A stretch of 64,000 nt of DNA from Candidatus Nomurabacteria bacterium (GTDB lineage: Bacteria; Patescibacteriota; Saccharimonadia; JAGOAT01). Each line of letters starts with the position of its first letter. The first letter of the stretch is position 1. The notes beneath the pieces were generated by a model. It was not told the origin of the DNA and ran no database searches. It was given only the letters and a program-made list of their open reading frames with translations. Below are positions 1 to 64,000 of this stretch, in pieces. The position numbers and the translations under genes were made by a program. Location: positions 82,511 to 146,510 of the forward strand of contig JACKGM010000001.1 of assembly GCA_020639315.1 (NCBI GenBank), written 5' to 3'.

Positions 1-313
1 CTATAGACCTAACACTTTGTCTTGCCACAATAAATTCTTGATCATGGGCTAAGTAATAGTTCTCTTTCTAAAGAGAGGCTCATCCTTAGATATAGCAAGT
101 TAAAAACAAAATCAGATATTTCTATCAATCACAATTCCTGACCTGGTTCTAGAGTCCATTAGTATGAGTTTTCTTTTTCACCATATCATGGATATGATTC
201 AGTAGAAGTACTCAACTACTGGTTCTCTATTATCTTAGTCAGGGAATTGGATTTTGTTTTGAGCTTGCTATATGTCAGTAATTTAGTGGTAATTCAGGGT
301 GTTGGGCCTATAG
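1..313. mobile_element. Composite MITE-like element, family A (copy A1), carrying a nested family-B' element
   Basis: Terminal inverted repeats CTATAGACCTAACAC (1-15) and GTGTTGGGCCTATAG (299-313). No ORF. A near-identical copy lies in inverted orientation at 5349-5822. The element starts exactly at window position 1. Confidence 0.7.
91..272. mobile_element. Nested MITE-like element, family B' (inside A1)
   Basis: Bounded by TATAGCAAGTTAAAAACAAAAT ... ATTTTGTTTTGAGCTTGCTATA (inverted termini). Central palindrome CCATATCATGGATATGA. Same element at 5390-5572. Confidence 0.65.
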
Positions 314-506
314 ATAATGGGTTAGGTAATACAGTTACTTTTTATGTTTATTGTTAGTTTTCTGGATACCCAGAGCAAGCTCTGAGTATGACGGATGCAA
401 ATGCGGGGATACTGGATCCCCCGTAAGTTCTCCGAACTTCGGAGGATGACAGGAGTTGGGTCATCTTCCAAATTTCCATAAGAAATTACGGGGGATCCAG
501 TATTTC
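311..506. repeat. Intergenic mosaic: module D plus a head-to-head hairpin-cassette doublet
   Basis: Module D (TAGATAATGGGTTAGGT...TTCTGGATACCCAGAGCAAGCTCTGAGTATGAC) recurs at 21778-21870 and inverted at 25565-25660. It is followed by one reverse unit (409-451) and one forward subtype-2 unit (461-505). Confidence 0.75.
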
Positions 507-883
507 GTATTTACTCTATTCTTAAATCTATTGTAATTACAACATGAATATTAAAACTCTTATACTGACTCGAACTAGGGTACTTCTAAGTCAATTGTTG
601 ATTGACCACCTTTTAAAGCATTAGTATATTTGTTTCCAACCCAACAAATGATCAGTGTCACTAGTTGTTCTTATCACAATTCAGGATTATTTTGACGAGC
701 CGAGTACACTTTACAAGATTTAGATCAGCTGCCTCAGCTACCGAACATCTAAATGGTCAGCTACCCGCTGCCTACTTACTATTTTGTACCCTAGTATATA
801 CTCAATTTTCTTTGTCCAACATATAGATATAAATAATGTATTCGCTTATGCTTACATGTTATGCGTTTGTGTAATATTATGAT

Positions 884-1026
884 TCGTGAGAGTTGGGGCT
901 TGACGCTGGGGAAGGCTCCAACTCTCACCTGGGTCTCCTCAAAGGTCCCGCACAGCTCTCCCCGAGGAGACCCGGCTAGACCCTCCTTCTGGTATTTTTG
1001 CCAGAAGGAGGGTCAGTTACTTTTTA
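884..1026 (+). ncRNA. Candidate small structured RNA (three consecutive strong hairpins), family unknown
   Basis: Hairpins GTGAGAGTTGG/CCAACTCTCAC (886-928), GGGTCTCCTC/GAGGAGACCC (931-973) and ACCCTCCTTCTGG/CCAGAAGGAGGGT (980-1013). T5 run at 1021-1025. TAATAT box at 872-877. Locally G+C-rich and single-copy in the window. Strand assignment is tentative. Confidence 0.35.
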
Positions 1027-1154
1027 TAGACTCTGTATTCCTCCTCTACCTTATACATCTAATATTCAGCTTATCAATACAGTAACCCTGTTGCCACCCA
1101 AATTTTTGTTTCTTTTTCCATTGCCTCTGGTATTTGAATTGAAACCCTAGGAAA

Positions 1155-1500
1155 TGCGGAGATACTGGATCCCCCGTAAACCCTCTGGGTTTCGGAGGAT
1201 GACAATGCAAATGCGGGAATACTGGATCCCCCGTAAGTTCTCCGAACTTCGGAGGATGACAAGAGAAGAGTCATCTTCGGACTACCCTTTAGGGTAATAC
1301 CGGAGATCCAGTATTTGAATTAGACCCATAATAATGCAAAATACTGGATCCCCCGTAAACCTCTATGAGGATTCGGAGGATGACAACTCACAATGCGGGA
1401 TGCTGGATCCCCCGTAAAATCCTTCGGATTTTCGGAGGATGACAGGAAAGGGACGGGTTTCGGAAGGTGACAATGCAGGGGCAGTTTCGGAGGATGACAA
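1155..1500. repeat. Array of hairpin cassettes (5 full units plus 2 half units)
   Basis: Units ATACTGGATCCCCCGTAA-[variable stem-loop]-TTCGGAGGATGACA at 1162-1204, 1219-1261, 1341-1385 and 1400-1444. One opposite-orientation subtype-2 unit at 1270-1316. Half units (GGGACGGGTTTCGGAGGATGACA type) at 1445-1499. Confidence 0.85.
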
Positions 1501-1537
1501 TAATGACAAAGCAAAGAGATATAGCAAACTTTGCTCC

Positions 1538-2263
1538 CTAATCTGTTAACCTAATCTCAAATCTTGTGATCCACTCGATCAAAGGGTTGTTATCAAGCAT
1601 CCAAGTTTCAACCTCTTTGATCCACCCAGTAGCTATTGCCACCCCCAACAGAATGAATATGATAGCTACTACTCTTTTAAATCTAGACCCCTCCCGAGAA
1701 AGGTTGCCAATTCTAGTCACAAACTTCTGACCAAACCTGATCAGTAAGCCTAAGGTTAGAACCAACCCCAGTAAATAAACCAAAATATAGCTTAATCCCT
1801 TGAGCCAACTTTCAGGCAAGACTGTGGCTACCAGAATAGTATAAGTAGGCGAACAACTAGTAAATATTGGGCCAAGACTAGCTCCGATCAAGATGTCTCC
1901 CCACCAACCATCCTGAGTAAGTCCCTTACCCCCCAACCGATTTGAGGCTTTAGTCATACCCAATCTCTGACTAATATTTGCCCAGAGATTAGGAAATAAG
2001 CTTGCAAGGCCGAAGCCAATAATAATCAGACCCGACACCAAAGCCAAGCTTTGGTCAGTAACTGGTATCAAACGACTAGCTCCGCGTAAAAGTACAGTAA
2101 AGCCAAGAATTGACAACGACAGTGAGCCAAGAATCCTCCAAGTCCTGACCTTGCTTACCTCGCCATCCAAGCTCCTAGTCAGGATTACAGGAAGAATTGG
2201 CAGGATACAGGGAGCAAAAACTGTCAAGATCCCAGCCAGAAACGAGGTAACAAGTAGAATCAT
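1538..2263 (-). CDS. ccdA: CcdA/DsbD-family thiol-disulfide transporter (cytochrome c biogenesis-type membrane protein)
   Basis: 241-aa polytopic ORF with FAPCILPILP and a second Cys motif GPIFTSCSPT. Directly abuts a thioredoxin-like gene. Confidence 0.8.
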   Translation of the reverse strand: MILLVTSFLAGILTVFAPCILPILPVILTRSLDGEVSKVRTWRILGSLSLSILGFTVLLRGASRLIPVTDQSLALVSGLIIIGFGLASLFPNLWANISQRLGMTKASNRLGGKGLTQDGWWGDILIGASLGPIFTSCSPTYTILVATVLPESWLKGLSYILVYLLGLVLTLGLLIRFGQKFVTRIGNLSREGSRFKRVVAIIFILLGVAIATGWIKEVETWMLDNNPLIEWITRFEIRLTD

Positions 2264-2808
2264 TAGCTAGCTAATTCTTGCTCGATCTGACTCAAGTTGT
2301 AACTACCTCTCCACGACTTGATCAGATTGCCCTGACTATCAACCTGGACCAAAGTATGCTGACTAGTCACACCATACTGATTTTTGAGCTCAGTCTCACT
2401 ATCATAGTCTAGCTTCATTACCGTGATCCCAGTTGATAAGAAATCAGTATTGGTCAGACTCTGATCGAGTATCTTGCAAGTAGGACACCAACCTGCATGA
2501 AAAAACAAAACTACATCTCCATTGTCAGCTCTAGCCAGCTGAGCTGGATCGTAGTCGATATAGCCAGACTCTGCCTCTAGACTACTTTGACCAACAGACT
2601 GCTGGTCACTGCTGTCTACTTGGGCTTGTACTGACTCCTCTTGCTCCTCTTGCTCTTGCATTGCTTCAGACTCTGACTGGCTACTTATACCTACCGCACT
2701 ATCACTAGGCTGAATATCTCTATCCTTATTGCTAAAAATAAATACTGCCGTGACTAAAACTACTCCTATAGCTATTGAGCCAATAATCCATTTGATCTTA
2801 TTATTCAT
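2263..2808 (-). CDS. Membrane-anchored thioredoxin-like protein
   Basis: N-terminal TM helix, Q/E/S-rich linker, and a C-terminal thioredoxin fold with a WCPTC active site (FFHAGWCPTCK). Confidence 0.75.
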   Translation of the reverse strand: MNNKIKWIIGSIAIGVVLVTAVFIFSNKDRDIQPSDSAVGISSQSESEAMQEQEEQEESVQAQVDSSDQQSVGQSSLEAESGYIDYDPAQLARADNGDVVLFFHAGWCPTCKILDQSLTNTDFLSTGITVMKLDYDSETELKNQYGVTSQHTLVQVDSQGNLIKSWRGSYNLSQIEQELAS

Positions 2809-2812
2809 ATCC

Positions 2813-3577
2813 TCATTTTAACACGATCATTAGTCCCAAGACAAAAATCAAAAACAACCGATAATAAATAAACACCCTGAGATTGTGTCGAGCTAGATAT
2901 TTGATCAAATATCTTAAGATAAAATACCCACTTATGGCAGTAATGCCGACTCCAGCCAGAAGCTGAGGATAGGAGTACTGGCTCTGGGTAGACCCTAGAT
3001 CAAGTAGTGAGTATCCCCCGACAATCAAAGTGATTGGTATGGCAGTCAAAAAGCTAAACTTTGCACTACTGACTAAATCCAGACCAGTTAGGACTGCTGT
3101 AGCTGTACTAGATCCTGACCTTGATACTCCAGGCCAGAGTGAGCTAATCTGACCAAGACCGACCAAGCAGGCTTGCCTAAGGGTGGGCCAGCGTAGCTGG
3201 CCCTTAGCTTTGACCCCCCGATAATCTGCTAGCCACAATAGTAATGTACCAAATATCAGCCCGACCATCACTACCCACAATACTCTCTGGTCTTGATGTA
3301 GCCATTCTATCTGATCTTTCAATAGATAGGCGACTCCAAGTACCGGTAGTGTCGCTAATGCTAGACCAAAAAGCTTGCGTAAGTCTCTGATTACTTCCAT
3401 GACCTCTTGACGCAAAAATACCAAAAGAGCCAAAGCTGTACCTAGATGCAAACTAGCATCGAGATAAGGATTGGACTTATCGAGCAGGCTACCAAAGAGA
3501 GCCAGGTGACCAGATGACGAGATAGGGAGAAACTCGGAGATTGCTTGGATCAGAGCGAGGATTATTATTACATACAT
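2813..3577 (-). CDS. uppP: Undecaprenyl-diphosphatase
   Basis: 254-aa membrane ORF with SEFLPISSSGHL and PGVSRSGSS motifs typical of UppP/BacA. Confidence 0.9.
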   Translation of the reverse strand: MYVIIILALIQAISEFLPISSSGHLALFGSLLDKSNPYLDASLHLGTALALLVFLRQEVMEVIRDLRKLFGLALATLPVLGVAYLLKDQIEWLHQDQRVLWVVMVGLIFGTLLLWLADYRGVKAKGQLRWPTLRQACLVGLGQISSLWPGVSRSGSSTATAVLTGLDLVSSAKFSFLTAIPITLIVGGYSLLDLGSTQSQYSYPQLLAGVGITAISGYFILRYLIKYLARHNLRVFIYYRLFLIFVLGLMIVLK

Positions 3578-3789
3578 ACTATGTCTAAGTATCTCATTAT
3601 GATTCTCAACTTACAAAAAATCCTTAAGTCCAGAGGATCGCTCCCAAAATCCAGAACTACCTCTTCTACTATCACCGATGCATCAGCATCGCTTCCATCA
3701 GATAAAAGACCTTCCAAGTATCCGGGAGGCAAGCCTAAGGTTTCGACCGACCGCCTAAGCCAGTTTTTTATTTTTATTTTATTCATCAT
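3568..3789 (-). CDS. Possible small acidic hypothetical protein (about 74 aa)
   Basis: ORF MMNKIKIK...DPLDLRIF fills the 223-bp gap between the HIT and uppP genes on the same strand and overlaps the uppP start by 10 nt. No recognisable motif. The opposite-strand ORF looks less protein-like. Confidence 0.25.
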   Translation of the reverse strand: MMNKIKIKNWLRRSVETLGLPPGYLEGLLSDGSDADASVIVEEVVLDFGSDPLDLRIFCKLRIIMRYLDIVCM

Positions 3790-3800
3790 CAATATATATC

Positions 3801-4196
3801 TCAAAGCTCCTTAAGGGCTTCCCGAATTTTGTCAGCTTCGGGTTTCAGATCCTCAAGAGCTACAGGCTTGTCCTGATCTAGCCGTGCTTGACCCTGATAT
3901 ATTGGTATCAAATGAATATGCAAATGATCCGTGACATCAGTACCAATAATCTTTAAAATTACAAAATCTGCTTGATAAGCCTGCTTGAGTAGTTTCGCCA
4001 TATTTCTCGCAAGTAGCATGATCTTGGCATACTCCTGCTCTGGCATCTCAAGATAATTGGGATATGGCTTGACTGGCATTAGTAAGACATGACCGACTGC
4101 ACTAGGATAAATATCCATAATCGCAAAGGCATCAGGACTCTTATAAACAATTTCAGCTGGAATCTCGCCAGCTAAGATTTTACTAAATATACTCAT
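3801..4196 (-). CDS. HIT-family (histidine triad) nucleotide hydrolase/transferase
   Basis: HLHIHLIP histidine-triad motif. Start placed at ATG 4196 (MSIFSKILAGEIP), which has TATAAT 6 nt upstream. The longer track ORF to 4259 has an implausible N-terminus. Confidence 0.85.
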   Translation of the reverse strand: MSIFSKILAGEIPAEIVYKSPDAFAIMDIYPSAVGHVLLMPVKPYPNYLEMPEQEYAKIMLLARNMAKLLKQAYQADFVILKIIGTDVTDHLHIHLIPIYQGQARLDQDKPVALEDLKPEADKIREALKEL

Positions 4197-4202
4197 AGTG
4201 GT

Positions 4203-4208
4203 ATTATA
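4203..4208 (-). promoter_or_regulatory. -10 box TATAAT, 6 nt upstream of the HIT ATG (leaderless-type promoter)
   Basis: Minus-strand reading is GCTATAATACCACTATG. The same cassette occurs at the M50 protease gene. Confidence 0.5.
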
Positions 4209-4241
4209 GCAGATACTATAATTTCTCTGACCAATATAACA

Positions 4242-4880
4242 ATGGAAACCACACCCCACGATGAAAAAGAAGTTGCCCCAAAACCAACTGAGTTAATACT
4301 AGCCATAGCTGGTTTGCCTAGATCTGGTAAGACTACCCTTGTTGATTATCTTAATCTAGAGTTGGCCAAGCTGGGCTATCCTGTGTCAATTTTTAGCTTT
4401 TCAACCCATCTAAAAGAAGCCTTGGAGAAAGAAGATATTACTAATCCTATGCGTAAACAGTATGATAGAAAGTCTCAAGAGCTACGACCTTCAGACAACC
4501 CAGCTCAAGTAATTGAGTCTTACCCGTCCAATACAATAGTAATAGTTGATGGATTGCGTAATGCTGATGAAGCTATCGAAGTTTCAGTCAAAAGAGGGGT
4601 AATAGTAACATTGGTCTGTCCTCCTCCTGCCAGATTTGAGCGTGCCCAAAAATCTGGTAGCCAAAAAGATAGTACCGATACTATTGATGACTTCCTCAAT
4701 CCAGAAAAGTCTGAGCTCTTTTCATATAAACCTAATGGTAGTCACACAGAATTTACCATGAGTCTTGCTGCCCCTGGTCTAAGGTTTAATACTTCCTTAC
4801 TAAGTATGGCTCAAATTGCTAAAAAAGTTGTGGAATGGTTAAAAAATAATAACAAGTTACCTGTGAAACAAAACGATTGA
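4242..4880 (+). CDS. P-loop NTPase / small-molecule kinase-like protein
   Basis: Walker A GLPRSGKTT near the N-terminus. 212 aa. Divergent from the HIT gene. Confidence 0.5.
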   Translation: METTPHDEKEVAPKPTELILAIAGLPRSGKTTLVDYLNLELAKLGYPVSIFSFSTHLKEALEKEDITNPMRKQYDRKSQELRPSDNPAQVIESYPSNTIVIVDGLRNADEAIEVSVKRGVIVTLVCPPPARFERAQKSGSQKDSTDTIDDFLNPEKSELFSYKPNGSHTEFTMSLAAPGLRFNTSLLSMAQIAKKVVEWLKNNNKLPVKQND

Positions 4881-4911
4881 GTATTATAATTTTCTAGTAT
4901 ACAATAGGACT

Positions 4912-5346
4912 ATGTCAGAGCTAAGACCCAAAGTAGGTATCGGGATAATTGTAATCAAACCCAATAATGACAGAAGGGAGATAATGCTACACCAGAGAAT
5001 AGGGTCTTTTGGTCAAGGTTATTGGGGGAGTGGTGGTGGCCATCTTGAGAACGGAGAATCTTTAGAAAATGCCGTCATGAGAGAGCTGGCCGAAGAAGCT
5101 GGAAAAGAATTAAAAATCAAGAACTTGAGACTACATGGTATCTACAACTTTACTGACTTGATGCCAAAACACTATGTTGATATTACCTTTGTAGCTGATT
5201 GGGAATCAGGAGAACCTCAAAATACTGCTCCTGAAGAAACTTCAGAATGGGTATGGTGTGCTTTAGACGATCTGCCAAGCCCACTATTCCCCCCTCTCAA
5301 GAAGTATCTGGATGGTATTGATGACCAAACTATCCTCTATCACTAA
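4912..5346 (+). CDS. NUDIX hydrolase
   Basis: Nudix box GGGHLENGESLENAVMRELAEEAG (GX5EX7REUXEEXGU). Confidence 0.85.
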   Translation: MSELRPKVGIGIIVIKPNNDRREIMLHQRIGSFGQGYWGSGGGHLENGESLENAVMRELAEEAGKELKIKNLRLHGIYNFTDLMPKHYVDITFVADWESGEPQNTAPEETSEWVWCALDDLPSPLFPPLKKYLDGIDDQTILYH

Positions 5347-5389
5347 TTCTATAGACCTAACACACTGACTTACCACTAAATTCCTGACC

Positions 5390-5572
5390 TATAGCAAGCT
5401 CAAAACAAAATCCAATTCCCTGACTCAGATAATAGAGAACCAGTAGTTGAGTACTTCTACTGAATCATATCCATGATATGGTGAATAAGAAAACTCATAC
5501 TAATGGACTCTAGAACCAGGTCAGGAATTGTGATTAATAGAAATATCTGATTTTGTTTTTAACTTGCTATAT
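5390..5572. mobile_element. Nested family-B' element inside A2
   Basis: TATAGCAAGCTCAAAACAAAAT ... ATTTTGTTTTTAACTTGCTATA. Inverted copy of 91-272. Confidence 0.65.
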
Positions 5573-5734
5573 AGCATACCCAAAACAAAACCGGACAATT
5601 TGGGATTACTAATAAAGAGCTAGAAAGTTAGTTCTTTATATGAACCTTACTTATAAGTAAGGTGAATAGAAAAACTAGATTTGTAGACTTTAGTAGTGGG
5701 TCAAAAGGCTGGTTTTGTTTTGGGTATGCTATAT
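5571..5734. mobile_element. Nested family-B'' element (third TIR variant)
   Basis: ATAGCATACCCAAAACAAAACCGGACAATTTGGG ... GGTTTTGTTTTGGGTATGCTAT. Same architecture as family B but with diverged termini. Absent from copy A1. Confidence 0.6.
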
Positions 5735-5822
5735 CTAAGGATGGGCCTCTCTTTAGAAAGAGAACTATTACTTAGTCCATGATCAAGAATTTATTGTGGC
5801 AAGACAAAGTGTTAGGTCTATA

Positions 5823-5925
5823 AATCAAATACTGGATCTACCATAAATCCTTACAGGATTTTGGGAGATGACTCTTCTCTTGTCATCCTCCAAAGCTCAA
5901 AGAACTTACCCGAGTACAGGGTTAT
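5823..5925. repeat. Degenerate hairpin-cassette doublet
   Basis: AAATACTGGATCTACC...GGGAGATGAC, then TCTTCTCT, then TGTCATCCTCCAAAGCTCAAAGAACTTACCC. Eroded versions of the subtype-2 and subtype-1 units. Confidence 0.6.
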
Positions 5926-5996
5926 TATAGTACACTATAAAGCTAGCATGTTATAATCAAACCATTGGCAATTAAATACAGGAGAGAAAAGGTAGT

Positions 5997-6917
5997 ATGA
6001 TCAAATATTACTACAAAAATGCCAAAGGCAAAATCACCAGCGCCTCTCGTAATCGAGAAGGCTCTACTCTCTACCTCCTCAAACCATCCAATGAAGAGCT
6101 CCGGACAATAGCCAAACGCTACAAACTCGACCTAGATATTCTGACTGATGCCCTCGACACCTTTGAGGTCCCCCGCCTAGATGAAGACAAAGGTACTCTA
6201 TATCTTTTCGTCAGATACGCCACTACTGATGAGGAAGTAATATCGACCAATCTGGTGCTAATCATTTACCGTAAAGACCTCTTGATATTTATCGCAAACG
6301 ATGGAGCCAGAGGAATGATCAGGGAAGCTCTTGAACAAAACAAGACCGATATCCCTCTAGATACAATCTGGAGTTTTTTAGACCTAGTAAACAGTGGCTA
6401 CGAGAAAACAATGCTTAAGATCAACAAAAAAATCAATGAGGTCAAGCGCAACCTAGCCTCCTCTCATGATATTAGCAACAAAACTTTTATCGAACTAGTC
6501 AGATTTGAAGACCAGCTAAGCGACTTCCTCGCTGCCCTCAACCCGACCAATACTTTATTGCACAAACTTGGCAATAAAAAAATTGCTCCAATCTTTGATA
6601 TCGAAGAAGATGAGATCGAGGATATTTACCTTGAAAACCTCCAGCTAATCGAGATTTGTATCGCAAGCCAAAGAACTATTACCAATATCCGTGAGGCATA
6701 TTCGACCATCAATACCAACAATCTGAATCGTCTCCTGAAATTTTTTACTTCAATCAGCATCATCCTGACAGTACCGACTATCCTAAGTAGCATCTATGGC
6801 ATGAATGTTGATCTTCCCTTGTCTCATCGCCCAGATGCCTTCCTAATGGTAATAGCAATCCAAGTAATAATTACCCTGGGTTTCATAGCGATCTTTGTCA
6901 GGAATCGATGGCTATAA
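5997..6917 (+). CDS. corA: CorA-family magnesium/cobalt transporter
   Basis: 306 aa with two C-terminal TM helices carrying YGMNV (GMN motif). GGAGAG Shine-Dalgarno upstream. Confidence 0.85.
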   Translation: MIKYYYKNAKGKITSASRNREGSTLYLLKPSNEELRTIAKRYKLDLDILTDALDTFEVPRLDEDKGTLYLFVRYATTDEEVISTNLVLIIYRKDLLIFIANDGARGMIREALEQNKTDIPLDTIWSFLDLVNSGYEKTMLKINKKINEVKRNLASSHDISNKTFIELVRFEDQLSDFLAALNPTNTLLHKLGNKKIAPIFDIEEDEIEDIYLENLQLIEICIASQRTITNIREAYSTINTNNLNRLLKFFTSISIILTVPTILSSIYGMNVDLPLSHRPDAFLMVIAIQVIITLGFIAIFVRNRWL

Positions 6918-9462
6918 GATCAGCATAATCAAGCATAATCCTTGTACCTGCTTGAGCCTGTCCGGATAAAATCTTTTGGGCTACCAAATCTTGGACATAA
7001 CGCTGTAAAGCCCGACGCATAGGCCTAGACCCTAGCCTTGGGTCATAGCCCTTCTCAGCAACATAGCTCCAAGCATTATCAGTCAGATCTACAAAAATAT
7101 TTTGATTGGCAAGACCAGCATTGATTGAATTTAGCATAATTTTACCTACCTGAACAATTTCTTGGATATTCAGTGGTCTAAATAATACTATCTCATCAAA
7201 TCGATTAAGAAACTCTGGTCTAAAGACATTACTAGCAATCAACCTATCAACCAATTGAGACTCGAAATCCTCGAGATTTTGCCCGGCCTCAATCCTAGCC
7301 CTGATCTCCTCAGCACCAGCATTGGAAGTCAAGATTACTATCGCCTCCCGAAAGCTTACCTTGAGACCGTTAAGATCAGTCAAATTACCTTCATCGAGCA
7401 GTTGAAGCATTAGATTGAGCAAGTCTGGATGAGCTTTCTCTATCTCATCAAACAGCACCACCGAAAAAGGCTTCTCTTTGGCAGCCGTCAGAAAGCTACC
7501 AGATTCACTGACTGACCCAAGTAGCCTAGCAATATCTTCCACCCTCTGATATTCACTCATATCAACCCTGATCATATTATCCTCTCCACCATAATATACA
7601 GCCGCTAGTGACCGCGCCAGCTCGGTCTTACCCACCCCAGTCGGTCCCAAGAATAAGAAGCTACCGACGGGTCTAGAGGAATTGCGTACTCCAGCTCTAG
7701 CCCTCCTTAGAGCATTGGAGACAACTTTAACAGCTCGGCTTTGATTGATCATCCGCTGGTGGATCTTGTCTTCGAGGTTGAGCAATTCTTTTGATTCGAT
7801 CTGAGTCGCCCGAGTCACTTTGATATTGGTTTTTGCCTCCAAGGTCTTAGCTATCACCTGATCAGTGACCAATTTGACTCCAGCACTATCCTGACTAAAG
7901 GCAAAACTTTGATCCAAGAGATCCACCGCCTTGGCGGGAAATGCCTTGCTAGTGATAAATTGGTCTGCTAGATGATAAACCTCCTTGAGGGCAGGATAGG
8001 TCACAATCGCTCCTTCACGATTCTCATGAGCTATTGTGATATCTTCTAAGACCCGCATAGTCGTAGCTTGATCTGTAGGTTCAACCTGCAAAGGATTCAT
8101 TAGCCCAGTCAGATTTGGTTTGGCTGCCTGTAGTCTCTGCCAATCAATACTACCAATCGTCATAATTAGTTTGAGCGGGCTTTTTTCTAAAATTGTAAGC
8201 AATAGATTACTCAAGTCAACACTCCCGACACCTGCTTGCAAAAAAAGCTGGGCATTATCTAGAAACAGAATCATATTTTTTGACTTGATGGCTTCAACTG
8301 CCAAAGCTTCAATCATTTGCTCGATCCCCGAAGTGCCAAATTGATCAACTGCTCCCAAGATTGTAGTGGCATCTAGTTCATTGATCTGGTAATACTCGAG
8401 CTTTTGACTGTTACCCATCAGCAACTCTTGGGCTATGCCATAGACAATACTAGTCTTGCCTACCCCACCTTGCCCGACCAGGGTCACGCTTGCTCGGCTA
8501 GGTTTAGCCAAGACATCTATAGATTGCTTGATCGTTGCTTCTCGGCCAAGCACTGAGTAATGACCCCGATAATTCATTACCATTGAGCTAATATTATGGC
8601 TATAGCGATCCAAAAGTGGTGTGTAGCCACTACTCCAGTCCCTAGCAATCCCCCCAAATGCTACTTTTTGCTTGAAGGCTTCCCGCTTGGCATTTAGTCT
8701 AAATCTCCAAGCAAGAATTGATCTGATATCCTGCTCCTTAAGACCAATATTCTCTAGATAGGCCTTGAGTGCTGGGCTAGAATAAAAGATGCTAGCCAGT
8801 AAGGTGATTGGGGAAATTCTTGGCTGATCAAACTGTTGACTTAAGCTAATTGCAGTCTTGTAGACTTGGTCACGGTCGATTGGATAGCTATCCAGCACTT
8901 GATCAATCACTTGTGGGGGAGTGGCCAGACGCCAGAGAAAAAATCCGATATCTGCAATGTATTCTTTACTATTAATCACTTGCCAGATCTGCTTGATCGG
9001 GGTATCCTCGCCAATCTTCTTGCTTAAGGATCTAGATAGTGAGAGATCGAGTCTGCCCCACTGCTGATGGGTCAGAGGACTGGTGTCTAAATACGGCTTA
9101 TACGACCTAAGATAAAAATAAATATTGATTGGTACGACAATAATCATGATCGGCCAGATCAGAATACTTAGAGCCATCAGTAGCCCTAAAATCAAAAACC
9201 AAATGCCGGAAAAGATCAAAAGCCCAAACCTCAAAAAAAATCCAACCAATCTAGAGATAAAGCTATCTAGAGCTTGATAGAAAAAGCCCTGAATCCCCCT
9301 GCGTGCTCGACCTCGCATCTGTTTCCAGGGGGCAAATAGCGAACGCAAGATTAGGGCTAGTGAAAATACTTGACGATAATACTGAAGCTTATCCAGCCAA
9401 TACTTGATCAGTTGCTCCCAGCCTGGCCCGTACCACCAGGAGATGAAGCTTATGCTTTTCAT
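6898..9462 (-). CDS. Membrane-anchored Hsp100/Clp-family AAA+ ATPase (two nucleotide-binding domains)
   Basis: Walker A GQGGVGKTS (NBD1) and GPTGVGKTE (NBD2). NBD2 Walker B is VVLFDEIEKAH. The N-terminal ~120 aa contain hydrophobic helices (GIWFLILGLLMALSILIWPIMIIVVPI). Confidence 0.8.
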   Translation of the reverse strand: MKSISFISWWYGPGWEQLIKYWLDKLQYYRQVFSLALILRSLFAPWKQMRGRARRGIQGFFYQALDSFISRLVGFFLRFGLLIFSGIWFLILGLLMALSILIWPIMIIVVPINIYFYLRSYKPYLDTSPLTHQQWGRLDLSLSRSLSKKIGEDTPIKQIWQVINSKEYIADIGFFLWRLATPPQVIDQVLDSYPIDRDQVYKTAISLSQQFDQPRISPITLLASIFYSSPALKAYLENIGLKEQDIRSILAWRFRLNAKREAFKQKVAFGGIARDWSSGYTPLLDRYSHNISSMVMNYRGHYSVLGREATIKQSIDVLAKPSRASVTLVGQGGVGKTSIVYGIAQELLMGNSQKLEYYQINELDATTILGAVDQFGTSGIEQMIEALAVEAIKSKNMILFLDNAQLFLQAGVGSVDLSNLLLTILEKSPLKLIMTIGSIDWQRLQAAKPNLTGLMNPLQVEPTDQATTMRVLEDITIAHENREGAIVTYPALKEVYHLADQFITSKAFPAKAVDLLDQSFAFSQDSAGVKLVTDQVIAKTLEAKTNIKVTRATQIESKELLNLEDKIHQRMINQSRAVKVVSNALRRARAGVRNSSRPVGSFLFLGPTGVGKTELARSLAAVYYGGEDNMIRVDMSEYQRVEDIARLLGSVSESGSFLTAAKEKPFSVVLFDEIEKAHPDLLNLMLQLLDEGNLTDLNGLKVSFREAIVILTSNAGAEEIRARIEAGQNLEDFESQLVDRLIASNVFRPEFLNRFDEIVLFRPLNIQEIVQVGKIMLNSINAGLANQNIFVDLTDNAWSYVAEKGYDPRLGSRPMRRALQRYVQDLVAQKILSGQAQAGTRIMLDYADLIAIDS

Positions 9463-9468
9463 AGTTAT

Positions 9469-9474
9469 ATCATA
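9469..9474 (-). promoter_or_regulatory. -10 box TATGAT, 6 nt upstream of the Clp-like ATG
   Basis: Minus-strand reading is GGTATGATATAACTATG. Confidence 0.45.
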
Positions 9475-9512
9475 CCAGCTTACTGCTATCGGTGGCTATA
9501 ACCAAATACCTA

Positions 9513-10208
9513 TTAACCCAGTAGTGCAGTATTAAAAGCTATCCTCGATGTAAGCATTCGACGAAGATTATCTGGCCTGAATACTTCTGGTCTATCGTCA
9601 CCTCCAAAACCAGCACACCAGTATCCTTCACTTGGAATGACAATCTCGTGATCTTCAGGAAAGTTTCCAAGTAAGCGCTTTGCTTGATTAAGCTCTCTTT
9701 CCATGTGCGATTCTTGTTCACTTGTAACAACCCCTCTTGATGATACTGTATCTCTAATTTCAGATAAACCCCTAGTGAACACTATTAATTTTCTAAAGAA
9801 TTTAGCTTGATCCAGAAAAGACTGAACCTGTCCTCTGTCAGGCAGTTCAGTTGGAGGTCTTTGGAAGTTATGTAAACTTTGATGCCAAGCTCTACATATA
9901 CCAGTACGAGTAATATTAAAGGAGTCTTCCCTAAATAGTTGATACAGCTCATCCCCGCTATAGTCTAGGGCCTCAAACGACTCTCCCCGAACATAAACTG
10001 TTCTTGAAGGATTCTTTTTATTTTTTTTAAAATATGGCCAGTAAAGGTGATGTCGGTTGGGCTTACAGCCTTTACTACACATTACGCAACGATTGCCCTT
10101 AAGATGCTCTGACCTCATGGCAGGCGACAACAAAAACCCATCGCTACTCACAGGTGGCTCAAAAGGTACCACACTTGATAGCTCAATACTCGTTTTCCCC
10201 CTATCCAC
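9513..10208 (-). CDS. Hypothetical protein with a weak HNH-like Cys/His pattern
   Basis: CVMCSKGCKPNRHHLYWP ... ICRAWHQSLH resembles CxxC...HH...C-x3-H-x3-H of HNH/zinc-ribbon nucleases. Otherwise unassigned. Confidence 0.3.
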   Translation of the reverse strand: MDRGKTSIELSSVVPFEPPVSSDGFLLSPAMRSEHLKGNRCVMCSKGCKPNRHHLYWPYFKKNKKNPSRTVYVRGESFEALDYSGDELYQLFREDSFNITRTGICRAWHQSLHNFQRPPTELPDRGQVQSFLDQAKFFRKLIVFTRGLSEIRDTVSSRGVVTSEQESHMERELNQAKRLLGNFPEDHEIVIPSEGYWCAGFGGDDRPEVFRPDNLRRMLTSRIAFNTALLG

Positions 10209-10304
10209 TAATTTTAGTATAGCATGCGCAATGCAAAATCCGATACTCTCCCCTTAATAAAACAAAACAAAAATCTACCGTGAAATATACAACTCTTATA
10301 GTAA

Positions 10305-11144
10305 TCACCCCTGTGATCCATTTCTTCTTCGTCTATCTCGCGGATAAAGTATGTATTTTCCCGGACTAATTGTTTGTGGACTTTTTGGCAAGTGACCGTA
10401 TTTTTTTACGATACCTATAACTTCATTTCTCCAACTTTCTTTAACTTCCTCAAGAACTACGCCTATACTCTCACCTGTCAACCCAAAACCTATAAGCACA
10501 AGTTCTAAGGTAGGCATTTTGTTTTCTTGCTCTATTATTTCTGCTACATATTGCAATCTAAATTTAACCTCAAGAAATGTTTTACCAACACCCTCGTTTG
10601 GTAAAACTAGTGACGGGTAATCCGATACTCTACCCCTAACTCTCAACCTTATAAGATCTTCGTAAGCAATTGGCCCTAAGGCCTTCAGGGCTTTTTGGGC
10701 TTCCTGCATATCTAACGTCAACTCCGTATAACTAGATAAGCCCCTTGACCTTCTTAAGTCAGCCCTGATTTGAGCTTCTCTCTCACTTATCTTCATCCAG
10801 GAATATAGATATGGATACCTTCGTGCTAACCTGCGTTCTTGACGTGACCTCTCGATACTATCTGCAATAGATATACAATCAGCTGACAGATTAGTAAGGT
10901 CTACACCCAAAGGTCTCATAGTATCATCAAGCTCCTCACCAACTATTCCTGCAGCACGAAAGGCTGACTCTAAAACGGCCCTAGCTAACCGCTTTGTAAA
11001 AGCAACAAAACCTTGGTTTGAACCTGTTTCAGGCAAAGTATACTTCCTTGCACTATCTTTTTCAGATCGGCATTCATCTCTTCTGGCTACCCAGCTATCC
11101 TGTGTTTCCCCTATACTACTGTCTGGAGATTCTGATGCTGTCAT
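10305..11144 (-). CDS. Hypothetical protein (279 aa, Arg-rich)
   Basis: Long uninterrupted ORF co-oriented with 9513-10208. No motif recognised. Confidence 0.5.
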   Translation of the reverse strand: MTASESPDSSIGETQDSWVARRDECRSEKDSARKYTLPETGSNQGFVAFTKRLARAVLESAFRAAGIVGEELDDTMRPLGVDLTNLSADCISIADSIERSRQERRLARRYPYLYSWMKISEREAQIRADLRRSRGLSSYTELTLDMQEAQKALKALGPIAYEDLIRLRVRGRVSDYPSLVLPNEGVGKTFLEVKFRLQYVAEIIEQENKMPTLELVLIGFGLTGESIGVVLEEVKESWRNEVIGIVKKYGHLPKSPQTISPGKYILYPRDRRRRNGSQG

Positions 11145-11205
11145 AATATGTACAATACCATATTACACAAGATATTGCAATATTTATATCTAGAATAAAT
11201 ATAGG

Positions 11206-11211
11206 TATACT
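11206..11211 (+). promoter_or_regulatory. -10 box TATACT, 6 nt upstream of the cutA ATG
   Basis: Reads TATACTACACCTATG. Confidence 0.4.
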
Positions 11212-11217
11212 ACACCT

Positions 11218-11526
11218 ATGCAACCTATCCTAATCCGCCTACTTTGCAATGACGACAATCAAGCTAGCCAAATTATCAAGCTTTTGTTAGAACAAGACCT
11301 AATCGCCTCTGCCCAAAAAAGCAGCGTTCAATCCTACTACCATATCAATAACTCTGTCCAATACAAGCCAGAAATCAAGCTAGAAATGCTTAGTGTCAGC
11401 AATCGATTTAAGGCGATCGAACAAATCATCATCGAAAATCATAGCTACAATACTCCCAGTCTGACTGCCATCTTAATCGATAAAAATAATACTAGCCTAC
11501 TAGACTGGATCCGCGAGAGCCTTTAG
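11218..11526 (+). CDS. cutA: CutA-like divalent-cation tolerance protein
   Basis: 102 aa. The pattern ASAQ...S.Y......E.KLEM......F..IEQII.ENHSYNTPSLTAI...N.SLLDWI matches the CutA1 layout (HPYxxPE...WL). Confidence 0.65.
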   Translation: MQPILIRLLCNDDNQASQIIKLLLEQDLIASAQKSSVQSYYHINNSVQYKPEIKLEMLSVSNRFKAIEQIIIENHSYNTPSLTAILIDKNNTSLLDWIRESL

Positions 11527-11934
11527 TACTACAAATACAGGCCCCTTGATCTCCTGCTTCCAGCAGGTCATATCAGGAGTAGTATCATATAATATTGTCG
11601 GCAAATAGTATTGATCAAACCCAACCATCCTTTGACCTCCCATCAAGACTTTAGCTCCCTGATCAATACTAGACTTGACCTTGTCATCTACTTGGCTTAG
11701 CTCTTCTTGACAACTCAAAACCTCCACTTTACGGGTTCTATCTCGCAGATTGCCATAGTCTAGCTCGATTAGTCTCTGCTTGAGCTGGGCTAAAAAGTCA
11801 TCGTAGTACTCTATATCAACGATAAAGCGTCTATTAACTATTTGATATTGATCTAGAGTGCCTGACTTTAAAATAATGCTTGATTTGACGGCTTGCTCCA
11901 ACTCAGACTTTGAGCTAATAATCTGCTGAGACAA
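11500..11934 (-). pseudogene. Aldehyde-dehydrogenase-family fragment (central/C-terminal piece only)
   Basis: 144 aa with a TTG start. GAKVLMGG...YYLPTILYDTTPDMTCWKQEIKGPVFVV matches the ALDH GA.l..GG...PT.l.dv...m....EiFGPV block. The ~250-aa N-terminal NAD domain and the C-terminus are missing. The catalytic Cys position reads DQYQIV. The 3' end overlaps cutA by 27 nt. Confidence 0.4.
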
Positions 11935-11936
11935 AT

Positions 11937-13529
11937 CTAACCTCCAAACAAACTACCCTGAATAGTAGCAGGGCTACTCTTGATCGGGGGATTACCTTGA
12001 CCGAGTATGGTCTCATTATCGACCAGCACAAGCCTGGCCAAAAATCGATAGATCTCCACCATCGCATAAGTATCCAGGTTGCAATATTTGATTAGATCTG
12101 AAAATATTTCTTCTCTCCGCTCTTGATGCTTACCCCCGATAACAGTTTCCATCCAAACCCTTTGAGCACTAGCACCTTGGTTGATTGCCAGCTCTTGATA
12201 GGAAAGTTCTGGGACCAAAACCGGCAAAACTTTCTTGATACTGGCACTCCCCATAAACCGCTTGTCAATATACCAACCCTCCATAAATGGTTGCATCAAA
12301 TCCATAAATCTAGGATTTAGACCTAAAAGGCCTAGCTCGTGATCTGAGCTAAGTTTGGCAAGAGTCTGATTGCACTTTTGCTCAAAGCCCATATTCCAGG
12401 CAAGAATTGTTCCCTTTGATCCAATCTCAGACAATAATGCTTGACTGAGTTCGCTACTAGGATTGGTATTCTCAGTATGCAAGTAATTATAATGCTTGAG
12501 TTGGCTTGATTCTGATTCTAAAATATCTAATGAATACTGGAAAGGTATCTGTTGATAGGGCTTGGTACCATTGAGGATAGGGATGACTGACCCCATAGTT
12601 TCATAATCGAGAAAATATAATGGGAAGACCATTTGATCTAGGAAATCTTTGATCCTAGCCTTGTCCACTATTGGGCTAGGCTGTCTCCAGGCTTGATATT
12701 GTTGCTTTTGCTTGGATCTAATAAGTAGCTTGGGGTCCAAGTCTTCGATCTTTTGGGTATTAGTCTCCTTGGCTGATTGTACCTGTTCGAGGCTGATACC
12801 ATAGAGGTTATAAATACTATCTTCAGGCAGGTTAGGCTCTAGATATTTGTAGATAGTGAGCCAATCCCTTAGCCCATATTTACTAGCAAATGCCGGAGAC
12901 AAATCTGGAGAATCGATTTGGCTAGCAGTTGCTTTGACCAAAGCAACATTTTGTGCAGTCTGAGAAGATAGTTCCAAAACTTCCGCCGTTACCTCTACCA
13001 CTTTGGTCAGTTTTTTGGGATCAATCTTATCCCTTTTTTTGACAAAAAAGCTGTTGAGATGGATTAGATATATTTTATCGATCTTGAGCCCACTTTTCTC
13101 TAATACCAGTTTTTGAAAAGCTAGATCTTGGTAGTGTTCGGGCTTTGGTTTGGTACTGGATTTAATTTCATACAGATTGTACCCGCCAGACTCTAGTGGC
13201 TCCAATACGTCAAAGATACAGGTCAAACTATCCTGCTCCACTCGTCCCTGTAAAATTGCTTGCTTAGTTGAGCTATCAAGCGCCTTTCTGGTACGATCTG
13301 GCAAGCTCAAATACTCTTGATAAGAATCAAAACCAAGCTTAAGCGGGTTGTCAAAGAGCCCTTCTGCATATTCCTCAAATAGGTGGCCAGCATCAAAGAT
13401 CGCTTGGGTATCTTGATCGATCGGGGGTAAGGATTTGGGGTGATGTTTCTTGAGCCAAAGCCAAGCTGGGTGCTTGAGCCAAAGCATATAATCGGATTTG
13501 GATATCGTATATCTCATAAGATATATCAT
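11937..13529 (-). CDS. DUF2779-family protein (nuclease-like N-terminus plus RNase H-like C-terminus)
   Basis: N-terminus ISKSDYMLWLKHPAWLWL and C-terminal GSASIKKVLPVLVPELSYQEL block, both characteristic of DUF2779. The start could be ATG 13529 or 13517. Confidence 0.65.
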   Translation of the reverse strand: MIYLMRYTISKSDYMLWLKHPAWLWLKKHHPKSLPPIDQDTQAIFDAGHLFEEYAEGLFDNPLKLGFDSYQEYLSLPDRTRKALDSSTKQAILQGRVEQDSLTCIFDVLEPLESGGYNLYEIKSSTKPKPEHYQDLAFQKLVLEKSGLKIDKIYLIHLNSFFVKKRDKIDPKKLTKVVEVTAEVLELSSQTAQNVALVKATASQIDSPDLSPAFASKYGLRDWLTIYKYLEPNLPEDSIYNLYGISLEQVQSAKETNTQKIEDLDPKLLIRSKQKQQYQAWRQPSPIVDKARIKDFLDQMVFPLYFLDYETMGSVIPILNGTKPYQQIPFQYSLDILESESSQLKHYNYLHTENTNPSSELSQALLSEIGSKGTILAWNMGFEQKCNQTLAKLSSDHELGLLGLNPRFMDLMQPFMEGWYIDKRFMGSASIKKVLPVLVPELSYQELAINQGASAQRVWMETVIGGKHQERREEIFSDLIKYCNLDTYAMVEIYRFLARLVLVDNETILGQGNPPIKSSPATIQGSLFGG

Positions 13530-13587
13530 ATAGTAATCCTATAACAAGACCAAGTAATAGACTATTTCGCATTGACTAAACCCAATC

Positions 13588-13700
13588 CAAATACTGAATC
13601 TCCGGTATTACCCTAAAGGGTAATCCGAAGATGACTCTTCTCTTGTCATCCTCCGAAACCCGGAGGGTTTACGGGGGATCCAGTATTCTGGCATTTGCAT
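13588..13700. repeat. Head-to-head hairpin-cassette doublet (REPIN-like)
   Basis: Reverse subtype-2 unit (13590-13636), then TCTTCTCT, then forward subtype-1 unit with AAACCC-GGA-GGGTTT inner stem (13643-13690). Confidence 0.85.
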
Positions 13701-13863
13701 TAACCCTGTTGCCATATAACCTCACGGCTTCAAAACTGCCATTTTTGCCCCAGACTAGCAAAACACTTCGCAGCGTAACTCCTGTTATGCTTTGTCGTGT
13801 TTTGGTATTCTGGAATAAAAATCATCAGCTTTGACCTCGCAAGTTTATATGGCAACAGGGTTA
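13701..13863. mobile_element. MITE-like element, family C (copy C1)
   Basis: TIRs TAACCCTGTTGCCATATA / TATATGGCAACAGGGTTA. Internal hairpin GCAAAACAC...GTGTTTTG. Copies at 38250-38412 and 48980-49142 lie in the opposite orientation. Confidence 0.75.
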
Positions 13864-14207
13864 TTGTCATCCTCCGAATTCTCATAGAGGATTACGGGGG
13901 ATCCAGTATTTCTGTATTATCTGTAACTAATACAAATACTGGATCTCCGGTATTACCCTAAAGGGTAATCCGAAGATGACAAGAGGGGATGGATCTCCGA
14001 TAATTTCCTACAGAAATTTGGAAGATGACAGAGTGAGCATTGTCATCCTCCGAAACCCAACCTCTCTCTTGTCATCCTCCGAAGTTCGGAGAACTTACGG
14101 GGGACCCAGTATCCCGCATTTGCATTGTCATCCTCCGAAACCCAACCTCTCTCTTGTCATCCTCCGAAGTTCGGAGAACTTACGGGGGATCCAGTATTTT
14201 GCATTAC
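13864..14207. repeat. Hairpin-cassette array (5 full plus 2 half units), including an 85-nt tandem duplication
   Basis: Units at 13866-13910, 13936-13980, about 13986-14030, 14070-14115 and 14155-14197. The block [half unit + full unit] 14041-14126 is repeated at 14127-14207. About 190 bp of this locus recurs at 14968-15125. Confidence 0.85.
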
Positions 14208-14302
14208 TATAGCAAGCTCAAACCAAAACCGGACAATTTGAGCTGTACTATAGACTCTAGAGTTAGGTCAAAAGTCTGGTTTTGTTTTTAACTTGCTATA
14301 TA
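14208..14302. mobile_element. Family-B MITE, internally deleted short copy
   Basis: Same termini (TATAGCAAGCTCAAACCAAAACCGGAC ... GGTTTTGTTTTTAACTTGCTATA) as the ~165-bp copies but lacks the central ~70 bp. Confidence 0.7.
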
Positions 14303-14313
14303 TGGGAACAGGG

Positions 14314-14742
14314 TTATTTTACCGTGATCGCAAAATTTTCGACCCGCCACTGCTGATCTTCCTTGACTAAAGTAATGGTAATCGTACCAGACTTATCATC
14401 CTCAAATCTAGCATCACCGACAATGCTAGCATGATTATTGACTTCTGTACTATTAATAAACTCCCAGTCAGTAGGGACAGCACTAACCCTAGCATCAAAT
14501 AAAGTCTGGGTCGGCATTGCCTTACTAGCCTGGCTAGAAAGCATCTCCTTTGCCTTTTGGTTTTGCTTACTGCTGATCAACTCTACAAACTGATCAGCTA
14601 CATCTACTACTTCGCCTTTGACCCGATGTTCCCTTTGATCCCCACCAAAAAACTTACCAAAATTCCCCAGGATAAATACTATCCCCACCATCAAAACTAA
14701 TATTATTACAAACATCAGACTACCGAGACCTTTTTTTTGCAT
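14314..14742 (-). CDS. Membrane-anchored hypothetical protein (possibly NTF2-like/DUF4878-type ectodomain)
   Basis: N-terminal TM helix (SLMFVIILVLMVGIVFILG). GGAGGA Shine-Dalgarno upstream. C-terminal TITITLVKEDQQWRVENF beta-rich end. Confidence 0.55.
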   Translation of the reverse strand: MQKKGLGSLMFVIILVLMVGIVFILGNFGKFFGGDQREHRVKGEVVDVADQFVELISSKQNQKAKEMLSSQASKAMPTQTLFDARVSAVPTDWEFINSTEVNNHASIVGDARFEDDKSGTITITLVKEDQQWRVENFAITVK

Positions 14743-14849
14743 TTTATCCTCCGAATAAACTATTGTACTTTTGTGCCCCTATTTCAATAGTATAACATAA
14801 GAGGTTCAGATAAACCTGCCTCGACCTACACAAAATCCTTAAGCCCTCC

Positions 14850-15160
14850 GGATCGCCTCCGAAACCCGTCTCTCTATTGTCATCCTCCGAAGTCCTCCCT
14901 TGTCCTGTCATCCTCCGAAACCCGCCCCTCTCTTGTCATCCTCCGAAGTTCGGAGAACTTACGGGGGATCCAGTATTTCTGTATTATCTGTAACTAATAC
15001 AAATACTGGATCTCCGGTATTACCCTAAAGGGTAATCCGAAGATGACAAGAGGGGATGGATCTCCGATAATTTCCTACAGAAATTTGGAAGATGATAGAG
15101 GGAGCATTGTCATCCTCCGAAACCCGGAGGGTTTACGGGGGATCCAGTATTTTGCATTAC
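14850..15160. repeat. Hairpin-cassette array with a 28-nt-period half-unit run
   Basis: TGTCATCCTCCGAA starts at 14878, 14906 and 14934 (exact 28-nt spacing). Only the last is completed into a full hairpin (14934-14976). Then two reverse subtype-2 units (15001-15047, 15053-15097) and one forward unit (15108-15152). Confidence 0.85.
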
Positions 15161-15326
15161 TATAGCAAGCTCAAAACAAAACCGGACAATTTGAGCTGTA
15201 CTATAGAGAACTAGAAAGGTAGTTATTCTTAAGAGCCATATCCATAGATATGGTGAGTAAGAAAACTAGCTTTATAGACTCTAGAGTTGGGTCAAAAGTC
15301 TGGTTTTGTTTTTAACTTGCTATATA
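15161..15326. mobile_element. Family-B MITE (full length, ~166 bp)
   Basis: TATAGCAAGCTCAAAACAAAACCGGACAATTTGAGC ... GGTCAAAAGTCTGGTTTTGTTTTTAACTTGCTATA. Central palindrome CCATATCCATAGATATGG. Confidence 0.75.
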
Positions 15327-15373
15327 ATTCAATTCTAGAATCTAGAGCATAGCCCCGAATATCCAGAAATACC

Positions 15374-15398
15374 AAAACTAGCCCCGAGGGCTAGTTTT
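15374..15398. terminator. Bidirectional-type intrinsic terminator hairpin downstream of 15437-15919
   Basis: AAAACTAGCCC-CGA-GGGCTAGTTTT: 11-bp stem with an A-tract and T-tract on its two sides. Confidence 0.45.
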
Positions 15399-15436
15399 GA
15401 ATAATTGGTGAGGTAGTGATTTATAAAATTTTTCTT

Positions 15437-15919
15437 CTATAAGGCAGGCCCTCCATCCATATCTCCCATCCTTGGGCCACCCTGACGATCACCGTGCTTA
15501 CCTCCCATCATCAGATCCCCTTCTGCTACACCTTTGGATTCAAGTAGCTCCTTGAGAGTACCGGACTCTTTGGCTGCAAAGAATTCCTCAGTAGTGATAC
15601 CATACTGATCTAGCTTGGTTTTCAACTCCTGACCACGATCACTATCTAGAAATTCTTGCTGACGCTCATCCTGATAGGCATTCCAGTCATCATCAGAGAT
15701 ATAATTCTGACGAACTGTATCCCGAGCTTCTTTGACCGCAGCCTGCATCTCGGTATGCATTTGATCTACTTGATCTTGAGTGAGATTAAATCGAGTCTCC
15801 AGGTCACTATCATTGACCCTTGCTCCGTCTCCTCCAAAATGAGCACTGACACTAGTCGCACCGATCGTAGTTGCACCGATCAATCCGACTGCCCCTAAGA
15901 CTAAACTCTTCTTTAACAT
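15437..15919 (-). CDS. Secreted hypothetical protein
   Basis: Signal-peptide-like N-terminus MLKKSLVLGAVGLIGATTIGATSVSA. AAGGAGAG Shine-Dalgarno. Helical, D/E/Q-rich body with a Gly/Met-rich tail. Confidence 0.55.
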   Translation of the reverse strand: MLKKSLVLGAVGLIGATTIGATSVSAHFGGDGARVNDSDLETRFNLTQDQVDQMHTEMQAAVKEARDTVRQNYISDDDWNAYQDERQQEFLDSDRGQELKTKLDQYGITTEEFFAAKESGTLKELLESKGVAEGDLMMGGKHGDRQGGPRMGDMDGGPAL

Positions 15920-16047
15920 AAATATAACTCTCCTTATTGGTTACTAACTTTTACTTTTGACAAGCTGTTTACTTATATACTTATCTCTGGTAAGCCCAGT
16001 CGCCTTACTTGTCTATATCTATAATATTCTGTTAATATGAAGCTATT

Positions 16048-16902
16048 GTGAATGAATTATCTTATAATATAATAAGACTTGGAAGAGCTTCTTTATTACC
16101 TTTTCCTGATCTCTTTACAAACACACACGATACATTACCTGAATCAACCAAAGCAGCCCGTATTAAACGGCCTGGCAACATTACTCCTACCAAGCAAGCT
16201 ATCAGGCAGCAACTTAGCATGTTACCCCTATACAAACTTGCCCGAGTATCGCAAGCTAGAACCGAGGTTATCATTGGTACTCCAGTCCCTGATAAACCCT
16301 CTAGACTAGGGTTATTAATCCTCCGGAAGGCACTTGAAGCATTGCATTCAAAACTTGGCTTAAACCTACCAAATCATAACGACGAAGCTCCCTTTGACTT
16401 TGCACACATAGGTCGACATACAGTATCCATCTTTGCGCAACTTAACCAAGAAGATGCTACCCCCACAATCGATTCAGCATGGGAAAACATATCAGCACAA
16501 TATACCAAAATTGCAAATGCAATTAACCGAGACCCAACCATACAACGAGAGTGGGTAGACTATATCAAACCTCTTGGAGTAAATACTGGAAGAGATTATT
16601 TCAAAGACTTTTTCAATTTATTACAGGGTCTCAGTAGCAAGCAGCCTTCACTATTCCCAGATGGACAATTTCCGCCACCATGTTCACAAAATAAAGCTAG
16701 ACATACTCTTGCTAAAAGATTAGCCCCCCCTCATGGAGTTTATGACCCAAGCTATCACAGAATTGGTGAGATAATATATCATAAACTGGTTGTTAGACGA
16801 TTGGACCCTAGCTCATTAAGTCCAAATCATACCCCAAACCTCACAAACATTGGCCAACAATATCAAAGCTTCCTACCTAAACAGCTAGCCTTATGTAGTT
16901 AA
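16048..16902 (+). CDS. Hypothetical protein (284 aa, Pro-rich)
   Basis: Long ORF with a GTG start. No motif recognised. Its stop is adjacent to the next ORF's start (16904). Confidence 0.45.
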   Translation: MNELSYNIIRLGRASLLPFPDLFTNTHDTLPESTKAARIKRPGNITPTKQAIRQQLSMLPLYKLARVSQARTEVIIGTPVPDKPSRLGLLILRKALEALHSKLGLNLPNHNDEAPFDFAHIGRHTVSIFAQLNQEDATPTIDSAWENISAQYTKIANAINRDPTIQREWVDYIKPLGVNTGRDYFKDFFNLLQGLSSKQPSLFPDGQFPPPCSQNKARHTLAKRLAPPHGVYDPSYHRIGEIIYHKLVVRRLDPSSLSPNHTPNLTNIGQQYQSFLPKQLALCS

Positions 16903-16903
16903 T

Positions 16904-17503
16904 ATGTTTGACTACGGAGATAACCACGGACGAACTGCTCGGCATACTGCCAACCGAGCAGCATTATTCGCAGACAGCTGTGGTGGGGGAGCCTATGCTC
17001 GTAGACCCCAAGACGATATGTCACTACCACCCACTGGTGGCCTATTCGATACTCTAAATCAACCTCAAGAGGCTCCCCCTGGATATACCTACTCCCTAGA
17101 AATAACCAGAGGTGATATGACAGTTGACGCAATCCAGCAAGTATTTAGACCACTATTCTCCCTAGTCAAGATATTTAATGATACTCAAACAAAAGGCTAC
17201 CCTTACAATCCTGATATGATTATCAAGAAGGTAAACGGGCTAATAGTAATTTTAAATACTCGATTTTACAAAACTCAGCAATCCAAAGGCATTAAATGGG
17301 ATGACGGCGGTGAACAGGACTATAATCAAAATATTGTTCCCTACTCTAAAACTCTAGAAACCCTAATAACTAGGATCAAACTTAATCAAAATTTAACCCT
17401 GGCTGATATTATGCAGGTAGTCTTAGACAAGAAGCTTAAGACTGCTTTAGAGTATCTTGGATTTCAAGCCACCAAAAAATCCCAATCTATTACAGCTCAA
17501 TAA
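16904..17503 (+). CDS. Hypothetical protein (199 aa)
   Basis: Tightly coupled to 16048-16902. No motif recognised. Confidence 0.45.
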   Translation: MFDYGDNHGRTARHTANRAALFADSCGGGAYARRPQDDMSLPPTGGLFDTLNQPQEAPPGYTYSLEITRGDMTVDAIQQVFRPLFSLVKIFNDTQTKGYPYNPDMIIKKVNGLIVILNTRFYKTQQSKGIKWDDGGEQDYNQNIVPYSKTLETLITRIKLNQNLTLADIMQVVLDKKLKTALEYLGFQATKKSQSITAQ

Positions 17504-18588
17504 CTATTGATGATAAAAGTTGTCCCAGAGCCATCACTCTCGACCGAGATCCGCCAGCCATGTGCCTCGACTAGGGTCTGGACGATTGCCAGACCAAGCC
17601 CCATCCCTCCAGTCTGGCGATTGCGCGACTTCTCTACTCGATATAGCCTCTCAAAGATATATGGTAGATCTTTCTTGCTAATTCCTGGACCAAAATCCTG
17701 AAACCGAATCGAGTCTTGATTGGCAGATATCTTGACCCTCTTAGGATCAGCATATTTATCAGCATTACTCAGTAGGTTCTCCAGTATCTCTCTTAGGTAG
17801 TTTTTGTCTGCCATCAGCCGAAAGTCCTTGTCGATCTCTATCATAGTATCCAACCCAGGATAACTTTTACTAATTTTTTTGACAAAGCTTTGCAGAGTTA
17901 TTTCTTGTTTGTTAACCTCACCGATCGAGCGTATCTCACTATAGTGCCTCAGACGATTGACCAAAAAGTCCAGATAGTCTACTTCTTCCAGGAGAGTAGC
18001 AATTTTCTGCTCAGTTGGCTGATACAGTCCATCTCGTATCGCTGAAACCTGAACCTTGAGCTTGGTTAGTGGAGTTGCAATCTCATGGCTAATGTCCCCG
18101 ATCAAATCATCCCTCAGCTTTTCAACACGATTAAGAGCTTCAACAGCTCCATTAAAAGCCCTAACCAAATCATCAATCTCAGTAATATTGCTACTGAATT
18201 GAAGCTTATCTAGCTTGCCTACCCTAACATCCTCGAGGCCTCGTTTGATCCTCCTAGACTGGATTAGGTAGCGATCACTGATAATCAGTGCCACCAGAAT
18301 CGCCGGAGGTAAAGTGATTAGCAGTGCCAATAGAATCACTTGATTGATATCAGATATAAAGCTTTGCCTTAGCTCATCACTAATCTTATAAATAAATGGT
18401 TCGGCCATCGGCCGATTTCTCTTCATTTCCGAGCCAAACTCAGCTGACTGACGGCCAATAAAGCTATCAAACCGGCTACTAATCTGCCAATTGAGAAACA
18501 AGGATGACAATACAGCAGTCACCAAGGCAGTGGTCACTACTAATAAGACAATTCTGGAGCCTAAAGTCTTAAACCAACCTCTAATCAT
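17497..18588 (-). CDS. Sensor histidine kinase (TM - HAMP-like - HisKA - HATPase_c)
   Basis: H-box SHEIATPLT and G-boxes DFGPGI / GGMGLGLAIV. Start moved to ATG 18588 (MIRGWFKTLG), giving an 8-nt overlap with the response regulator stop. Confidence 0.85.
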   Translation of the reverse strand: MIRGWFKTLGSRIVLLVVTTALVTAVLSSLFLNWQISSRFDSFIGRQSAEFGSEMKRNRPMAEPFIYKISDELRQSFISDINQVILLALLITLPPAILVALIISDRYLIQSRRIKRGLEDVRVGKLDKLQFSSNITEIDDLVRAFNGAVEALNRVEKLRDDLIGDISHEIATPLTKLKVQVSAIRDGLYQPTEQKIATLLEEVDYLDFLVNRLRHYSEIRSIGEVNKQEITLQSFVKKISKSYPGLDTMIEIDKDFRLMADKNYLREILENLLSNADKYADPKRVKISANQDSIRFQDFGPGISKKDLPYIFERLYRVEKSRNRQTGGMGLGLAIVQTLVEAHGWRISVESDGSGTTFIINSY

Positions 18589-19261
18589 CTGGCTTGACCC
18601 AACGATAACCTTTGCCCCTGATTGTCTCAATATATCTAGGGTGCTTTGAGTCATCACCTAGCACTTTACGGATATTCTTGATATGGGCATCAATCGTTCT
18701 ATCAAAAATATCAGCAAACTGATCTCCCCTGTAAGCCTGATCGATCAAACTCTGACGACTAATGACACTTCCCTGATTACCAATCAAGACTTCTAGGATA
18801 TCGATCTGGATTGCCGTTAGCTCAAGCTTCTCTTGACCCTTGTATAGGCTGAAGCTCCCAGTGTCCAATCTAATATCACCGGACTCAATAATTCTCTGAT
18901 CTTGGTTCCTAGTTAAGAACCTCGCTATCCGTGCTATCAATACCTTGGGATCAAATGGCTTACGAATATAATCGTCAGCTCCAAGCTCAAAACCCCTCAG
19001 CTCATCCTGACTTGGTTGCCTTGCTGTCAAAACAATAATCGGCACCTTAGAGACTCTTCGCATCTCTTGACAAACTTCCCACCCAGATAATTTGGGTAGA
19101 TTAATATCCAAAAGTACCAGATCGATTGTCTGATCAAACTTTTGCAAAGCCTCCAAGCCATCACTAGCCAAGACTACTTGGTATTGATCTCTAATCAAAT
19201 AGTCAGAGACTACCTCCGCAATACCCATTTCATCTTCGGCTAATAGTATCTTTTGTCCCAT
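18581..19261 (-). CDS. OmpR-family response regulator
   Basis: Receiver domain (ILLAEDE...LLDINLP...K) plus winged-helix output domain (TIRGKGYRW). Confidence 0.9.
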   Translation of the reverse strand: MGQKILLAEDEMGIAEVVSDYLIRDQYQVVLASDGLEALQKFDQTIDLVLLDINLPKLSGWEVCQEMRRVSKVPIIVLTARQPSQDELRGFELGADDYIRKPFDPKVLIARIARFLTRNQDQRIIESGDIRLDTGSFSLYKGQEKLELTAIQIDILEVLIGNQGSVISRQSLIDQAYRGDQFADIFDRTIDAHIKNIRKVLGDDSKHPRYIETIRGKGYRWVKPDD

Positions 19262-19312
19262 CTATTGTACCTTAGCTCAAAAAAGTGAACCTACTATGAA
19301 TCGAGACACTAA

Positions 19313-19618
19313 CTACTCAGATTTCTGGTCAAGTTTATCCAGCCCTAATCCTTTAACACCAAAATAAACTACAGCTGCTACAATCACGAAATCAATCGAG
19401 ACACTTACAAAATCTCCCCACATAATCTTGACTCCACTGTCACCAATCGTCCAGGCTCGATCAGCCAGATTCATCTGCCCGAGCAAAGCACCAACTATCG
19501 GGTTGATAATATCCGTCACTAGAGCTGAGACTACCTTGGAGACTGCTCCTCCTAGAATAAACCCGACTGCTAGCCCCACCACACCTTGCTCTCTTAGAAA
19601 CTTTACAAAACCGTTCAT
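19313..19618 (-). CDS. mscL: Large-conductance mechanosensitive channel
   Basis: FLREQGVVGLAVGFILGGAVSKVVSALVTDIINPIVG is a canonical MscL N-terminus. AAGGAG Shine-Dalgarno upstream. Confidence 0.9.
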   Translation of the reverse strand: MNGFVKFLREQGVVGLAVGFILGGAVSKVVSALVTDIINPIVGALLGQMNLADRAWTIGDSGVKIMWGDFVSVSIDFVIVAAVVYFGVKGLGLDKLDQKSE

Positions 19619-19649
19619 ACTTTACTCCTTATGATTTAATATTATTTTT

Positions 19650-20156
19650 CTAGACTCCAAAAACCAAACCAACTACTATTCCGACTAGGGTTGCTGTCCC
19701 TCCTACCAGCAAGAACTCGATGCCACTCTTGAGTGAATCTAGCCCCAGAATCTTTCCCTTGATAAAACCGATCAAGAACAATGCGGTCAAGCTAGCAATG
19801 ATTGCTACAAATCTAGCAGTAGCTACTGGAAAAAACAAAAAAGCACTGATAGGCACCAGACCAGCCGAGGCATACGATAGATACATTACCATAGCACTTT
19901 CTAATAAATGCTTCTGGTTGACTTGTTTTTTCATCTGTTGAGAAGATTTTTGGGATAAGTATTCTCCAGCTGCCATCGACAAAGCTTCTACAGCTATAGT
20001 GACAAGTCCGGCCAGCAAGATAATCCGCTTCTCACTGACACCCGCACTAACCCCAATAATCACCCCACCTGTCGAGACCAGGCCATCTTCCAAACCAAAG
20101 ATTAAAGTCCTAAATGTCTCTGAATTGCCAAGTTTTTTGGTAAGTTTATCAAGCAT
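19650..20156 (-). CDS. VIT1/CCC1-family iron/manganese transporter
   Basis: FGLEDGLVSTGGVIIGVSAG and EALSMAAGEYLS motifs. Five hydrophobic helices. Confidence 0.8.
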   Translation of the reverse strand: MLDKLTKKLGNSETFRTLIFGLEDGLVSTGGVIIGVSAGVSEKRIILLAGLVTIAVEALSMAAGEYLSQKSSQQMKKQVNQKHLLESAMVMYLSYASAGLVPISAFLFFPVATARFVAIIASLTALFLIGFIKGKILGLDSLKSGIEFLLVGGTATLVGIVVGLVFGV

Positions 20157-20168
20157 AGTTTTAATATT

Positions 20169-20332
20169 TATAGCAAGTTAAAAACAAAACCAGACTTTTG
20201 ACCCAACTCTAGAGTCTATAAAGCTAGTTTTCTTACTCACCATATCTATGGATATGGCTCTTAAGAAGAACTACCTTTCTAGTTCTCTATAGTACAGCTC
20301 AAATTGTCCGGTTTTGCTTTGAGCTTGCTATA
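20169..20332. mobile_element. Family-B MITE (inverted orientation relative to 15161-15326)
   Basis: TATAGCAAGTTAAAAACAAAACCAGACTTTTGACC ... GGTTTTGCTTTGAGCTTGCTATA. Confidence 0.75.
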
Positions 20333-20456
20333 TCTAGCTTAGATTATATCATCAAAACTAGTTGGTGTCTTGGTCGAACGCCTAGCATAGAGCTTGAGAG
20401 TAGCGACCGAGCTTGCTGATCATTATCAACTACTCTGATATTAGTTCCAAATCCTC

Positions 20457-20520
20457 GTTTCGGGGTCAGACCCCGTCGATTTATACCTGTTGCTGTATAC
20501 AGTTTCGGGGTCTGACCCCG
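20457..20520. repeat. Twin GC hairpins (19-nt direct repeat, 45-nt period)
   Basis: GTTTCGGGGTCAGACCCCG (20457-20475) and GTTTCGGGGTCTGACCCCG (20502-20520). Each is a CGGGG/CCCCG hairpin. The palindrome CTGTATACAG lies between them. Confidence 0.6.
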
Positions 20521-20651
20521 AAAAAACAAAAGCGAAAAAGACAACCTATTGCAATGATTCCGTAGGTCTGTCCCAACCAGTGAGCCTAGATAGAGCCCAC
20601 AGACACTCTTTTCCAACGCAGAATGAGCCTAAATAATCGACTACCTTATCG

Positions 20652-20727
20652 TGGTCAGGGAGGCGGGACTTGAACCCGCGGCCTCTGGACCCCCAGCCCA
20701 GCGCGCTACCAACTGCGCCACACCCTG
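20652..20727 (-). tRNA. tRNA-Pro (anticodon GGG), CCA encoded
   Basis: Cloverleaf read by hand. Acceptor CAGGGTG/CTCCCTG (one U:U mismatch), D arm GCGC-AGTTGGTA-GCGC, anticodon arm CTGGG-CTGGGGG-TCCAG, T arm GCGGG-TTCAAGT-CCCGC, then A-CCA. Confidence 0.85.
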
Positions 20728-20770
20728 TCATGTCACACTACATTAAAAAGGCTCTAAATCCTCAGGTTGA

Positions 20771-20794
20771 TATAAAACCTGGTACATACCAGGT
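20771..20794 (-). terminator. Putative intrinsic terminator after the M50 protease gene
   Basis: Minus-strand ACCTGGTA-TG-TACCAGGT followed by TTTATATC. Confidence 0.4.
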
Positions 20795-20918
20795 GGGAAT
20801 CCGCAGAAGCAATTCCTCAGAACTGCCCAATATAGGTCTCCCTAGAACAATATTGTTCAGGATTTATACCACCCTATCTCAAGAAAATAGAGCCTAACTG
20901 TATCTTACCTTGTTAATC

Positions 20919-21521
20919 TTATACTATCAAGTTGTACAAGCTGATAATCACTTGACTGATGACTGGCCTAATCAAAGGATAGAGTAAAAACAAAAATAAA
21001 AAGATGCCCATCATCCCAAACTTTTCGATTCTATCCATCAGATCTCTTAAGGAATCTGGCAAAAATGCATAGAGGACCCTTGAGCCATCTAGGGGCGGAA
21101 ATGGGATCATATTGAAGACAAAAAATCCCAGATTGAGCATCACGAAGTTTTCAAGTATCTCCCTTACCAGTGGTACATCAAAGGGCAAAAATCTCAAATA
21201 AAGACCGACCACCAATGCCAGAGCGAGATTGGTCAAAGGACCAGCCAGAGCGACCAGGGCTGCCCCTTTCCTTCCGCCTTTGACCAGATAAGGATTAAAC
21301 GGCACAGGTCTAGCAGCTCCAAATACGACAGGAGAGCCACTAAGTATCAGTAATAGTGGCAAGAGAATAGTCATCACTGGATCGATGTGCTTGCGGGGGT
21401 CAAGGGTCAATCTCCCTTCCCTCTCAGCTGTCGGATCACCCAGTCTATACCCGACATAGGCATGCATGAATTCATGGGCGGTAATCGCGATTGGCAGCAT
21501 GATTAGGTAGGCTAAAAGCAT
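20919..21521 (-). CDS. Site-2 protease family (peptidase M50) membrane metalloprotease
   Basis: HEFMHA (HExxH) in the first TM region, polytopic, 200 aa. Confidence 0.8.
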   Translation of the reverse strand: MLLAYLIMLPIAITAHEFMHAYVGYRLGDPTAEREGRLTLDPRKHIDPVMTILLPLLLILSGSPVVFGAARPVPFNPYLVKGGRKGAALVALAGPLTNLALALVVGLYLRFLPFDVPLVREILENFVMLNLGFFVFNMIPFPPLDGSRVLYAFLPDSLRDLMDRIEKFGMMGIFLFLFLLYPLIRPVISQVIISLYNLIV

Positions 21522-21527
21522 AGTGAT

Positions 21528-21533
21528 ATTATA
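21528..21533 (-). promoter_or_regulatory. -10 box TATAAT, 6 nt upstream of the M50 ATG
   Basis: Minus-strand reading is GCTATAATATCACTATG. Confidence 0.5.
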
Positions 21534-21544
21534 GCATGTTCACA

Positions 21545-22085
21545 GGTGGGATACTGGATCCCCCGTAATCCTCTATGAGGTTTCGGAGGATGACTAATGC
21601 GCGAGATACTGGATCCCCCGTAAGTTCTCTGAACTTCGGAGGATGACAAGGCAAGGGACGGGTTTCGGAGGATGACTAGACAAGGGACGGGTTTCGGAGG
21701 ATGACAATGCCCTTTCCCGTGTCATCCTCGACTTTTCCGCCCTTCATTTGAAGGAAAAGTTGGGGGATCCAGAACTCTAGATAATGGGTTAGGTGATACA
21801 GTTTAATTTATGTTTATTGTTAGTTTTCTGGATACCCAGAGCAAGCTCTAAGTATGACGAATACAAGTGCAAAATACTGGATCCCCCGTAAACCCTTCGG
21901 GTTTCGGAGGATGACAATGCCCTTTCCGGTGTCATCTTCGGATTTCTCCAAGGGAGAAATACCGGAGATCCAGTATTTGAGTTAGACCCATGGAAGTGCG
22001 AGATACTGGATCCCCCGTAAGTTCTCTGAACTTCGGAGGATGACAAGGCAAGGGACGGGTTTCGGAGGATGACAGGAGAGGGGCG
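21545..22085. repeat. Large intergenic mosaic: about 6 full hairpin units, 3-4 half units, module D
   Basis: Reverse units at 21551-21595, 21607-21651, 21875-21918 and 22003-22047. Forward long-stem variant at 21720-21775. Forward subtype-2 unit at 21930-21978. Half units AAGGGACGGGTTTCGGAGGATGAC three times. Module D at 21778-21870. Confidence 0.85.
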
Positions 22086-22149
22086 AGGATTCAATCAATG
22101 ACGATTTATTGTCACTACTATTGACAGGCTATCCTATCTGTGGGACAAT

Positions 22150-22447
22150 ACATACCCGACTCAGTCTCTAACTCCCGCAACTGGAAAGCGGGCTTGTAGC
22201 GTATCTGCAGTATATCTCTACTATCGATATGCTATTGACAGTAGAGACTGAGTACCAATTTCCGGGTCCCCCGCCCGGATGCGAGAAAGTGTACTCTTGA
22301 AGCCCCTTTTCAAGAGTAGTAGGTAGCTTCGCCTTTTTGGGGAAAGGCAGTACGAGCTCATCTCGCGGCACCCCCCCTACCAATCCTCCAGGCGGGAGGG
22401 GTTGCTTCTACACACCCCCTAGGTCCGAAAGGATCTAGGGGGTGTTC
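22150..22447 (-). ncRNA. Candidate ~300-nt structured RNA of unknown family, immediately 3' of rsmA
   Basis: Locally G+C-rich. 12-bp long-range helix 22159-22170/22242-22253 enclosing hairpins 22174-22192 and 22218-22244. 10-bp hairpin 22292-22318. CCGGG/CCCGG 22262-22278. GGTAG/CTACC 22322-22381 enclosing GCCTTT/AAAGGC. Hairpin 22426-22447 over the rsmA stop. One helix has G:U on the minus strand but A:C on the plus strand. Confidence 0.4.
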
Positions 22448-23205
22448 TCACTTTTGGCCACCATCAATCTCCCCCAATCCTCCAAACCCAGCTCCTGAGC
22501 CCGCTTATTGCCATCTATTCCAGCCTCCGCTAGCCACTGCTCTATCCGACTGATTGGTTGAGCCAACCCTGACGACAATGAATTCTTGAGCTTCTTACGC
22601 TTCTGACTAAATCCAGCTTTGACCAGCCGCATTAGCTCCTGATAATCCAGCTCCTGGATTGACTTCTTGGTTGGTCGGATCTTGATCAAACTCGAATAAA
22701 CTCTTGGTGGTGGACTAAATTTGTCTGGAGATATATCAAAAATTATTTCCGCGTCAGCATAGTATCCCACCATTATAGCTAGTACCGACAATTGACCCTG
22801 GGGTGCTACAATCCTCTGAGCTACTTCTCTCTGGATCAACAATATAAGCTCGCTAGGTTGACTCTCAGCTTCCAAAAGCCTTCGAATTACAAAGCTGGTC
22901 ATATAATATGGTAAATTGGCTATCACCTTGTACCCTTGAGCTAAGCTTGATAGATCAAATTCTCTAAAATCTTGATTGAAAAGCTTGATTCCAGAAATAT
23001 TCTCAAGGATTGGGATCATCCTTGAATCAATCTCAAGAGCTATTACTTGACCAGCTTGCCTGGCTAGCTTCGCCGTCAACAACCCGGTCCCAGCACCAAT
23101 CTCTAATACCTGATCAGTTGATCCAACCTCGCTCGCTTCAACTATTCTTTGAACCGACTCCTGATCTACTAGAAAATGTTGGCCGAGATCTTTATTTGCC
23201 CTCAA
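22435..23205 (-). CDS. rsmA: 16S rRNA (adenine1518/1519-N6)-dimethyltransferase
   Basis: LGQHFLVD, SAM-binding EIGAGTGLLT, NLPY motif. TTG start 4 nt after the upstream gene's stop. Confidence 0.9.
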   Translation of the reverse strand: MRANKDLGQHFLVDQESVQRIVEASEVGSTDQVLEIGAGTGLLTAKLARQAGQVIALEIDSRMIPILENISGIKLFNQDFREFDLSSLAQGYKVIANLPYYMTSFVIRRLLEAESQPSELILLIQREVAQRIVAPQGQLSVLAIMVGYYADAEIIFDISPDKFSPPPRVYSSLIKIRPTKKSIQELDYQELMRLVKAGFSQKRKKLKNSLSSGLAQPISRIEQWLAEAGIDGNKRAQELGLEDWGRLMVAKSENTP

Positions 23206-23211
23206 GCTAAG

Positions 23212-24534
23212 CTACTTACACTCCCATTGCCAAGCTTGACCATTGGCAAACATTTTGGCCGCCATATCAATCTGCTGATGACCATCCCAGATATCTCCTC
23301 CCCCATTGCCATACCAAGTGCTAGGTAGATATTGGAATAGTCCGATTGCTCGATTGGCGGCCAAAGCTTGATCTGGAGTAAGACCACTACTGCGTCCGTT
23401 GTAATTACTAGCATCCCCCTTGCTCTCACAATACATTACTCGCATTAACTGAGTAACATCTGCTCCATATTTACTAGCAGCCTGCTCTACATATGGTCTC
23501 CAGTATTCGACAGAACCAGAATAAGTAGTATAGGTCCCCTTGACCACTACCCTACTAGTAGGAGCGACAATCACTTCCTCAGATAGTAGCTTACGCTCAG
23601 TCAGCTCACCATCTAGACTAGTATCTTGATAAGTGATAAGTTTCTTGCCCTTCTTGCCTTCGACTCTGACCTCTTCCCAACCTACAGGCTTACTATGCTC
23701 ATAGATGACCTCTTCTCCATAATCAATTTCTACTAATTCTTCTGATCGATCTTCACTATAGCGACTAATCTTGATCTCCATGCCAGGAGTGATCAGATCA
23801 GATGTACTGACTGATAGCTGATCATCTGGCTCCAACTCTACATGATTGGTACCAAGCAAATCAGCTACTGTAATAGGCTCCGAGTCTTGTTCAAAAAAGT
23901 GTCTCAATACAATCTCTGATCCAGCTAGATTGAGATATATTGGATCTGCTCGCTCAATATCCAATTTTTGACCGATGATACCATCTTCTACTGGGTCTAC
24001 GACTCCTTCAAGGTTGACCCTATCTTCTTCAAACAAGGAAATACCAGCACTAGCCGCTATTTCTCTCGGTTGACTCAATCCAGTATTGATCACCTGAGCA
24101 AACTTGCCATTGTCATAGATCTTGACTGGCAAAGCTTTGTGGATCACTACATCGACTACTCCCGGCTGGATCTCTGTATAAGGGCTGGGACTAATATAAT
24201 CACCTTCGGAAATCGGAACCTTGAGTTCATCTAGGGCTGCCCCGACTGTATTGGCTGAGCTAATCAAAGTCTTGGTCGTGCCACCCTCATTCAATCTAAT
24301 GATTCGGTTTTGATTGGTACCCTGGAGATCAAAGTTGGTATTGTGAACCACAAGTCCGATCATTAGAATCGTAGCTAGACTGGCAAAAGCATATCGGTAT
24401 TTTGCAAATAGACCCCTTAGCTGATCTACTGGACTGACCAACCGCTTGCTGGATCTGGGCTTTTTGACTTGATCGATTGCCCCAATTGGTGGGTACTTAC
24501 TTGCTTGATCGAGCTTTGGTTTGACTTGATTCAA
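23212..24534 (-). CDS. RpfB-like cell-wall protein (TM anchor, DUF348-like repeats, G5 domain, C-terminal Rpf/transglycosylase-like domain)
   Basis: C-terminus YCESKGDASNY...IGLFQYLPSTWYGNGGG...AAKMFANGQAWQWEC resembles the resuscitation-promoting-factor lysozyme-like domain. The start is uncertain: TTG 24534 is the first canonical start codon, but the frame stays open 78 codons further upstream. Confidence 0.75.
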   Translation of the reverse strand: MNQVKPKLDQASKYPPIGAIDQVKKPRSSKRLVSPVDQLRGLFAKYRYAFASLATILMIGLVVHNTNFDLQGTNQNRIIRLNEGGTTKTLISSANTVGAALDELKVPISEGDYISPSPYTEIQPGVVDVVIHKALPVKIYDNGKFAQVINTGLSQPREIAASAGISLFEEDRVNLEGVVDPVEDGIIGQKLDIERADPIYLNLAGSEIVLRHFFEQDSEPITVADLLGTNHVELEPDDQLSVSTSDLITPGMEIKISRYSEDRSEELVEIDYGEEVIYEHSKPVGWEEVRVEGKKGKKLITYQDTSLDGELTERKLLSEEVIVAPTSRVVVKGTYTTYSGSVEYWRPYVEQAASKYGADVTQLMRVMYCESKGDASNYNGRSSGLTPDQALAANRAIGLFQYLPSTWYGNGGGDIWDGHQQIDMAAKMFANGQAWQWECK

Positions 24535-24784
24535 GTTTTGTCTAGAAGCGTGACTAGTAGCTGAGTTTTGGGTGGGTTTTGAGGGGTTATCTTGACTAGG
24601 AACAGCAAAATTAACTACTGGGCTGGAGACTCTAGCCTGACCAGTATTGCGGGATTTTGACCTAACTGCATTGCTATAAATCAGTTGTCCAGTTGGTTGA
24701 ACTCTGCGCTTAGCTTTTGGCTTGGGACTGATATCTGATACTAAAATCTTACCCTCACTACTTAATACTCATTGTATATTTACA

Positions 24785-24813
24785 ATTTTAGCTAGAATAA
24801 TTTATTTGGTCAA
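24785..24813 (-). promoter_or_regulatory. Canonical sigma-70-type promoter for the RpfB-like gene
   Basis: Minus-strand TTGACC (24813-24808), 17-nt spacer, TAAAAT (24790-24785). Confidence 0.6.
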
Positions 24814-24834
24814 TAGAGAGCTATCGTGTAAACT
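24806..24834 (+). promoter_or_regulatory. Divergent promoter for ORF 24841, with its -35 overlapping the opposite promoter's -35
   Basis: TTGGTC (24806-24811), 17-nt spacer, TAAACT (24829-24834), then 6 nt to the ATG. TTGGTCAA is shared face-to-face with TTGACC on the other strand. Confidence 0.5.
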
Positions 24835-24840
24835 ATAGCT

Positions 24841-25368
24841 ATGGATATAATTATAGAAAACAACCAAGTAACCCTGACTATCAACAAAGCCCAAATTGCT
24901 CTGAATCACCCAGATCCAAAGGCTCAAGTCATATTGTCTAGTACCCCAGCTGACTATTCAAAGAGTTACAAAGGTCTGGTGTTCGATTCTCCAGGAGAGT
25001 ATGAAGTCAATAGTATTATGATTGATGGGATCTATCTTGATCCTGGCCATAGTGCTTATACCCTAGAAAATAACTTTATACACTGTCTCTGGCTGGCGGA
25101 TTACGATCAGACCCCTAGCGAAAAACAATTTGACCAACTAGATCAGGTCAATGTCTTGGTGATTTCTCTAGACAATACGAACTTTGACGATATTGATAAG
25201 CTAATTAAGATGGTTGAGCCAATCATCGTAGTAGCCTATGGTAATGACTCTGACAAAAAAGCTACCTTCAAAAAAGAAGTTAGCCAGTCTGAGACTCTTG
25301 ATAAAAATAAACTCAAAATTAGCAAAAAAGACCTCGAGGTTGAGACTACTAGCTATTACCTAGTATAA
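24841..25368 (+). CDS. Hypothetical protein, possibly a degenerate metallo-beta-lactamase-fold (Lactamase_B_3-like) protein
   Basis: 175 aa. SPGEYEVNSIMIDGI resembles the GPGEYE..gv.i.G strand of small UlaG-like MBL-fold proteins, but no HxHxDH motif is seen. Confidence 0.4.
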   Translation: MDIIIENNQVTLTINKAQIALNHPDPKAQVILSSTPADYSKSYKGLVFDSPGEYEVNSIMIDGIYLDPGHSAYTLENNFIHCLWLADYDQTPSEKQFDQLDQVNVLVISLDNTNFDDIDKLIKMVEPIIVVAYGNDSDKKATFKKEVSQSETLDKNKLKISKKDLEVETTSYYLV

Positions 25369-25374
25369 CAACTT

Positions 25375-25955
25375 AAATACTGGATCTCCGGTATTTATCT
25401 TTTAGAGAAATCCGAAGATGACGAAGAAGAGGCGGAAATTTGGTTTGGTGACCCAATTCCTGTCATCCTCCGAAACTGCCCCTGTATTGTCATCCTCCGA
25501 AACCTGCCTCTCTCTTGTCATCCTCCGAAGTTCAGAGAACTTACGGGGATCCAGCATCTTTGCATTTGCATTCGTCATACTCAGAGCTTGCTCTGGGTAT
25601 CCAGAAACAACAACAAACATTAAAAGTAACTGGGTTAATTTAAGTGCATTATCTAGAGTTATGGATCCCCAACTTTTCCTTCAAGTGAAGGGCGGAAAAG
25701 TCGAGGATGACTCGACTCTTGTCATCCTCCGAAACCTGCCTCTCTTGTCTTCCTCCGAAGTTCGGAGAACTTACGGGGGATCCAGTATTCTGGCATTGTG
25801 CATTGTCTTCCTCCGAATTCTCCTTGAGAGAATTACGGGGGATCCAGTATCTCGCATTTCTGGAATCCAATCCAGATACTGGATCTCCGGTATTTCTCTA
25901 AAGAGAAATCCGAAGATGACAGGAGGAGGGTATTATCATCCTCCGAAACTCCGAA
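25375..25955. repeat. Large intergenic mosaic: about 7 full hairpin units, about 4 half units, inverted module D
   Basis: Subtype-2 reverse units at 25377-25423 and 25873-25920. 28-nt-spaced half units 25452-25507 ending in full unit 25508-25555. Forward units at 25745-25790 and 25808-25853. Long-stem variant at 25661-25712. Confidence 0.85.
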
Positions 25956-26001
25956 GGATATACATATGTACATTAATAGAATTGTATGATAGGATAGACA
26001 T

Positions 26002-26292
26002 ATGAGCTATCAAGTAAGTGCTCCGATCAGTACCAAGGTATTTCGCAATGGCAACAGTAGGGCTTTGAGAATTCCTAGCACAACCTTACCTGATATTCAG
26101 CCGGGGGATATAGTAGAAGTAATATTGAGAAAAAAGAAGCAAGCGCGAGCTGGATGGGATCAACAGTTTAAGACAGCGGTTGCGAAGTCTAACAAAGTTG
26201 TCAGTGACCAATACGGTCAGCTCGATAATGACTGGGCAATATCGGATGGGCTAGATAGGGAGGAAGATTGGGGGTTTGTTGATCAAGGTTGA
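26002..26292 (+). CDS. mazE: AbrB/MazE-type antitoxin
   Basis: N-terminal swapped-hairpin motif VFRNGNSRALRIPS. 96 aa. Overlaps the downstream MazF-type gene by 17 nt. Confidence 0.7.
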   Translation: MSYQVSAPISTKVFRNGNSRALRIPSTTLPDIQPGDIVEVILRKKKQARAGWDQQFKTAVAKSNKVVSDQYGQLDNDWAISDGLDREEDWGFVDQG

Positions 26293-26605
26293 AAGAGGAG
26301 CGATCTATATGGCTTATCTCGATCCTGTGGTCGGTAGAGAGCAACGAGGCAGAAGGCCAGTGGTGGTGATTTCACCTAGTGAGATTCAGGATAATCTGGA
26401 TCGAGCAATAGTAGTACCATTTACTACTCAGAAAAAAGACTACCCTACTTATTGGAGTTATAAGCTAAAGGGCAAGACTAGTTACGCTATGCTTGATCAG
26501 ATTAGGACTTTGGATTTGAAACGTTTGCAAAATAAAGTGACTGAGTTGTCATCTGTTGAGCTCGCTAGATTGCTAGCTCGGGTTCAGGAATTGTTTGCTG
26601 TCTAA
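26276..26605 (+). CDS. mazF: MazF/PemK-family mRNA interferase toxin
   Basis: RGAIYMAYLDPVVGREQRGRRPVVVISP and ...MLDQIRTLDLKRL are typical of PemK/MazF. Confidence 0.85.
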   Translation: MLIKVERGAIYMAYLDPVVGREQRGRRPVVVISPSEIQDNLDRAIVVPFTTQKKDYPTYWSYKLKGKTSYAMLDQIRTLDLKRLQNKVTELSSVELARLLARVQELFAV

Positions 26606-26619
26606 TTGGTTGTATTGTG

Positions 26620-26745
26620 CCTTGTCATCCTCCGGTCAAATACTGGATCTCCGGGATTTCTCTAAAGAGAAATCCGAAGATGACAGGAGGAGGGCATTGT
26701 CATCCTCCGAAGTTCGGAGAACTTACGGGGGATCCAGTATTCGGC
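26620..26745. repeat. Hairpin-cassette doublet between the convergent mazF and rpmB genes
   Basis: Reverse subtype-2 unit 26640-26686, then GGAGGAGGGCAT, then forward subtype-1 unit 26698-26742. Confidence 0.85.
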
Positions 26746-26791
26746 ATTGTGTATCATTATCTCTTGAAAACAATGATAGAGGTATGGTTCG

Positions 26792-26998
26792 CTAGGCCTT
26801 GGCAGCAATCTTTTGCTTCTCAAGCTTGTTGAGAGTACGGATAGTTGAAGCTGCTAGCTTCAAGCGGACTTTTTGTCCATCGATAATAATGGTCTTTTTC
26901 TGAAGATTAGGCTTGAACACCCGCTTGGTTTTGCGCTGGGAATGAGAGACATTTTGCCCATACATTTTACCCTTGCCTGTAATATCACATTTGTACAT
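26792..26998 (-). CDS. rpmB: 50S ribosomal protein L28
   Basis: MYKCDITGKGKMYGQNVSHSQRKTKRVFKPNLQKK is a canonical L28 N-terminus. Confidence 0.9.
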   Translation of the reverse strand: MYKCDITGKGKMYGQNVSHSQRKTKRVFKPNLQKKTIIIDGQKVRLKLAASTIRTLNKLEKQKIAAKA

Positions 26999-27043
26999 AA
27001 CTTGGTTAGTATAGCATATCTATAAATATGACGCAATATCAAA

Positions 27044-28216
27044 TTAGCTAGCCAACCCAGGCATTGGTTGCCCAGAAACCAGCGCCAGACTAGCTCCACC
27101 ACCTGTCGAGACAAAGTCAAACTGATTTTCTAGCCCCAATTCCCGCACCAGACTGACTGTGTCCCCGCCACCGACCAGACTATAAGCCTTAGAGCTAGCA
27201 ATTGCTTGGGCTATCTGTTGACTGGCCTTGCGATATGCCCGTATCTCTGCCATACCTAGGTCTCCATTCCAAAATATTGTCTTTGCTTCAGCGATAATCT
27301 TGATCCAGGTTTGAATTGTTTGTTCTCCAATATCTAAGATGATATCTTGAGAGTTGACTGAATAAATGCCCTTATTGGTATGAGGTATATTAGCTCCTAT
27401 CTCCTTAGCAATTACCACATCAAATGGTAAAAACAACTTTACGCCCAAATCATTTGCTCTTTGAGTGATACGAATTGCCTCTGGACACAATTCTGGCTCA
27501 ACCAAACTATTCCCTACCTGATGATCGCTAGCCAATAAAAAGGTATTGGCCATTGCCCCGCCTATGATCAAAATGTCCACTTTACTTAGCAAACTTTCCA
27601 AAACCTGAAGCTTATCGGAAACCTTAGCTCCACCAATCACTGCCAGATAAGGTCTCTCCACCTCCCCAAGCAGTCTCCCAATTTGACCGACTTCATCCGC
27701 CATCAACTCTCCCCTTTCAAGTTCAAAACTCTTGATTCCAGCCTCGACACTACTATCAGCCCTGTGAGCAACTGCAAAAGCATCATTGATATAGACTAAA
27801 GTATCAAGGTCTTGGCTACTCACGCCAATCTTACGCAATATCTCCATAATATAGTTTGGATCATTGGCTTTCTCGCGTGGATCAAATCTCAAATTTTCAA
27901 GCATCACGATTGAACCGCTTGCCCAAACATCTTCGACTTTGACCTTCAGGCCTATTTCAAACTGATTGAGTAGTACTACCTCCCGGCCGAGCAACTTACT
28001 GAGCTCTGCTGCTACTGGTGCAAGGCTATACTTGAGATCACTAATCGTTTTTGGTCTACCTAAGTGACTAGCCAAAATCAGCCTATCTGTCCGCTCCAAA
28101 GCTTTGTCAATCGTATCAAGCCCTCTTACCAAACGATAATCATCGACTACCCTACCGTCTAGGATTGGTACATTATAATCCCCTCTGATCATTATCACTG
28201 GCTTATCTTTTGTCAT
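27044..28216 (-). CDS. pgk: Phosphoglycerate kinase
   Basis: RGDYNVP, AHRA, GGGDT and STGGGASL motifs. GGAGGT Shine-Dalgarno. Confidence 0.95.
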   Translation of the reverse strand: MTKDKPVIMIRGDYNVPILDGRVVDDYRLVRGLDTIDKALERTDRLILASHLGRPKTISDLKYSLAPVAAELSKLLGREVVLLNQFEIGLKVKVEDVWASGSIVMLENLRFDPREKANDPNYIMEILRKIGVSSQDLDTLVYINDAFAVAHRADSSVEAGIKSFELERGELMADEVGQIGRLLGEVERPYLAVIGGAKVSDKLQVLESLLSKVDILIIGGAMANTFLLASDHQVGNSLVEPELCPEAIRITQRANDLGVKLFLPFDVVIAKEIGANIPHTNKGIYSVNSQDIILDIGEQTIQTWIKIIAEAKTIFWNGDLGMAEIRAYRKASQQIAQAIASSKAYSLVGGGDTVSLVRELGLENQFDFVSTGGGASLALVSGQPMPGLAS

Positions 28217-28246
28217 TGTCTTGTTACCTCCATAATTATTATTTTA

Positions 28247-30475
28247 TTATTTCACCCACCACCCAAAGGTCGAACCTTGACCATTACTGACTGGGGAGGA
28301 GAAAAAGATTCCTCCTCCGTGATCTTCTGTCACTCTCTTGACTAGATAGATACCTAGACCTGTGCCATCACTTCTAGTTCTTTGGGCATTGTCTGCTCGA
28401 TAGAATTTAGAGAAGAGTTTGGCTTGTTTGTCAGGAGGTACACCGATACCAGTGTCTGTCACCTGAAAGACTGGGTAGAGGACACTCTCTAGGTCCCCAC
28501 TGAAGTCTGGCTTGGAAGCGATGTCTGAGGATTGGATGATTGCTTTTAATTCGCTTACGCTTAGAAGCTTAAGAGTTAGCTTGATTGTTCCCTCTTGGGT
28601 ATAGTAGATAGCATTATCAATTAGATTCATCACTGCTTGACGGATTTTGGCTTTGTCTAAAGCTTGAGGGGGGATGTCTTCAAGGTCTGTTACTAGCCTT
28701 AACCCCTTGTCCTCAATACTAGGGATTAGATTCTCTAGCTCTTGCTTGATTAGTTCCTTGAGGTCTACTGCTTCTCTCTGGATGAAGAATCGATCTTGGG
28801 AGATTCTTGAGACATTGAGTAGGTCGTTGATGGTAGAATCCATATTGCCGACAGTGGTCATAATCCTTCTAGCAGCCATTGTTTGATCTGAGGTAGCCTT
28901 ACCTAGCTCTCCGGTGATAAAGAGGTCACTATAGCCCCTAATCGTAGTGATTGGGGTCTTTAGTTGATGAGATGCCATTGAGAGGAATTCATCCTTGGCT
29001 TTGTCTAGAGCTCTTAGGTTCTTGTTGGCAGTGCGGAGTTTTTCGGTAGCAGACTTAACTTTATGCTGGAGAGTGACATTGAAGTCTTCGATTTTAGCTA
29101 CTGCTAGGGCATTGTCTAGGGCGATTGCTAAATCATTTGAAACAATTGAGAGAGTGGAGTAATCTAAGCTATTGTAGATGTCACCACTTCTCTTTCCGCC
29201 TAAAAGTAAGTAGCCATTGAGTTTTTTGTTGTTTACTAGGGGGAAGATCATACTGAGGCTATTTTTCTGCATGAAAAACTTTTTGTCGCTCTCAGTCAAC
29301 TCGTCATAGACCGCAGGTTCTTTACCGAAGAGTTGGGGTACTTGACTAATCTCACCATATGATCTGAATAGTCCCTTCTTGCCTGATTTCATAAAGTTTT
29401 GGTTGTTTCTAAAGTATTCTTGACCATCATCGTCTAAGACTAGTATGTTACCTCTCTCGGTTTTGATCGTAGTGTAGATCAGGGCTAGAGTCTTACTAGC
29501 GATTGGGGCAAGCTTGTAATTGGAAGAATAGACATCTCCTAGCTTAGTCAATAGAGCTTGAGCATCATAACGATTTCTAAAGAATAGTTGATCGGTCAAT
29601 CTCTCAAAGAACTTTCTTAGGATTGGGAAGGTCAGGGCTAGGAGGGTGGCTAGGAGGATGTAGGCAACCAACTTGGCTACAGTAAATGTATTGTCGTCCT
29701 CCAGTACTAGTCCAATTCCAAAAAATAAAACAGCACTATAAAGCAAGACTAAGCTAAAGAGAGTAACGGTATAGAAAAAGGATCTCGCTAAAGTTGCCCG
29801 GATATCAAAAAGCTGTCTTTTTGATATCGCAAAAGCATTAAAAGTCGAAAATATGATCAGGAGCAAAGGAGCAGAACGAATACTCCAGCTGATACCAAAC
29901 ACTACTGGCATAATAATATTGGTAGTTACCCCTAGGTTGATAATAACGATTAACCCGATGGCAATCAGCTTGAGCTGGCTTTTCTGATAAATATCTACTT
30001 GCTGATAGGCAACTCGAAAAGCCAAAGCGGTATAAAATACCAAAATCATGAAGCTCACTGCATACAAGGGGAACAAATCACCCGTGATCGGCTTACTTGG
30101 AGCTGTCGTAATATCTACTCCACTAATTATCTGCTCTGATACTAGCGTCACGAAGGCCATAATGCCTGCCATCGAGATCACAAGATAATGCTGATACTTG
30201 CTCATAGGCTTACGCATGAAGACTGTTGCTAGCCCAAAGACTGATCCGACGATCATATAGCTAAAGCTGTAACCAAGCCGATGCCCAAACAGCTTGAGGT
30301 CATAGCTAGCACCATAATCACTAATATATGTCCCGATCAACCAAACGATTGAGCTAAGATTGGACAAAGCATACCACTGAATCGCTCGGGCATGATAATT
30401 GCGCAAAAGAATTACTAGCCCGACAATCCCGACAGTAGTGATCGCGAGTCCGCTAAGCAAAGTATAGTTATCCAT
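28247..30475 (-). CDS. Sensor histidine kinase HK1 (polytopic ~7-8 TM sensor, GAF-like, HisKA, HATPase_c)
   Basis: H-box SHQLKTPITTIRGY, N-box NLIDNAIYYT, G-boxes DTGIGVP / GTGLGIYLV. Start placed at ATG 30475 (MDNYTLLSG); GTG 30520 is an alternative. The C-terminal ~470 aa are identical to HK3. Confidence 0.85.
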   Translation of the reverse strand: MDNYTLLSGLAITTVGIVGLVILLRNYHARAIQWYALSNLSSIVWLIGTYISDYGASYDLKLFGHRLGYSFSYMIVGSVFGLATVFMRKPMSKYQHYLVISMAGIMAFVTLVSEQIISGVDITTAPSKPITGDLFPLYAVSFMILVFYTALAFRVAYQQVDIYQKSQLKLIAIGLIVIINLGVTTNIIMPVVFGISWSIRSAPLLLIIFSTFNAFAISKRQLFDIRATLARSFFYTVTLFSLVLLYSAVLFFGIGLVLEDDNTFTVAKLVAYILLATLLALTFPILRKFFERLTDQLFFRNRYDAQALLTKLGDVYSSNYKLAPIASKTLALIYTTIKTERGNILVLDDDGQEYFRNNQNFMKSGKKGLFRSYGEISQVPQLFGKEPAVYDELTESDKKFFMQKNSLSMIFPLVNNKKLNGYLLLGGKRSGDIYNSLDYSTLSIVSNDLAIALDNALAVAKIEDFNVTLQHKVKSATEKLRTANKNLRALDKAKDEFLSMASHQLKTPITTIRGYSDLFITGELGKATSDQTMAARRIMTTVGNMDSTINDLLNVSRISQDRFFIQREAVDLKELIKQELENLIPSIEDKGLRLVTDLEDIPPQALDKAKIRQAVMNLIDNAIYYTQEGTIKLTLKLLSVSELKAIIQSSDIASKPDFSGDLESVLYPVFQVTDTGIGVPPDKQAKLFSKFYRADNAQRTRSDGTGLGIYLVKRVTEDHGGGIFFSSPVSNGQGSTFGWWVK
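28255..29662. repeat. 1408-bp direct repeat, copy 1 (3' part of HK1)
   Basis: Base for base the same, as far as I can compare by eye, as 32611-34018 (constant offset 4356). The antisense ORFs 28674-28886 and 33030-33242 are identical. Confidence 0.85.
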
Positions 30476-32618
30476 CACTTCTCCTAGTATATGGTATCCA
30501 AACTCCGAAGACCGAACCACCTTCTGGACTGATAGGTGATCTAAAAATCACATTGCCATAATGGATTCTAGCGATTTCTCGTACTAGGTATATACCTAGC
30601 CCATTACCATCTGGTCTGACTGTCTTGGCATTGCTGGCTCGGTAAAATTTAGTAAATAGTTGCTTTTGTTTGCTCTCAGGTACCCCAATCCCAGTATCAG
30701 TGACATAAAAAGCTAGGTATTTACGACGAGGAGCGATTGCTTCTCCACCTAGAGACCCCAGCTGACGAAGTTGGCTACCAGTCAAGACTTTTGCTGATAC
30801 CCTGATCTGACCTCGGTCAGTATACTGAATTGCATTATCTATCAGATTGATTACTACTTGCCTCAGTTTGCCACCATCAGCAAAGATCTTGATTGGCTCT
30901 GGCAAATCAAGTATTAGATCCAAACCTTGCTTGATTGAAACTTTCCGATAGTGATACTCTTCCTCGACCATAGCACCAAAATCAAAGCTAGCTTTACTAA
31001 TCACCAATCTACCTTGAGCCAATCTAGAAGTAGCGAGCAGGTCCTCCAATAACTGGTTCATGTTTTGACCAGCTTGATTGATCTGACTGAGGATCTGCTT
31101 TTGCTCTGAGGTAATATGACCAAACTCTCCGTCAACCAACATCTCACTATACCCCCTGATCGTAGTGAGTGGAGTTCTAAGCTGATGTGATGCGATCGAG
31201 ATAAACTCATCCTTACTTTTGTCCAAGGCCTTGAGCTTTTCTAGGGTATCTTTCAGACGGTAATTAACCTTGGCATTATCTAGGGCAACCGCCAAATCTC
31301 CAGCTACTATTTCAATCGTTTGATAGTCATTTTCGGTATATATATCGCGACTCACTTTTTGACCAAGCACAATATGTCCGACTAGTTTACCCTTAAGAAT
31401 CATTGGAAAAATCAGTTCTGCCCCCTGACTCTTTAATTGATGCAAGGTAGCAGTATCCAAAATATGATCGACAAATATCACCTCATCCTTCAGGTAATGC
31501 CAATTCTTGGTATTAAAAATCTTATAATTAGTTGCATGGCTAAATGCAATCCGATTATGCTCATAGACAATTATCTGCAGATTCTCAAGTCCCATCTGGT
31601 CTACTATGACCTTTGCAGTATCCTTGATCATGGCTTCAAGCTTGAGATCTCTTGCTAAAATCCTACTGACTTCTCCAATCAATTGACCAGGATAGTAGTG
31701 ATAATGGTAAAACCACTTATAAGTATTTTTTTCAAAAAATCCAAGCATCGGCTGAAATAGTACGGCCAAGATAATAATGATCGGAATGAAGGCTAAGCGC
31801 TCAGGAGTAGTCAGCTTATGATCAAGACCAATTAAGCTTCCTAGATAATAACTTGCAAATAAACTGTAGATAATTGCTAATACAATGACTGCTACGCTAA
31901 AAGCCAAAGACCTACTAAAGATTAGTTTGAGATCGAATATCTTGTTTCTGAGGATTACATAAGAGTTGACAATCACCATCCCCGCCATTACAAATAATCC
32001 GATTTGACTGACCCAACCGTCGTTGATTAGGCTTGGCAAGACCAAGTTGGTCAAGACTACCAGGCTAATCCCGGTAGCATAAGTGGTCAGCATTACCTTG
32101 ATCTGAATCTTTTTGACATTTTCGACAGTATCCATTGCCCTGAGTAAATTTCTAATCGAAGGCAAAAGGACTGCAAACAAAATCACCACAAAGCTCCAAT
32201 AGTATCTACCCTTTTGGTCTACCAAAAACCCATCTTGATTCTGATAGCCTGCGACTACCTGATCAGTCAAGAGAATAGCCGAGTAAACCAATCCAAAAAT
32301 CCAAAGTTTGATCTTGCCAAGCCGGCTAAAGGGTTTGATTTCTCCCAAGTAAGCCCGACTCATTCCATAAAAAGCAATGATTGATAAAAACCCAAAAACA
32401 AATGTCAGGCGATTAGCAAAAATCGTGATCTGATCGCTAATAAACAAGCTTGCTACCAATGTAGCAACCTGCCAAAGCCCTCCAGTCAAAGCAAAGCCTA
32501 GAAACCAATGTGAAAGTCTACGATTCATCCCCCGCTTGAATACTAATCCACCAAAAACAAAGAGGATTAAAACTGGGATAATCGAAGTGATGACTATCTG
32601 ATTCACTTGACCCACCAC
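30468..32618 (-). CDS. Sensor histidine kinase HK2 (same architecture, diverged paralogue)
   Basis: H-box SHQLRTPLTTIRGY, NLIDNAIQYT, DTGIGVP, GNGLGIYLV. An alternative start GTG 32606 would give a GTGA overlap with the HK3 stop. Confidence 0.85.
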   Translation of the reverse strand: MVGQVNQIVITSIIPVLILFVFGGLVFKRGMNRRLSHWFLGFALTGGLWQVATLVASLFISDQITIFANRLTFVFGFLSIIAFYGMSRAYLGEIKPFSRLGKIKLWIFGLVYSAILLTDQVVAGYQNQDGFLVDQKGRYYWSFVVILFAVLLPSIRNLLRAMDTVENVKKIQIKVMLTTYATGISLVVLTNLVLPSLINDGWVSQIGLFVMAGMVIVNSYVILRNKIFDLKLIFSRSLAFSVAVIVLAIIYSLFASYYLGSLIGLDHKLTTPERLAFIPIIIILAVLFQPMLGFFEKNTYKWFYHYHYYPGQLIGEVSRILARDLKLEAMIKDTAKVIVDQMGLENLQIIVYEHNRIAFSHATNYKIFNTKNWHYLKDEVIFVDHILDTATLHQLKSQGAELIFPMILKGKLVGHIVLGQKVSRDIYTENDYQTIEIVAGDLAVALDNAKVNYRLKDTLEKLKALDKSKDEFISIASHQLRTPLTTIRGYSEMLVDGEFGHITSEQKQILSQINQAGQNMNQLLEDLLATSRLAQGRLVISKASFDFGAMVEEEYHYRKVSIKQGLDLILDLPEPIKIFADGGKLRQVVINLIDNAIQYTDRGQIRVSAKVLTGSQLRQLGSLGGEAIAPRRKYLAFYVTDTGIGVPESKQKQLFTKFYRASNAKTVRPDGNGLGIYLVREIARIHYGNVIFRSPISPEGGSVFGVWIPYTRRSDG

Positions 32619-34834
32619 CCAAAGGTCGAACCTTGACCATTACTGACTGGGGAGGAGAAAAAGATTCCTCCTCCGTGATCTTCTGTCACTCTCTTGACTA
32701 GATAGATACCTAGACCTGTGCCATCACTTCTAGTTCTTTGGGCATTGTCTGCTCGATAGAATTTAGAGAAGAGTTTGGCTTGTTTGTCAGGAGGTACACC
32801 GATACCAGTGTCTGTCACCTGAAAGACTGGGTAGAGGACACTCTCTAGGTCCCCACTGAAGTCTGGCTTGGAAGCGATGTCTGAGGATTGGATGATTGCT
32901 TTTAATTCGCTTACGCTTAGAAGCTTAAGAGTTAGCTTGATTGTTCCCTCTTGGGTATAGTAGATAGCATTATCAATTAGATTCATCACTGCTTGACGGA
33001 TTTTGGCTTTGTCTAAAGCTTGAGGGGGGATGTCTTCAAGGTCTGTTACTAGCCTTAACCCCTTGTCCTCAATACTAGGGATTAGATTCTCTAGCTCTTG
33101 CTTGATTAGTTCCTTGAGGTCTACTGCTTCTCTCTGGATGAAGAATCGATCTTGGGAGATTCTTGAGACATTGAGTAGGTCGTTGATGGTAGAATCCATA
33201 TTGCCGACAGTGGTCATAATCCTTCTAGCAGCCATTGTTTGATCTGAGGTAGCCTTACCTAGCTCTCCGGTGATAAAGAGGTCACTATAGCCCCTAATCG
33301 TAGTGATTGGGGTCTTTAGTTGATGAGATGCCATTGAGAGGAATTCATCCTTGGCTTTGTCTAGAGCTCTTAGGTTCTTGTTGGCAGTGCGGAGTTTTTC
33401 GGTAGCAGACTTAACTTTATGCTGGAGAGTGACATTGAAGTCTTCGATTTTAGCTACTGCTAGGGCATTGTCTAGGGCGATTGCTAAATCATTTGAAACA
33501 ATTGAGAGAGTGGAGTAATCTAAGCTATTGTAGATGTCACCACTTCTCTTTCCGCCTAAAAGTAAGTAGCCATTGAGTTTTTTGTTGTTTACTAGGGGGA
33601 AGATCATACTGAGGCTATTTTTCTGCATGAAAAACTTTTTGTCGCTCTCAGTCAACTCGTCATAGACCGCAGGTTCTTTACCGAAGAGTTGGGGTACTTG
33701 ACTAATCTCACCATATGATCTGAATAGTCCCTTCTTGCCTGATTTCATAAAGTTTTGGTTGTTTCTAAAGTATTCTTGACCATCATCGTCTAAGACTAGT
33801 ATGTTACCTCTCTCGGTTTTGATCGTAGTGTAGATCAGGGCTAGAGTCTTACTAGCGATTGGGGCAAGCTTGTAATTGGAAGAATAGACATCTCCTAGCT
33901 TAGTCAATAGAGCTTGAGCATCATAACGATTTCTAAAGAATAGTTGATCGGTCAATCTCTCAAAGAACTTTCTTAGGATTGGGAAGGTCAGGGCTAGGAG
34001 GGTGGCTAGGAGGATGTAAGTTGCCTGCTGGATTGGAGAAATCTCCCGACCGAGTGGGAATATCCAGAGAGTTGCCCCATAGCCTATGACTATGAATAGG
34101 ATTGCAATTAGGGTGAGAGTGAGGTAGTAGAATAGTGCCCGGACGGTCCATTTGTTGATGTCAAATAGCTTATATTTAGCAATGCTATAACTTGTACTAC
34201 CAACAAGCACAATAGAAAATAGTGGACCAAGTTTAGATAAAGCCCAGTTGCCGGTGATGATTGGTATTATGCCATTTGTAATAGACGCAAAAAAAGCAAA
34301 AATAACCGTTCCGATGATTATATATTTAATCTGATTTTTCTTATCATCATATATCGTATCCAAAGACCTATACCCATTAATAAGGTTTCTAAAAAAAGCT
34401 ATTAAGAAAACCACCAAAGTACCTATATAAACTATATATAGATTATTAAACTCTGGATGGAAGCCAGTATTATCCACGCTTGCTCCAATAATCATAAGGT
34501 CAGAGAAAGCAAGGATACAGGCTAGTATCGAAGAGGTTAAAATAATAACCCTATCATACCTAGATAGAACATTATATATAAATACTTTTGAAAAACTCCA
34601 AATCAATAGTACTAAAAAGTACGCCGAAAAAAAAGCTACTCTGTTAAAAAAATACTTTAACTCAAAGGTGCTAGCAAAGTCTGTATAATAGTTACTGATT
34701 ATCCACACACTAGTAGCTATCGAAAAAATAAAATATATAATATAGTTTATTCCTTTTTGATTCCTAATATATGTAAAGTAACCCAACAGAGAGTTTAGTA
34801 GGGATATCACTATAACCAATAAGAATAACACCAT
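32603..34834 (-). CDS. Sensor histidine kinase HK3 (distinct polytopic sensor; cytoplasmic module identical to HK1)
   Basis: N-terminal ~270 aa are unrelated in sequence to HK1 but equally polytopic. From YILLATLLALTFPILRKFF onward identical to HK1. Confidence 0.85.
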   Translation of the reverse strand: MVLFLLVIVISLLNSLLGYFTYIRNQKGINYIIYFIFSIATSVWIISNYYTDFASTFELKYFFNRVAFFSAYFLVLLIWSFSKVFIYNVLSRYDRVIILTSSILACILAFSDLMIIGASVDNTGFHPEFNNLYIVYIGTLVVFLIAFFRNLINGYRSLDTIYDDKKNQIKYIIIGTVIFAFFASITNGIIPIITGNWALSKLGPLFSIVLVGSTSYSIAKYKLFDINKWTVRALFYYLTLTLIAILFIVIGYGATLWIFPLGREISPIQQATYILLATLLALTFPILRKFFERLTDQLFFRNRYDAQALLTKLGDVYSSNYKLAPIASKTLALIYTTIKTERGNILVLDDDGQEYFRNNQNFMKSGKKGLFRSYGEISQVPQLFGKEPAVYDELTESDKKFFMQKNSLSMIFPLVNNKKLNGYLLLGGKRSGDIYNSLDYSTLSIVSNDLAIALDNALAVAKIEDFNVTLQHKVKSATEKLRTANKNLRALDKAKDEFLSMASHQLKTPITTIRGYSDLFITGELGKATSDQTMAARRIMTTVGNMDSTINDLLNVSRISQDRFFIQREAVDLKELIKQELENLIPSIEDKGLRLVTDLEDIPPQALDKAKIRQAVMNLIDNAIYYTQEGTIKLTLKLLSVSELKAIIQSSDIASKPDFSGDLESVLYPVFQVTDTGIGVPPDKQAKLFSKFYRADNAQRTRSDGTGLGIYLVKRVTEDHGGGIFFSSPVSNGQGSTFGWWVK
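32611..34018. repeat. 1408-bp direct repeat, copy 2 (3' part of HK3)
   Basis: See 28255-29662. The last three codons and stop differ just outside the repeat (GTG AAA TAA versus GTC AAG TGA). Confidence 0.85.
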
Positions 34835-34880
34835 TATAATCTTACTAAAACACTAATATATTAACAAGAATATGAATATA

Positions 34881-35762
34881 TTAAAAAGGAGCTTCTTTAC
34901 CCATATAAAATATTTCTTGAATACCAATTCCCTGAGCTAATAATCTGTATAGTCCATCTTCAGTATGTCTATTCTTAAAGTCTTCCCTGAGTCTATTAGG
35001 GACACCAAACACTGGTGTACTCCTTGGGGAATCTAGATATGGTTTGGCTTCTACGCCAGGATATGTATCAAAAAATAAACCAAACCCTTCTAGATGCTTA
35101 AGCACCCTATCGTCTAGTATAGCAAACCATAGATCTACATTATTGGCTTTTGAGAACTCATTTAAACCATAAAACAACCCTAATATAATATAATCTGAAA
35201 TATCTTCTTCTGATCTTCTATCTTCTCTTCTGAATCCTTTTCTGATAGCTATTGTAGCAATATCTAAACCCACTACACCCATGTCTGTTAAGTCTTTTGA
35301 AGATCTTACTTCTCGACCATTTACCATAACATTCTCTCTCCCCCAACCTCTATTATCATTATCTATGGGGTCTAAAAAAACATCGTCTAAGCTAATCATT
35401 CCTGTCTCCGTATTCTCGATTAATCTCATCGTTCCAACAGGAGTATTGTTTCTTCTATCTACTATTAAAATAAAGTGGCTTGAATCTTCATATTTTTTAT
35501 ATGTATCTCGCATCATCTCGGCTGTGTTGCTTGGAAACCTACCTTCAAATGCTTCACGTTCTATAGTTCTCGCAATATTACTTACTGGATCATTATTTTT
35601 GCTATGTATTAATACAAATGGTTGCTTATCACCTCCTAGCCAATTGGGCGACCCTAGTAATTCACTCAGTAGACTTATAATTTCTGAGTCATTAAGAGCA
35701 TAATTAGGATTACTATCAACTATACTGTATTCGCCAGTATAGCCTTTATTATCAGGAAACAT
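34881..35762 (-). CDS. GNAT-superfamily N-acyltransferase-like protein (FeeM / autoinducer-synthase-fold-like, tentative)
   Basis: 293 aa. The pattern EREAF...Y.KYEDSSHFILIVDRRNNTPVGTMRLIENT...ISLDDVF and a later DIATIAIRKGFR block resemble the N-acyl amino acid synthase / LuxI-like acyltransferase layout. No exact motif confirmed. Confidence 0.35.
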   Translation of the reverse strand: MFPDNKGYTGEYSIVDSNPNYALNDSEIISLLSELLGSPNWLGGDKQPFVLIHSKNNDPVSNIARTIEREAFEGRFPSNTAEMMRDTYKKYEDSSHFILIVDRRNNTPVGTMRLIENTETGMISLDDVFLDPIDNDNRGWGRENVMVNGREVRSSKDLTDMGVVGLDIATIAIRKGFRREDRRSEEDISDYIILGLFYGLNEFSKANNVDLWFAILDDRVLKHLEGFGLFFDTYPGVEAKPYLDSPRSTPVFGVPNRLREDFKNRHTEDGLYRLLAQGIGIQEIFYMGKEAPF

Positions 35763-35770
35763 AATAATTC

Positions 35771-36112
35771 TTAAAACTCTTTAATCTCAATAGAACTAGT
35801 TTCAAAATAATCAGCGGTAAACCTTGTTGCTTCCTCAATATCAAACTTCTTACAAGTATATATATCTACGCTAAAAAATAGTCTTGGTCGCTCCCAGGCA
35901 TAAAAATGTGCTCCCGAAGTTTCCCAATGGATCCATCCAGCCCAGCCAAACTTATCGGATCTATGAGTTACAGGACTTAATAATGTGTGCATTTTAAGAA
36001 CATCTGAGAGTTCTGATAGATAATCCTTGATCTCTCGATCTGAAATCGGCTTTAATGGATAACCCTCTATCACTAACCTTTGTCTATAAATATTGGGTGC
36101 TAAATCTTTCAT
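35771..36112 (-). CDS. S-adenosylmethionine decarboxylase-like (SpeH/PF02675-type) small protein
   Basis: 113 aa. GWAGWIHWETSGAHFYAWERPRLFFSVDIYTCKKFDIEEA aligns by eye with T. maritima SpeH (recalled from memory) [40 protein letters not shown]. The processing-site context reads ETS instead of ES. Confidence 0.55.
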   Translation of the reverse strand: MKDLAPNIYRQRLVIEGYPLKPISDREIKDYLSELSDVLKMHTLLSPVTHRSDKFGWAGWIHWETSGAHFYAWERPRLFFSVDIYTCKKFDIEEATRFTADYFETSSIEIKEF

Positions 36113-36224
36113 ACTGACTATATTGTAAATAATATTTAACTCTTAGAACACTACAACATTTTTATTATACCATAATATAATAAACCTTTCTCCGGCCAGA
36201 AGCTAGCTCCGGCCGGATTGTTGA

Positions 36225-37307
36225 CTACCTACCTAATATTAGTGGTATACTTTTAACTTTCTCCAAAATAGGGAATGGTAATAGTATAACTGCACTCAAT
36301 ATCTGTCCTAGTAATACCAAAGTTAAGACTGCAATATCCCCCTGTCCAAAACCAGACTCAATACCAAGCATTGGATCAGCAGAATCAATTAAATAAACAA
36401 AGTTTGGCTTAATCAGATATTGTGCCAAAATCACTGCTGTCCCTAGAACCGGGACATTGTGTACAATGAACCACATTCTACCCTGACCCCTAGTCATGCC
36501 CATGTCTCGCGTTGTATTAATGATCGGCTTTAGCCAAGTCGACATTGTCAACATGGTTAATACATAGAATGGCAACATTACAAAAGCGATAATTCCCGCC
36601 ATTGTCATCACCAGACCCCCCACGCTATCTTCCCCATATCCCCTGTTGTTATCCATGAAATTCTCATGAGCTATAACAGTATAACCTGGTATAGTGGTTA
36701 CTAGGGCTAAATCAGGGTCAAGAGTTAGTCCAAGACTGTAACCTTTTCCTGGTTCCGATATTCCTGTAAAATCCTGCATAGTTACGTAGACTCCTGAGCC
36801 ACCTGCGCCAGCAGTACCCTTTACAAAGCCAGACACTTCTAACTCAATAGATGAAACTTCAAGTTGACCTCCTATTTCCACATGACAACTATCCTTGATA
36901 GTTTCATCTATAAGAACTTGTCCTGGATTTGGCCAATTACCTTGTGTCACCTTGGGGAAAAGGTTACTTTGACTGGCAAAAATTATAATGGGTTGAGAAC
37001 ACTGCATGTCCACTGTAGAGGCAGTAGAATACTTTCTAGATACCCCTATCCAACCATCCGGGAGATCAAACATTACTTCTGGATCTTGAACCATATTATT
37101 AGATCCGTCTTGAACAAGCCAAAAGGCTTGTTCAAGCCCAGGAAGCGACATTAGATTATCCCCACTCTCCTTAACGGCTGTACGAATATTTAGCACTACC
37201 GGCAACATCGCAATCACCAGTGCTATCATAAACGCAAGAATAAAAAAAGAAAACTTCTTACTCCACCAATGACGAACCGTTGAAATAATTGCGTACTTCA
37301 GGTGCAT
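36225..37307 (-). CDS. FtsX/MacB-like ABC-transporter permease, no adjacent ATPase
   Basis: N-terminal TM (LKYAIISTVRHWWSKKFSFFILAF...), ~200-aa extracytoplasmic domain, three C-terminal TM helices with a TTRDMGMTRGQG loop (equivalent to the R.EIG.lrA.G motif). Start moved to ATG 37307. Confidence 0.55.
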   Translation of the reverse strand: MHLKYAIISTVRHWWSKKFSFFILAFMIALVIAMLPVVLNIRTAVKESGDNLMSLPGLEQAFWLVQDGSNNMVQDPEVMFDLPDGWIGVSRKYSTASTVDMQCSQPIIIFASQSNLFPKVTQGNWPNPGQVLIDETIKDSCHVEIGGQLEVSSIELEVSGFVKGTAGAGGSGVYVTMQDFTGISEPGKGYSLGLTLDPDLALVTTIPGYTVIAHENFMDNNRGYGEDSVGGLVMTMAGIIAFVMLPFYVLTMLTMSTWLKPIINTTRDMGMTRGQGRMWFIVHNVPVLGTAVILAQYLIKPNFVYLIDSADPMLGIESGFGQGDIAVLTLVLLGQILSAVILLPFPILEKVKSIPLILGR

Positions 37308-37603
37308 TTTGTACCTTTCTGATATTGGTAGTATGTACAATCAACACCCCCATACTACCATAATATGGGACTAATAGGAAATCTGAGAGTAAATGGGATA
37401 AGGCTAGAGCCAACTGGCCACTAATACTTAACCGGCTTAGTATTCATTTTGAAGGGAGAATTGGAATGTAAATTGTGTGAGCTAATCAGTGGGAGTTTAC
37501 ACAATGGGGTTGACAGTCTGAGTTTGGTCTCTGATATACCCTAGACTAAGACTCCAACAGTGAGGTGCTTGACTAACTTAGTCCACCACTTTACGATTAG
37601 ACT

Positions 37604-37854
37604 ATGTCGGACCTAACTGTCCACAAGGCAAAAACCCATTTATCGAAAATCCTTCACCAAGTAGACCAAGGAAAAGAGTTCACTATCTACCGAGGTGACC
37701 AGCCAGTAGCCTTACAAACCTCGATCCCTAAACACAAAAAAAACAGCGTTCACCCGGTCTATGGCAAGACCCAGACAGTCCTATTAGCCCCGATCAACAG
37801 CTAGAGAGTCCTGACAATGCTGATACTATCATAGCTGAAATGTTCAATTCATGA
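37604..37854 (+). pseudogene. Phd/YefM-type antitoxin, frameshifted in an A8 run
   Basis: N-terminus MSDLTVHKAKTHLSKILHQVDQGKEFTIYRGDQPVA. Adding one A to the A8 run 37736-37743 restores ...GLWQDPDSP...AEMFNS*, ending in TGA 37852-37854, which forms ATGA with the toxin start. Confidence 0.6.
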
Positions 37855-38239
37855 ACAAGTACTTATTGGATACTCATATTCTGCTCTGATGGCTCTATGA
37901 TAGCAATAAACTTTCCAAAGATCATAGAGGGATTATTACCGACCCGATCAACAATGTTTTTTCTCAGCTATTAATATCTGGGAGATACTCTTAAGCTACA
38001 AGCTTGGTAAGCTGAAATTAACCGACTCAAATATTGATTCTTTAGCCAATCTTAGCTCCCTAACAGACCTACAAGAACTTAGCCTATCTACCAGCCACTT
38101 AGTGACCTTCCAGGAGATTGATTTCAAATATAATGACCCTTTTGACAACATCCTAATCTCCCAAGCAATAGCAGAAGATCTGACCCTACTAACCGTAGAC
38201 CGGAATATTCTTGACCAAGGTCTAGCCAAGACCTGCTAG
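37851..38239 (+). pseudogene. vapC: PIN-domain VapC-type toxin, inactivated (nonsense plus frameshift)
   Basis: MNKYLLDTHILL*WLYDS (TGA at 37887-37889, where family members have Trp). Frameshift in the T6 run 37957-37962. The shifted frame reads FFSAINIWEILLSYKLGKLKL...DPFDNILISQAIAEDLTLLTVDRNIL, the typical VapC C-terminus. Confidence 0.7.
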
Positions 38240-38249
38240 CTAGGACCAA

Positions 38250-38412
38250 TAACCCTGTTGCCATATAAACTTGCGAGGTCAAAGCTGATGATTTTTATTC
38301 CAGAATACCAAAACACGACAAAGCATAACAGGAGTTACGCTGCGAAGTGTTTTGCTATTCTGGGGCAAAAATGGCAGTTTTGAAGCCGTGAGGTTATATG
38401 GCAAAAGGGTTA
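38250..38412. mobile_element. MITE-like element, family C (copy C2)
   Basis: TAACCCTGTTGCCATATAAAC ... TATATGGCAAAAGGGTTA. Inverted relative to C1. Confidence 0.75.
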
Positions 38413-38436
38413 ATGTCTAGATCGGGAATTTAGTGG

Positions 38437-38598
38437 TATAGCAAGCTCAAAACAAAACCGGACAATTTGAGCTGTACTATAGAGAACTAGAAAGGTAGTT
38501 CTTCTTAAGAGCCATATTCATAGATATGGTGAGTAAGAAAACTAGCTTTATAGACTCTAGAGTGGGGTTAAAAGTCTGGTTTTGTTTTTAGCTTGCTA
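38437..38598. mobile_element. Family-B MITE inserted into a fragment of a family-A arm
   Basis: The flanks GGAATTTAGTGGTA and CAAGTCAGTGTGTTGGGTCTGTAAC correspond to the family-A arm GGAATTTAGTGGTAAGTCAGTGTGTTAGGTCTATAG. Confidence 0.7.
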
Positions 38599-38602
38599 CA
38601 AG

Positions 38603-40861
38603 TCAGTGTGTTGGGTCTGTAACTACATACATGATGGTTAATGCCAATCTAATACCCCGGTCAAAGCCATCGACTCGGCTTGGGTTATCTTTATATGTCT
38701 CTTGATGTAATCTTATAAGATCGTAAATATACCTAGACAATACTGGGTCGCTATCTACTAACCTAGATATCTCCATATAGTCATAGCTCAATATAACTGA
38801 TAACTTTTCCATATTTACCTGATCAATATCTAAATGTTCTAATCCTACCTCTGACCTGCCAAAATAATGACTAGACAAATGAGCTTCACTATGCAACCTA
38901 AGGTCGGCTGACTTTTCTAATGCAAGCTTCTCAAGGGCGGGACTTAAAGCGTGGTGTTTTCGCAAAAAACAAAATATTTCCATCGCCCCAAGGTAGCCCA
39001 CTTTAAACCCCTCTATGTATTGTTTTATATCCTTAGAATCTATTGGTAAATCCAGCCTACCAAGCATCTTTAAAAACTTACTCTCCCTCTCCAATATTTC
39101 CCCCAAAAATCGGTATTTACCAAATAAAGCTATTGTACTCTCACTAAGTCTTATCTCGTCAGGTCTAGTTAAATAATCATTGGCTAGTAGGTTACTATCA
39201 GACGAATCATAGTGATGGTCATAGAGCTCCATTAGCAGCTTAGGTTCTCGAGTCAAATCTACTATAACCCTTTCTAGCCCCCGGAATAATCCAGGGTCAC
39301 TTTCATCAGAACAAGTCACATTGATTTCAAGCCGTTTACCTGTAATATTTAGTAGTATCCTCAACCCAGGTGTGCTATCGATATCAAGCAAGCAAAAGAT
39401 TACAAATTTACTTTTCTTTGGCTCAATTTCAGATATAAGATGAACCAAATGCTCTAGCATCGCACCCAACTGTCTCCTATCTATAATATCAGGAATCGAA
39501 TTATCAAACTCAATAGCCACATTATCCCAATGATATTCACTATTAATCTTACCCTTACCTTGATCTATAACCTCTAAAATTCTACCCCCTAGATCAATAA
39601 CCTCAAACTCTGACCCGTGTACAAGTCCTTGTCCTAATTCCTGACATAAACCACCCCTAAGCTCTTCTATATATAATCCCAAAAAGTTAACCCCTAGATC
39701 AAACCCTGTTTCGAGTGCACCCAACGAACTCTCAACCTCTAGTTTAGCCTGTGTTCCTAGTACCCACTTGGCCAAATCAGTATACTTTGTGAGACTTAAT
39801 TGGCTCAATGTGACTTGATAGCTGTTCAAAATAAAGTCTTCCCTGTTGACCAACTCGCTCACCTCCTTTATCTTCTCAGGATTGAGCAACCAGCCAAACC
39901 CGGGATACTCATTACTTTTTGTGCGTTCTGTACTTAATTCTTCGGCATTAAGCAATAAAGCCATTGTCGCTACGCCCAAAGTAAAGCCGTGAGTAATACT
40001 CAATTCTTCTAATTCAGGACTCTCTATCTCACAGCAACTTTCATAGTAACTTTTCCAGACCTCAAACCATCCGCTTGCATATATTCCATGTCCTATTTCC
40101 CAGATAGTCTCGATGCTAGATGGTTCAAGGTTAAACCCAAGGGCGCATCTACTCAAATCATGCGAAATCCCTGAATCTTCGGGAGGCAAGCCTGAAGTAC
40201 CCGAGGTTTCGCCTAAGTAGGGTTTATCCTTAGATAACCTATCTACACTTCTTGCTTGTATTGTTTTCTGTTTATCTTGCAAATCGATCAAAACCTTCAA
40301 TAAGCAAAAGGCTAGATCAACCCCTTGTAAGTATGACAGTAAATTCTCTTCCTTAGTGCCTAGAATACTGACTCCGGTTTGAGCCTCAAACGCATCTTTG
40401 ATAGCTCTTGCTATATAAGGAAATCTAGAGCTAAGATCCATTGAGTTTAGTACTTCGCTGAAGCTTAGATCCATATCTTTCCCACCTGATAAGCCTAACT
40501 CTGCCCTCAAACTACCACAATCCATAATAATCTGCTCAACCGATAGCCCCTTATCCTCTGCTAAGATATAGGACATCAACCCAAGCCCAAATCTATAACC
40601 ACTACCGACCAACCCATCTGAGTCTTCTCCTAACAAATCATTACTAAGCTGTTCCCACAGCTTACCCCAGCCTGATCCTAGTAATTCTTCACTCATTGAA
40701 TAAATATCTTGATAGACCTTTGGAGTAAACTCAGCTTCAGACTTTGAATTTGGGTACTCTTCCATCTTGCTACTCAACCTATATCCACTGAAACCTAGAC
40801 CCCAATGCATTGTTAAAAAAATCAGATATTGATTCTCTAAAATCATAGAATTGTTGAACAA
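38603..40861 (-). CDS. Large acidic repeat protein (752 aa), unassigned family, paralogue of 41249-43567 and 43592-44275
   Basis: Recurring module: GSGYRFGLGLMSYIL, THGFTLGVATMALLL, ETGFDLGVNFLGLYI, IEGFKVGYLGAMEIF, VDGFDRGIRLALTIMYVV (C-terminal). No TM or signal peptide. The start is uncertain (TTG 40861, or ATG 40846/40810/40765). Confidence 0.65.
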   Translation of the reverse strand: MFNNSMILENQYLIFLTMHWGLGFSGYRLSSKMEEYPNSKSEAEFTPKVYQDIYSMSEELLGSGWGKLWEQLSNDLLGEDSDGLVGSGYRFGLGLMSYILAEDKGLSVEQIIMDCGSLRAELGLSGGKDMDLSFSEVLNSMDLSSRFPYIARAIKDAFEAQTGVSILGTKEENLLSYLQGVDLAFCLLKVLIDLQDKQKTIQARSVDRLSKDKPYLGETSGTSGLPPEDSGISHDLSRCALGFNLEPSSIETIWEIGHGIYASGWFEVWKSYYESCCEIESPELEELSITHGFTLGVATMALLLNAEELSTERTKSNEYPGFGWLLNPEKIKEVSELVNREDFILNSYQVTLSQLSLTKYTDLAKWVLGTQAKLEVESSLGALETGFDLGVNFLGLYIEELRGGLCQELGQGLVHGSEFEVIDLGGRILEVIDQGKGKINSEYHWDNVAIEFDNSIPDIIDRRQLGAMLEHLVHLISEIEPKKSKFVIFCLLDIDSTPGLRILLNITGKRLEINVTCSDESDPGLFRGLERVIVDLTREPKLLMELYDHHYDSSDSNLLANDYLTRPDEIRLSESTIALFGKYRFLGEILERESKFLKMLGRLDLPIDSKDIKQYIEGFKVGYLGAMEIFCFLRKHHALSPALEKLALEKSADLRLHSEAHLSSHYFGRSEVGLEHLDIDQVNMEKLSVILSYDYMEISRLVDSDPVLSRYIYDLIRLHQETYKDNPSRVDGFDRGIRLALTIMYVVTDPTH

Positions 40862-41094
40862 ATTCTATCCATTGTGTAGTAACCTCCCCTGTTATATCAT
40901 AGTTCATAGACTCACTCATATCTGTATTATACAATAGTACTTCGTAAACTACAAAAATAATTAAACCTTTGTTCTGGCTTCTGTACTCGTTAAGATTTAT
41001 GGTTCGAAGAAGCCTTCTTGATTTTTAGTATTTCTATCAGAGGGTCAGCGAATTTTACCTCGAGAATCTCGAGGTTGAGTTGCCAGAAATGCAA

Positions 41095-41240
41095 AAATAC
41101 TGGATCCCCCGTAAGTTCTCCGAACTTCGGAGGATGACAATGCCCTCTGTATGTCATCTTCCAAATTCCTGTAGGAAATTATGGGAGATCCAGCATTTGA
41201 ATTGAAGCCTCAGAAATGCAAAATACTGGGTCCTGACTAT
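41095..41240. repeat. Hairpin-cassette doublet plus a partial unit
   Basis: Reverse unit 41098-41140, then ATGCCCTCTGTA, then forward subtype-2 unit 41150-41195. Partial reverse unit near 41224. Confidence 0.8.
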
Positions 41241-41248
41241 CAATTTTC

Positions 41249-43567
41249 TCAATCATCAGATTTATCTTGATCCTCAAATAGCATGATAGATGCAAGGGTA
41301 AATATCAACTCTATGCCTCGATAGAATCCATTTGCAAAACCCTCATGCTTTCGCAATTTATCAAAAAATGACTGGTCTTCCTCGCCAATATTACCATGGG
41401 CATAGTCCAAAGCATAAAAAACAGCTTCCCTAAAATTAAAATCTTCATTAAAATCTTCCAGAAGGTCTCCAATATTATCAAAGTCATCTAACAGTATTCC
41501 AGTAATACTATCTAAATCTGAAAGGTTATCCCCATGAAATTCCACTACTTCATCACCTTGATCAGCTTCTTCTGGATCTGGATCACTTTCGTCCTCATAA
41601 TCTGAATTGATCATATTAAGATATAAATTGTTGATAGATTGTTCATCAATATCAAATTCTTGGATACCTTGCTCGAGTATCTCCAGGTGTCCGAAATGTC
41701 TCAATATATAAAGCCCAAAGTAAATCCCATAATTCCTAGCTTCAATATACGCTTGAAGATACTCGCGTAAGTGCCCATTCCTATTCAAATCAAAAATTGC
41801 TTCTACCATAGAAGTATCTATCTCTAGCAAGCTATTTAATACTTGTTGGCTACCGATATAATGAGCTGCCCAACCAACAACCCTCCCGTCTTCCTTGACA
41901 AACTCCCGCCATAGCCTAATATCTTCCTCTCTATACTCATAGCTCCCTGGGTCTAGCAAAAGCTCCACCCCTGGCCATATATTTTCTCCAAAGTCCACCA
42001 AGCTATCAGGTAGCTCGGAATTTGATTGTTCAATCTCGTACCTATAAATGGCATAGACTATTATGAACCCCTGATCCAGCCCATTAAAAAACTCTTCTTC
42101 AATGCCTCCCTCATCATCATAATACTCACTTGGAAAGTACCGACACAAATCTAATACCAAGTGACTCTTCCCCTTTAGGCCAAGCTTTCCAAGAACCATC
42201 TCAAAGTCACATTGTGCCAAGCTACTATTTTGGATTTCAAGGCTTACTCTTTTGATCATATCTTGACTGAAGGTTAATTGATCGACCTTAAGTCTATAAA
42301 CTATAATATCAGTCATCATAGCCAACCCAAGCTCAAATCCTTTATGCCAAAGCTTACTATCTGGCAAAGACTGCTCTCCCAGACCACTACAAACTGATTG
42401 ATAGACTGGATTTGAGTAGGCAAAAAGTGCACCCCTATTATGAAAAAACTGCCTAATACTGACTGGGTCAAATACTGAATCAGACTTATATTCTCTCAGT
42501 ACTTTAGCCAGAGTCAAGACAAACCTAAAACCTCGATCAAACCCTTTGGAAAAATCAGGGATATCATATTCTGGAGAGTCAAGCATTAGACCATTGATTT
42601 TCTGTATTGCAAAATCAAACATAGACTTTAGCCTATCATCTTGGCCCAACAATTGATCGATACTAAAAAAGTCATCTCCCATAGCTAGAATACACCAATC
42701 CAAAAGTGCGGGATCTTCTCCCATTACAATGCTTAGTAGCTCCCCAGTCTGATCGTTTGCCTGATCACGCATCAATACTTTTTTAAATAGATTATCCATA
42801 TATTTCTCACGGGCCTCACTGGCCATCTCTCCAGGGCTAGTAAGCTCTAAATCTTGAGCAAAAGACCCTAACCTCCCAAGGTGGTGTAAGGCCGCTACTG
42901 CAAAGTAAATTCCCTTTAGACTGCCGTACTCATAATTGTACCGCCTGTCTTTATCCACTTTTGGTACTTCATTCATTTGATCAAGACCTAGAAGGTACCA
43001 GCTAATAAATTCTCCAAGTAAAGGATAGTGGTGTGATAGCATATCACCTGTAAGTCGCATCTTTGCGGCCTCATTTTCCGACAAGAAAAAATCCTCAACA
43101 AATTGTATATACCCCGATAAAAACCTATGTTGATTGTAAAAATCCTGAAAGTAATCTGGCACCGTAGATAAGTCTAAAACTCTATGATCTGATAAATTGC
43201 TCAGCAATTCTAGGTCACCAACTTGAGAATTTGATATATCTAGGCTGACTACTCTAGTCTGATCAAGCCTCATCAGTACCAAGATCTTCTGTTCAACTGC
43301 AGGCTCTGGATTAGGACAAATCAGATCAAAATTATTAATCTCAGGGTAAATTTTACTCAAAATCTCTGCCAAGCTTACAAAAGTGGCAATAACTTGCTGG
43401 ATATCAACATTATTAGATACTACTGAAGGGTCAAAGTTGTACTCAATCTTATCCATCTCAGGAAAGTAAGGGGTTACTGCGTCCTTGTTGCCCATTGCCA
43501 GATATGCGTAGGTTGTTTCTATGCTGTGAAGATCACCCTCACGATCTGAAATATCTCTCTCCACCAC
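41249..43567 (-). CDS. Large acidic repeat protein (772 aa), unassigned family
   Basis: GTG start with an AAGGGGA Shine-Dalgarno. Modules LKGIYFAVAALHHLG, SKGFDRGFRFVLTLAKVL, HKGFELGLAMMTDIIVY, FNGLDQGFIIVYAIYRY, RNYGIYFGLYILRHFG, EGFANGFYRGIELIFTLASIML (C-terminal). Acidic run DYEDESDPDPEEADQGDEVVEFHGD. Confidence 0.7.
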   Translation of the reverse strand: MVERDISDREGDLHSIETTYAYLAMGNKDAVTPYFPEMDKIEYNFDPSVVSNNVDIQQVIATFVSLAEILSKIYPEINNFDLICPNPEPAVEQKILVLMRLDQTRVVSLDISNSQVGDLELLSNLSDHRVLDLSTVPDYFQDFYNQHRFLSGYIQFVEDFFLSENEAAKMRLTGDMLSHHYPLLGEFISWYLLGLDQMNEVPKVDKDRRYNYEYGSLKGIYFAVAALHHLGRLGSFAQDLELTSPGEMASEAREKYMDNLFKKVLMRDQANDQTGELLSIVMGEDPALLDWCILAMGDDFFSIDQLLGQDDRLKSMFDFAIQKINGLMLDSPEYDIPDFSKGFDRGFRFVLTLAKVLREYKSDSVFDPVSIRQFFHNRGALFAYSNPVYQSVCSGLGEQSLPDSKLWHKGFELGLAMMTDIIVYRLKVDQLTFSQDMIKRVSLEIQNSSLAQCDFEMVLGKLGLKGKSHLVLDLCRYFPSEYYDDEGGIEEEFFNGLDQGFIIVYAIYRYEIEQSNSELPDSLVDFGENIWPGVELLLDPGSYEYREEDIRLWREFVKEDGRVVGWAAHYIGSQQVLNSLLEIDTSMVEAIFDLNRNGHLREYLQAYIEARNYGIYFGLYILRHFGHLEILEQGIQEFDIDEQSINNLYLNMINSDYEDESDPDPEEADQGDEVVEFHGDNLSDLDSITGILLDDFDNIGDLLEDFNEDFNFREAVFYALDYAHGNIGEEDQSFFDKLRKHEGFANGFYRGIELIFTLASIMLFEDQDKSDD

Positions 43568-43591
43568 TTCTATTGTCCCCTTATTTAATCC

Positions 43592-44275
43592 TTAATAACT
43601 ATAATCTGGTGTCACTCCTAGCCTATCTTGGTCTTTTAGATAGACCAAGATACTGAGTGTAAAATTGAGCCCCCGATAGAACCCATCTGAATCGAGATTA
43701 TTACTATCTTGTGCACTTTGATATGCTCTATCAATAGCATTTGAAAGTAGCCTAGCCCTAATGAGGCAATCCTGCCCCGCCTTTAGTAAATTTTTTACTA
43801 GATCTCTGGTTTCACCAATATTATTACGCAATGATACACTTGCATTATCTTGATCTACTAGATATTCTTGCAGCGGTAGTCTTGCCTTCTGCTCCTTAAG
43901 CCATTCGTTATATAGTCTATCCACCTCATCTTGCTCTATAATAACAGTATCAAAATCTAATAAAATACTAGCGATCCCTAGACCAAATTCAAAGCCAAGC
44001 CCGTGACCCCTGAGGTAAGTATTACTATCAAAGCCAGTGGATATATTATTCTTATCACCATAGATATCAAAAGTTTCTTCCACAAACTGATGATCTTTGG
44101 CGGCTAGCAAGCCTAGCTCATCTATACCATTAATACTTTGGGCGATCTTGGCGATCCAGCCATTGTCATCATCAAAATCAAAAAAATCTTTAATGCTTTT
44201 ATAAAGAGCGTCAAGTATCTCCCCCTCCTCTCGCAAATCTTTGCCTCTTAAATGCATGGTATCCATACTTATCAT
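43592..44275 (-). CDS. Acidic repeat protein (227 aa, two modules), unassigned family
   Basis: AAAGGAG Shine-Dalgarno. Modules LRGHGLGFEFGLGIASILL and SDGFYRGLNFTLSILVYL (C-terminal). Lies 24 nt upstream of the 772-aa paralogue and 36 nt downstream of galU. Confidence 0.7.
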   Translation of the reverse strand: MISMDTMHLRGKDLREEGEILDALYKSIKDFFDFDDDNGWIAKIAQSINGIDELGLLAAKDHQFVEETFDIYGDKNNISTGFDSNTYLRGHGLGFEFGLGIASILLDFDTVIIEQDEVDRLYNEWLKEQKARLPLQEYLVDQDNASVSLRNNIGETRDLVKNLLKAGQDCLIRARLLSNAIDRAYQSAQDSNNLDSDGFYRGLNFTLSILVYLKDQDRLGVTPDYSY

Positions 44276-44311
44276 GCTGATACTCCTTTATTCATAGCAG
44301 TTTCCAGCATC

Positions 44312-45181
44312 CTAAACCTTACCTAGATACTCCCTCAGAGCATCAGCAATCGTCGGATCCTTGAGACCCAAGCCAATCTGAGCCTCGATTAGACCTAGCT
44401 TGTTACCACAGTCATACCAATCACCCTCAAAATCCAGCGCCTGGAGTACTCCACCTTGCTCAAGATACTTAGCCAGTGCATCCGTATGATACAGTTCATT
44501 ATTACCCATAGGTTCCATCTCCCTGACTAGTTGTAAGACTTCAGGAGTGAGAATCATCCGACTCTGAGCCGCAATATCTGATACTACATCCTCAAGAGCT
44601 GGCTTTTCGATAATGCTCTCTACCCGGATAATCTTATCATCAATATTATGACCTACAATCATCCCTTTGCTAGGCATTACAGTCCGATCAACTTTTTTGG
44701 CAGCAATCACCGGGGCACTATACTGAGCATAAACATCGATCAGTTGTCTGAGTGCTGGCACCTCAGAGTCTACAATATCATCACCAAACATCACTGCTAC
44801 TGCCTCACCTTTACCGACAAAAGGCAAAGCAACCTTCAGGGCATCACCAGGACCTCTCTGTTCTCCTTGACGCAGGTAAGCAAAAGTTGCCATCTCAGAG
44901 ATGCCCCTAATCTCAGCCAACAGTTCAAGCTTGCCTGAAGTCCTGAGCTGGGCCTCTAGATCTCGATTCCGGTCAAAATAGTCCTCGAGTGGCCGCTTAT
45001 TGTTGGAAGTGACAAAGATGATCTCCTCGATTCCACTCGCTACTGCTTCCTCCACTATATAATGGATGATCGGCTTATCCACTACATGGAGCATTTCCTT
45101 GGGGCTAGATTTGGTAGCTGGTAACATCCTCGTGCCATAGCCAGCAGTCAAAATAATTGCTTTCTTGATATTACTCACCAT
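44312..45181 (-). CDS. galU: UTP--glucose-1-phosphate uridylyltransferase
   Basis: AIILTAGYGTRMLPATKSSPKEML (GxGTRxLPxTK) and VEKP-like IEKP motif. Confidence 0.9.
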   Translation of the reverse strand: MVSNIKKAIILTAGYGTRMLPATKSSPKEMLHVVDKPIIHYIVEEAVASGIEEIIFVTSNNKRPLEDYFDRNRDLEAQLRTSGKLELLAEIRGISEMATFAYLRQGEQRGPGDALKVALPFVGKGEAVAVMFGDDIVDSEVPALRQLIDVYAQYSAPVIAAKKVDRTVMPSKGMIVGHNIDDKIIRVESIIEKPALEDVVSDIAAQSRMILTPEVLQLVREMEPMGNNELYHTDALAKYLEQGGVLQALDFEGDWYDCGNKLGLIEAQIGLGLKDPTIADALREYLGKV

Positions 45182-46628
45182 CCTCCTTGATCTTAACTAT
45201 TGGAAATAATGTTGCCTCCCGGATCGAGATATTACTCAGAAAACTAAATAGCCTCTCGCTCATCCCAAACCCACAAGTCGGTGGCATCCCATACTCGAGT
45301 GCTCTGACAAAATCACGATCATGCATTTGGGCTTCATTATCCCCACCTTCTCTGAGCTCAGATTGTTTGATAAATCTCTGCTCCTGATCGATCGGGTCAT
45401 TGAGCTCACTATAGCCATTGCCTAGTTCACTACCCGCCAAAATTACCTGGAATCTTCTCACCGTACCAGGACGCTGATCATCTGACTTGGCCAAGGGGGA
45501 GACTACTTCAGGGTGACCAGTCAAAAAGACTGGTCCACTAATACCCTTGCGTACCTGTTTCCAGACGATATCAATCAAAGTCTCGCGCGCTGCTTCAGAC
45601 TCAAATCCAACCTTTCTTGCCCTCAGCCAACCCCTGATCTTGGACAGTTCACAATTGATCACATCCAGTCCAGACACTCGCTCAATCTCAGTCAGATAAT
45701 CAATCTTCTCCCACTGATCGGCCAAATCAAACCTGTGCCCATAGACTTCAAAATCCGTTTGGCCAAAAGTATCCTTGGTTACCTTAATATAGAGCTCTCT
45801 GACTAGCTCCATCCCTTGCTCTTCATCTGCATAGGCCTGGTAATATTCAAGCTGGGTATAATCTTGGAGATGTTCCCGACTCATCCCCTCATTGCGAAAA
45901 ATCCTACCAATCTCATAAGTCCTCTCAAATCCAGCCACCATCAACTTTTTCTGCCAAAGCTCACCCGCCGATATTCGTAAATAAACATCTTGATCCAGTG
46001 CATCATAGTGCGTGATAAAGGGGGTAGCACTTGCTCCACCGGCTACCGTCTCGAGTACTGGAGTCTGCACCTCGACAAATCCCCGATCATCCAAGAATTC
46101 CCTAATCGATCGCCAAAATTGGGCTTTTTGATAAAAGCGTTTTCTGACCTCAGGGCGCATCAAGTCAAGATAACGCAGACGGTATCTCAGCTCTTCATCC
46201 TTGATCCCATAATACTCACTGGGCAAAGGGCGAAGGGCCTTAGTCAAAATCCTGATTCGCTTGAGTCTAAGCGATATCTGACCCTTTTGGGTTTTAAATA
46301 CTTCACCGTAAGCTTCAATAAAATCACCGACATTGGTCAGACCAAGTATCTCCCAGCTATCTGGATCTACTACTGAAGCTGAGCAAAAAAGCTGGATCTT
46401 GCCAGACTGATCTTCGAGGTCGACAAAGCTAAGCTTGCCATGACCCCTTTTGCTGATCACCCTACCGGTCAATGAAACCAGACTACCCATTAACTTCTCA
46501 AAGTTATCAATCACCGTCTGGTTGGGATAATCTTTCTGGCTATCTGCTGGATAGGGGTTGATACCTTGATCGATTAGACTCTGATAATTCTCTTTGTACG
46601 AAGCTAATACTTCATCTTCTCTACTCAT
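45171..46628 (-). CDS. lysS: Lysine--tRNA ligase (class II)
   Basis: OB-fold N-domain. Motif 2 YEIGRIFRNEG. Motif 3 region GMSERLFSFL. Overlaps thrS by 8 nt and galU by 11 nt. Confidence 0.95.
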   Translation of the reverse strand: MSREDEVLASYKENYQSLIDQGINPYPADSQKDYPNQTVIDNFEKLMGSLVSLTGRVISKRGHGKLSFVDLEDQSGKIQLFCSASVVDPDSWEILGLTNVGDFIEAYGEVFKTQKGQISLRLKRIRILTKALRPLPSEYYGIKDEELRYRLRYLDLMRPEVRKRFYQKAQFWRSIREFLDDRGFVEVQTPVLETVAGGASATPFITHYDALDQDVYLRISAGELWQKKLMVAGFERTYEIGRIFRNEGMSREHLQDYTQLEYYQAYADEEQGMELVRELYIKVTKDTFGQTDFEVYGHRFDLADQWEKIDYLTEIERVSGLDVINCELSKIRGWLRARKVGFESEAARETLIDIVWKQVRKGISGPVFLTGHPEVVSPLAKSDDQRPGTVRRFQVILAGSELGNGYSELNDPIDQEQRFIKQSELREGGDNEAQMHDRDFVRALEYGMPPTCGFGMSERLFSFLSNISIREATLFPIVKIKEDGE

Positions 46629-48474
46629 TTTTACCTCTACTTTCAGCTAGACTAGATAAATAATTTGCCAATTGATCAAACTCGATTGTCTGCTCCTCGC
46701 TCTTGTCACTAAACTTCTTGCGCAAGCTAATTGTTCTATTCTCTTGGTCCTTTTCACCGACAATGATTTGAACTGGTATCTTATCCTGTTCGGCTTGCCT
46801 AATCTTCTTGCCTAGTGACTCTGCCCGATCATCGACCTTATAACGCAGTTGGTTAGCTTGCAAGGGTTGATTAAGGGCTAGACTACTTAGCACTGATTCG
46901 ATCTCCCCGACATAAGCTCCTGCTTTATCTGTTACTATCAATATCCTAACCTGCTCTGGTGCTAACCAAAAAGGTAGGTATCCTCCTGTCTTTTCTAGCA
47001 AAAATCCAATAAACCTCTCAAAAGACCCCATAATGGCTCGATGAATCACGATTGGGGTCTGTTCCTGATTCTCCTGATCAATGTATTTAAGACCCATCCT
47101 CCCAGGTACTAAGATATCGATTTGACTGGTTGCAATCGTATCCTCTTTGCCCATTACATTACGGATCTGAACATCAAGCTTCGGTCCATAAAATGCAGCC
47201 TCCCCTTCGGCTTCGACAAATTCTGAACCAGTCTCAAATAAAGCTTCCCTGATCTGATCAGCAGCATACTGCCACTTGTCTCCGTCCTCGGTAAACTTGT
47301 CTTTGCCAAAATCTGGCAAGGACAACCTAAACCAGTAATCCTCGATCTCAAACTCTTGATAAACCTCCGAGAATAAATCTATTACTTTGATAAACTCGGC
47401 CTTAAGCTGATCTGGCGTGACATAAATATGAGCATCGTTTTGAGTAATCGGACCGCGTACACGGATTAGTCCTGTCAGTGTTCCAGATAACTCATAGCGG
47501 TAGAGTGGGCTGGCTTCTGCTAACCTCAGAGGCAGATCTCGGTAACTCTGGACTAATCTTTCATATACCTGGTGGTGGTGAGGGCAATTCATTGGCTTGA
47601 GATAAAATCTGTTGCCTTCCTCATCTACTTCCGTACAGTACATATTGTCTAGATAATAATCAGCGTGACCACTAGCCTGATACAATGCTTCATGAGTGAG
47701 GACTGGAGTCGAAATATATTGATAGCCCTTGGCTTGTTCGAGCTGACGCATATAGCGAATCAAAAGATCTTTGATCTGTTCACCCCTTGGTAACAGGATT
47801 GGTAATCCTGCTCCTACCTTATCAGAATGCATAAAGAGTTTGAGCTTTTCTCCCAGTACTCGGTGGTCTCGCTTCTTGGCTTCTTCTAGTCTGACAAAAT
47901 ATTCTTCTAGCTCTTGATCACTAGCAAATGCTACTCCATAGACTCGTTGAAGCTGAGGATTCTTGTTGTCACCTCGCCAATAAGCTCCTGCGACCCTAGT
48001 CAGCTTAAACTTGCCGACCTTGCCGGTACTGGCTTCATGGGGTCCTCCGCAAAGGTCGATGAATTGTTCATCTCCAGTGATATAAACTCCTACTAAGTCC
48101 TTGCCCTCAAAAGCTTCTTGACCAGGCTTGGTAGTACCCCGTTGCTCCAAATCGGCTATTAGTTCCAGCTTAAAAGGCTGATCGGCAAAAAAATCTTTGG
48201 CTCTAGAAATACTCCAGTCCTCCTGTCTAAACGGTAGATCTGCCTTGATAATCTGATGCATTCTCTTGGTAATCTTGGCTAAATCTTTTTGTTGGAGTTG
48301 CTGACCATCTGGCAATAGTACATCATAATAAAAGCCATCCTCGATCACTGGGCCAATTCCTAGCTCCGTACCTGGCCAGAGTTCGATAATCGACTGCGCC
48401 ATAATATGGGCGAGACTATGACGCATCGGCCTTAGGCGTTCCTGCTCTACTTGGTATTCTTTTTGAGATTTCAT
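46621..48474 (-). CDS. thrS: Threonine--tRNA ligase
   Basis: HSLAHIMAQ (SAD domain), class II motifs, HRAIMGSFERFIG, and a C-terminal anticodon-binding domain. Confidence 0.95.
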   Translation of the reverse strand: MKSQKEYQVEQERLRPMRHSLAHIMAQSIIELWPGTELGIGPVIEDGFYYDVLLPDGQQLQQKDLAKITKRMHQIIKADLPFRQEDWSISRAKDFFADQPFKLELIADLEQRGTTKPGQEAFEGKDLVGVYITGDEQFIDLCGGPHEASTGKVGKFKLTRVAGAYWRGDNKNPQLQRVYGVAFASDQELEEYFVRLEEAKKRDHRVLGEKLKLFMHSDKVGAGLPILLPRGEQIKDLLIRYMRQLEQAKGYQYISTPVLTHEALYQASGHADYYLDNMYCTEVDEEGNRFYLKPMNCPHHHQVYERLVQSYRDLPLRLAEASPLYRYELSGTLTGLIRVRGPITQNDAHIYVTPDQLKAEFIKVIDLFSEVYQEFEIEDYWFRLSLPDFGKDKFTEDGDKWQYAADQIREALFETGSEFVEAEGEAAFYGPKLDVQIRNVMGKEDTIATSQIDILVPGRMGLKYIDQENQEQTPIVIHRAIMGSFERFIGFLLEKTGGYLPFWLAPEQVRILIVTDKAGAYVGEIESVLSSLALNQPLQANQLRYKVDDRAESLGKKIRQAEQDKIPVQIIVGEKDQENRTISLRKKFSDKSEEQTIEFDQLANYLSSLAESRGKNE

Positions 48475-48480
48475 ATCTGT

Positions 48481-48486
48481 ATTTTA
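48481..48486 (-). promoter_or_regulatory. -10 box TAAAAT, 6 nt upstream of the thrS ATG (no room for a T-box or other leader)
   Basis: Minus-strand TTACCT, 17 nt, GCTAAAATACAGATATG. Confidence 0.5.
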
Positions 48487-48534
48487 GCATAAGTAAACTG
48501 CCAAGGTAATTATATCCTCTTGTATTTCGGGCAT

Positions 48535-48780
48535 TAGTCATCCTCCGAAACTCCACCCCTCCTCTGTCATCCTCCGAAGTTCGGAGAACTTACGGGGGAT
48601 CTAGGGCATTAGTCATCCTCCGAAACTCTGAAAGAGTTTACGGGGGACCCAGTATTTCGCATTTCAGGTAACCAATCCAAATACTGGATCTCCGGTATCT
48701 CTCCCTTGGAGAAATCCGAAGATGACAGGAGAGGGTGGATCTCCGGTATTTCTCTCCGGGTAATCCGAAGATGACAGAGG
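48535..48780. repeat. Hairpin-cassette array between the divergent thrS and tRNA-Lys genes
   Basis: Half unit near 48538. Forward units at 48566-48600 (truncated) and 48609-48655 (inner stem AAACTCT-GAA-AGAGTTT). Two reverse subtype-2 units at 48680-48775. Confidence 0.8.
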
Positions 48781-48820
48781 ATGGTATCAAGTCGCTCTGT
48801 AAATGAAGGGAATAATCTGG

Positions 48821-48826
48821 TATAAT
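48821..48826 (+). promoter_or_regulatory. -10 box TATAAT, 10 nt upstream of tRNA-Lys
   Basis: Reads TATAATCGCAGGGTGT followed by the tRNA 5' end. Confidence 0.5.
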
Positions 48827-48836
48827 CGCAGGGTGT

Positions 48837-48912
48837 GAGTCCGTAGCTCAGCTGGTAGAGCACCTGGCTTTTAACCAGGGTGTCATGGGTTCGAGCCCCA
48901 TCGGACTCACCA
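48837..48912 (+). tRNA. tRNA-Lys (anticodon UUU), CCA encoded
   Basis: GAGTCCG-TA-GCTC-AGCTGGTA-GAGC-A-CCTGG-CTTTTAA-CCAGG-GTGTC-ATGGG-TTCGAGC-CCCAT-CGGACTC-A-CCA. All stems are perfectly paired. Confidence 0.95.
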
Positions 48913-48979
48913 TTTTATTTACGACGATATACTTCTCGTCTATGACAGATTCTTAGGATAGTGATTTGTTTGTCAACAA

Positions 48980-49142
48980 TAACCCTGTTGCCATATGAGT
49001 TTACGAGATCAAAGCTAATAATTTTTATTCCAGAATAGCAAAACACGACAAAGCATAACAGGAGTTACGCTGCGAAGTGTTTTGCTAGTCTGGAGCAAAA
49101 ATGGCAGTTTTGAAGCCGTGAGGCTATATGGCAACAGGGTTA
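48980..49142. mobile_element. MITE-like element, family C (copy C3)
   Basis: TAACCCTGTTGCCATATGAG ... CTATATGGCAACAGGGTTA. Same orientation as C2. Confidence 0.75.
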
Positions 49143-49291
49143 ATATCAAATAGTATACGGTAGCTACCAAACCTCACTCTGTATTGGGCATCACTAGGCT
49201 CTTTCAGAGCTACTACACCGTACCTTGGGTTGTCCATTAGAAATCCCAACCTTTCTTTAAGTCTAGATTTAAGTTAGTCGAATCTAGGTGG

Positions 49292-50575
49292 TTAATCCAA
49301 TACTGAATGCCCGAAGGCTATTCGATCAGGTGAAACTGTGTATTGTCCTTTGGTCAGGCTACTAGCTGGTATAATTGTCCCTTTGCCATAAGCCTGGTTG
49401 ATCCGATCTATGACTTTATCCAATTTTTCTGATCCACTCGACTTACGCAAAATCCCCGACATCGACCCTAGTCCCAAAATTTGTTGCTCGGCTTGGCCCA
49501 ACCTACTGACGCCAATACTAACCTTTGCAACTCTTGCACCTCGCATCATAAGGTTGCTCTTATCCTCCAAAATCTCCTTTAGAATATATCTAAGAGATTG
49601 GTTAAACCTAACGATATCATTGACTGGCTCTACCAGCTGGATCTTACCAGACAGAGATAGGTGGTTCTTGCTAGGAGTATACCACTTGACCCTGAGCCAG
49701 ATCTCACTAGCTTTCAGACCCTGATCTCTCATTCTACGAGTAAGTTTCCAACTCATCTGAGTCAAATATCGACCAATATCCTGATCCGATTTTACTAAGC
49801 CTGGTGGAATGACTGACTGATGAGACATTGTTTTATTCTGTCTACTCACCATAGGTGGAACTTCTACTCCCTGCCACCTCAGATACCACTTGACTCCATT
49901 GATGCCAAAGGTTTGTTTAAGCAATGCTAGTGACATCTCTCGAAAATCCTTGACGGATACAACTCCTAACCCTGCTAATCTCCGTACCGTACCATAAGAT
50001 ATACCATTGAGCTGGTTTAATCTAAAATCATCAAAATAATCCGACCGATCGGGTTCAAGACAAACCAAACCATCGGGCTTCGCCAGCTCAGAAGCCATCT
50101 TGGCTAGCCAGGTGTTGCTGGCAATCCCAATTGACCCAGTAATCACTCCATTATACTTATGGGTTAGCTGTTTTCTGATCAAGTTGGCTACTTCCAGACT
50201 ATCTTCTCTATGATCTAAATACTTTGGCATTGTCAGGACTGCTTCATCGATACTAAGCATCTGCACCCTACAAAAAGTTTGCTCTAGGATTTCTTTAAGT
50301 TGATGGTGAACCTTTATATATTTACTTGGACTATCGCTGACTACTACAAGACTAGGATAGATTGATTTTGCTTCGGATATCCTCATGCCAGTAGTAATGC
50401 CCACTAGTTTGGCTTCTTGAGAAAGAGTCACTACCCTGCTCTGATCATTATTCCAAGGAGCTACTACTAGTGGCCTGTAACGGTACTCTGGATTGAAATA
50501 CTGCTCACAACTGGCAAAGAACCCATCCATGTCAATATAAAGTCTCGAATAGGGTCTGATCATATCACCGAACAT
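49292..50575 (-). CDS. dinB: DNA polymerase IV (Y-family)
   Basis: YIDMDGFFASCEQ catalytic motif, SIDEA, and a little-finger domain. Start moved to ATG 50575 (or 50563), because the track ORF's first 40 codons read through a hairpin cassette (LLSSSEVRRTYGGSSI). Confidence 0.85.
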   Translation of the reverse strand: MFGDMIRPYSRLYIDMDGFFASCEQYFNPEYRYRPLVVAPWNNDQSRVVTLSQEAKLVGITTGMRISEAKSIYPSLVVVSDSPSKYIKVHHQLKEILEQTFCRVQMLSIDEAVLTMPKYLDHREDSLEVANLIRKQLTHKYNGVITGSIGIASNTWLAKMASELAKPDGLVCLEPDRSDYFDDFRLNQLNGISYGTVRRLAGLGVVSVKDFREMSLALLKQTFGINGVKWYLRWQGVEVPPMVSRQNKTMSHQSVIPPGLVKSDQDIGRYLTQMSWKLTRRMRDQGLKASEIWLRVKWYTPSKNHLSLSGKIQLVEPVNDIVRFNQSLRYILKEILEDKSNLMMRGARVAKVSIGVSRLGQAEQQILGLGSMSGILRKSSGSEKLDKVIDRINQAYGKGTIIPASSLTKGQYTVSPDRIAFGHSVLD

Positions 50576-50634
50576 ATACCGAATATACCAGAAAAGTCCT
50601 TGTCTATCTACCCCTAAGAGACTTTCGGTGCAAT

Positions 50635-50840
50635 TCCGAATACTGGATCCCCCGTAAGTTCTCCGAACTTCGGAGGATGACAAGAGTTGTGTCATCTTCA
50701 GATGATAACAATGCCCCCTCCTCCTGTCATCTTCGGATTACCCGGAGGGGAATACCGGAGATCCAGTATTTGAGTTGAGAACCATAAATACTAAATACTG
50801 GATCCCCCGTAAGTTCTCTGAACTTCGGAGGATGACAATA
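50635..50840. repeat. Hairpin cassettes between the giant gene's stop and the dinB start
   Basis: Reverse units at 50640-50683 and 50793-50836. Forward subtype-2 unit at 50728-50775. Confidence 0.8.
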
Positions 50841-50845
50841 CAGGG

Positions 50846-53800
50846 TTACTCCACCCTTCTTTGTCGTCTGATCACTAGGACTGGGATAGAGATGATAGAG
50901 ATTAGTAAGAGTAATTGGGTGACTGGGTGAGAGAGGATACCAGTATTAGGTAAGATAGAGTTTGAAGTGATGTCTTTGGTATTGGGGTTGGTTGGGGTGG
51001 GTTCTGGGGTGGGGGTAGGTTCGGGTTCTGGTTCTGGTTCTGGGGTGGTAATACTAATACCACTGACTAGACCTGTGTTGTTGGTTTGGTCTGGGTCGGT
51101 TGAGGTGGTGGTGGTTAGAGTAGCGATGTTGGAGATAGTGTCTGAGGTGTCTTCTCCTATGTAGGTATTGATATATACTGTCTCACTAAGAGTAGGAAGA
51201 ATACTATCATCTAGAGTGCAGGTTACTGTAGTAGTACCACTACAGTTGAAGTTGGGGTTGGCACTAGTAAATCCTATGAAGGTTAGTCCTGTGGGGAGGG
51301 TATCAGTCACAGTGATTGGTCCTGGGGCTGAGGTGGTGGTACTATTGTTGGTTAGCTTGAGAGCGAAGGTGACTGTATCTCCTATCCTAATCTCTTCGGT
51401 GGTCTCAAGGGACTTAGTCAGGGAGAGGTCGGAAATGGGGAGGGGTTGGGTGGTGTCTGGGATCAGGATTAGGCTAGGCTCTGTATTGTCTGTAGGATCA
51501 TCATTGCCATTGCTAGCTGGATCATCTGAGCCATTGTCTGGGTCTAGTCCGTCTTGGGAGTCATCAGTGTAGGTATTGTCATTAGTATCAGTACTAGTGA
51601 CTAGAGCTGTATTGAAGTAGTCATGGTCTAGGGTAGGACTAGTCAAAGTCAGAGTAAAGCTTAGGACTGCTACTTGGTCTGGAGCTAGACTAGAGTCTGC
51701 TGGGATAGTTAGACTAGTATCAGTTACTCCATCATAGTTTGGATTGGCTACTACTGAGTCTGGAGTAGTAGTGATTGAGACTGGGGTAGAGACTACTATT
51801 TGAGTTGGGTCTAAGTCAGGGAAAGTAGCTACTAGGTCATCAGTGACATCAACCATTAAGGCTTGTCCTAGGCCATAGTTTCTGACTGTCAGGGTGACTG
51901 GGATATCATAGCTATTAGCTATTACTTGACTAGGGTTAGTTGAATCAACAGTAGGAGTAATCGCTCCGATTGATTTAGCAATCCCGACTAGGGGAGTAGG
52001 TTCAGGAATATCTACTGGGACAAGGATAGTCTCTTCACTATCAGTATTGTTGCCTTGGTTAATTACTGGCTCTTCATTAGAAGAGATAGAAGCTAGATTG
52101 GTAATATGGGTAGGGTTATCAAGAGAGGTCGAAGTATCAGAGCTGACTGTTACTATGACAGTCACTGGATCTATCAATGAAGCTGGGGAGACTGGGTAAG
52201 AACCTAGGTAGTTACACTCTACTACTCCGGGGTTACCAGGAGTAGAGCTAGTACAATCCCAATTGGTACCACTAGCTGAGACTAGAGTTAATTCTTGAGG
52301 GAGAGTGTCAGTAACGATGATTGGACTAGTACCCCCACTATTGACTATCTCTGCTCCACTCAGGGCTGGGGTTAGACTGTAGCTGTATTCTGTCACTCCA
52401 TCACTGAGCCAAGTAGCTAGCTCAGGGTCAGTGGTGGCGGGGAGGGTGTCTTTGGTGATAGTTAGGTCAGGAGTAGGCAAGAGGGTGATCTCGGCATTGT
52501 CTTCATCATCATGGAGGTCTAGACCAGTAGGGTTGGTAGTTGTGACTGGCTTACTACCGGGGTCACTAGGACTATCTGGGTCTGGGGCTGAAGTATTGTC
52601 ATTGGGATCAGAATCAATGTCTACTTGATCGAGTCCAGTGACCTGAGCCAAGTTCTTGATTGTACCAGTAGCAGTGGCTGAGAGATCCATCGTGATTTCT
52701 AGGGTAGTCTCTTCTCCACTGGGGATATCTCCAATGTTCCATACTCCTGTTAGAGGATCAAAGCTTCCTATGGTGCTAGCACTAGGAGCATCGGTAATAG
52801 AGTGAGAGAAGTAGACTAGGTCTGGAGCTAGTCCAGAGATGATATCTTCTACTACTACTCCAGTAGCATCTGATAGTCCATTACCTGTGTCATTGTTACT
52901 GACTGTAATACTCCAAGTCACTTGGTCTAGGGGTAAAGGAGTAGGATTGTTGACTGACTTAGTCAGCTCTAGGTCTACTACTCCTAGGACACCAATCTCT
53001 TCACTATCACTATTGTTGTCTTGATTAACCACTGGTTCTTCAGTAGAGGAGACAGTAGCAGTATTGGTAATAGTGGTATTAGGGTCTACTCCGGGATTAA
53101 GAGTGACTGTCAGAATAATACTCTCTAGGGTAGCTGGAGAGACTGGGTAAGAACCCAGGTAGTTACAGTCTAGAATTGCTGGACTACCTAGGCTAGAAGC
53201 ACTACAGTCCCAGTTGACTGCGTCTGGTCCAGTTGGGTAACCAGTCATAGTCAGTTCTGGAGGTAGGTTGTCTAGTACTCTGATTGGACTAGTACCCCCA
53301 CTATTGACTATCTCTGCTCCACTCAGGGCTGGGGTTAGACTGTAGCTGTATTCTGTCACTCCATCACTGAGCCAAGTAGCTAGCTCAGGGTCAGTGGTGG
53401 CGGGGAGGGTGTCTTTGGTGATGGTCAAGTCAGGAGTAGGGATATTGCTTGGATCCATCTCAGCAGTACTCTGATCACTCACGGTATTGTCAGGGTCTAC
53501 GGTATCTACTCCGTCTACAGTAGCTGTATTGTCAGCTGGGGATTCTGTGACTCCACTGTAGTCTAAGTCTACTACTACTGTAATCACTGCGAATTCACCG
53601 ATCGGTAGATCTGAAGTCAAAGGATCAAGCAATTGAGGGTTAGTCGACTTACCATCATAGCTAGGGTTGAGAGTCAGAGTCCCAGTAGCGGGGGCAGTAG
53701 AGACAGTAACGCTATTGACAGCAGTGACTACTACTCCAGGGATCTCGGTCTCAATATCATCTACTAGATTTAGCTGAGACAAGTCGACATTACCAGTATT

Positions 53801-56800
53801 CTCCAATCGAAGATCAATAGTGTAGCGGTAAGAGTCTAGACTTAAGAGTTCTGGAACAGTAGTGATTGACTTGACTAGATCAAGAGCTGGATTAGGGGTA
53901 GAAGCTCCGAAACTAGCTGGGTCACTGACACTAGATTGATCACTAGTCAGACTAGCGATGTTGGGGAGGGTATTAGCTAGACCTGAACAGTCGCCATTGG
54001 TAACTGTTAGACTAGCTGAAGGTGCTCCACCACCGAAGCCTAAAGCAGTTCCACCAGTCAGCTGAGCTAAGTTAATCCGACTGAGCTGGGTATAGTCAGC
54101 TGGGTTAGCTGAAATTAGTGAAGTATCAAAGACTACTAACTCTCTAGTATCCCCTAGACCGGGATTGACTGACCCAGTATTAACTCCTGAAACTACTAGG
54201 TATCTCCCATCTAGAGTAAGGTAGCTTGAAACAGCCAAGAAATCACTAGGCAAAGAGATTGAGCCTAGATAGGCTCCACTGACAGTATCCAGCATATCAA
54301 TACTGTAGTTACTAGTATTTGGTAGGTAATAATAAAAACCATAGGGATCAACTGCCGAGGAGATAAATTGAGTCAACGGGCTCACGCTATATACACTACT
54401 AGTAAGACTGCCAGTCAAAGTATCTATGATGCTGACTTCTCCACTCTCCTGATAGACAAAGAGCTTGTTCATACTCTTGGAGATTTCTAGAGTCATTGCC
54501 CCAGTGATAGAGTGGACTAATGTAGCTCCAGCCCCTAGATTGCTTGAATCTATCTTGTAGATTGAGCTATTAGAACCAAAGTCAGCTGCTACCCAAACAA
54601 TTCCTTGGTTGTCTATCTCGAGATCGATTGGTCCAGTTGTTACTCCTGGGAGAGTGATAGTCTGGATTGGAGTAGTCGGGACAACTGTCGGGACACTTGA
54701 AACATCATAGACTGATACCGACCCAGGAGTATTACCACTAGTATCATACTCGGCTATGAAAAGCTTGGTTTGATCTGGAGATAGAGCTACCGCCATTGCA
54801 TAATTTGAAGCACTGACTGTAATCGAGCCAATTAGGCTAATGTTATCCTTATCACTAGTATCATAGATATCTACTATCCCAGCGACTGGGTTATCTGGAT
54901 CAATCAAGTTTGGTAGATAAGTGATAGACCCATCTCTAGTAGTCACAACATCACCAATCCCTCCTCCAGAGATATTACCTGGATCTGGGTCAGGCAATGG
55001 CGTCCAGGTGGTTGGATCAGTCGTGACATCAAAGAAGAAATTGGAATCCATACCAAGACCAATAGATCCATAATAATCTGAGCTAGCCATCCACTCCCTC
55101 TCAGTATCATAGACAGTAATCGTATGATCGCCAGCAGTACAAGGCAAATCAGTTGATGTGAAATTGTATAGGTAGCAACCATTACTGTCAGCTACAGTAG
55201 TAGCAAACAGTGAAGAATCGACATAGATAGCTACAGTAGCATTAGCCTCAGTCGTACCGACAATTGTCCCATTACCAAAAGCATCGATATCAATCCAAGG
55301 GGTAGAAGTCAAAGCTGGGTCAGGGTTACAGCTCGGTGCATTACTAAAGACTGAGTAGTAGTCAGTGATATTGAGCTCCACCGTGAAGCTGATTACTCCT
55401 GAGTCACCATCTAGGAGGGTTAGCCCGGAGCTAAAGATGTCTGGGTCTAAGCTACTTGCACTAAAGCTAGAGTTTAGGTCTGAGGCTGTAATGTCTGATA
55501 ACACAAACCCACTATCAATCACTGGCATAGTAGTGACTGTGATGTCCGAGCTAGTGAGGTTTAGACTAGTCTCAATATTATCGACTAGCTGGAAGTTGGT
55601 CAGGTCCTGACCTCCGAGGTTACTAGCAGTGATAGTAACACTAGCTGAGTAAAGGTTATCAGAGATATGTACTAGATTATTAATGTCTTTTGTGATATCA
55701 AGTCCTAACTCTTGAGCCACAAAGCCAAAGTCAATAGTGAGGTCACTATTGATACTACCATCTCCATCATTACTCGGCTCTGAGTCAGTAGCAAGACTGA
55801 TTACTTGAGTGATTACTCCATAGCTAGACAGTTCTCCATTGTCATCACTATCTATCTGATCATCTCCAGATTGTCCTGAGATTGAACTGTATCCATATAG
55901 AGCTCCCCCAGTAGTTAGCTGACTAGCTGGGATTAGGACGAAGTAGTCTCCTGCGCTCAGACCAGCAAACTGATACCAGCCTGATTCAGTCACCCCGGTA
56001 GTAGCTGGGTTGTCTCCCGTGATTGTAGTAGAGACTAGGGTGTCTACTCCACTGTCATAGACACCATTGTCATTAGTATCTAGGTAAAGCTCTAGAGTCA
56101 CCCCATTGACTCCAGTGTCAGTGATATAGTCATAGACTGAGTTATTGCCATTTTCGATCCAGACAGTATTACCAATACTTAAGCTAGTATCATAGATCCC
56201 GGCATCAATGTCTGGGTAATAGTTGTCAGGCATTATTCCAGTCGCTAGAGTGAAGGTAGCGGTTTGTCCAGTAGTCAGATTCTCGACATCAGAGTCGTAT
56301 TGATCAGTAGTTTGATTAGCGGAGGTAAAGACATAGTTGGTAGGTAAACTACTAAAGGTGATGTAATAGTCTCCAGCAGGAACATCATCAAACTGATACC
56401 AACCAGTCTCGATGATTCCTACAGTGTCTGGATTGTCTCCCGTGACAGTAGTAGATACTATGCTGTCATCGATTGCACTGTAGAGGGTGACAGTTATTCC
56501 GTCTACTCCCGACTCAGTGATGTCTTGGATGCCATCGTGGTTACCATCATTCCAGACATAGTTGCCCAAACTAGTTGTCTGGTAAAACCCAAAGTCCAAT
56601 GTGTTATTAGTATTACTATCAGTATCCTCATCAGTGATTGGTTCAGTCAATGGTTCTAGGGTAATAGCTTGAGATGCTACCCCAGCTGAGTAATCACTTC
56701 CGCCATTGACTACTACTCCATTGTCATCATTGTCGGTGTCATTATCTGGGTCTACTACTAGAGTAGAGCTAAAGTAGTTCTCTAGGACTGCACCAGTATC

Positions 56801-59800
56801 AAAGTTTGTACTAGTGACTAAGACTAGGTAATCTCCTGGGATTAGGCCATCAAACTGATACCAGCCTACTTCAGTCACTCCAGTGGTGTTTGGATTGTCT
56901 CCAGTGACAGTACTTGAGACTAGAGCATCTATCCCAGGATCATAGACTCCATTGGAGTTGGTATCTTGATAGAGCTCTAGTACTACACCATCGATACCAG
57001 TCTCACTACCGTTGACAGTACCGGAGTTGTCTAAATCATTCCAGACGTAGTTGCCGAGGGATAGTCCTACTTCACCAAAGTTGTTCTCTATTGAGTCTTC
57101 GTTTTCAAGTAGTACGATTGAGTTAATCTGATTGACTGTTAGTGGATCAGATGTCTGTAAGCTCCCTTCTCCGTATCTAGGATCAGTCCCAGCTCCGTCT
57201 GGACCATTACTAGGGTCAGGCAAGGGGTCACCATTACTATCATAGCCCAGGAAGCCATTGTCTGAGCCAGTAGAAGCATATTGGCTGGGCTGAGTTTCAT
57301 AGAGATTGTAAGTACCAGGATAGAGACCAGCAAAACCATAGTGACCATTTTGATCAGTCATCACTGGGCTAGTGATCAAGTATCCGGCTGGATAGGGATT
57401 TGAAGCACTATAGCTACCAGCTGGGATTAGTCCTTGACTGACTAGATTGGTCATAGCTTGTTCGTATTCTACTGGATATTGATTCTTGTCTGGCACTAGG
57501 ATATTCCCGAGCAAGTCTACTCCACTGAGGAAGACATCTACTCCCTCTATCCCATAGTCACCATCATCGATCGCTATGTCCTTGTCTTGGTCATAGAAGA
57601 CAGTACCAGAGATAGTTGAGAGACCAGCTGGAATGATTGGTACTTCGTGAGTATCAGTATTGTCAGTGATGTCTACTTCAGTACTGGTAGTATCGACTGA
57701 TACTATGTTCTCTACTACTGTGTAGGGGTTGGTCAAGAGGTTGATGTCACCCTTAACAACAACTGTGATATCAATACTAGAAGCTGAGCCACTAGTCAGG
57801 GTGAAGCTTGATGGAGTAGAGCTATCTCCATCATCATCACAGTAGATAGTGTAGTCTGGTGCAGTTCCCTCAGTGCTACAGACTAGCCCAGGGATGTCAG
57901 TAGCTAGGTTGGATTGATCGATTACTGGGATCTCACTAGGGTTGGTCGAGAGGTGAGTATTGTCAAGAATATCTACTAGACTGAAGTTAGTAGCATCTTG
58001 ATTGCCATTGTTACCAAACTCAATAGTGTAGGTGTACTCCTGACCGAGGTTGGCTTTGATATCACTACCAGTCTTGACAGCATAGACATTACTAGCAGTC
58101 CCGACTAGAGTCGAGGCTGAGTCAGTATTGTTCTCTGGAGTAGGGTCGAGGGTGGATGAGTCAATACTAGCAGTATTTACGAGGATTGAGCCATCGACTG
58201 CTCCAGGATCAGCTGGATTGATTGGCTGAGTGATAGTCACTACTCCTCCCTCTCCGGGAGCTAGAGTGAGAGTAGAGGCAGTAGCTGAGGATCCATCATT
58301 GTCACAGTAAATCTTACGGTTGGCTGAATCAAAACTACAGAGCATAGTTGCCCCACTGTCTAGGGTAGCCACGATCACTGGAGTACTAGGAGGATCTGTC
58401 TGGAAGGCTAGAGGAAGCTGGTCAGTAACTACTACTGCATTACTAGTATTTGGTCCGAGGTTACTAAACTCTAGAGTATAGGTCAGGGTATCACCATTAG
58501 ATATCTCAGTCGTAGTGATGGCTGAGAGATCGACTGACTTCTTAAGCTCTAAGTCTGACTGAAGTAAGAACATTCTATCAGTATCAGTGTTGTTGCTAGT
58601 CAAGAGTTCGGGAGTAGCGGTAGCAATAGAGACATTGTTGTCTATAGTAGTTAAGGTAGTATCTTGCATTGCTACTACATCAAAGCCAAACTTAGTGACT
58701 GGTCCTTGATAGGTAAAGGTATATCCATAGATCTTAGGTTCGGCAGTCGGGTTGGCTGTCCGATCGAAGTCGAAGCGGATACAGATATTAGTCACTGTAG
58801 CAGGAATACTAGAGATGTCGACTACTGAGGTGACTGGCTGATTCTGCCACTGAGTACCGAGGGAGGTGGTACAGGTGCTATTGCTATAGAGGGAGTAGGT
58901 GATCGATGTACCCTCTGGGATTTCTGAGTCTATTAGGAGCTTGCTCCAGGAGTCGTGGAGGGTGGGACTGACGGTAGTGTATTTGTAGTAGTAAGCGGAG
59001 GTGTAGTATTTAATAACTTGTTGGGTCCAGACTCCATCCTCGGGACTGAAGAGGTAGGCGGAGCCGGAGTTGGCGCCATTGTCGTCATCCCTGTATGCCC
59101 CGACCACGACCCGGTCTCCACCGATCGCTACACTGTAGCCGAACCAGTCATCAGCCGCCGCATCACTAGCAGTCAGCTTGGTCTCGACCCAACTGCTGCC
59201 ATCCCAGTCGTAGAGGTAGGCGGAGCCGGAGTCGGTGCCATTGTCATCATCATAAGGTGCCCCGACCACGACCCGGTTTCCATTGATTGCTACGCTCTGG
59301 CCGAACCGGTCATCAGCCGCCCCATCACTAGCAGTCAGCTTGGTCTCGACCCAACTGCTGCCATCCCAGTCGTAGAGGTAGGCGGAGCCGGAGTCGGTGC
59401 CATTGTCGTCATCCCTGTATGCCCCGACCACGACCCGGTCTCCATCGATCGCTACACTGTAGCCGAACCAGTCATTAAACACCCCATCACTAGCAGTCAG
59501 CTTGGTCTCGACCCAACTGCTGCCATCCCAGTCGTAGATGTAGGCGGAGCCGGAGTAGATGCCATTGTCGTCATCATAAAATGCCCCGACCACGACCCGG
59601 TCTCCGTCGATTGCTACGCTCTGACCGAACCGGTCATTAGCCGCCCCATCACTAGCAGTCAGCTTGGTCTCGACCCAACTGCTGCCATCCCAGTCGTAGA
59701 GGTAGGCGGAGCCGGAGTTGCTGCCGTTGTCGTCATCATAAAGTGCCCCGACCACGACCCGGTCTCCATTGATTGCCACACTGTAGCCGAGGCTATCACC

Positions 59801-62800
59801 AGCCGCCCCATCACTAACAGGTAGCTTGGTCTCGACCCAACTGCTGCCATCCCAGTCGTAGAGGTAGGCGGAGCCGGAGTCGGTGCCATTGTCGCCATCC
59901 CTGTATGCCCCGACCACGACCCGGTCTCCATCGATTGCTACGCTATAACCAAACAAGTCACCAGAAGCCCCATCACTAGCCAATATCTTCTCAATTCCAC
60001 CCGGGCTTAAATAGTCAGATGGTATTGTATTGATCTGACTCTTAACCCCCGTAAAACTCCCCGCCTCTCCAAAGTACCGAGAATTTGGCAGCTCAGAGTT
60101 CCAGTGAAATCTTAGGTCTGTGATACTACAATCCTGACTATTGGTATAGACTGGGGTATAGTCCCAGGTGATACCATTGTCATTGCTGTATTGTAAAGTA
60201 GTATTGGGGGGTTGATTGGTGACAGAATTTTGACGATAGCAAGTATTTACAGGAATTGATTCGACTAGGTCAGGATTGTCAGCTGAGATGTTACCAACAT
60301 TGCCATACTCGACGTCATAATGTATTCTCTCCCCAGCATCTATGTAAGTATCATCATTGTCAGCTGTAGAATTACAGTTGTTATCAGCTCCACAACCAAA
60401 GCCATCTTTGTGAGTATAGAGGTCTGCTCTCCAGACTACTACACTACTACTGTCAGTATTGTTGTCTAGATAATCTTCTACTGGAGTAGAGAGCTTGGTC
60501 ACAGTAGCCTGATTGACAATCTCTACTGAGTCCTGGGTACTATCTAGGACTCTAGTATATACTTGAAACTCAAAGTAGGTATTGGCTGGCATACAGACAG
60601 TATTAGGGGGATTGGTGCTGTCTCCTATCTCAATATCTAGCATTGATGCTGTTGAGTTGTCTGTCACTCCGACTAAGTCAGTGATCTTGTCTCCTACTAG
60701 ATTGACGAAGTCGGTAGAGCTATTGTCACTAATGTTACGAAGCTCAACTGTACCGAGACTATGGAGTGGGGTCTGGGGTTCTAGATAGGCTAGGTTACTA
60801 GTCAAGTCATCTGTTACTCCGATCTGACAAGTAGACTCTGTCCCCTTATTCTCTACTCTGAGGGTATAAGTCAGTGCTTCTCCAGGAGCGATACCAGGAT
60901 AGGATCCTGAAGGGTCTGAGGTCTTGGTGATAGCGAGGTCGGAGCTAGGAGTCTTGGTCGTAGCATTACTATGATTGTTAGTAGTATTGATGTCAGTATC
61001 AGCATAGATGTCAACATTGTTAGTGAGAGTAGTGCCCGAGGGTAGGTTAAACCCAGTGTCTGGATCAGTAGCTGTCAAGTTGATAGATACTGTATATGGT
61101 CCAGCTTGACTAGCTAGAGTACTAGGATTAGGTAAGATAGCAATATAGTTGGGAGAGGACGAACCAGTCCCGGGAGTAAGAGTCCAACCATTGCTGGTCG
61201 GATTGTTGGGATCAAAGGCTGGAGGAGAGGCAGTGATTGCTCCTGAGTGGTAATATACTTGTTCCCCATTACTAACACTGACGAAATTGAGGGTGACATC
61301 GCTCTGTCCAGCTCCACTCGGATCACTAGTAGTGTCCCAGTCGGGTAGAGTATCGATTAGGTATACTCCAGTAGCTTCTGCTCTAGAGTCATTACCATAG
61401 ATTAGATTAAACTCCCAAGTCTCTCCGGGGATTACGGTTCTCTCTCCGACTTTAATAGCGTAAGGATCAGCTTCGGGAGTAGTGACTGAGCTAGTAGCGG
61501 TATTGGGATAATTATCTGGACTCTCTATGTCAGTCGAGCTGACCGATACATTGTTACTCAAGGTAGTATTATTGGCAATAGATTGATCAATATATACTTT
61601 GTAGGTGATTAGGATTTGCTCAGAGAGAGCGGGGATAGTACCAGTCGGGTAGGAGGTATGATCGATTGTCCCGTTCCAAGTAAGGGTCTGACCACTAGCA
61701 CAAGTACCACTGACAGTCGGAGCTGGTAAGCTCCAACCCCCGGAGACTGAGATCACAGTCGGGGTAGCGGAGTTGTAGCAAATACCAGGATCAAGGGTAT
61801 CGGTGATCACTACATTATTGGCACTAGCTAGACCTTCATTGGAGACTAGGAGGGTGTAGTTAAAGAAGTCTTGATTGGGGGCAGATGAAGGTATGGGATC
61901 AGTCCTAGAGACTTGCTTGGAGATAGCTAGGTCTGGGTTACGGACTACTAGAGTGTCAGTGTCGGTGACTTGTCCGGGCTTGCCACTACTGTCTTCATAG
62001 TAACCATCGGCTTTGTTGGTAATAATTGAGCCAGTGACTAGATCGGTATCTGCTACTAGGTTTAGGGTGATTACTCCTCCCTCACGATCAGCTAATCCTA
62101 GTCCTGAGCCACGGAGACTAGGGCTAGTACCATCATCATTGGCGATTTCAATTGTGATAGTAGCTGTCCCATCTAGGTTGCTAACAATACTGACTACGGG
62201 GTTAGTCGTAATGTCGACTTCTCCACTACTAGCACCTTGACTAATAGCATGACTGTTAAAGCTGTTTTTAATCGAGCTTAGACTTACTCCGGCTGGTAAG
62301 TGGTCAATGATTCTAGTGACTGAATTGGTAGTACCTGAGTCATTGAGATAGTCTATCTTCCACTGGAAGGCTTCTCCAGCCTTGAGGACTTCACTACCAC
62401 TACTAGTGACTTCATACTTGTTGATAGCTAGACCAGGACTAGGCAAGATAGTGGTAAAGACTGGAGGTGCGATCGCTTGGAGTAGTTCACTTGAGAGGAT
62501 TGCATTGGAGTTGGAGATAATTGATCCTGCAGGAGAACCTTCGACTGTGGGAGTAGTATTGTTCGAATCATTAGTTACCTCTACTCCGACACTACCGATC
62601 GCTCCGACTGGGAACATTGAGGGAGTCAAGGCACTGTTGTCTACTAATACTGCGAAGTAACTAGTCTCTATCCCGAAGGGTGAGACCCAGCGAGTACCCC
62701 CAGAGGGATTGGCTTCCTGGGTACCTAGAGTAAAGTTGTTATTGATAATGGTGGGATCAAGCGGATCAGAGGGAGAAAGATCACTCGGCAAGGGTGGGAT

Positions 62801-64000
62801 ACTCTTAGAGAAATAGGCTTTGCAATTGGTACAGGAATAGCTATTGCCGACTGGATCTGTGCCATTGAGATAGAGGTAGTCTAAGACTGTCTTGTCAGGG
62901 ACTTTGTCTACTACCCAAGTCTGAGTAGTAGGGTTGATACCGATGTTTTGGAAATGGAGAGCATAGTGGATATTGTCTCCAGTGGGGATTAGGGATTCAG
63001 TGACTTCTTTGTAGGTGATGAGACTGGCAACACCGGGGTAGATTTGGGTTCGAATTGTATCAGTCGAGCCTACCACTGGACAGTTGGCATTGTCTTGATA
63101 AGTAGTGGTCGGAGTAATATCAATGTTTTTGTATGGCAATGTCCCAGCTGACACTAGGTACTTGATAGTAATAGTCTCAGAACTACCAGCAGGTAGATTG
63201 CCTAGGTTGATAGTCATCTGATAGGGTGAGCTATAGATCTTGCTTAGGTCGACTGAGCCGGTAGTAGTATCGACATTGACTAGCTTGAGATAGGTATTGG
63301 CTCCTCCGACATTGATTACTGGAGTCGGTATGGTGACTACGGTATTTAAGGCAGTTTCAAATAGGGTTGAGAGCTTGATCGTGTATTCAATTTCTCCAGG
63401 AGGAGTCACGCCAACTGGACCACTAATATCCGTAATCACCCTCGGTGTGACTGGACTAATCAGAGCTGGATCAGACTGGATATTTTGGAGTGGGGTAGCA
63501 AGGTCGCTGGGCAATTGAGGTGCGGTCAATGGATCAGAGAAAGGTAGCTCACTGCCACCTTCATAAGCATAAAAGAGAGCTTGATTGCTAAGAGTACGAA
63601 TACTACAGGTCGTATCTTGCATCGCCTTGACTGTTATCTTGGCAGTGGTAGAAGTAGGCTGATTGGCACATCTGCCACTAGTAGGAGCGTCAAATAAGTT
63701 GCTATTGAGACAATCTACCCGAAATGCCACCCAGGTCACATCACTAGGATCAGCGGGTGGGTTCAGTAAATAATCAATCCAGCCAGTCATTACTCCAGTC
63801 AGGGGATCGTATCCTGGGGGATCTGTCATACTTCTATCTACTTCGTCTGTACGATACCAAATACTACCATTGACTCCGTTGGGTAAGCTAGCATTGACGA
63901 AATCGGTACTGTGGGGTTGGTTGTTTACCGTATCTCCATCGGCTAAACTCTTCGGTATCTTGTCAATCGTGACAAGATCACCCAAGGTAGTAGTCCCACT
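50846..64000 (-). CDS. Giant cell-surface protein (more than 4379 aa; N-terminus outside the window) with DUF11, FG-GAP, SdrD-B/Cna-B-like and beta-propeller-like repeats and an LPXTG-type anchor
   Basis: A single ORF that is still open at nt 64000. Many DUF11-type modules (for example DLAISKQV...[27 protein letters not shown]). Six FG-GAP repeats, four SdrD-B-like modules, a PT/PE linker, and a C-terminal LPNTG + hydrophobic + RRQRRVE signal. Confidence 0.9.
   Translation of the reverse strand, partial: [4384 protein letters not shown]
50849..50953 (-). other. Sortase sorting signal (LPNTG, TM helix, basic tail)
   Basis: Codons 50953-50939 read LPNTG, followed by [23 protein letters not shown] and RRQRRVE*. 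Confidence 0.85.
52318..52470 (-). repeat. Intragenic ~150-bp exact duplicate, copy 1
   Basis: Encodes [50 protein letters not shown]. The same DNA string occurs at 53280-53433. Confidence 0.8.
53280..53433 (-). repeat. Intragenic ~150-bp exact duplicate, copy 2
   Basis: See 52318-52470. Confidence 0.8.
55880..57640 (-). other. Four SdrD-B / Cna-B-like modules within the giant protein
   Basis: [30 protein letters not shown]..., [30 protein letters not shown]..., [13 protein letters not shown]...[10 protein letters not shown]..., and [12 protein letters not shown]...GIEGVDVFL...[15 protein letters not shown]. Confidence 0.7.
59020..59995 (-). repeat. Six tandem 162-bp (54-aa) FG-GAP repeats with high DNA identity
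   Basis: The CCAGTCGTAGAGGTAGGCGG phase marker lies at 59204, 59366, 59528, 59690 and 59852 (exact 162-nt spacing). Peptide unit: DG..[42 protein letters not shown]. Confidence 0.9.

Follow-up and report, generated by a model that had tools for sequence, protein, structure and literature searches.

The short GxxxG motif is an established means of tight helix packing in soluble and membrane proteins alike (PMC12470825), and in the FliH/YscL proteins it is extended into long, uninterrupted AxxxG(xxxG)m runs within one helix (PMC2674601). The AGNOSTOS catalogue lists 54,343 lineage-specific clusters of unknown genes in Patescibacteria, 45,788 of them at the species level (PMC9132574). With tens of thousands of species-restricted unknown families in the phylum, one more is unsurprising. 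The three genes described here, A, B and C, which belong to an uncultivated Patescibacteria (CPR) bacterium, resemble these catalogued unknowns in being genes of metagenome-assembled genomes (MAGs) without annotation or relatives outside their species, but differ from typical ones in the unusual size of B and C (approximately 750-770 aa) and in forming a three-gene paralogous array with an identifiable domain and motif.

Like TPR, Sel1-like and HEAT proteins, the three products are predicted to be largely helical and carry a recurring short helix motif with small residues at packing positions; they are also multi-unit proteins, apparently built by internal duplication, and C contains a weakly TPR-like stretch at residues 243-282 (E=0.06). 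Unlike those proteins, they have no Pfam match at E<=1, and their units are irregular (68-135 aa, as opposed to 34-47 aa). Conservation extends over a 140-aa domain that has a motif helix at either end, whereas the flanks between motifs are unrelated. B and C also hold a small predicted alpha/beta subdomain that sets them apart from such repeats. As in GxxxG and glycine-zipper proteins, glycines at i and i+4 open a hydrophobic helix and are proposed to make close helix-helix contacts, and A has a short glycine-zipper-like G-x-G-x-G-x-x-x-G-x-G run at about residues 89-99. In contrast to FliH/YscL, each helix carries a single GxxxG, the run at about A89-99 excepted, and the motifs are scattered through large proteins with no transmembrane (TM) context. 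Neither long contiguous AxxxG(xxxG)m runs nor homology to these proteins was found, and the FliH/YscL/HrpE families gave no Pfam or NCBIfam match. The result documents a well-defined orphan paralogue family with its true domain architecture, and corrects the simpler picture of a short-module repeat.

Genes A, B and C and their surroundings

The window, i.e., the whole 64,000-nucleotide stretch of DNA analyzed, carries thrS, lysS and galU on the minus strand, followed by A, B and C (Table 1). The initial annotation had described ORFs of 227, 772 and 752 aa behind galU on the same strand, with gaps of 36 nt (galU-A), 24 nt (A-B) and 387 nt (B-C). The coordinates agree with this, and all of the peptides that it quoted are present in the translations. 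The NCBI annotation gives 771 aa for B and 720 aa for C, the latter starting with MEEYP at coordinate 40765. Candidate Shine-Dalgarno sequences precede A (GGAG, 7 nt 5' of ATG) and B (GGGG, approximately 9 nt 5' of GTG). For C the choice of start codon is ambiguous, and a 47-codon ORF in another reading frame precedes the gene.

Gene A is identical in two MAGs, and the DNA of the locus is identical between independent assemblies. As the independent Logan assembly SRR12358676 shows 100% identity over 38534-41123, an assembly error at the start of C is unlikely; a homopolymer error splitting an N-terminal extension off C was rejected on the same grounds. The GC content of the three genes (0.38-0.395) is lower than that of the adjoining housekeeping genes (0.44-0.46), while their GC3 (0.32-0.37) is similar to values seen elsewhere among the genes of the window.

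The narrow 36- and 24-nt gaps suggest that A and B share a transcript with galU, lysS and thrS. The B-C intergenic region probably places C in a transcription unit of its own; a promoter and terminator consensus scan returned counts no higher than the shuffled expectation. Downstream of the trio are a degraded Phd/PIN toxin-antitoxin pair and a MacB-like permease, and approximately 6.5 kb upstream is the gene for a giant 4379-aa FG-GAP/DUF11/SdrD surface adhesin, in which no toxin domain was detected. No secretion-system genes were seen adjoining A, B and C, nor was there an adjoining toxin gene, the neighbors being aminoacyl-tRNA synthetases, galU and the permease. The thrS-lysS-galU operon context provides no functional clue.

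Table 1. Positions of genes, domain copies, modules and the B-C intergenic region in the window.
Feature	Coordinates	Strand	Description and evidence
Gene A	43592..44275	-	227 aa; MCB9834524/MCA9349657; predicted all-helical; one double-GxxxG domain (residues 80-227)
Gene B	41249..43567	-	772 aa; MCB9834523/MCA9349656; two double-GxxxG domains
Gene C	38603..40861	-	752-aa ORF; MCB9834521 is the 720-aa form from the NCBI start at 40765
Domain A80-227	43595..44038	-	Smith-Waterman z 4.3-4.5 vs B600-772 and C605-752, 2.4 vs B205-362; alignment A5
Domain B205-362	42482..42955	-	z 8.2 vs B600-772, 6.0 vs C605-752; hhalign E=5.5e-5
Domain B600-772	41252..41770	-	Acidic insertion; hhalign, Smith-Waterman z, alignment A5
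Domain C605-752	38606..39049	-	Smith-Waterman z, alignment A5
B39-359	42491..43453	-	About 300 aa colinear with C446-752; BLASTP E=2e-5, 22% identity; alignment A3
C446-752 and stop codon	38603..39526	-	Counterpart of B39-359; BLASTP, alignment A3
Module A94-109	43949..43996	-	GFEFGLGIASILLDFD; module HMM; preceded by GHGL, giving a glycine-zipper-like run
Module A198-213	43637..43684	-	GFYRGLNFTLSILVYL; module HMM
Module B342-357	42497..42544	-	GFDRGFRFVLTLAKVL; module HMM
Module B410-425	42293..42340	-	GFELGLAMMTDIIVYR; module HMM
Module B496-511	42035..42082	-	GLDQGFIIVYAIYRYE; module HMM
Module B747-762	41282..41329	-	GFYRGIELIFTLASIM; module HMM
Degenerate module B219-234	42866..42913	-	GIYFAVAALHHLGRLG; GxxxA helix opening the domain; unscored by module HMM; aligns with B614 and C618
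Degenerate module B614-629	41681..41728	-	GIYFGLYILRHFGHLE; domain alignment
Module C88-103	40553..40600	-	GYRFGLGLMSYILAED; module HMM
Module C292-307	39941..39988	-	GFTLGVATMALLLNAE; module HMM
Module C386-401	39659..39706	-	GFDLGVNFLGLYIEEL; module HMM
Degenerate module C618-633	38963..39010	-	GFKVGYLGAMEIFCFL; BLASTP B-C match and domain alignment
Module C732-747	38621..38668	-	GFDRGIRLALTIMYVV; module HMM
B-C intergenic region	40862..41248	.	Dispersed 45-nt hairpin element copies, then TGTATAAT extended -10 at about 40924-40931, read off the sequence

The GxxxG module and the 140-aa domain

The motif G[FY]xxG[FILV]x[FLMI] was observed eight times in A, B and C against 0.07 expected, and none of 5000 shuffles reached eight. 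A 31-aa module HMM identified 10 copies, two in A and four each in B and C, with scores of 24-36 bits. It was specific to the three proteins, as the rest of the window's 185 six-frame ORFs scored at most 6.5 bits. HMMs built with one protein left out recovered that protein at 17-23 bits, compared with a maximum of 10.1 in 300 shuffles. The recurrence of the module is thus statistically beyond chance. Previously proposed copy numbers of 2, 6 and at least 5 are reached only when the degenerate GxxxG/A copies B219, B614, C180 and C618 are included, but the module HMM scores none of these four. Three of them (B219, B614 and C618) are backed by the longer domain alignment, the remaining copy being C180; overall, C has four strong modules and two degenerate ones. 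Each protein does end with a module near its C-terminus (residues 198-213 of 227 in A, 747-762 of 772 in B and 732-747 of 752 in C).

The modules are irregularly spaced, at 68-135 aa, and regular tandem units of approximately 33-47 aa were not found. The copies, initially described as about 70-130 aa apart, do not form a regular repeat with a unit of that size, and the sequences upstream of the modules are mutually unrelated (mean z 0.06). The helix upstream of C292 resembles that before C88 (z 4.8). What is actually repeated is a domain of approximately 140 aa with a GxxxG-type helix at both ends; A and C have one copy each, and B has two. The other module copies are isolated GxxxG helices with unrelated flanks.

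Smith-Waterman z scores among the four domain copies ranged from 2.4 to 8.2, with five of the six pairs at 4.3 or above and A vs B205-362 at 2.4. In alignment A5 of these copies the invariant columns, in the numbering of the first sequence, are Y8, G15, L56, D68, Q69, L102, D106 and G-F-x-R-G at 138-142. The BLASTP match between B and C itself spans B39-357 and C446-747 (E=2e-5). The proposed paralogy of the three proteins is borne out by this match and by the domain z scores of up to 8.2, albeit at a very great divergence (20-25% identity). Judged by these alignments, A, B and C are a small paralogous family, apparently built by domain duplication.

Searches for relatives, predicted structure and location

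Pfam hmmscan of A, B and C (E<=1) found no TPR, Sel1, HEAT or ankyrin family, in keeping with the earlier view that the module lies outside these families, and at E<=10 the four domain copies had nothing in common and again none of these four families. Searches of Pfam, NCBIfam, PADLOC and PHROGs returned only sub-threshold noise and no enzyme or other family match. DUF6934 (E=0.018), Avd (E=0.13) and Cas7 (E=0.046) were rejected as such noise, and the best PADLOC (E=0.046) and PHROG (E=0.15) values were non-significant. No immunity Pfam family (SUKH, Imm and similar) matched. Comparison of PDB sequences with A1, A3, A5, B and C yielded nothing significant; C243-282 matched consensus TPR proteins in the PDB weakly (E=0.06).

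In a word search of 5.8 billion clusters, B and C each recovered themselves only, and a 44-aa module profile search, for which just six candidates were collected, gave no match and is thus of little informative value. When C was compared exhaustively by phmmer with 1.84 billion representatives, the sequences retrieved were C itself and one 1513-aa eukaryotic transposase-like repeat protein (P0003), which was dismissed as spurious because its 12 matches arose from a repeated YYWDN against SEYHWDN of C. The 90% clusters contained same-species sequences only. The metagenomic search called for earlier likewise produced no relatives, either with the region shared by B and C or, for gene A, with a pattern scan, which was the sole homologue search for this gene. 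No match emerged when IMG/VR viral contigs were scanned with a pattern from the domain alignment, or when 50,697 phage records were searched with B by tblastn. Among 185,579 GTDB species representatives the closest GalU was just 45% identical, and thus no close relative of the organism was found there. At 22 galU loci in these representatives, examined up to 10 kb per side by phmmer, regex and the A5 HMM, there was no A/B/C-like ORF. The suggestion that the family is lineage-specific therefore stands insofar as no relatives were found outside the species, but it is partly an effect of sampling. By these searches, A, B and C fit a taxonomically restricted (orphan) gene family.

AF2 modeling of A from a single sequence gave all helices at a pLDDT of 36, and that of B, from an alignment of B with one row from C, mostly helices at a pLDDT of 40. 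These models are unreliable, and the helix prediction rests on them. All eight modules of A and B lie inside or start a predicted helix of 22-26 residues, the module regions tending to fall in the better-scored parts of the B model, and many short helices are placed between the long ones in both proteins. A small alpha/beta subdomain is predicted at about residues 56-132 of B, followed by helices, and would be present in C as well; the N-terminal part of C is predicted to be helical, and the approximately 300 aa at its C-terminal end share homology with the N-terminal part of B. In a Foldseek comparison of the low-confidence B model with the PDB, nothing reached E<=0.001, and the matches were disregarded.

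The three proteins are acidic, with pI values of 4.43 (A), 4.31 (B) and 4.75 (C) and net charges per 100 aa of -7.9, -10.8 and -6.5, respectively. The Asp/Glu richness first noted is thus real, but it is not exceptional: the ORF at 2263-2808 (-9.4 per 100 aa) and the 4379-aa adhesin (-10.3) are equally acidic, and since acidity is common to other proteins of the window it speaks only weakly for a particular binding role. B has a DE-rich stretch at about residues 655-735 and an acidic segment at about 654-682 that lacks predicted secondary structure, and charge along the three proteins forms no obvious periodic array. The absence of TM segments and signal peptides was upheld, none being convincing: the best 19-aa Kyte-Doolittle windows reached 1.4-1.75 and contained charged residues, as opposed to 3.0 in the neighboring permease, and the N-termini are polar. 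Overall GRAVY values are negative, and hydrophobic stretches are just 13-16 residues long and contain or are flanked by charged residues, so that no membrane-spanning GxxxG helix of approximately 20 hydrophobic residues was found.

Possible roles of the family

We tentatively favor the view that A, B and C form a family which, as far as current databases show, is confined to one Patescibacteria (CPR) species and consists of soluble, largely alpha-helical and probably non-enzymatic binding or scaffold proteins, most likely located in the cytoplasm. In this model the first and last helices of the duplicated domain of approximately 140 aa, in each of which a hydrophobic face comes after G-[FYI]-x-x-[GA], would be buried in the core, where their glycines would let helices pack tightly against one another and so close each bundle. 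The exposed surface, whose negative charge may suit basic partners, would be made up of the variable, Asp/Glu-rich helices and loops that connect them. No invariant catalytic-looking polar residues were seen, which, together with the missing secretion signal, is the main argument for a binding or scaffold role as the most likely one.

There is a smaller chance that the double-GxxxG domain is an undescribed fold or domain family, distinct from a drifted helical repeat, and that large acidic multi-domain proteins carry it in a lineage-specific role in an ultra-small CPR cell, e.g., soaking up basic proteins of a host or phage as decoys or sponges, or acting on a host as exported interaction factors. 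If a new fold or a host-interaction or decoy function proved true, the family would offer one concrete, structurally defined example among the very many Patescibacteria unknowns, and its conserved G-[FY]-x-x-G helix would lend itself readily to mutagenesis. About equally improbable is a very divergent alpha-solenoid (TPR, Sel1 or HEAT-like), whose repeats have drifted so far that sequence searches miss them, the GxxxG helix being this lineage's own version of a repeat helix. The mostly helical prediction, with many short helices between long ones, would fit such a solenoid, as would C243-282, which reads W..G..Y..G…Y….P. It is countered by the Pfam results for both proteins and domain copies, by the irregular spacing and unrelated flanks, where solenoid repeats measure 34-47 aa, and by the second glycine of the module, which lies at i+3 from the aromatic residue, whereas the TPR consensus glycine lies at i+4 from its own. 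Many Patescibacteria are episymbionts, and a further unlikely reading, of similar weight, makes the proteins host-interaction factors or effectors of such a cell, exported by a non-Sec route. Rapid evolution under conflict would then explain the missing homologues, of which none was found for C among the 1.84 billion representatives, and the great divergence of the paralogues, the low GC relative to housekeeping genes and the giant adhesin gene upstream are also in its favor. However, poor sampling of the lineage also explains the orphan status, GC3 is unremarkable for the window, A and B are apparently co-transcribed with galU, lysS and thrS, and neither a signal peptide nor adjoining secretion-system genes were seen.

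Less probable still is that the proteins are acidic decoys, whether nucleic-acid mimics of the anti-restriction type or immunity proteins neutralizing a basic toxin or nuclease, although their net charge, the DE-rich stretch of B and the degraded Phd/PIN pair just downstream are compatible with this. Immunity gene clusters are typically tandem arrays of paralogues, as is this locus; yet neither an adjoining toxin nor an immunity domain was found, and PADLOC, PHROGs and phage genomes yielded no defense, anti-defense or phage protein. Moreover, to our knowledge DNA mimics and immunity proteins are all far smaller than B and C, and unrelated proteins of the window are comparably acidic, with no obvious periodic charge array in A, B and C. 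It seems very improbable that these are membrane-active or peripheral membrane proteins whose GxxxG or glycine-zipper helices enter membranes or associate with them. GxxxG is classically a TM-helix motif (PMC12470825), the zipper-like run in the first module of A is followed by IASILL, and the Kyte-Doolittle maxima of A (1.63) and C (1.75) are borderline, but these hydrophobic stretches are short, charged and far below the permease, in proteins of negative overall GRAVY. Least probable of all, to the point of being barely credible, is that the genes are non-functional chance ORFs or decaying pseudogenes. The lack of homologues and the ambiguous start of C with its upstream ORF would fit that case; against it, ORFs of 2.26 and 2.32 kb at 39% GC are, from base composition, far too long to arise by chance, ribosome-binding sites are present, and a motif common to three proteins would not survive neutral decay. 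We conclude that A, B and C are genuine protein-coding genes.

Gene order, dispersed repeats and the 5' end of gene C

On the minus strand, the genes A, B and C (letters that we also use for their proteins) follow thrS, lysS and galU, in that order. The gaps of 36 nt (galU-A), 24 nt (A-B) and 387 nt (B-C) matched the initial annotation exactly, and all of the peptides quoted there were found in A, B and C. The flanking genes are housekeeping or unrelated. On the upstream side lie aminoacyl-tRNA synthetases and galU and, farther off, an FG-GAP/DUF11/SdrD adhesin; on the downstream side are a degraded Phd/PIN pair, a MacB-like permease, an AdoMet decarboxylase, three tandem histidine kinases and PGK. 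The Phd/PIN assignment was made by eye from the translation, and the apparent degraded toxin-antitoxin pair is convergent with gene C. GC content is lower in A, B and C (0.38-0.395) than in thrS, lysS and galU (0.44-0.46). Other genes in the window span a GC3 range that includes all three, and horizontal acquisition is thus not clearly indicated.

Positions of genes, open reading frames and repeats in the window
Feature	Position	Strand	Remarks
thrS	46621-48474	minus	
lysS	45171-46628	minus	
galU	44312-45181	minus	
A	43592-44275	minus	ORF, 227 aa
B	41249-43567	minus	ORF, 772 aa
C	38603-40861	minus	ORF, 752 aa
Region at 5' end of C	40775-40931	minus	TGTATAAT extended -10 just upstream of ATG at 40918
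45-nt element	41096-41140		
45-nt element, other sites (at least 17)	about 0.4-1.4, 13.6-15.2, 21.5-22.05, 25.5-25.85, 26.7, 48.57 and 50.64-50.84 kb	both	
~65-nt repeat	38534-38600		directly downstream of the C stop codon
~65-nt repeat, copies	15258-15322; 20168-20235		
Phd/YefM-like antitoxin ORF	37604-37804	plus	66 aa
Putative PIN/VapC toxin C-terminal fragment	38102-38239	plus	after the Phd/YefM-like ORF
Histidine kinase genes (three)	28247-34834	minus	757, 716 and 743 aa
Presumed giant surface adhesin	50846-63985	minus	ORF, 4379 aa; pI 4.05
Acidic protein	2263-2808		181 aa

The hairpin cassettes reported in the B-C gap proved to be copies of a 45-nt hairpin element that is dispersed and very abundant; they are followed by a TGTATAAT extended -10, and on the basis of this gap sequence C is probably a separate transcription unit. 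The element, which is AATACTGGATCCCCCGTAAGTTCTCCGAACTTCGGAGGATGACA-like, is intergenic, with copies at 97-100% identity, and its 19-mer CCAGTATTTTGCATTTCTG gave eight matches versus none expected. It looks like a REP/MITE-like family, and two contigs assembled from short reads of this organism (L001 and L024) have ends that fall inside it. Copies of a second dispersed repeat share 94-95% identity, and since one of these lies just past the C stop codon, gene C has repeat elements on either side.

The ATG upstream of C opens a 47-codon ORF (MSESMNYDITGEVTTQWIEFVQQFYDFRESISDFFNNALG...) that uses a different reading frame from C and extends over the 5' end of C. Removal of one base from a T7 or G4 run would fuse this ORF to C, yielding a protein of ~771 aa i.e., the size of B. 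Assembly error is unlikely to be the source of this configuration, because an independent Logan read assembly was identical. The upstream ORF may stand alone as a small gene, or the arrangement may reflect a real frameshift mutation or programmed frameshifting; candidate starts for C are 40765, 40861 and, by frameshifting, the ATG at 40918.

A recurring GxxxG helix and a duplicated domain

The module, a short G-[FY]-x-x-G-hydrophobic helix motif, had been put forward as a recurring element and exceeded chance in three tests. The pattern G[FY]xxG[FILV]x[FLMI] was observed eight times versus 0.07 expected, a count reached in none of 5000 composition-preserving shuffles. A gap-free, 31-residue HMM built from ten copies scored these copies at 24-36 bits, and nothing elsewhere in the window (185 six-frame ORFs, the giant protein included) at more than 6.5 bits. 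To guard against circularity, HMMs were also trained on the modules of two proteins at a time to search the third, which was detected at 17-23 bits, as compared with a shuffle maximum of 10.1 (300 shuffles). Whereas two, six and at least five copies had been counted in A, B and C, ten were robust (two, four and four, respectively), and the higher counts require degenerate GxxxG/A helices, i.e., those at B219, B614, C180 and C618 (protein and residue). The glycines at i and i+4 constitute a GxxxG motif and, as read from the alignment of module copies, the hydrophobic positions that come next (2, 6, 8/9, 12/13 and 15/16) form one broad helical face.

The modules do not mark a regular 70-130-residue repeat, since the 60-residue stretches preceding them had no mutual similarity (mean z 0.06), with the sole exception of C88 versus C292 (z 4.8). 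Larger homologous blocks were present instead. C446-747 is colinear with B39-357 (BLASTP E=2e-5, 22% identity), and the second half of this block recurs at the B C-terminus (hhalign E=5.5e-5) and in A. Smith-Waterman z scores for pairs among A80-227, B205-362, B600-772 and C605-752 were 2.4-8.2, with five of the six pairs at 4.3 or above and A versus B205-362 at 2.4. In the four-way alignment, the domain is ~140 residues long; it opens with Y-x(6)-G-[IYF]-x-x-[GA] and a hydrophobic helix, and closes with G-F-[DY]-R-G and a hydrophobic helix, the latter being the module. Protein A thus comprises a helical N-terminal region and one domain. B has a ~170-residue region with a small alpha/beta subdomain, after which come a domain, two lone module helices and another domain, this one with an acidic insertion. 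In C, four lone module helices, of which three are strong and one is degenerate, are followed by an alpha/beta-containing region as in B and by a domain.

AlphaFold2 was run without a usable alignment, and at the resulting confidence (pLDDT 36 for A, 40 for B) only secondary structure is worth reading. A was predicted to be all-helical and B to contain a beta-alpha-beta-type subdomain at ~56-132 with helices after it. All eight modules of A and B fell within predicted helices of 22-26 residues, and in B the module regions mostly ranked with the better-scoring parts of the model. Foldseek found no match of the B model to the PDB at E<=0.001, matches being meaningless at such model confidence.

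Search for relatives and sampling of the lineage

Searches of Pfam, NCBIfam, PADLOC and PHROGs returned only sub-threshold noise for A, B and C, in keeping with their designation as an unassigned family, and sequence searches of the PDB with the proteins and three profiles found no relative. B and C recovered only themselves in a word-indexed search of 5.8 billion clusters. When C was compared exhaustively with 1.84 billion representatives by phmmer, the hits were C itself and one artefact, a eukaryotic repeat protein in which a YYWDN peptide was matched 12 times. Scans of metagenomes, viral contigs and phages likewise found no relative. Members of the 90%-identity clusters were all the same sequences, contributed by two NCBI MAGs with disagreeing labels (KC853, Candidatus Saccharibacteria; H6792, Candidatus Nomurabacteria) and by Logan assemblies. 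The DNA of these assemblies is 99.95-100% identical to the window, and so offers no polymorphism for judging selection.

The lineage is poorly sampled. Among 185,579 GTDB species representatives, the best GalU match was 45% identical and the top matches were scattered over Parcubacteria, Gracilibacteria and Peregrinibacteria, with Saccharibacteria at only 34-37%; none of 22 syntenic loci carried genes like A, B or C. As the paralogues are only ~22% identical, equally distant relatives would be invisible to single-sequence searches, and this deep divergence suggests that the family is older than the species or very fast-evolving. The description of the family as lineage-specific agrees with the lack of a detected relative, but given the poor sampling and the paralogue divergence its orphan status may partly be a sampling effect. 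In Patescibacteria, families of unknown function at the species level are extremely common; one survey counted 54,343 lineage-specific unknown clusters, 45,788 of them species-level (PMC9132574). A, B and C are somewhat unusual in size, tandem arrangement and clear internal architecture, and we regard the finding as a tidy orphan-family description rather than a surprise.

Possible roles of the acidic proteins

We tentatively interpret A, B and C as members of one paralogous, taxonomically restricted family: soluble proteins of the cytoplasm, mostly helical, with GxxxG-closed duplicated domains, that serve as binders or scaffolds. That GxxxG mediates close helix packing is well established, in soluble as well as membrane proteins (PMC12470825). 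In each duplicated domain, a pair of buried core helices with GxxxG motifs would provide the closure, leaving acidic variable helices and loops exposed; with such a surface, the proteins would most likely bind or scaffold basic partners rather than act as enzymes. Drifted TPR-like solenoids appear unlikely. In their favour is the best PDB sequence match, a TPR-like stretch, C243-282, at E=0.06; against them, the modules do not mark a regular repeat. We are similarly doubtful that A, B and C are exported host-interaction proteins of an episymbiont. Their N-termini are polar and, as initially reported, no convincing TM segment was present, the best 19-residue hydropathy windows reaching 1.4-1.75 with charged residues inside, as compared with 3.0 for the adjacent permease. 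Membrane-active glycine-zipper proteins, to which the GxxxG motif might point and these hydropathy values do not, are highly improbable.

The reported Asp/Glu richness was real, with pI values of 4.43, 4.31 and 4.75 and net charges per 100 residues of -7.9, -10.8 and -6.5 for A, B and C, respectively, but it was not unique in the window, the 181-aa protein (-9.4) and the 4379-aa adhesin (-10.3) being comparable. That the proteins are acidic decoys, DNA mimics or immunity proteins has a low probability, and no toxin, secretion or defence gene adjoins A-B-C among their neighbours in the window. It is scarcely credible that they are non-functional ORFs; ribosome-binding sites precede A (GGAG) and B (GGGG), and the module recurs in all three.

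The 4379-aa ORF, presumably a giant surface adhesin, is very acidic and contains FG-GAP, DUF11, SdrD-B-like, SpaA and DUF7619 domains. The tandem, overlapping histidine kinase genes constitute another local paralogue array, with HisKA and HATPase_c domains and, in one, also 7TM and GAF.

Follow-up and report, generated by a model that had tools for sequence, protein, structure and literature searches.

Locus and genomic context

On the minus strand of the window, i.e., the whole 64-kb stretch of DNA that was analysed, a single reading frame extends without interruption between base 64000 and its stop codon at 50846-50848, comprising 4,384 codons (13.15 kb) and filling about one fifth of the window. 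The two other frames of the same strand hold 340 and 504 stops, against none in this one, and a chance origin of the frame is therefore excluded. A preliminary description of this DNA had reported one uninterrupted ORF of 13.1 kb and more than 4,379 aa, leaving the strand unstated; we find neither a stop nor a frameshift in the 13.15 kb, and its protein length is the count from the first in-frame start-type codon listed, a TTG at 63985. The visible part of the encoded protein has a mass of 462 kDa, a pI of 4.05 and a Thr+Ser content of 23%. In an exhaustive HMMER search its visible start aligns to residue ~540 of its homologues, which places ~530 N-terminal residues beyond base 64000 and suggests a full length of ~4,900 aa. 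The gene and its parts are arranged as follows (residue numbers refer to the visible fragment):

50846..64000, minus strand: gene of the giant surface protein, last 4,384 codons and stop (open frame; same-order homologue alignment)
59990..64000, minus strand: block conserved in the family (residues 1-1337), made up of CnaA/Ig-like modules in a row (homologue alignment; DUF11, DUF7619 and DUF7927 matches)
59021..59989, minus strand: six FG-GAP_2 repeats, residues 1338-1660, predicted six-bladed integrin-alpha-like beta-propeller (Pfam, TRF, AF2, Foldseek)
57626..59020, minus strand: post-propeller module (residues 1661-1815) followed by the CLIPPER modules K1821 and K1976 (homologue alignment; HMMs)
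55706..57625, minus strand: array of four SdrD B-like domains of CnaB type, residues 2126-2765 (Pfam SdrD_B; PDB SdrD; internal repeats)
53441..55705, minus strand: insertion peculiar to this protein, residues 2766-3520 (no BLASTP family match)
54011..54973, minus strand: putative second beta-propeller-like domain, residues 3010-3330 (single-sequence AF2 model; Foldseek)
51050..53440, minus strand: C-terminal CLIPPER stalk (K3529, K3681, K3850, K4009, K4196) (DUF11 matches; internal repeats; triad alignment)
50849..51046, minus strand: Pro/Thr/Glu linker, putatively wall-spanning, and three-part sorting signal (direct reading)
50700..50845, minus strand: structured repeat element right after the stop codon (RNA fold; repeat count)

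The element that follows the stop codon folds as RNA with -53.8 kcal/mol (z -3.26) and bears one copy of a dispersed 44-nt repeat together with its inverted partner, a repeat present in 12 copies in the window where none is expected; it may serve as a terminator or stabiliser. An Rfam scan of the window returned nothing beyond two tRNAs. The organism that carries the gene is a Saccharibacterium (Patescibacteria/CPR): the nearest relatives of the flanking ThrRS, at 57-60% identity, are found in Saccharibacteria MAGs, and sequences identical to the neighbouring ThrRS, LysRS and DinB-like proteins are deposited in NCBI as Candidatus Saccharibacteria bacterium. Cultivated members of the Saccharibacteria are epibionts. 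Among 80 ThrRS loci of other genomes, no relative of the giant gene or of its other neighbours was found within 10 kb. The end of the window has no exact copy in GTDB genomes or JGI metagenomes; of the neighbouring proteins, ThrRS, PGK and the DinB-like protein in a 423-aa start variant have exact copies on record, and the 467-aa form of the latter has none.

Modular architecture of the giant protein

Searches with the whole protein returned FG-GAP_2 (Pfam, E 3.7e-114, six stretches), DUF11 (PF01345, E 3.1e-69, 230.9 bits against a gathering cut-off of 24.6), SdrD_B (PF17210, E 1.7e-40, 138 bits, four stretches) and the DUF11-type repeat TIGR01451 of NCBIfam (150.5 bits, seven stretches), with matches falling in one frame along the entire length. 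The preliminary description had proposed many DUF11-type repeats, an FG-GAP array of six and four SdrD-B/Cna-B-like modules, and had recommended domain annotation; the Pfam and NCBIfam calls clear their thresholds for all of these and reproduce the numbers six and four.

DUF11 now goes by the name CLIPPER, an isopeptide-bond stalk domain for which a Lys715/Asp748/Asn806 triad has been defined in a solved structure (PMC12617251). In a MAFFT alignment of the 12 CLIPPER modules recognised here, the Lys, Asp and Asn columns are invariant and match this triad in order and rough spacing, and each module is probably locked by a Lys-Asn isopeptide bond. One module searched by sequence against the PDB gave no meaningful match. 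Three of the modules, beginning at K528, K695 and K1026, lie in the conserved family block. Two others follow the post-propeller module, in a region with DUF11 (E 1e-16, two stretches), DUF7619 and DUF7507 matches and a weak CBM96 match below threshold (E 0.027). The C-terminal stalk, with DUF11 matches of E 9e-28 and 6.6e-22, contains two segments (residues 3509-3698 and 3832-4011) that stem from a recent internal duplication and are 61-73% identical.

The SdrD B-like array consists of internal repeats of 40-54% identity, holds six motifs of the calcium-loop-like type D-x-[DN]-x-[DNS]-G, and matches SdrD chains in the PDB (10ps and 4jdz, E 2.5e-15 to 3e-10, with 10ps_A at 2.5e-15). Downstream of it lies the insertion, in which two CLIPPER-like modules (K2771 and K3377) enclose a stretch with weak likeness to Big_6 and the putative second propeller; no BLASTP match to it (E <= 1e-8) was obtained among 150 family representatives.

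The two propeller regions differ in how firmly they can be assigned. For residues 1338-1660 the FG-GAP_2 match reaches E 1.6e-121 over six stretches (373-397 bits across searches), and at the DNA level the array has a 162-nt tandem period with 5.7 copies and 87% matches (TRF). Its AF2 model is a closed six-bladed propeller of 24 strands (pLDDT 86.6, pTM 0.85), whose best Foldseek matches are integrin alpha propellers (E ~1e-16, TM 0.64-0.67). Integrin alpha propellers have seven blades, and the aligned stand-alone FG-GAP_2 relatives give a consensus of seven repeat units, a number which the array, with only six repeats and 24 strands, does not reach. These stand-alone FG-GAP_2 proteins (PF14312), which are 400-660 aa long and occur by the thousands in many phyla, are 45-66% identical to the cassette, whereas the cassette forms part of a giant stalk protein and is predicted to have six blades. 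The GC3 of the cassette is 0.68 compared with 0.39 for the remainder of the gene, and the cassette looks foreign in origin.

The preliminary description had also noted beta-propeller-like repeats at about 54000-54950, quoting the peptide LSPDQTKLFIAEYDTSGNTPGSVSVYDVSS (residues 3073-3102, window positions 54695-54784). At the level of the fold this finds some agreement: the single-sequence AF2 model of residues 3010-3330 is all-beta, albeit of low confidence (pLDDT 57, pTM 0.55), and Foldseek retrieves beta-propellers with it (1ri6, hydrazine synthase, YncE, WD40; E ~1e-9 to 1e-7, TM 0.4-0.5). It found no counterpart in Pfam, where the sole match, to DUF5711 (E 1.5e-3), stays below the cut-off. 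The region at 54011-54973 might be a second propeller.

Sorting signal and sortase

All C-terminal elements named in the preliminary description were recovered, in the order of a three-part sorting signal: the Pro/Thr/Glu linker TPEPEPEPEPTPTPEPTPT (50990-51046) is followed by LPNTG (residues 4350-4354, 50939-50953), the hydrophobic segment ILSHPVTQLLLLISIISIPVLVI of 23 residues (50870-50938) and the tail RRQRRVE (50849-50869), directly before the stop. Curated LPXTG-anchor HMMs gave no match at threshold on this C-terminus, with neither Gram_pos_anchor nor TIGR01167 being found, and the model of a sortase-dependent surface protein C-terminus, NF053819, matched weakly (E 3.2e-4, 21 bits against a cut-off of 47). 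Short sorting signals of divergent lineages often score under the cut-offs of anchor HMMs.

The earlier statement that the window holds no sortase gene was upheld by three checks: a TLxTC-type sortase motif is absent from all window ORFs of at least 100 aa, none of the 40 window ORFs scanned has a Pfam sortase match, and tblastn of the sortases from homologue loci against the 64-kb window gave no match. Sortase is encoded by more than half of the CPR genomes (PMC6744442). In three of six informative homologue loci (L081, L085, L089) a sortase gene (PF04203) lies directly downstream, 13 nt past the homologue's stop or overlapping it, and these homologue-linked sortases are single genes of 161-224 aa. 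Here, by contrast, the giant gene is followed by a gene for a DinB-like polymerase. Taken together, every part of the earlier interpretation that could be checked has stood, namely the HMM domain calls, the sorting signal, the sortase-free window and, as regards its proviso of an episymbiotic organism, the origin from a lineage with epibiotic cultivated members.

A widespread family of giant surface proteins

Word-based searches had suggested that the protein is an orphan, since the first 600 residues retrieved no homologue and residues 2990-4384 only three weak DUF11 matches. This reading was overturned by the exhaustive HMMER search, in which 134 family proteins were found at E <= 1e-30, with matches of E 1e-194 to 1e-100. 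The 1,340 N-terminal residues visible here align collinearly with residues ~540-1830 of over 100 giant surface proteins. The best HMMER matches are 35-39% identical over ~1,170 residues (query ~20-1200, subject ~540-1700); BLASTP prolongs the family match to residue 1340 and adds a second block at 1660-2780, at 33-37% identity. Nine relatives (P0004, P0005, P0006, P0009, P0010, P0011, P0013, P0016, P0020) are 33-37% identical, in the same order, over residues 1-1337. Close homologues possess N-terminal signal or anchor segments (a basic plus hydrophobic start) and LPXTG-like ends (LAKTG, LVNTG, LPPTG, LPVTG, LPQTG). The family also occurs, with a different C-terminal sorting signal, in free-living Deltaproteobacteria-type MAGs.

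The protein is a member of a widespread but unstudied family, built of known adhesin modules, and not a new kind of system. Its relatives are unnamed and appear as "DUF11 domain-containing", "large repetitive" or "TIGR01451 family" proteins (P0004-P0037, MCC6619601.1). They share with it the same-order blocks 1-1340 and 1660-2780, a propeller slot at the matching position and an SdrD-B array ahead of the anchor. In contrast, the slot holds FG-GAP_3 or Sortilin/BNR propellers in family members and FG-GAP_2 here, and the closest members end ~100-570 residues past the shared SdrD-B block as opposed to ~1,600 residues here. The putative second propeller is without match in the family, and the adjacent sortase present beside some members is absent here. 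The gene is a mosaic of a conserved scaffold, a propeller slot whose content varies within the family and an insertion of 755 residues that is peculiar to it.

[quoted passage not shown] The Acinetobacter silvestris protein B9T28_05395 (PDB 9IFR; PMC12617251) and the one described here both contain CLIPPER modules in tandem, in which the Lys/Asp/Asn triad is present and paired cysteines are frequent. The latter differs by its LPXTG/sortase anchor, its CPR host and the two beta-propellers (the second one putative) and SdrD-B array inserted in the stalk, and its isopeptide bonds are predicted from sequence. Staphylococcal SdrD (MSCRAMM, Sdr family) likewise combines CnaB-like B repeats carrying calcium-loop motifs with an LPXTG wall anchor, but B domains make up ~15% of the giant protein and are not its core. 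Membership in the MSCRAMM Sdr/Clf group was rejected, as Pfam and NCBIfam detected neither an N2-N3 A region nor Ser-Asp repeats in the visible 4,384 residues; a ClfB match (E 0.38) is limited to the Pro-rich linker. Finally, Southlakia epibionticum has the Saccharibacteria surface proteins SEML1_0891, SEML1_0315 and SEML1_0890, whose VCBS, dockerin or FN3 domains are lectin-like or glycan-binding; they are proposed to bind host glycans and are experimentally essential (PMC10633639). Their likeness to the protein described here is one of description.

Alternative explanations

A repeat-rich locus of this kind could be decaying or mis-assembled and yield no full-length product, and some observations would fit such a pseudogene or assembly artefact. 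Among 15 billion collected proteins the giant one is missing, although the flanking MCB9834527.1 (ThrRS) and MCB9834528.1 (DinB-like), encoded on the same 445,775-bp NCBI contig, are present, as would be expected if the NCBI record annotated it as a pseudogene or left the gene uncalled. Its N-terminus lies beyond view, and in GCA_020428505.1, a MAG obtained for the same organism from short reads, the assembly breaks near the locus. Moreover, a 1.3-kb Logan contig of the same population (SRR28385528) carries a CAA to TAA change at residue 710 and is called as two ORFs. However, the nonsense change affects a single base of a short contig whose read depth is not known, and an error or a minor allele could account for it, while the same independent contig agrees with the gene over 1,299 nt at 99.6% identity and without indels, so that at least the part it covers is not chimeric. 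Decay or mis-assembly would also sit poorly with a frame that stays free of stops for 13.15 kb beside hundreds of stops in the other frames, with same-frame HMM matches over the whole length and with a triad retained in 12 of 12 CLIPPER modules. We consider an artefact or pseudogene quite unlikely.

An intact gene could still encode something other than a specific host-cell adhesin, i.e., a structural or protective coat, a spacer or a glycan-scavenging scaffold, in which the acidic stalk sets the distance between cells or shields the envelope, with the propellers serving to bind nutrients or polysaccharide that belongs to the cell itself. The extreme acidity (pI 4.05) and the abundance of Thr and Ser would suit such a role, as would the predominance of stalk domains along the protein; the conserved part of the family is itself stalk-like and, given its presence in free-living Deltaproteobacteria-type MAGs, the family is not tied to epibiosis. 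Against this, stalk, terminal or inserted propellers and sorting signal form the typical layout of fibrillar adhesins (PMC12617251), propellers of the FG-GAP, VCBS and integrin-like kinds are ligand-binding, and the type of propeller in the slot changes among homologues, as expected of a specificity determinant. In addition, SEML1_0891, a lectin-like surface protein with a VCBS domain, is essential for epibiotic growth (PMC10633639). A coat or scaffold appears unlikely to us. As for a subunit of a sortase-polymerised pilus, which the LPXTG-type signal, the CnaA/CnaB-type isopeptide domains and the dedicated sortase beside some homologues might suggest, ~4,900 aa is roughly tenfold the known size of pilins, pilin genes are absent near the giant gene in the window and in the homologue loci, and the homologue-linked sortases are short and single, whereas the usual pilin cluster with its pilus-specific sortase is missing. 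A sortase-assembled pilin was rejected on grounds of size and neighbours, and we regard it as extremely improbable.

Proposed function and implications

We consider it probable that the gene product is a fibrillar adhesin of a Saccharibacteria bacterium, giant (~4,900 aa in full), acidic and anchored to the cell wall, and a role in host attachment is plausible. Such a protein would be exported by Sec through an N-terminal signal located outside the window and retained in the membrane by its C-terminal hydrophobic segment and the RRQRRVE tail, until a sortase encoded elsewhere in the genome would cut LPNTG between Thr and Gly and link the protein covalently to peptidoglycan. The Pro/Thr/Glu linker would then span the cell wall and carry a long stalk of at least 12 CLIPPER modules, each probably closed by its Lys-Asn bond, and of four putatively calcium-binding SdrD-B modules. 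This stalk would present the two predicted beta-propellers and the N-terminal tip beyond the window as candidate ligand-binding parts, for which the most likely ligands are partner-cell glycans or surface polymers. Several surface proteins of a cultivated Saccharibacterium that carry lectin-like or glycan-binding domains, including VCBS, are essential for its epibiotic growth (PMC10633639).

It is tempting to go further and to speculate, although we hold this to be doubtful, that the conserved scaffold of 1,800 aa is followed by a slot in a fixed position, which takes up interchangeable propeller cassettes that set partner specificity, that the FG-GAP_2 cassette was acquired horizontally and a lineage-specific second propeller was added, and that the gene, as a member of a cross-phylum family, evolves rapidly and determines the host range of an epibiont. 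With propellers from unrelated phyla the cassette shares up to 66% identity, compared with 33-37% for its flanks.

Type IV pili have been implicated in the host attachment of Patescibacteria, and "additional close-proximity adhesins" have been proposed without being identified (PMC11623550, PMC10633639). The giant gene represents a concrete candidate for this role in an uncultivated Saccharibacterium, and its family, in which the scaffold is conserved, the propeller can be swapped and a sortase is often dedicated to the protein, lends itself to comparative study of the question. Such genes drop out of short-read MAGs and protein catalogues, and their frequency in the CPR is probably underestimated.

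Anatomy of the giant protein

The giant gene lies on the minus strand and is open from its stop codon (50846-50848) to base 64000, i.e., over 4,384 codons, which bears out the uninterrupted long frame of the preliminary description; the 4,379 aa given there are counted from the first start-type codon listed, a TTG at 63985. The other two frames of this strand contain 340 and 504 stops over the gene, and the long frame is therefore not a product of chance. The visible product (462 kDa, pI 4.05; residue numbers below refer to this fragment) consists of 12.5% Thr, 10.9% Ser and 9.7% Asp, with Lys and Arg together amounting to only 2.7%. Direct reading of its C-terminal end (...TPEPEPEPEPTPTPEPTPT-NPNTKDITSNSI-LPNTG-ILSHPVTQLLLLISIISIPVLVI-RRQRRVE*) recovers the LPNTG anchor, transmembrane segment and basic tail noticed earlier.

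Pfam searches with the whole protein and with ten overlapping segments identified FG-GAP_2 in six stretches (E 3.7e-114), SdrD_B in four (E 1.7e-40), DUF11 (E 3.1e-69) and the related DUF7619, DUF7927 and DUF7507, while the NCBIfam model TIGR01451 matched in seven stretches, so that the DUF11-type repeats, six FG-GAP units and four SdrD-B modules proposed from the sequence were all recovered. The only solved structures matching by sequence were SdrD B domains (E 2.5e-15). DUF11 has since been renamed CLIPPER; crystallography revealed a CnaA-like stalk domain in which an isopeptide bond between Lys and Asn, with Asp as catalyst, acts as a lock (PMC12617251). In an alignment of twelve CLIPPER modules (named by their first Lys: K528, 695, 1026, 1821, 1976, 2771, 3377, 3529, 3681, 3850, 4009 and 4196) all twelve retain the Lys, the Asp and the Asn, and several also carry paired cysteines; we infer from the retained triad that isopeptide bonds form in the modules. 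Residues 3509-3698 and 3832-4011 are 61-73% identical, a recent internal duplication.

The FG-GAP propeller, a probable second propeller and the origin of the cassette

At the DNA level, the FG-GAP array (residues 1338-1660) is tandemly repeated (162 nt, 5.7 copies, 87% matches). Its model, based on 34 aligned relatives, is a compact, six-bladed propeller of 24 strands (pLDDT 86.6, pTM 0.85) that most resembles integrin alpha propellers in structure (E ~1e-16, TM 0.64-0.67). The second propeller-like stretch, described earlier at about 54000-54950, corresponds to residues 3010-3330 (window 54011-54973). It stands at the level of the fold: the single-sequence model is all-beta with low confidence (pLDDT 57) and resembles beta-propellers in Foldseek (1ri6, hydrazine synthase, YncE, WD40 proteins), but the sole Pfam match of the stretch, DUF5711, lies below threshold. 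A propeller fold, of whatever blade number and type, is likely.

The FG-GAP cassette has a GC3 of 0.68 vs 0.39 in the rest of the gene (other 323-codon windows: mean 0.386, sd 0.027, maximum 0.464). The six units repeat one another, and the signal therefore rests on fewer independent codons than is apparent. Thousands of stand-alone FG-GAP_2 proteins (from Actinomycetia, Planctomycetota, Bacteroidota and others) share 45-66% identity with the cassette, compared with only 33-37% between the flanking scaffold and its best relatives. We read this as the acquisition of an apparently foreign propeller cassette, the repeats of which would then have been homogenised.

An unnamed protein family and its sortases

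Word-based homology searches with parts of the protein returned few or no relatives. It is nevertheless not an orphan: when the first 1,200 residues of the fragment were used in an exhaustive HMMER search, 1,029 proteins matched at E <= 1e-3, 134 of them at E <= 1e-30, the best (P0004-P0016) being 35-39% identical. The relatives are collinear, with residues ~20-1200 corresponding to their residues ~540-1700; from these offsets (507-550) about 530 residues (1.6 kb) would lie beyond the window, predicting a full-length protein of ~4,900 aa. BLASTP against 150 listed family members divides the visible part as follows:

Residues 1-1340: conserved block
Residues 1340-1660: variable slot, FG-GAP_2 here, differing among members
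Residues 1660-2780: second conserved block, with post-propeller module, two CLIPPER modules and SdrD-B array
Residues 2780-3500: block without family match
After ~3500: remaining C-terminal part, generic DUF11 similarity only

In relatives the slot contains FG-GAP_3 (P0009, P0010, P0020) or a Sortilin/BNR propeller (P0006). Close members have an N-terminal basic and hydrophobic signal or anchor segment and LPXTG-like C-terminal ends; distant ones, from Deltaproteobacteria-labelled MAGs, end in a Gly/Cys-rich motif followed by a hydrophobic segment and an Arg-rich tail, so the scaffold is combined with different sorting systems. Source names are limited to "DUF11 domain-containing", "large repetitive protein" and "TIGR01451 family". 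The giant protein adds an unusually long new member to an unnamed family that is built from known modules. Two features are particular to it: the six-bladed FG-GAP_2 cassette, apparently foreign in composition, and an insertion of 755 residues with the likely second propeller.

As stated in the preliminary description, no sortase was found in the window, be it by motif scan, by Pfam on 40 ORFs or by tblastn with homologue-linked sortases. Six homologue loci reach past the end of the corresponding gene. In three (L081, L085, L089) a sortase gene (PF04203, 161-224 aa) lies 13 nt past, or overlaps, the homologue's stop, and the translated sortases of L081 and L085 carry the active-site motif T[ML]YTC; this supports sortase processing for the family. 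A different gene follows in the other three (L084, L086, L088), and the lack of an adjoining sortase in the window is therefore not unusual. Separately, P0002 (2,232 aa, JGI), a DUF11 protein weakly related to the C-terminal part, has a PF04203 sortase among its precomputed Pfam matches and may be a DUF11 surface protein fused with its own sortase.

Organism and neighboring genes

The neighborhood is ordinarily chromosomal (DinB-like polymerase, tRNA-Lys, ThrRS, LysRS), with a sugar nucleotidyltransferase, several ORFs without Pfam match, three large histidine kinases, PGK, a G5/DUF348 protein, KsgA and ClpB. ThrRS shares 57-60% identity with Candidatus Saccharibacteria MAGs and at most 47% with everything else, which favors placement in Saccharibacteria over the Nomurabacteria label. 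Identical NCBI copies of ThrRS, LysRS and the DinB-like protein are named "Candidatus Saccharibacteria bacterium" (MCA9349660.1, MCB9834527.1, MCB9834528.1) and stem from one 445,775-bp contig, two proteins of which are labelled "Candidatus Nomurabacteria bacterium" and others "Candidatus Saccharibacteria bacterium", and from one fragmented MAG (GCA_020428505.1).

Several other loci were observed in passing:

28247-34834, minus: three tandem histidine kinases (716-757 aa), one with a 7TM sensor region; near-identical domain scores in two of them suggest recent duplication
17497-19261: separate kinase and response-regulator pair
38603-40861, 41249-43567 and 43592-44275, minus: adjoining ORFs of 752, 772 and 227 aa without Pfam match, sharing the motif (D)GF.RG[IL]...[LF]TL/I right before the stop; the first two share only 22% identity over 330 residues (E 1.7e-5), and the three may form a lineage-specific paralogous family

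A dispersed repeat and the integrity of the gene

A 44-nt repeat (TGTCATCCTCCGAAGTTCGGAGAACTTACGGGGGATCCAGTATT) occurs in 12 copies in the window (<=2 mismatches; 0 expected), starting at 408, 1218, 14070, 14155, 14934, 21605, 22002, 25746, 26698, 41096, 50639 and 50794. Most copies lie between listed ORFs, those at 22002 and 25746 inside listed ORFs without Pfam match, and related half-units with variable central hairpins plus an inverted partner (..AAATACTGGATC..CCGAAGATGAC) are often found next to them. Absent from Rfam, it looks like a REP/MITE-like family of structured repeats. The 149 nt from the giant gene's stop codon onwards (50700-50848, minus) are predicted to form a multi-branched fold (-53.8 kcal/mol, z -3.26) composed of the repeat and its inverted partner, which may act as terminator or transcript stabiliser. 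A PemK/MazF-type toxin ORF (26276-26605, plus; E 1e-23) has copies ~490 nt upstream (25746) and 93 nt downstream (26698). Another overlaps the N-terminus of the DinB/ImpB-like ORF (49292-50695) when this is read from its first ATG (467 aa); the NCBI record starts at 50563 (423 aa, MIRPYSRLYIDMDGFF...). In the short-read MAG of the same organism, contigs stop near the giant gene, with DinB by itself on 1.8 kb and the contig of ThrRS beginning 216 nt upstream of ThrRS, so the repeats may break assemblies.

Within the window the giant gene bears no signs of decay: the frame holds no stop, and the domain calls have HMM support, one of the points on which the preliminary description had made its reading depend. 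Two observations could point to a pseudogene. The protein is absent from a collection of 15 billion sequences that includes both of its neighbors from the 445,775-bp contig, ThrRS (MCB9834527.1) and the DinB-like protein (MCB9834528.1); the NCBI record may list the gene as a pseudogene or not call it at all, and a pseudogene flag could reflect an upstream frameshift, genuine or an assembly error. In addition, an independent Logan contig from the same population (L087, 1,319 nt, SRR28385528; 99.6% identical to 61335-62633, zero indels) has TAA instead of CAA at its position 761 (window 61873), turning Gln710 into a stop, and the gene is called there as two ORFs. This stop could stem from an error in sequencing or represent a minor allele.

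Proposed role in attachment

The analysis shows the anatomy of the protein, its place in the family and the linkage of relatives to sortases. Beyond this, the most likely course, inferred in every biochemical step and in its target, is as follows. The giant protein would be exported by Sec and retained by its C-terminal segment, until sortase cuts LPNT|G and links it to peptidoglycan. The Pro/Thr/Glu linker would cross the wall, and CLIPPER modules locked by isopeptide bonds would form, with SdrD-B domains stiffened by calcium, a stalk displaying the two propellers and the N-terminal tip beyond the window as binding modules. This mode of working resembles that of fibrillar adhesins. Domains are shared with SdrD; the protein is not an MSCRAMM, its visible part lacking the A region and SD repeats, and identity as a pilin was likewise rejected.

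A partner cell is a plausible target because cultivated Saccharibacteria are epibionts. Epibiotic growth of one of them depends on several surface proteins whose domains are lectin-like or bind glycans (PMC10633639), and work on type IV pili in another explicitly proposed additional close-range adhesins (PMC11623550). The giant protein is a good candidate for such epibiont attachment.
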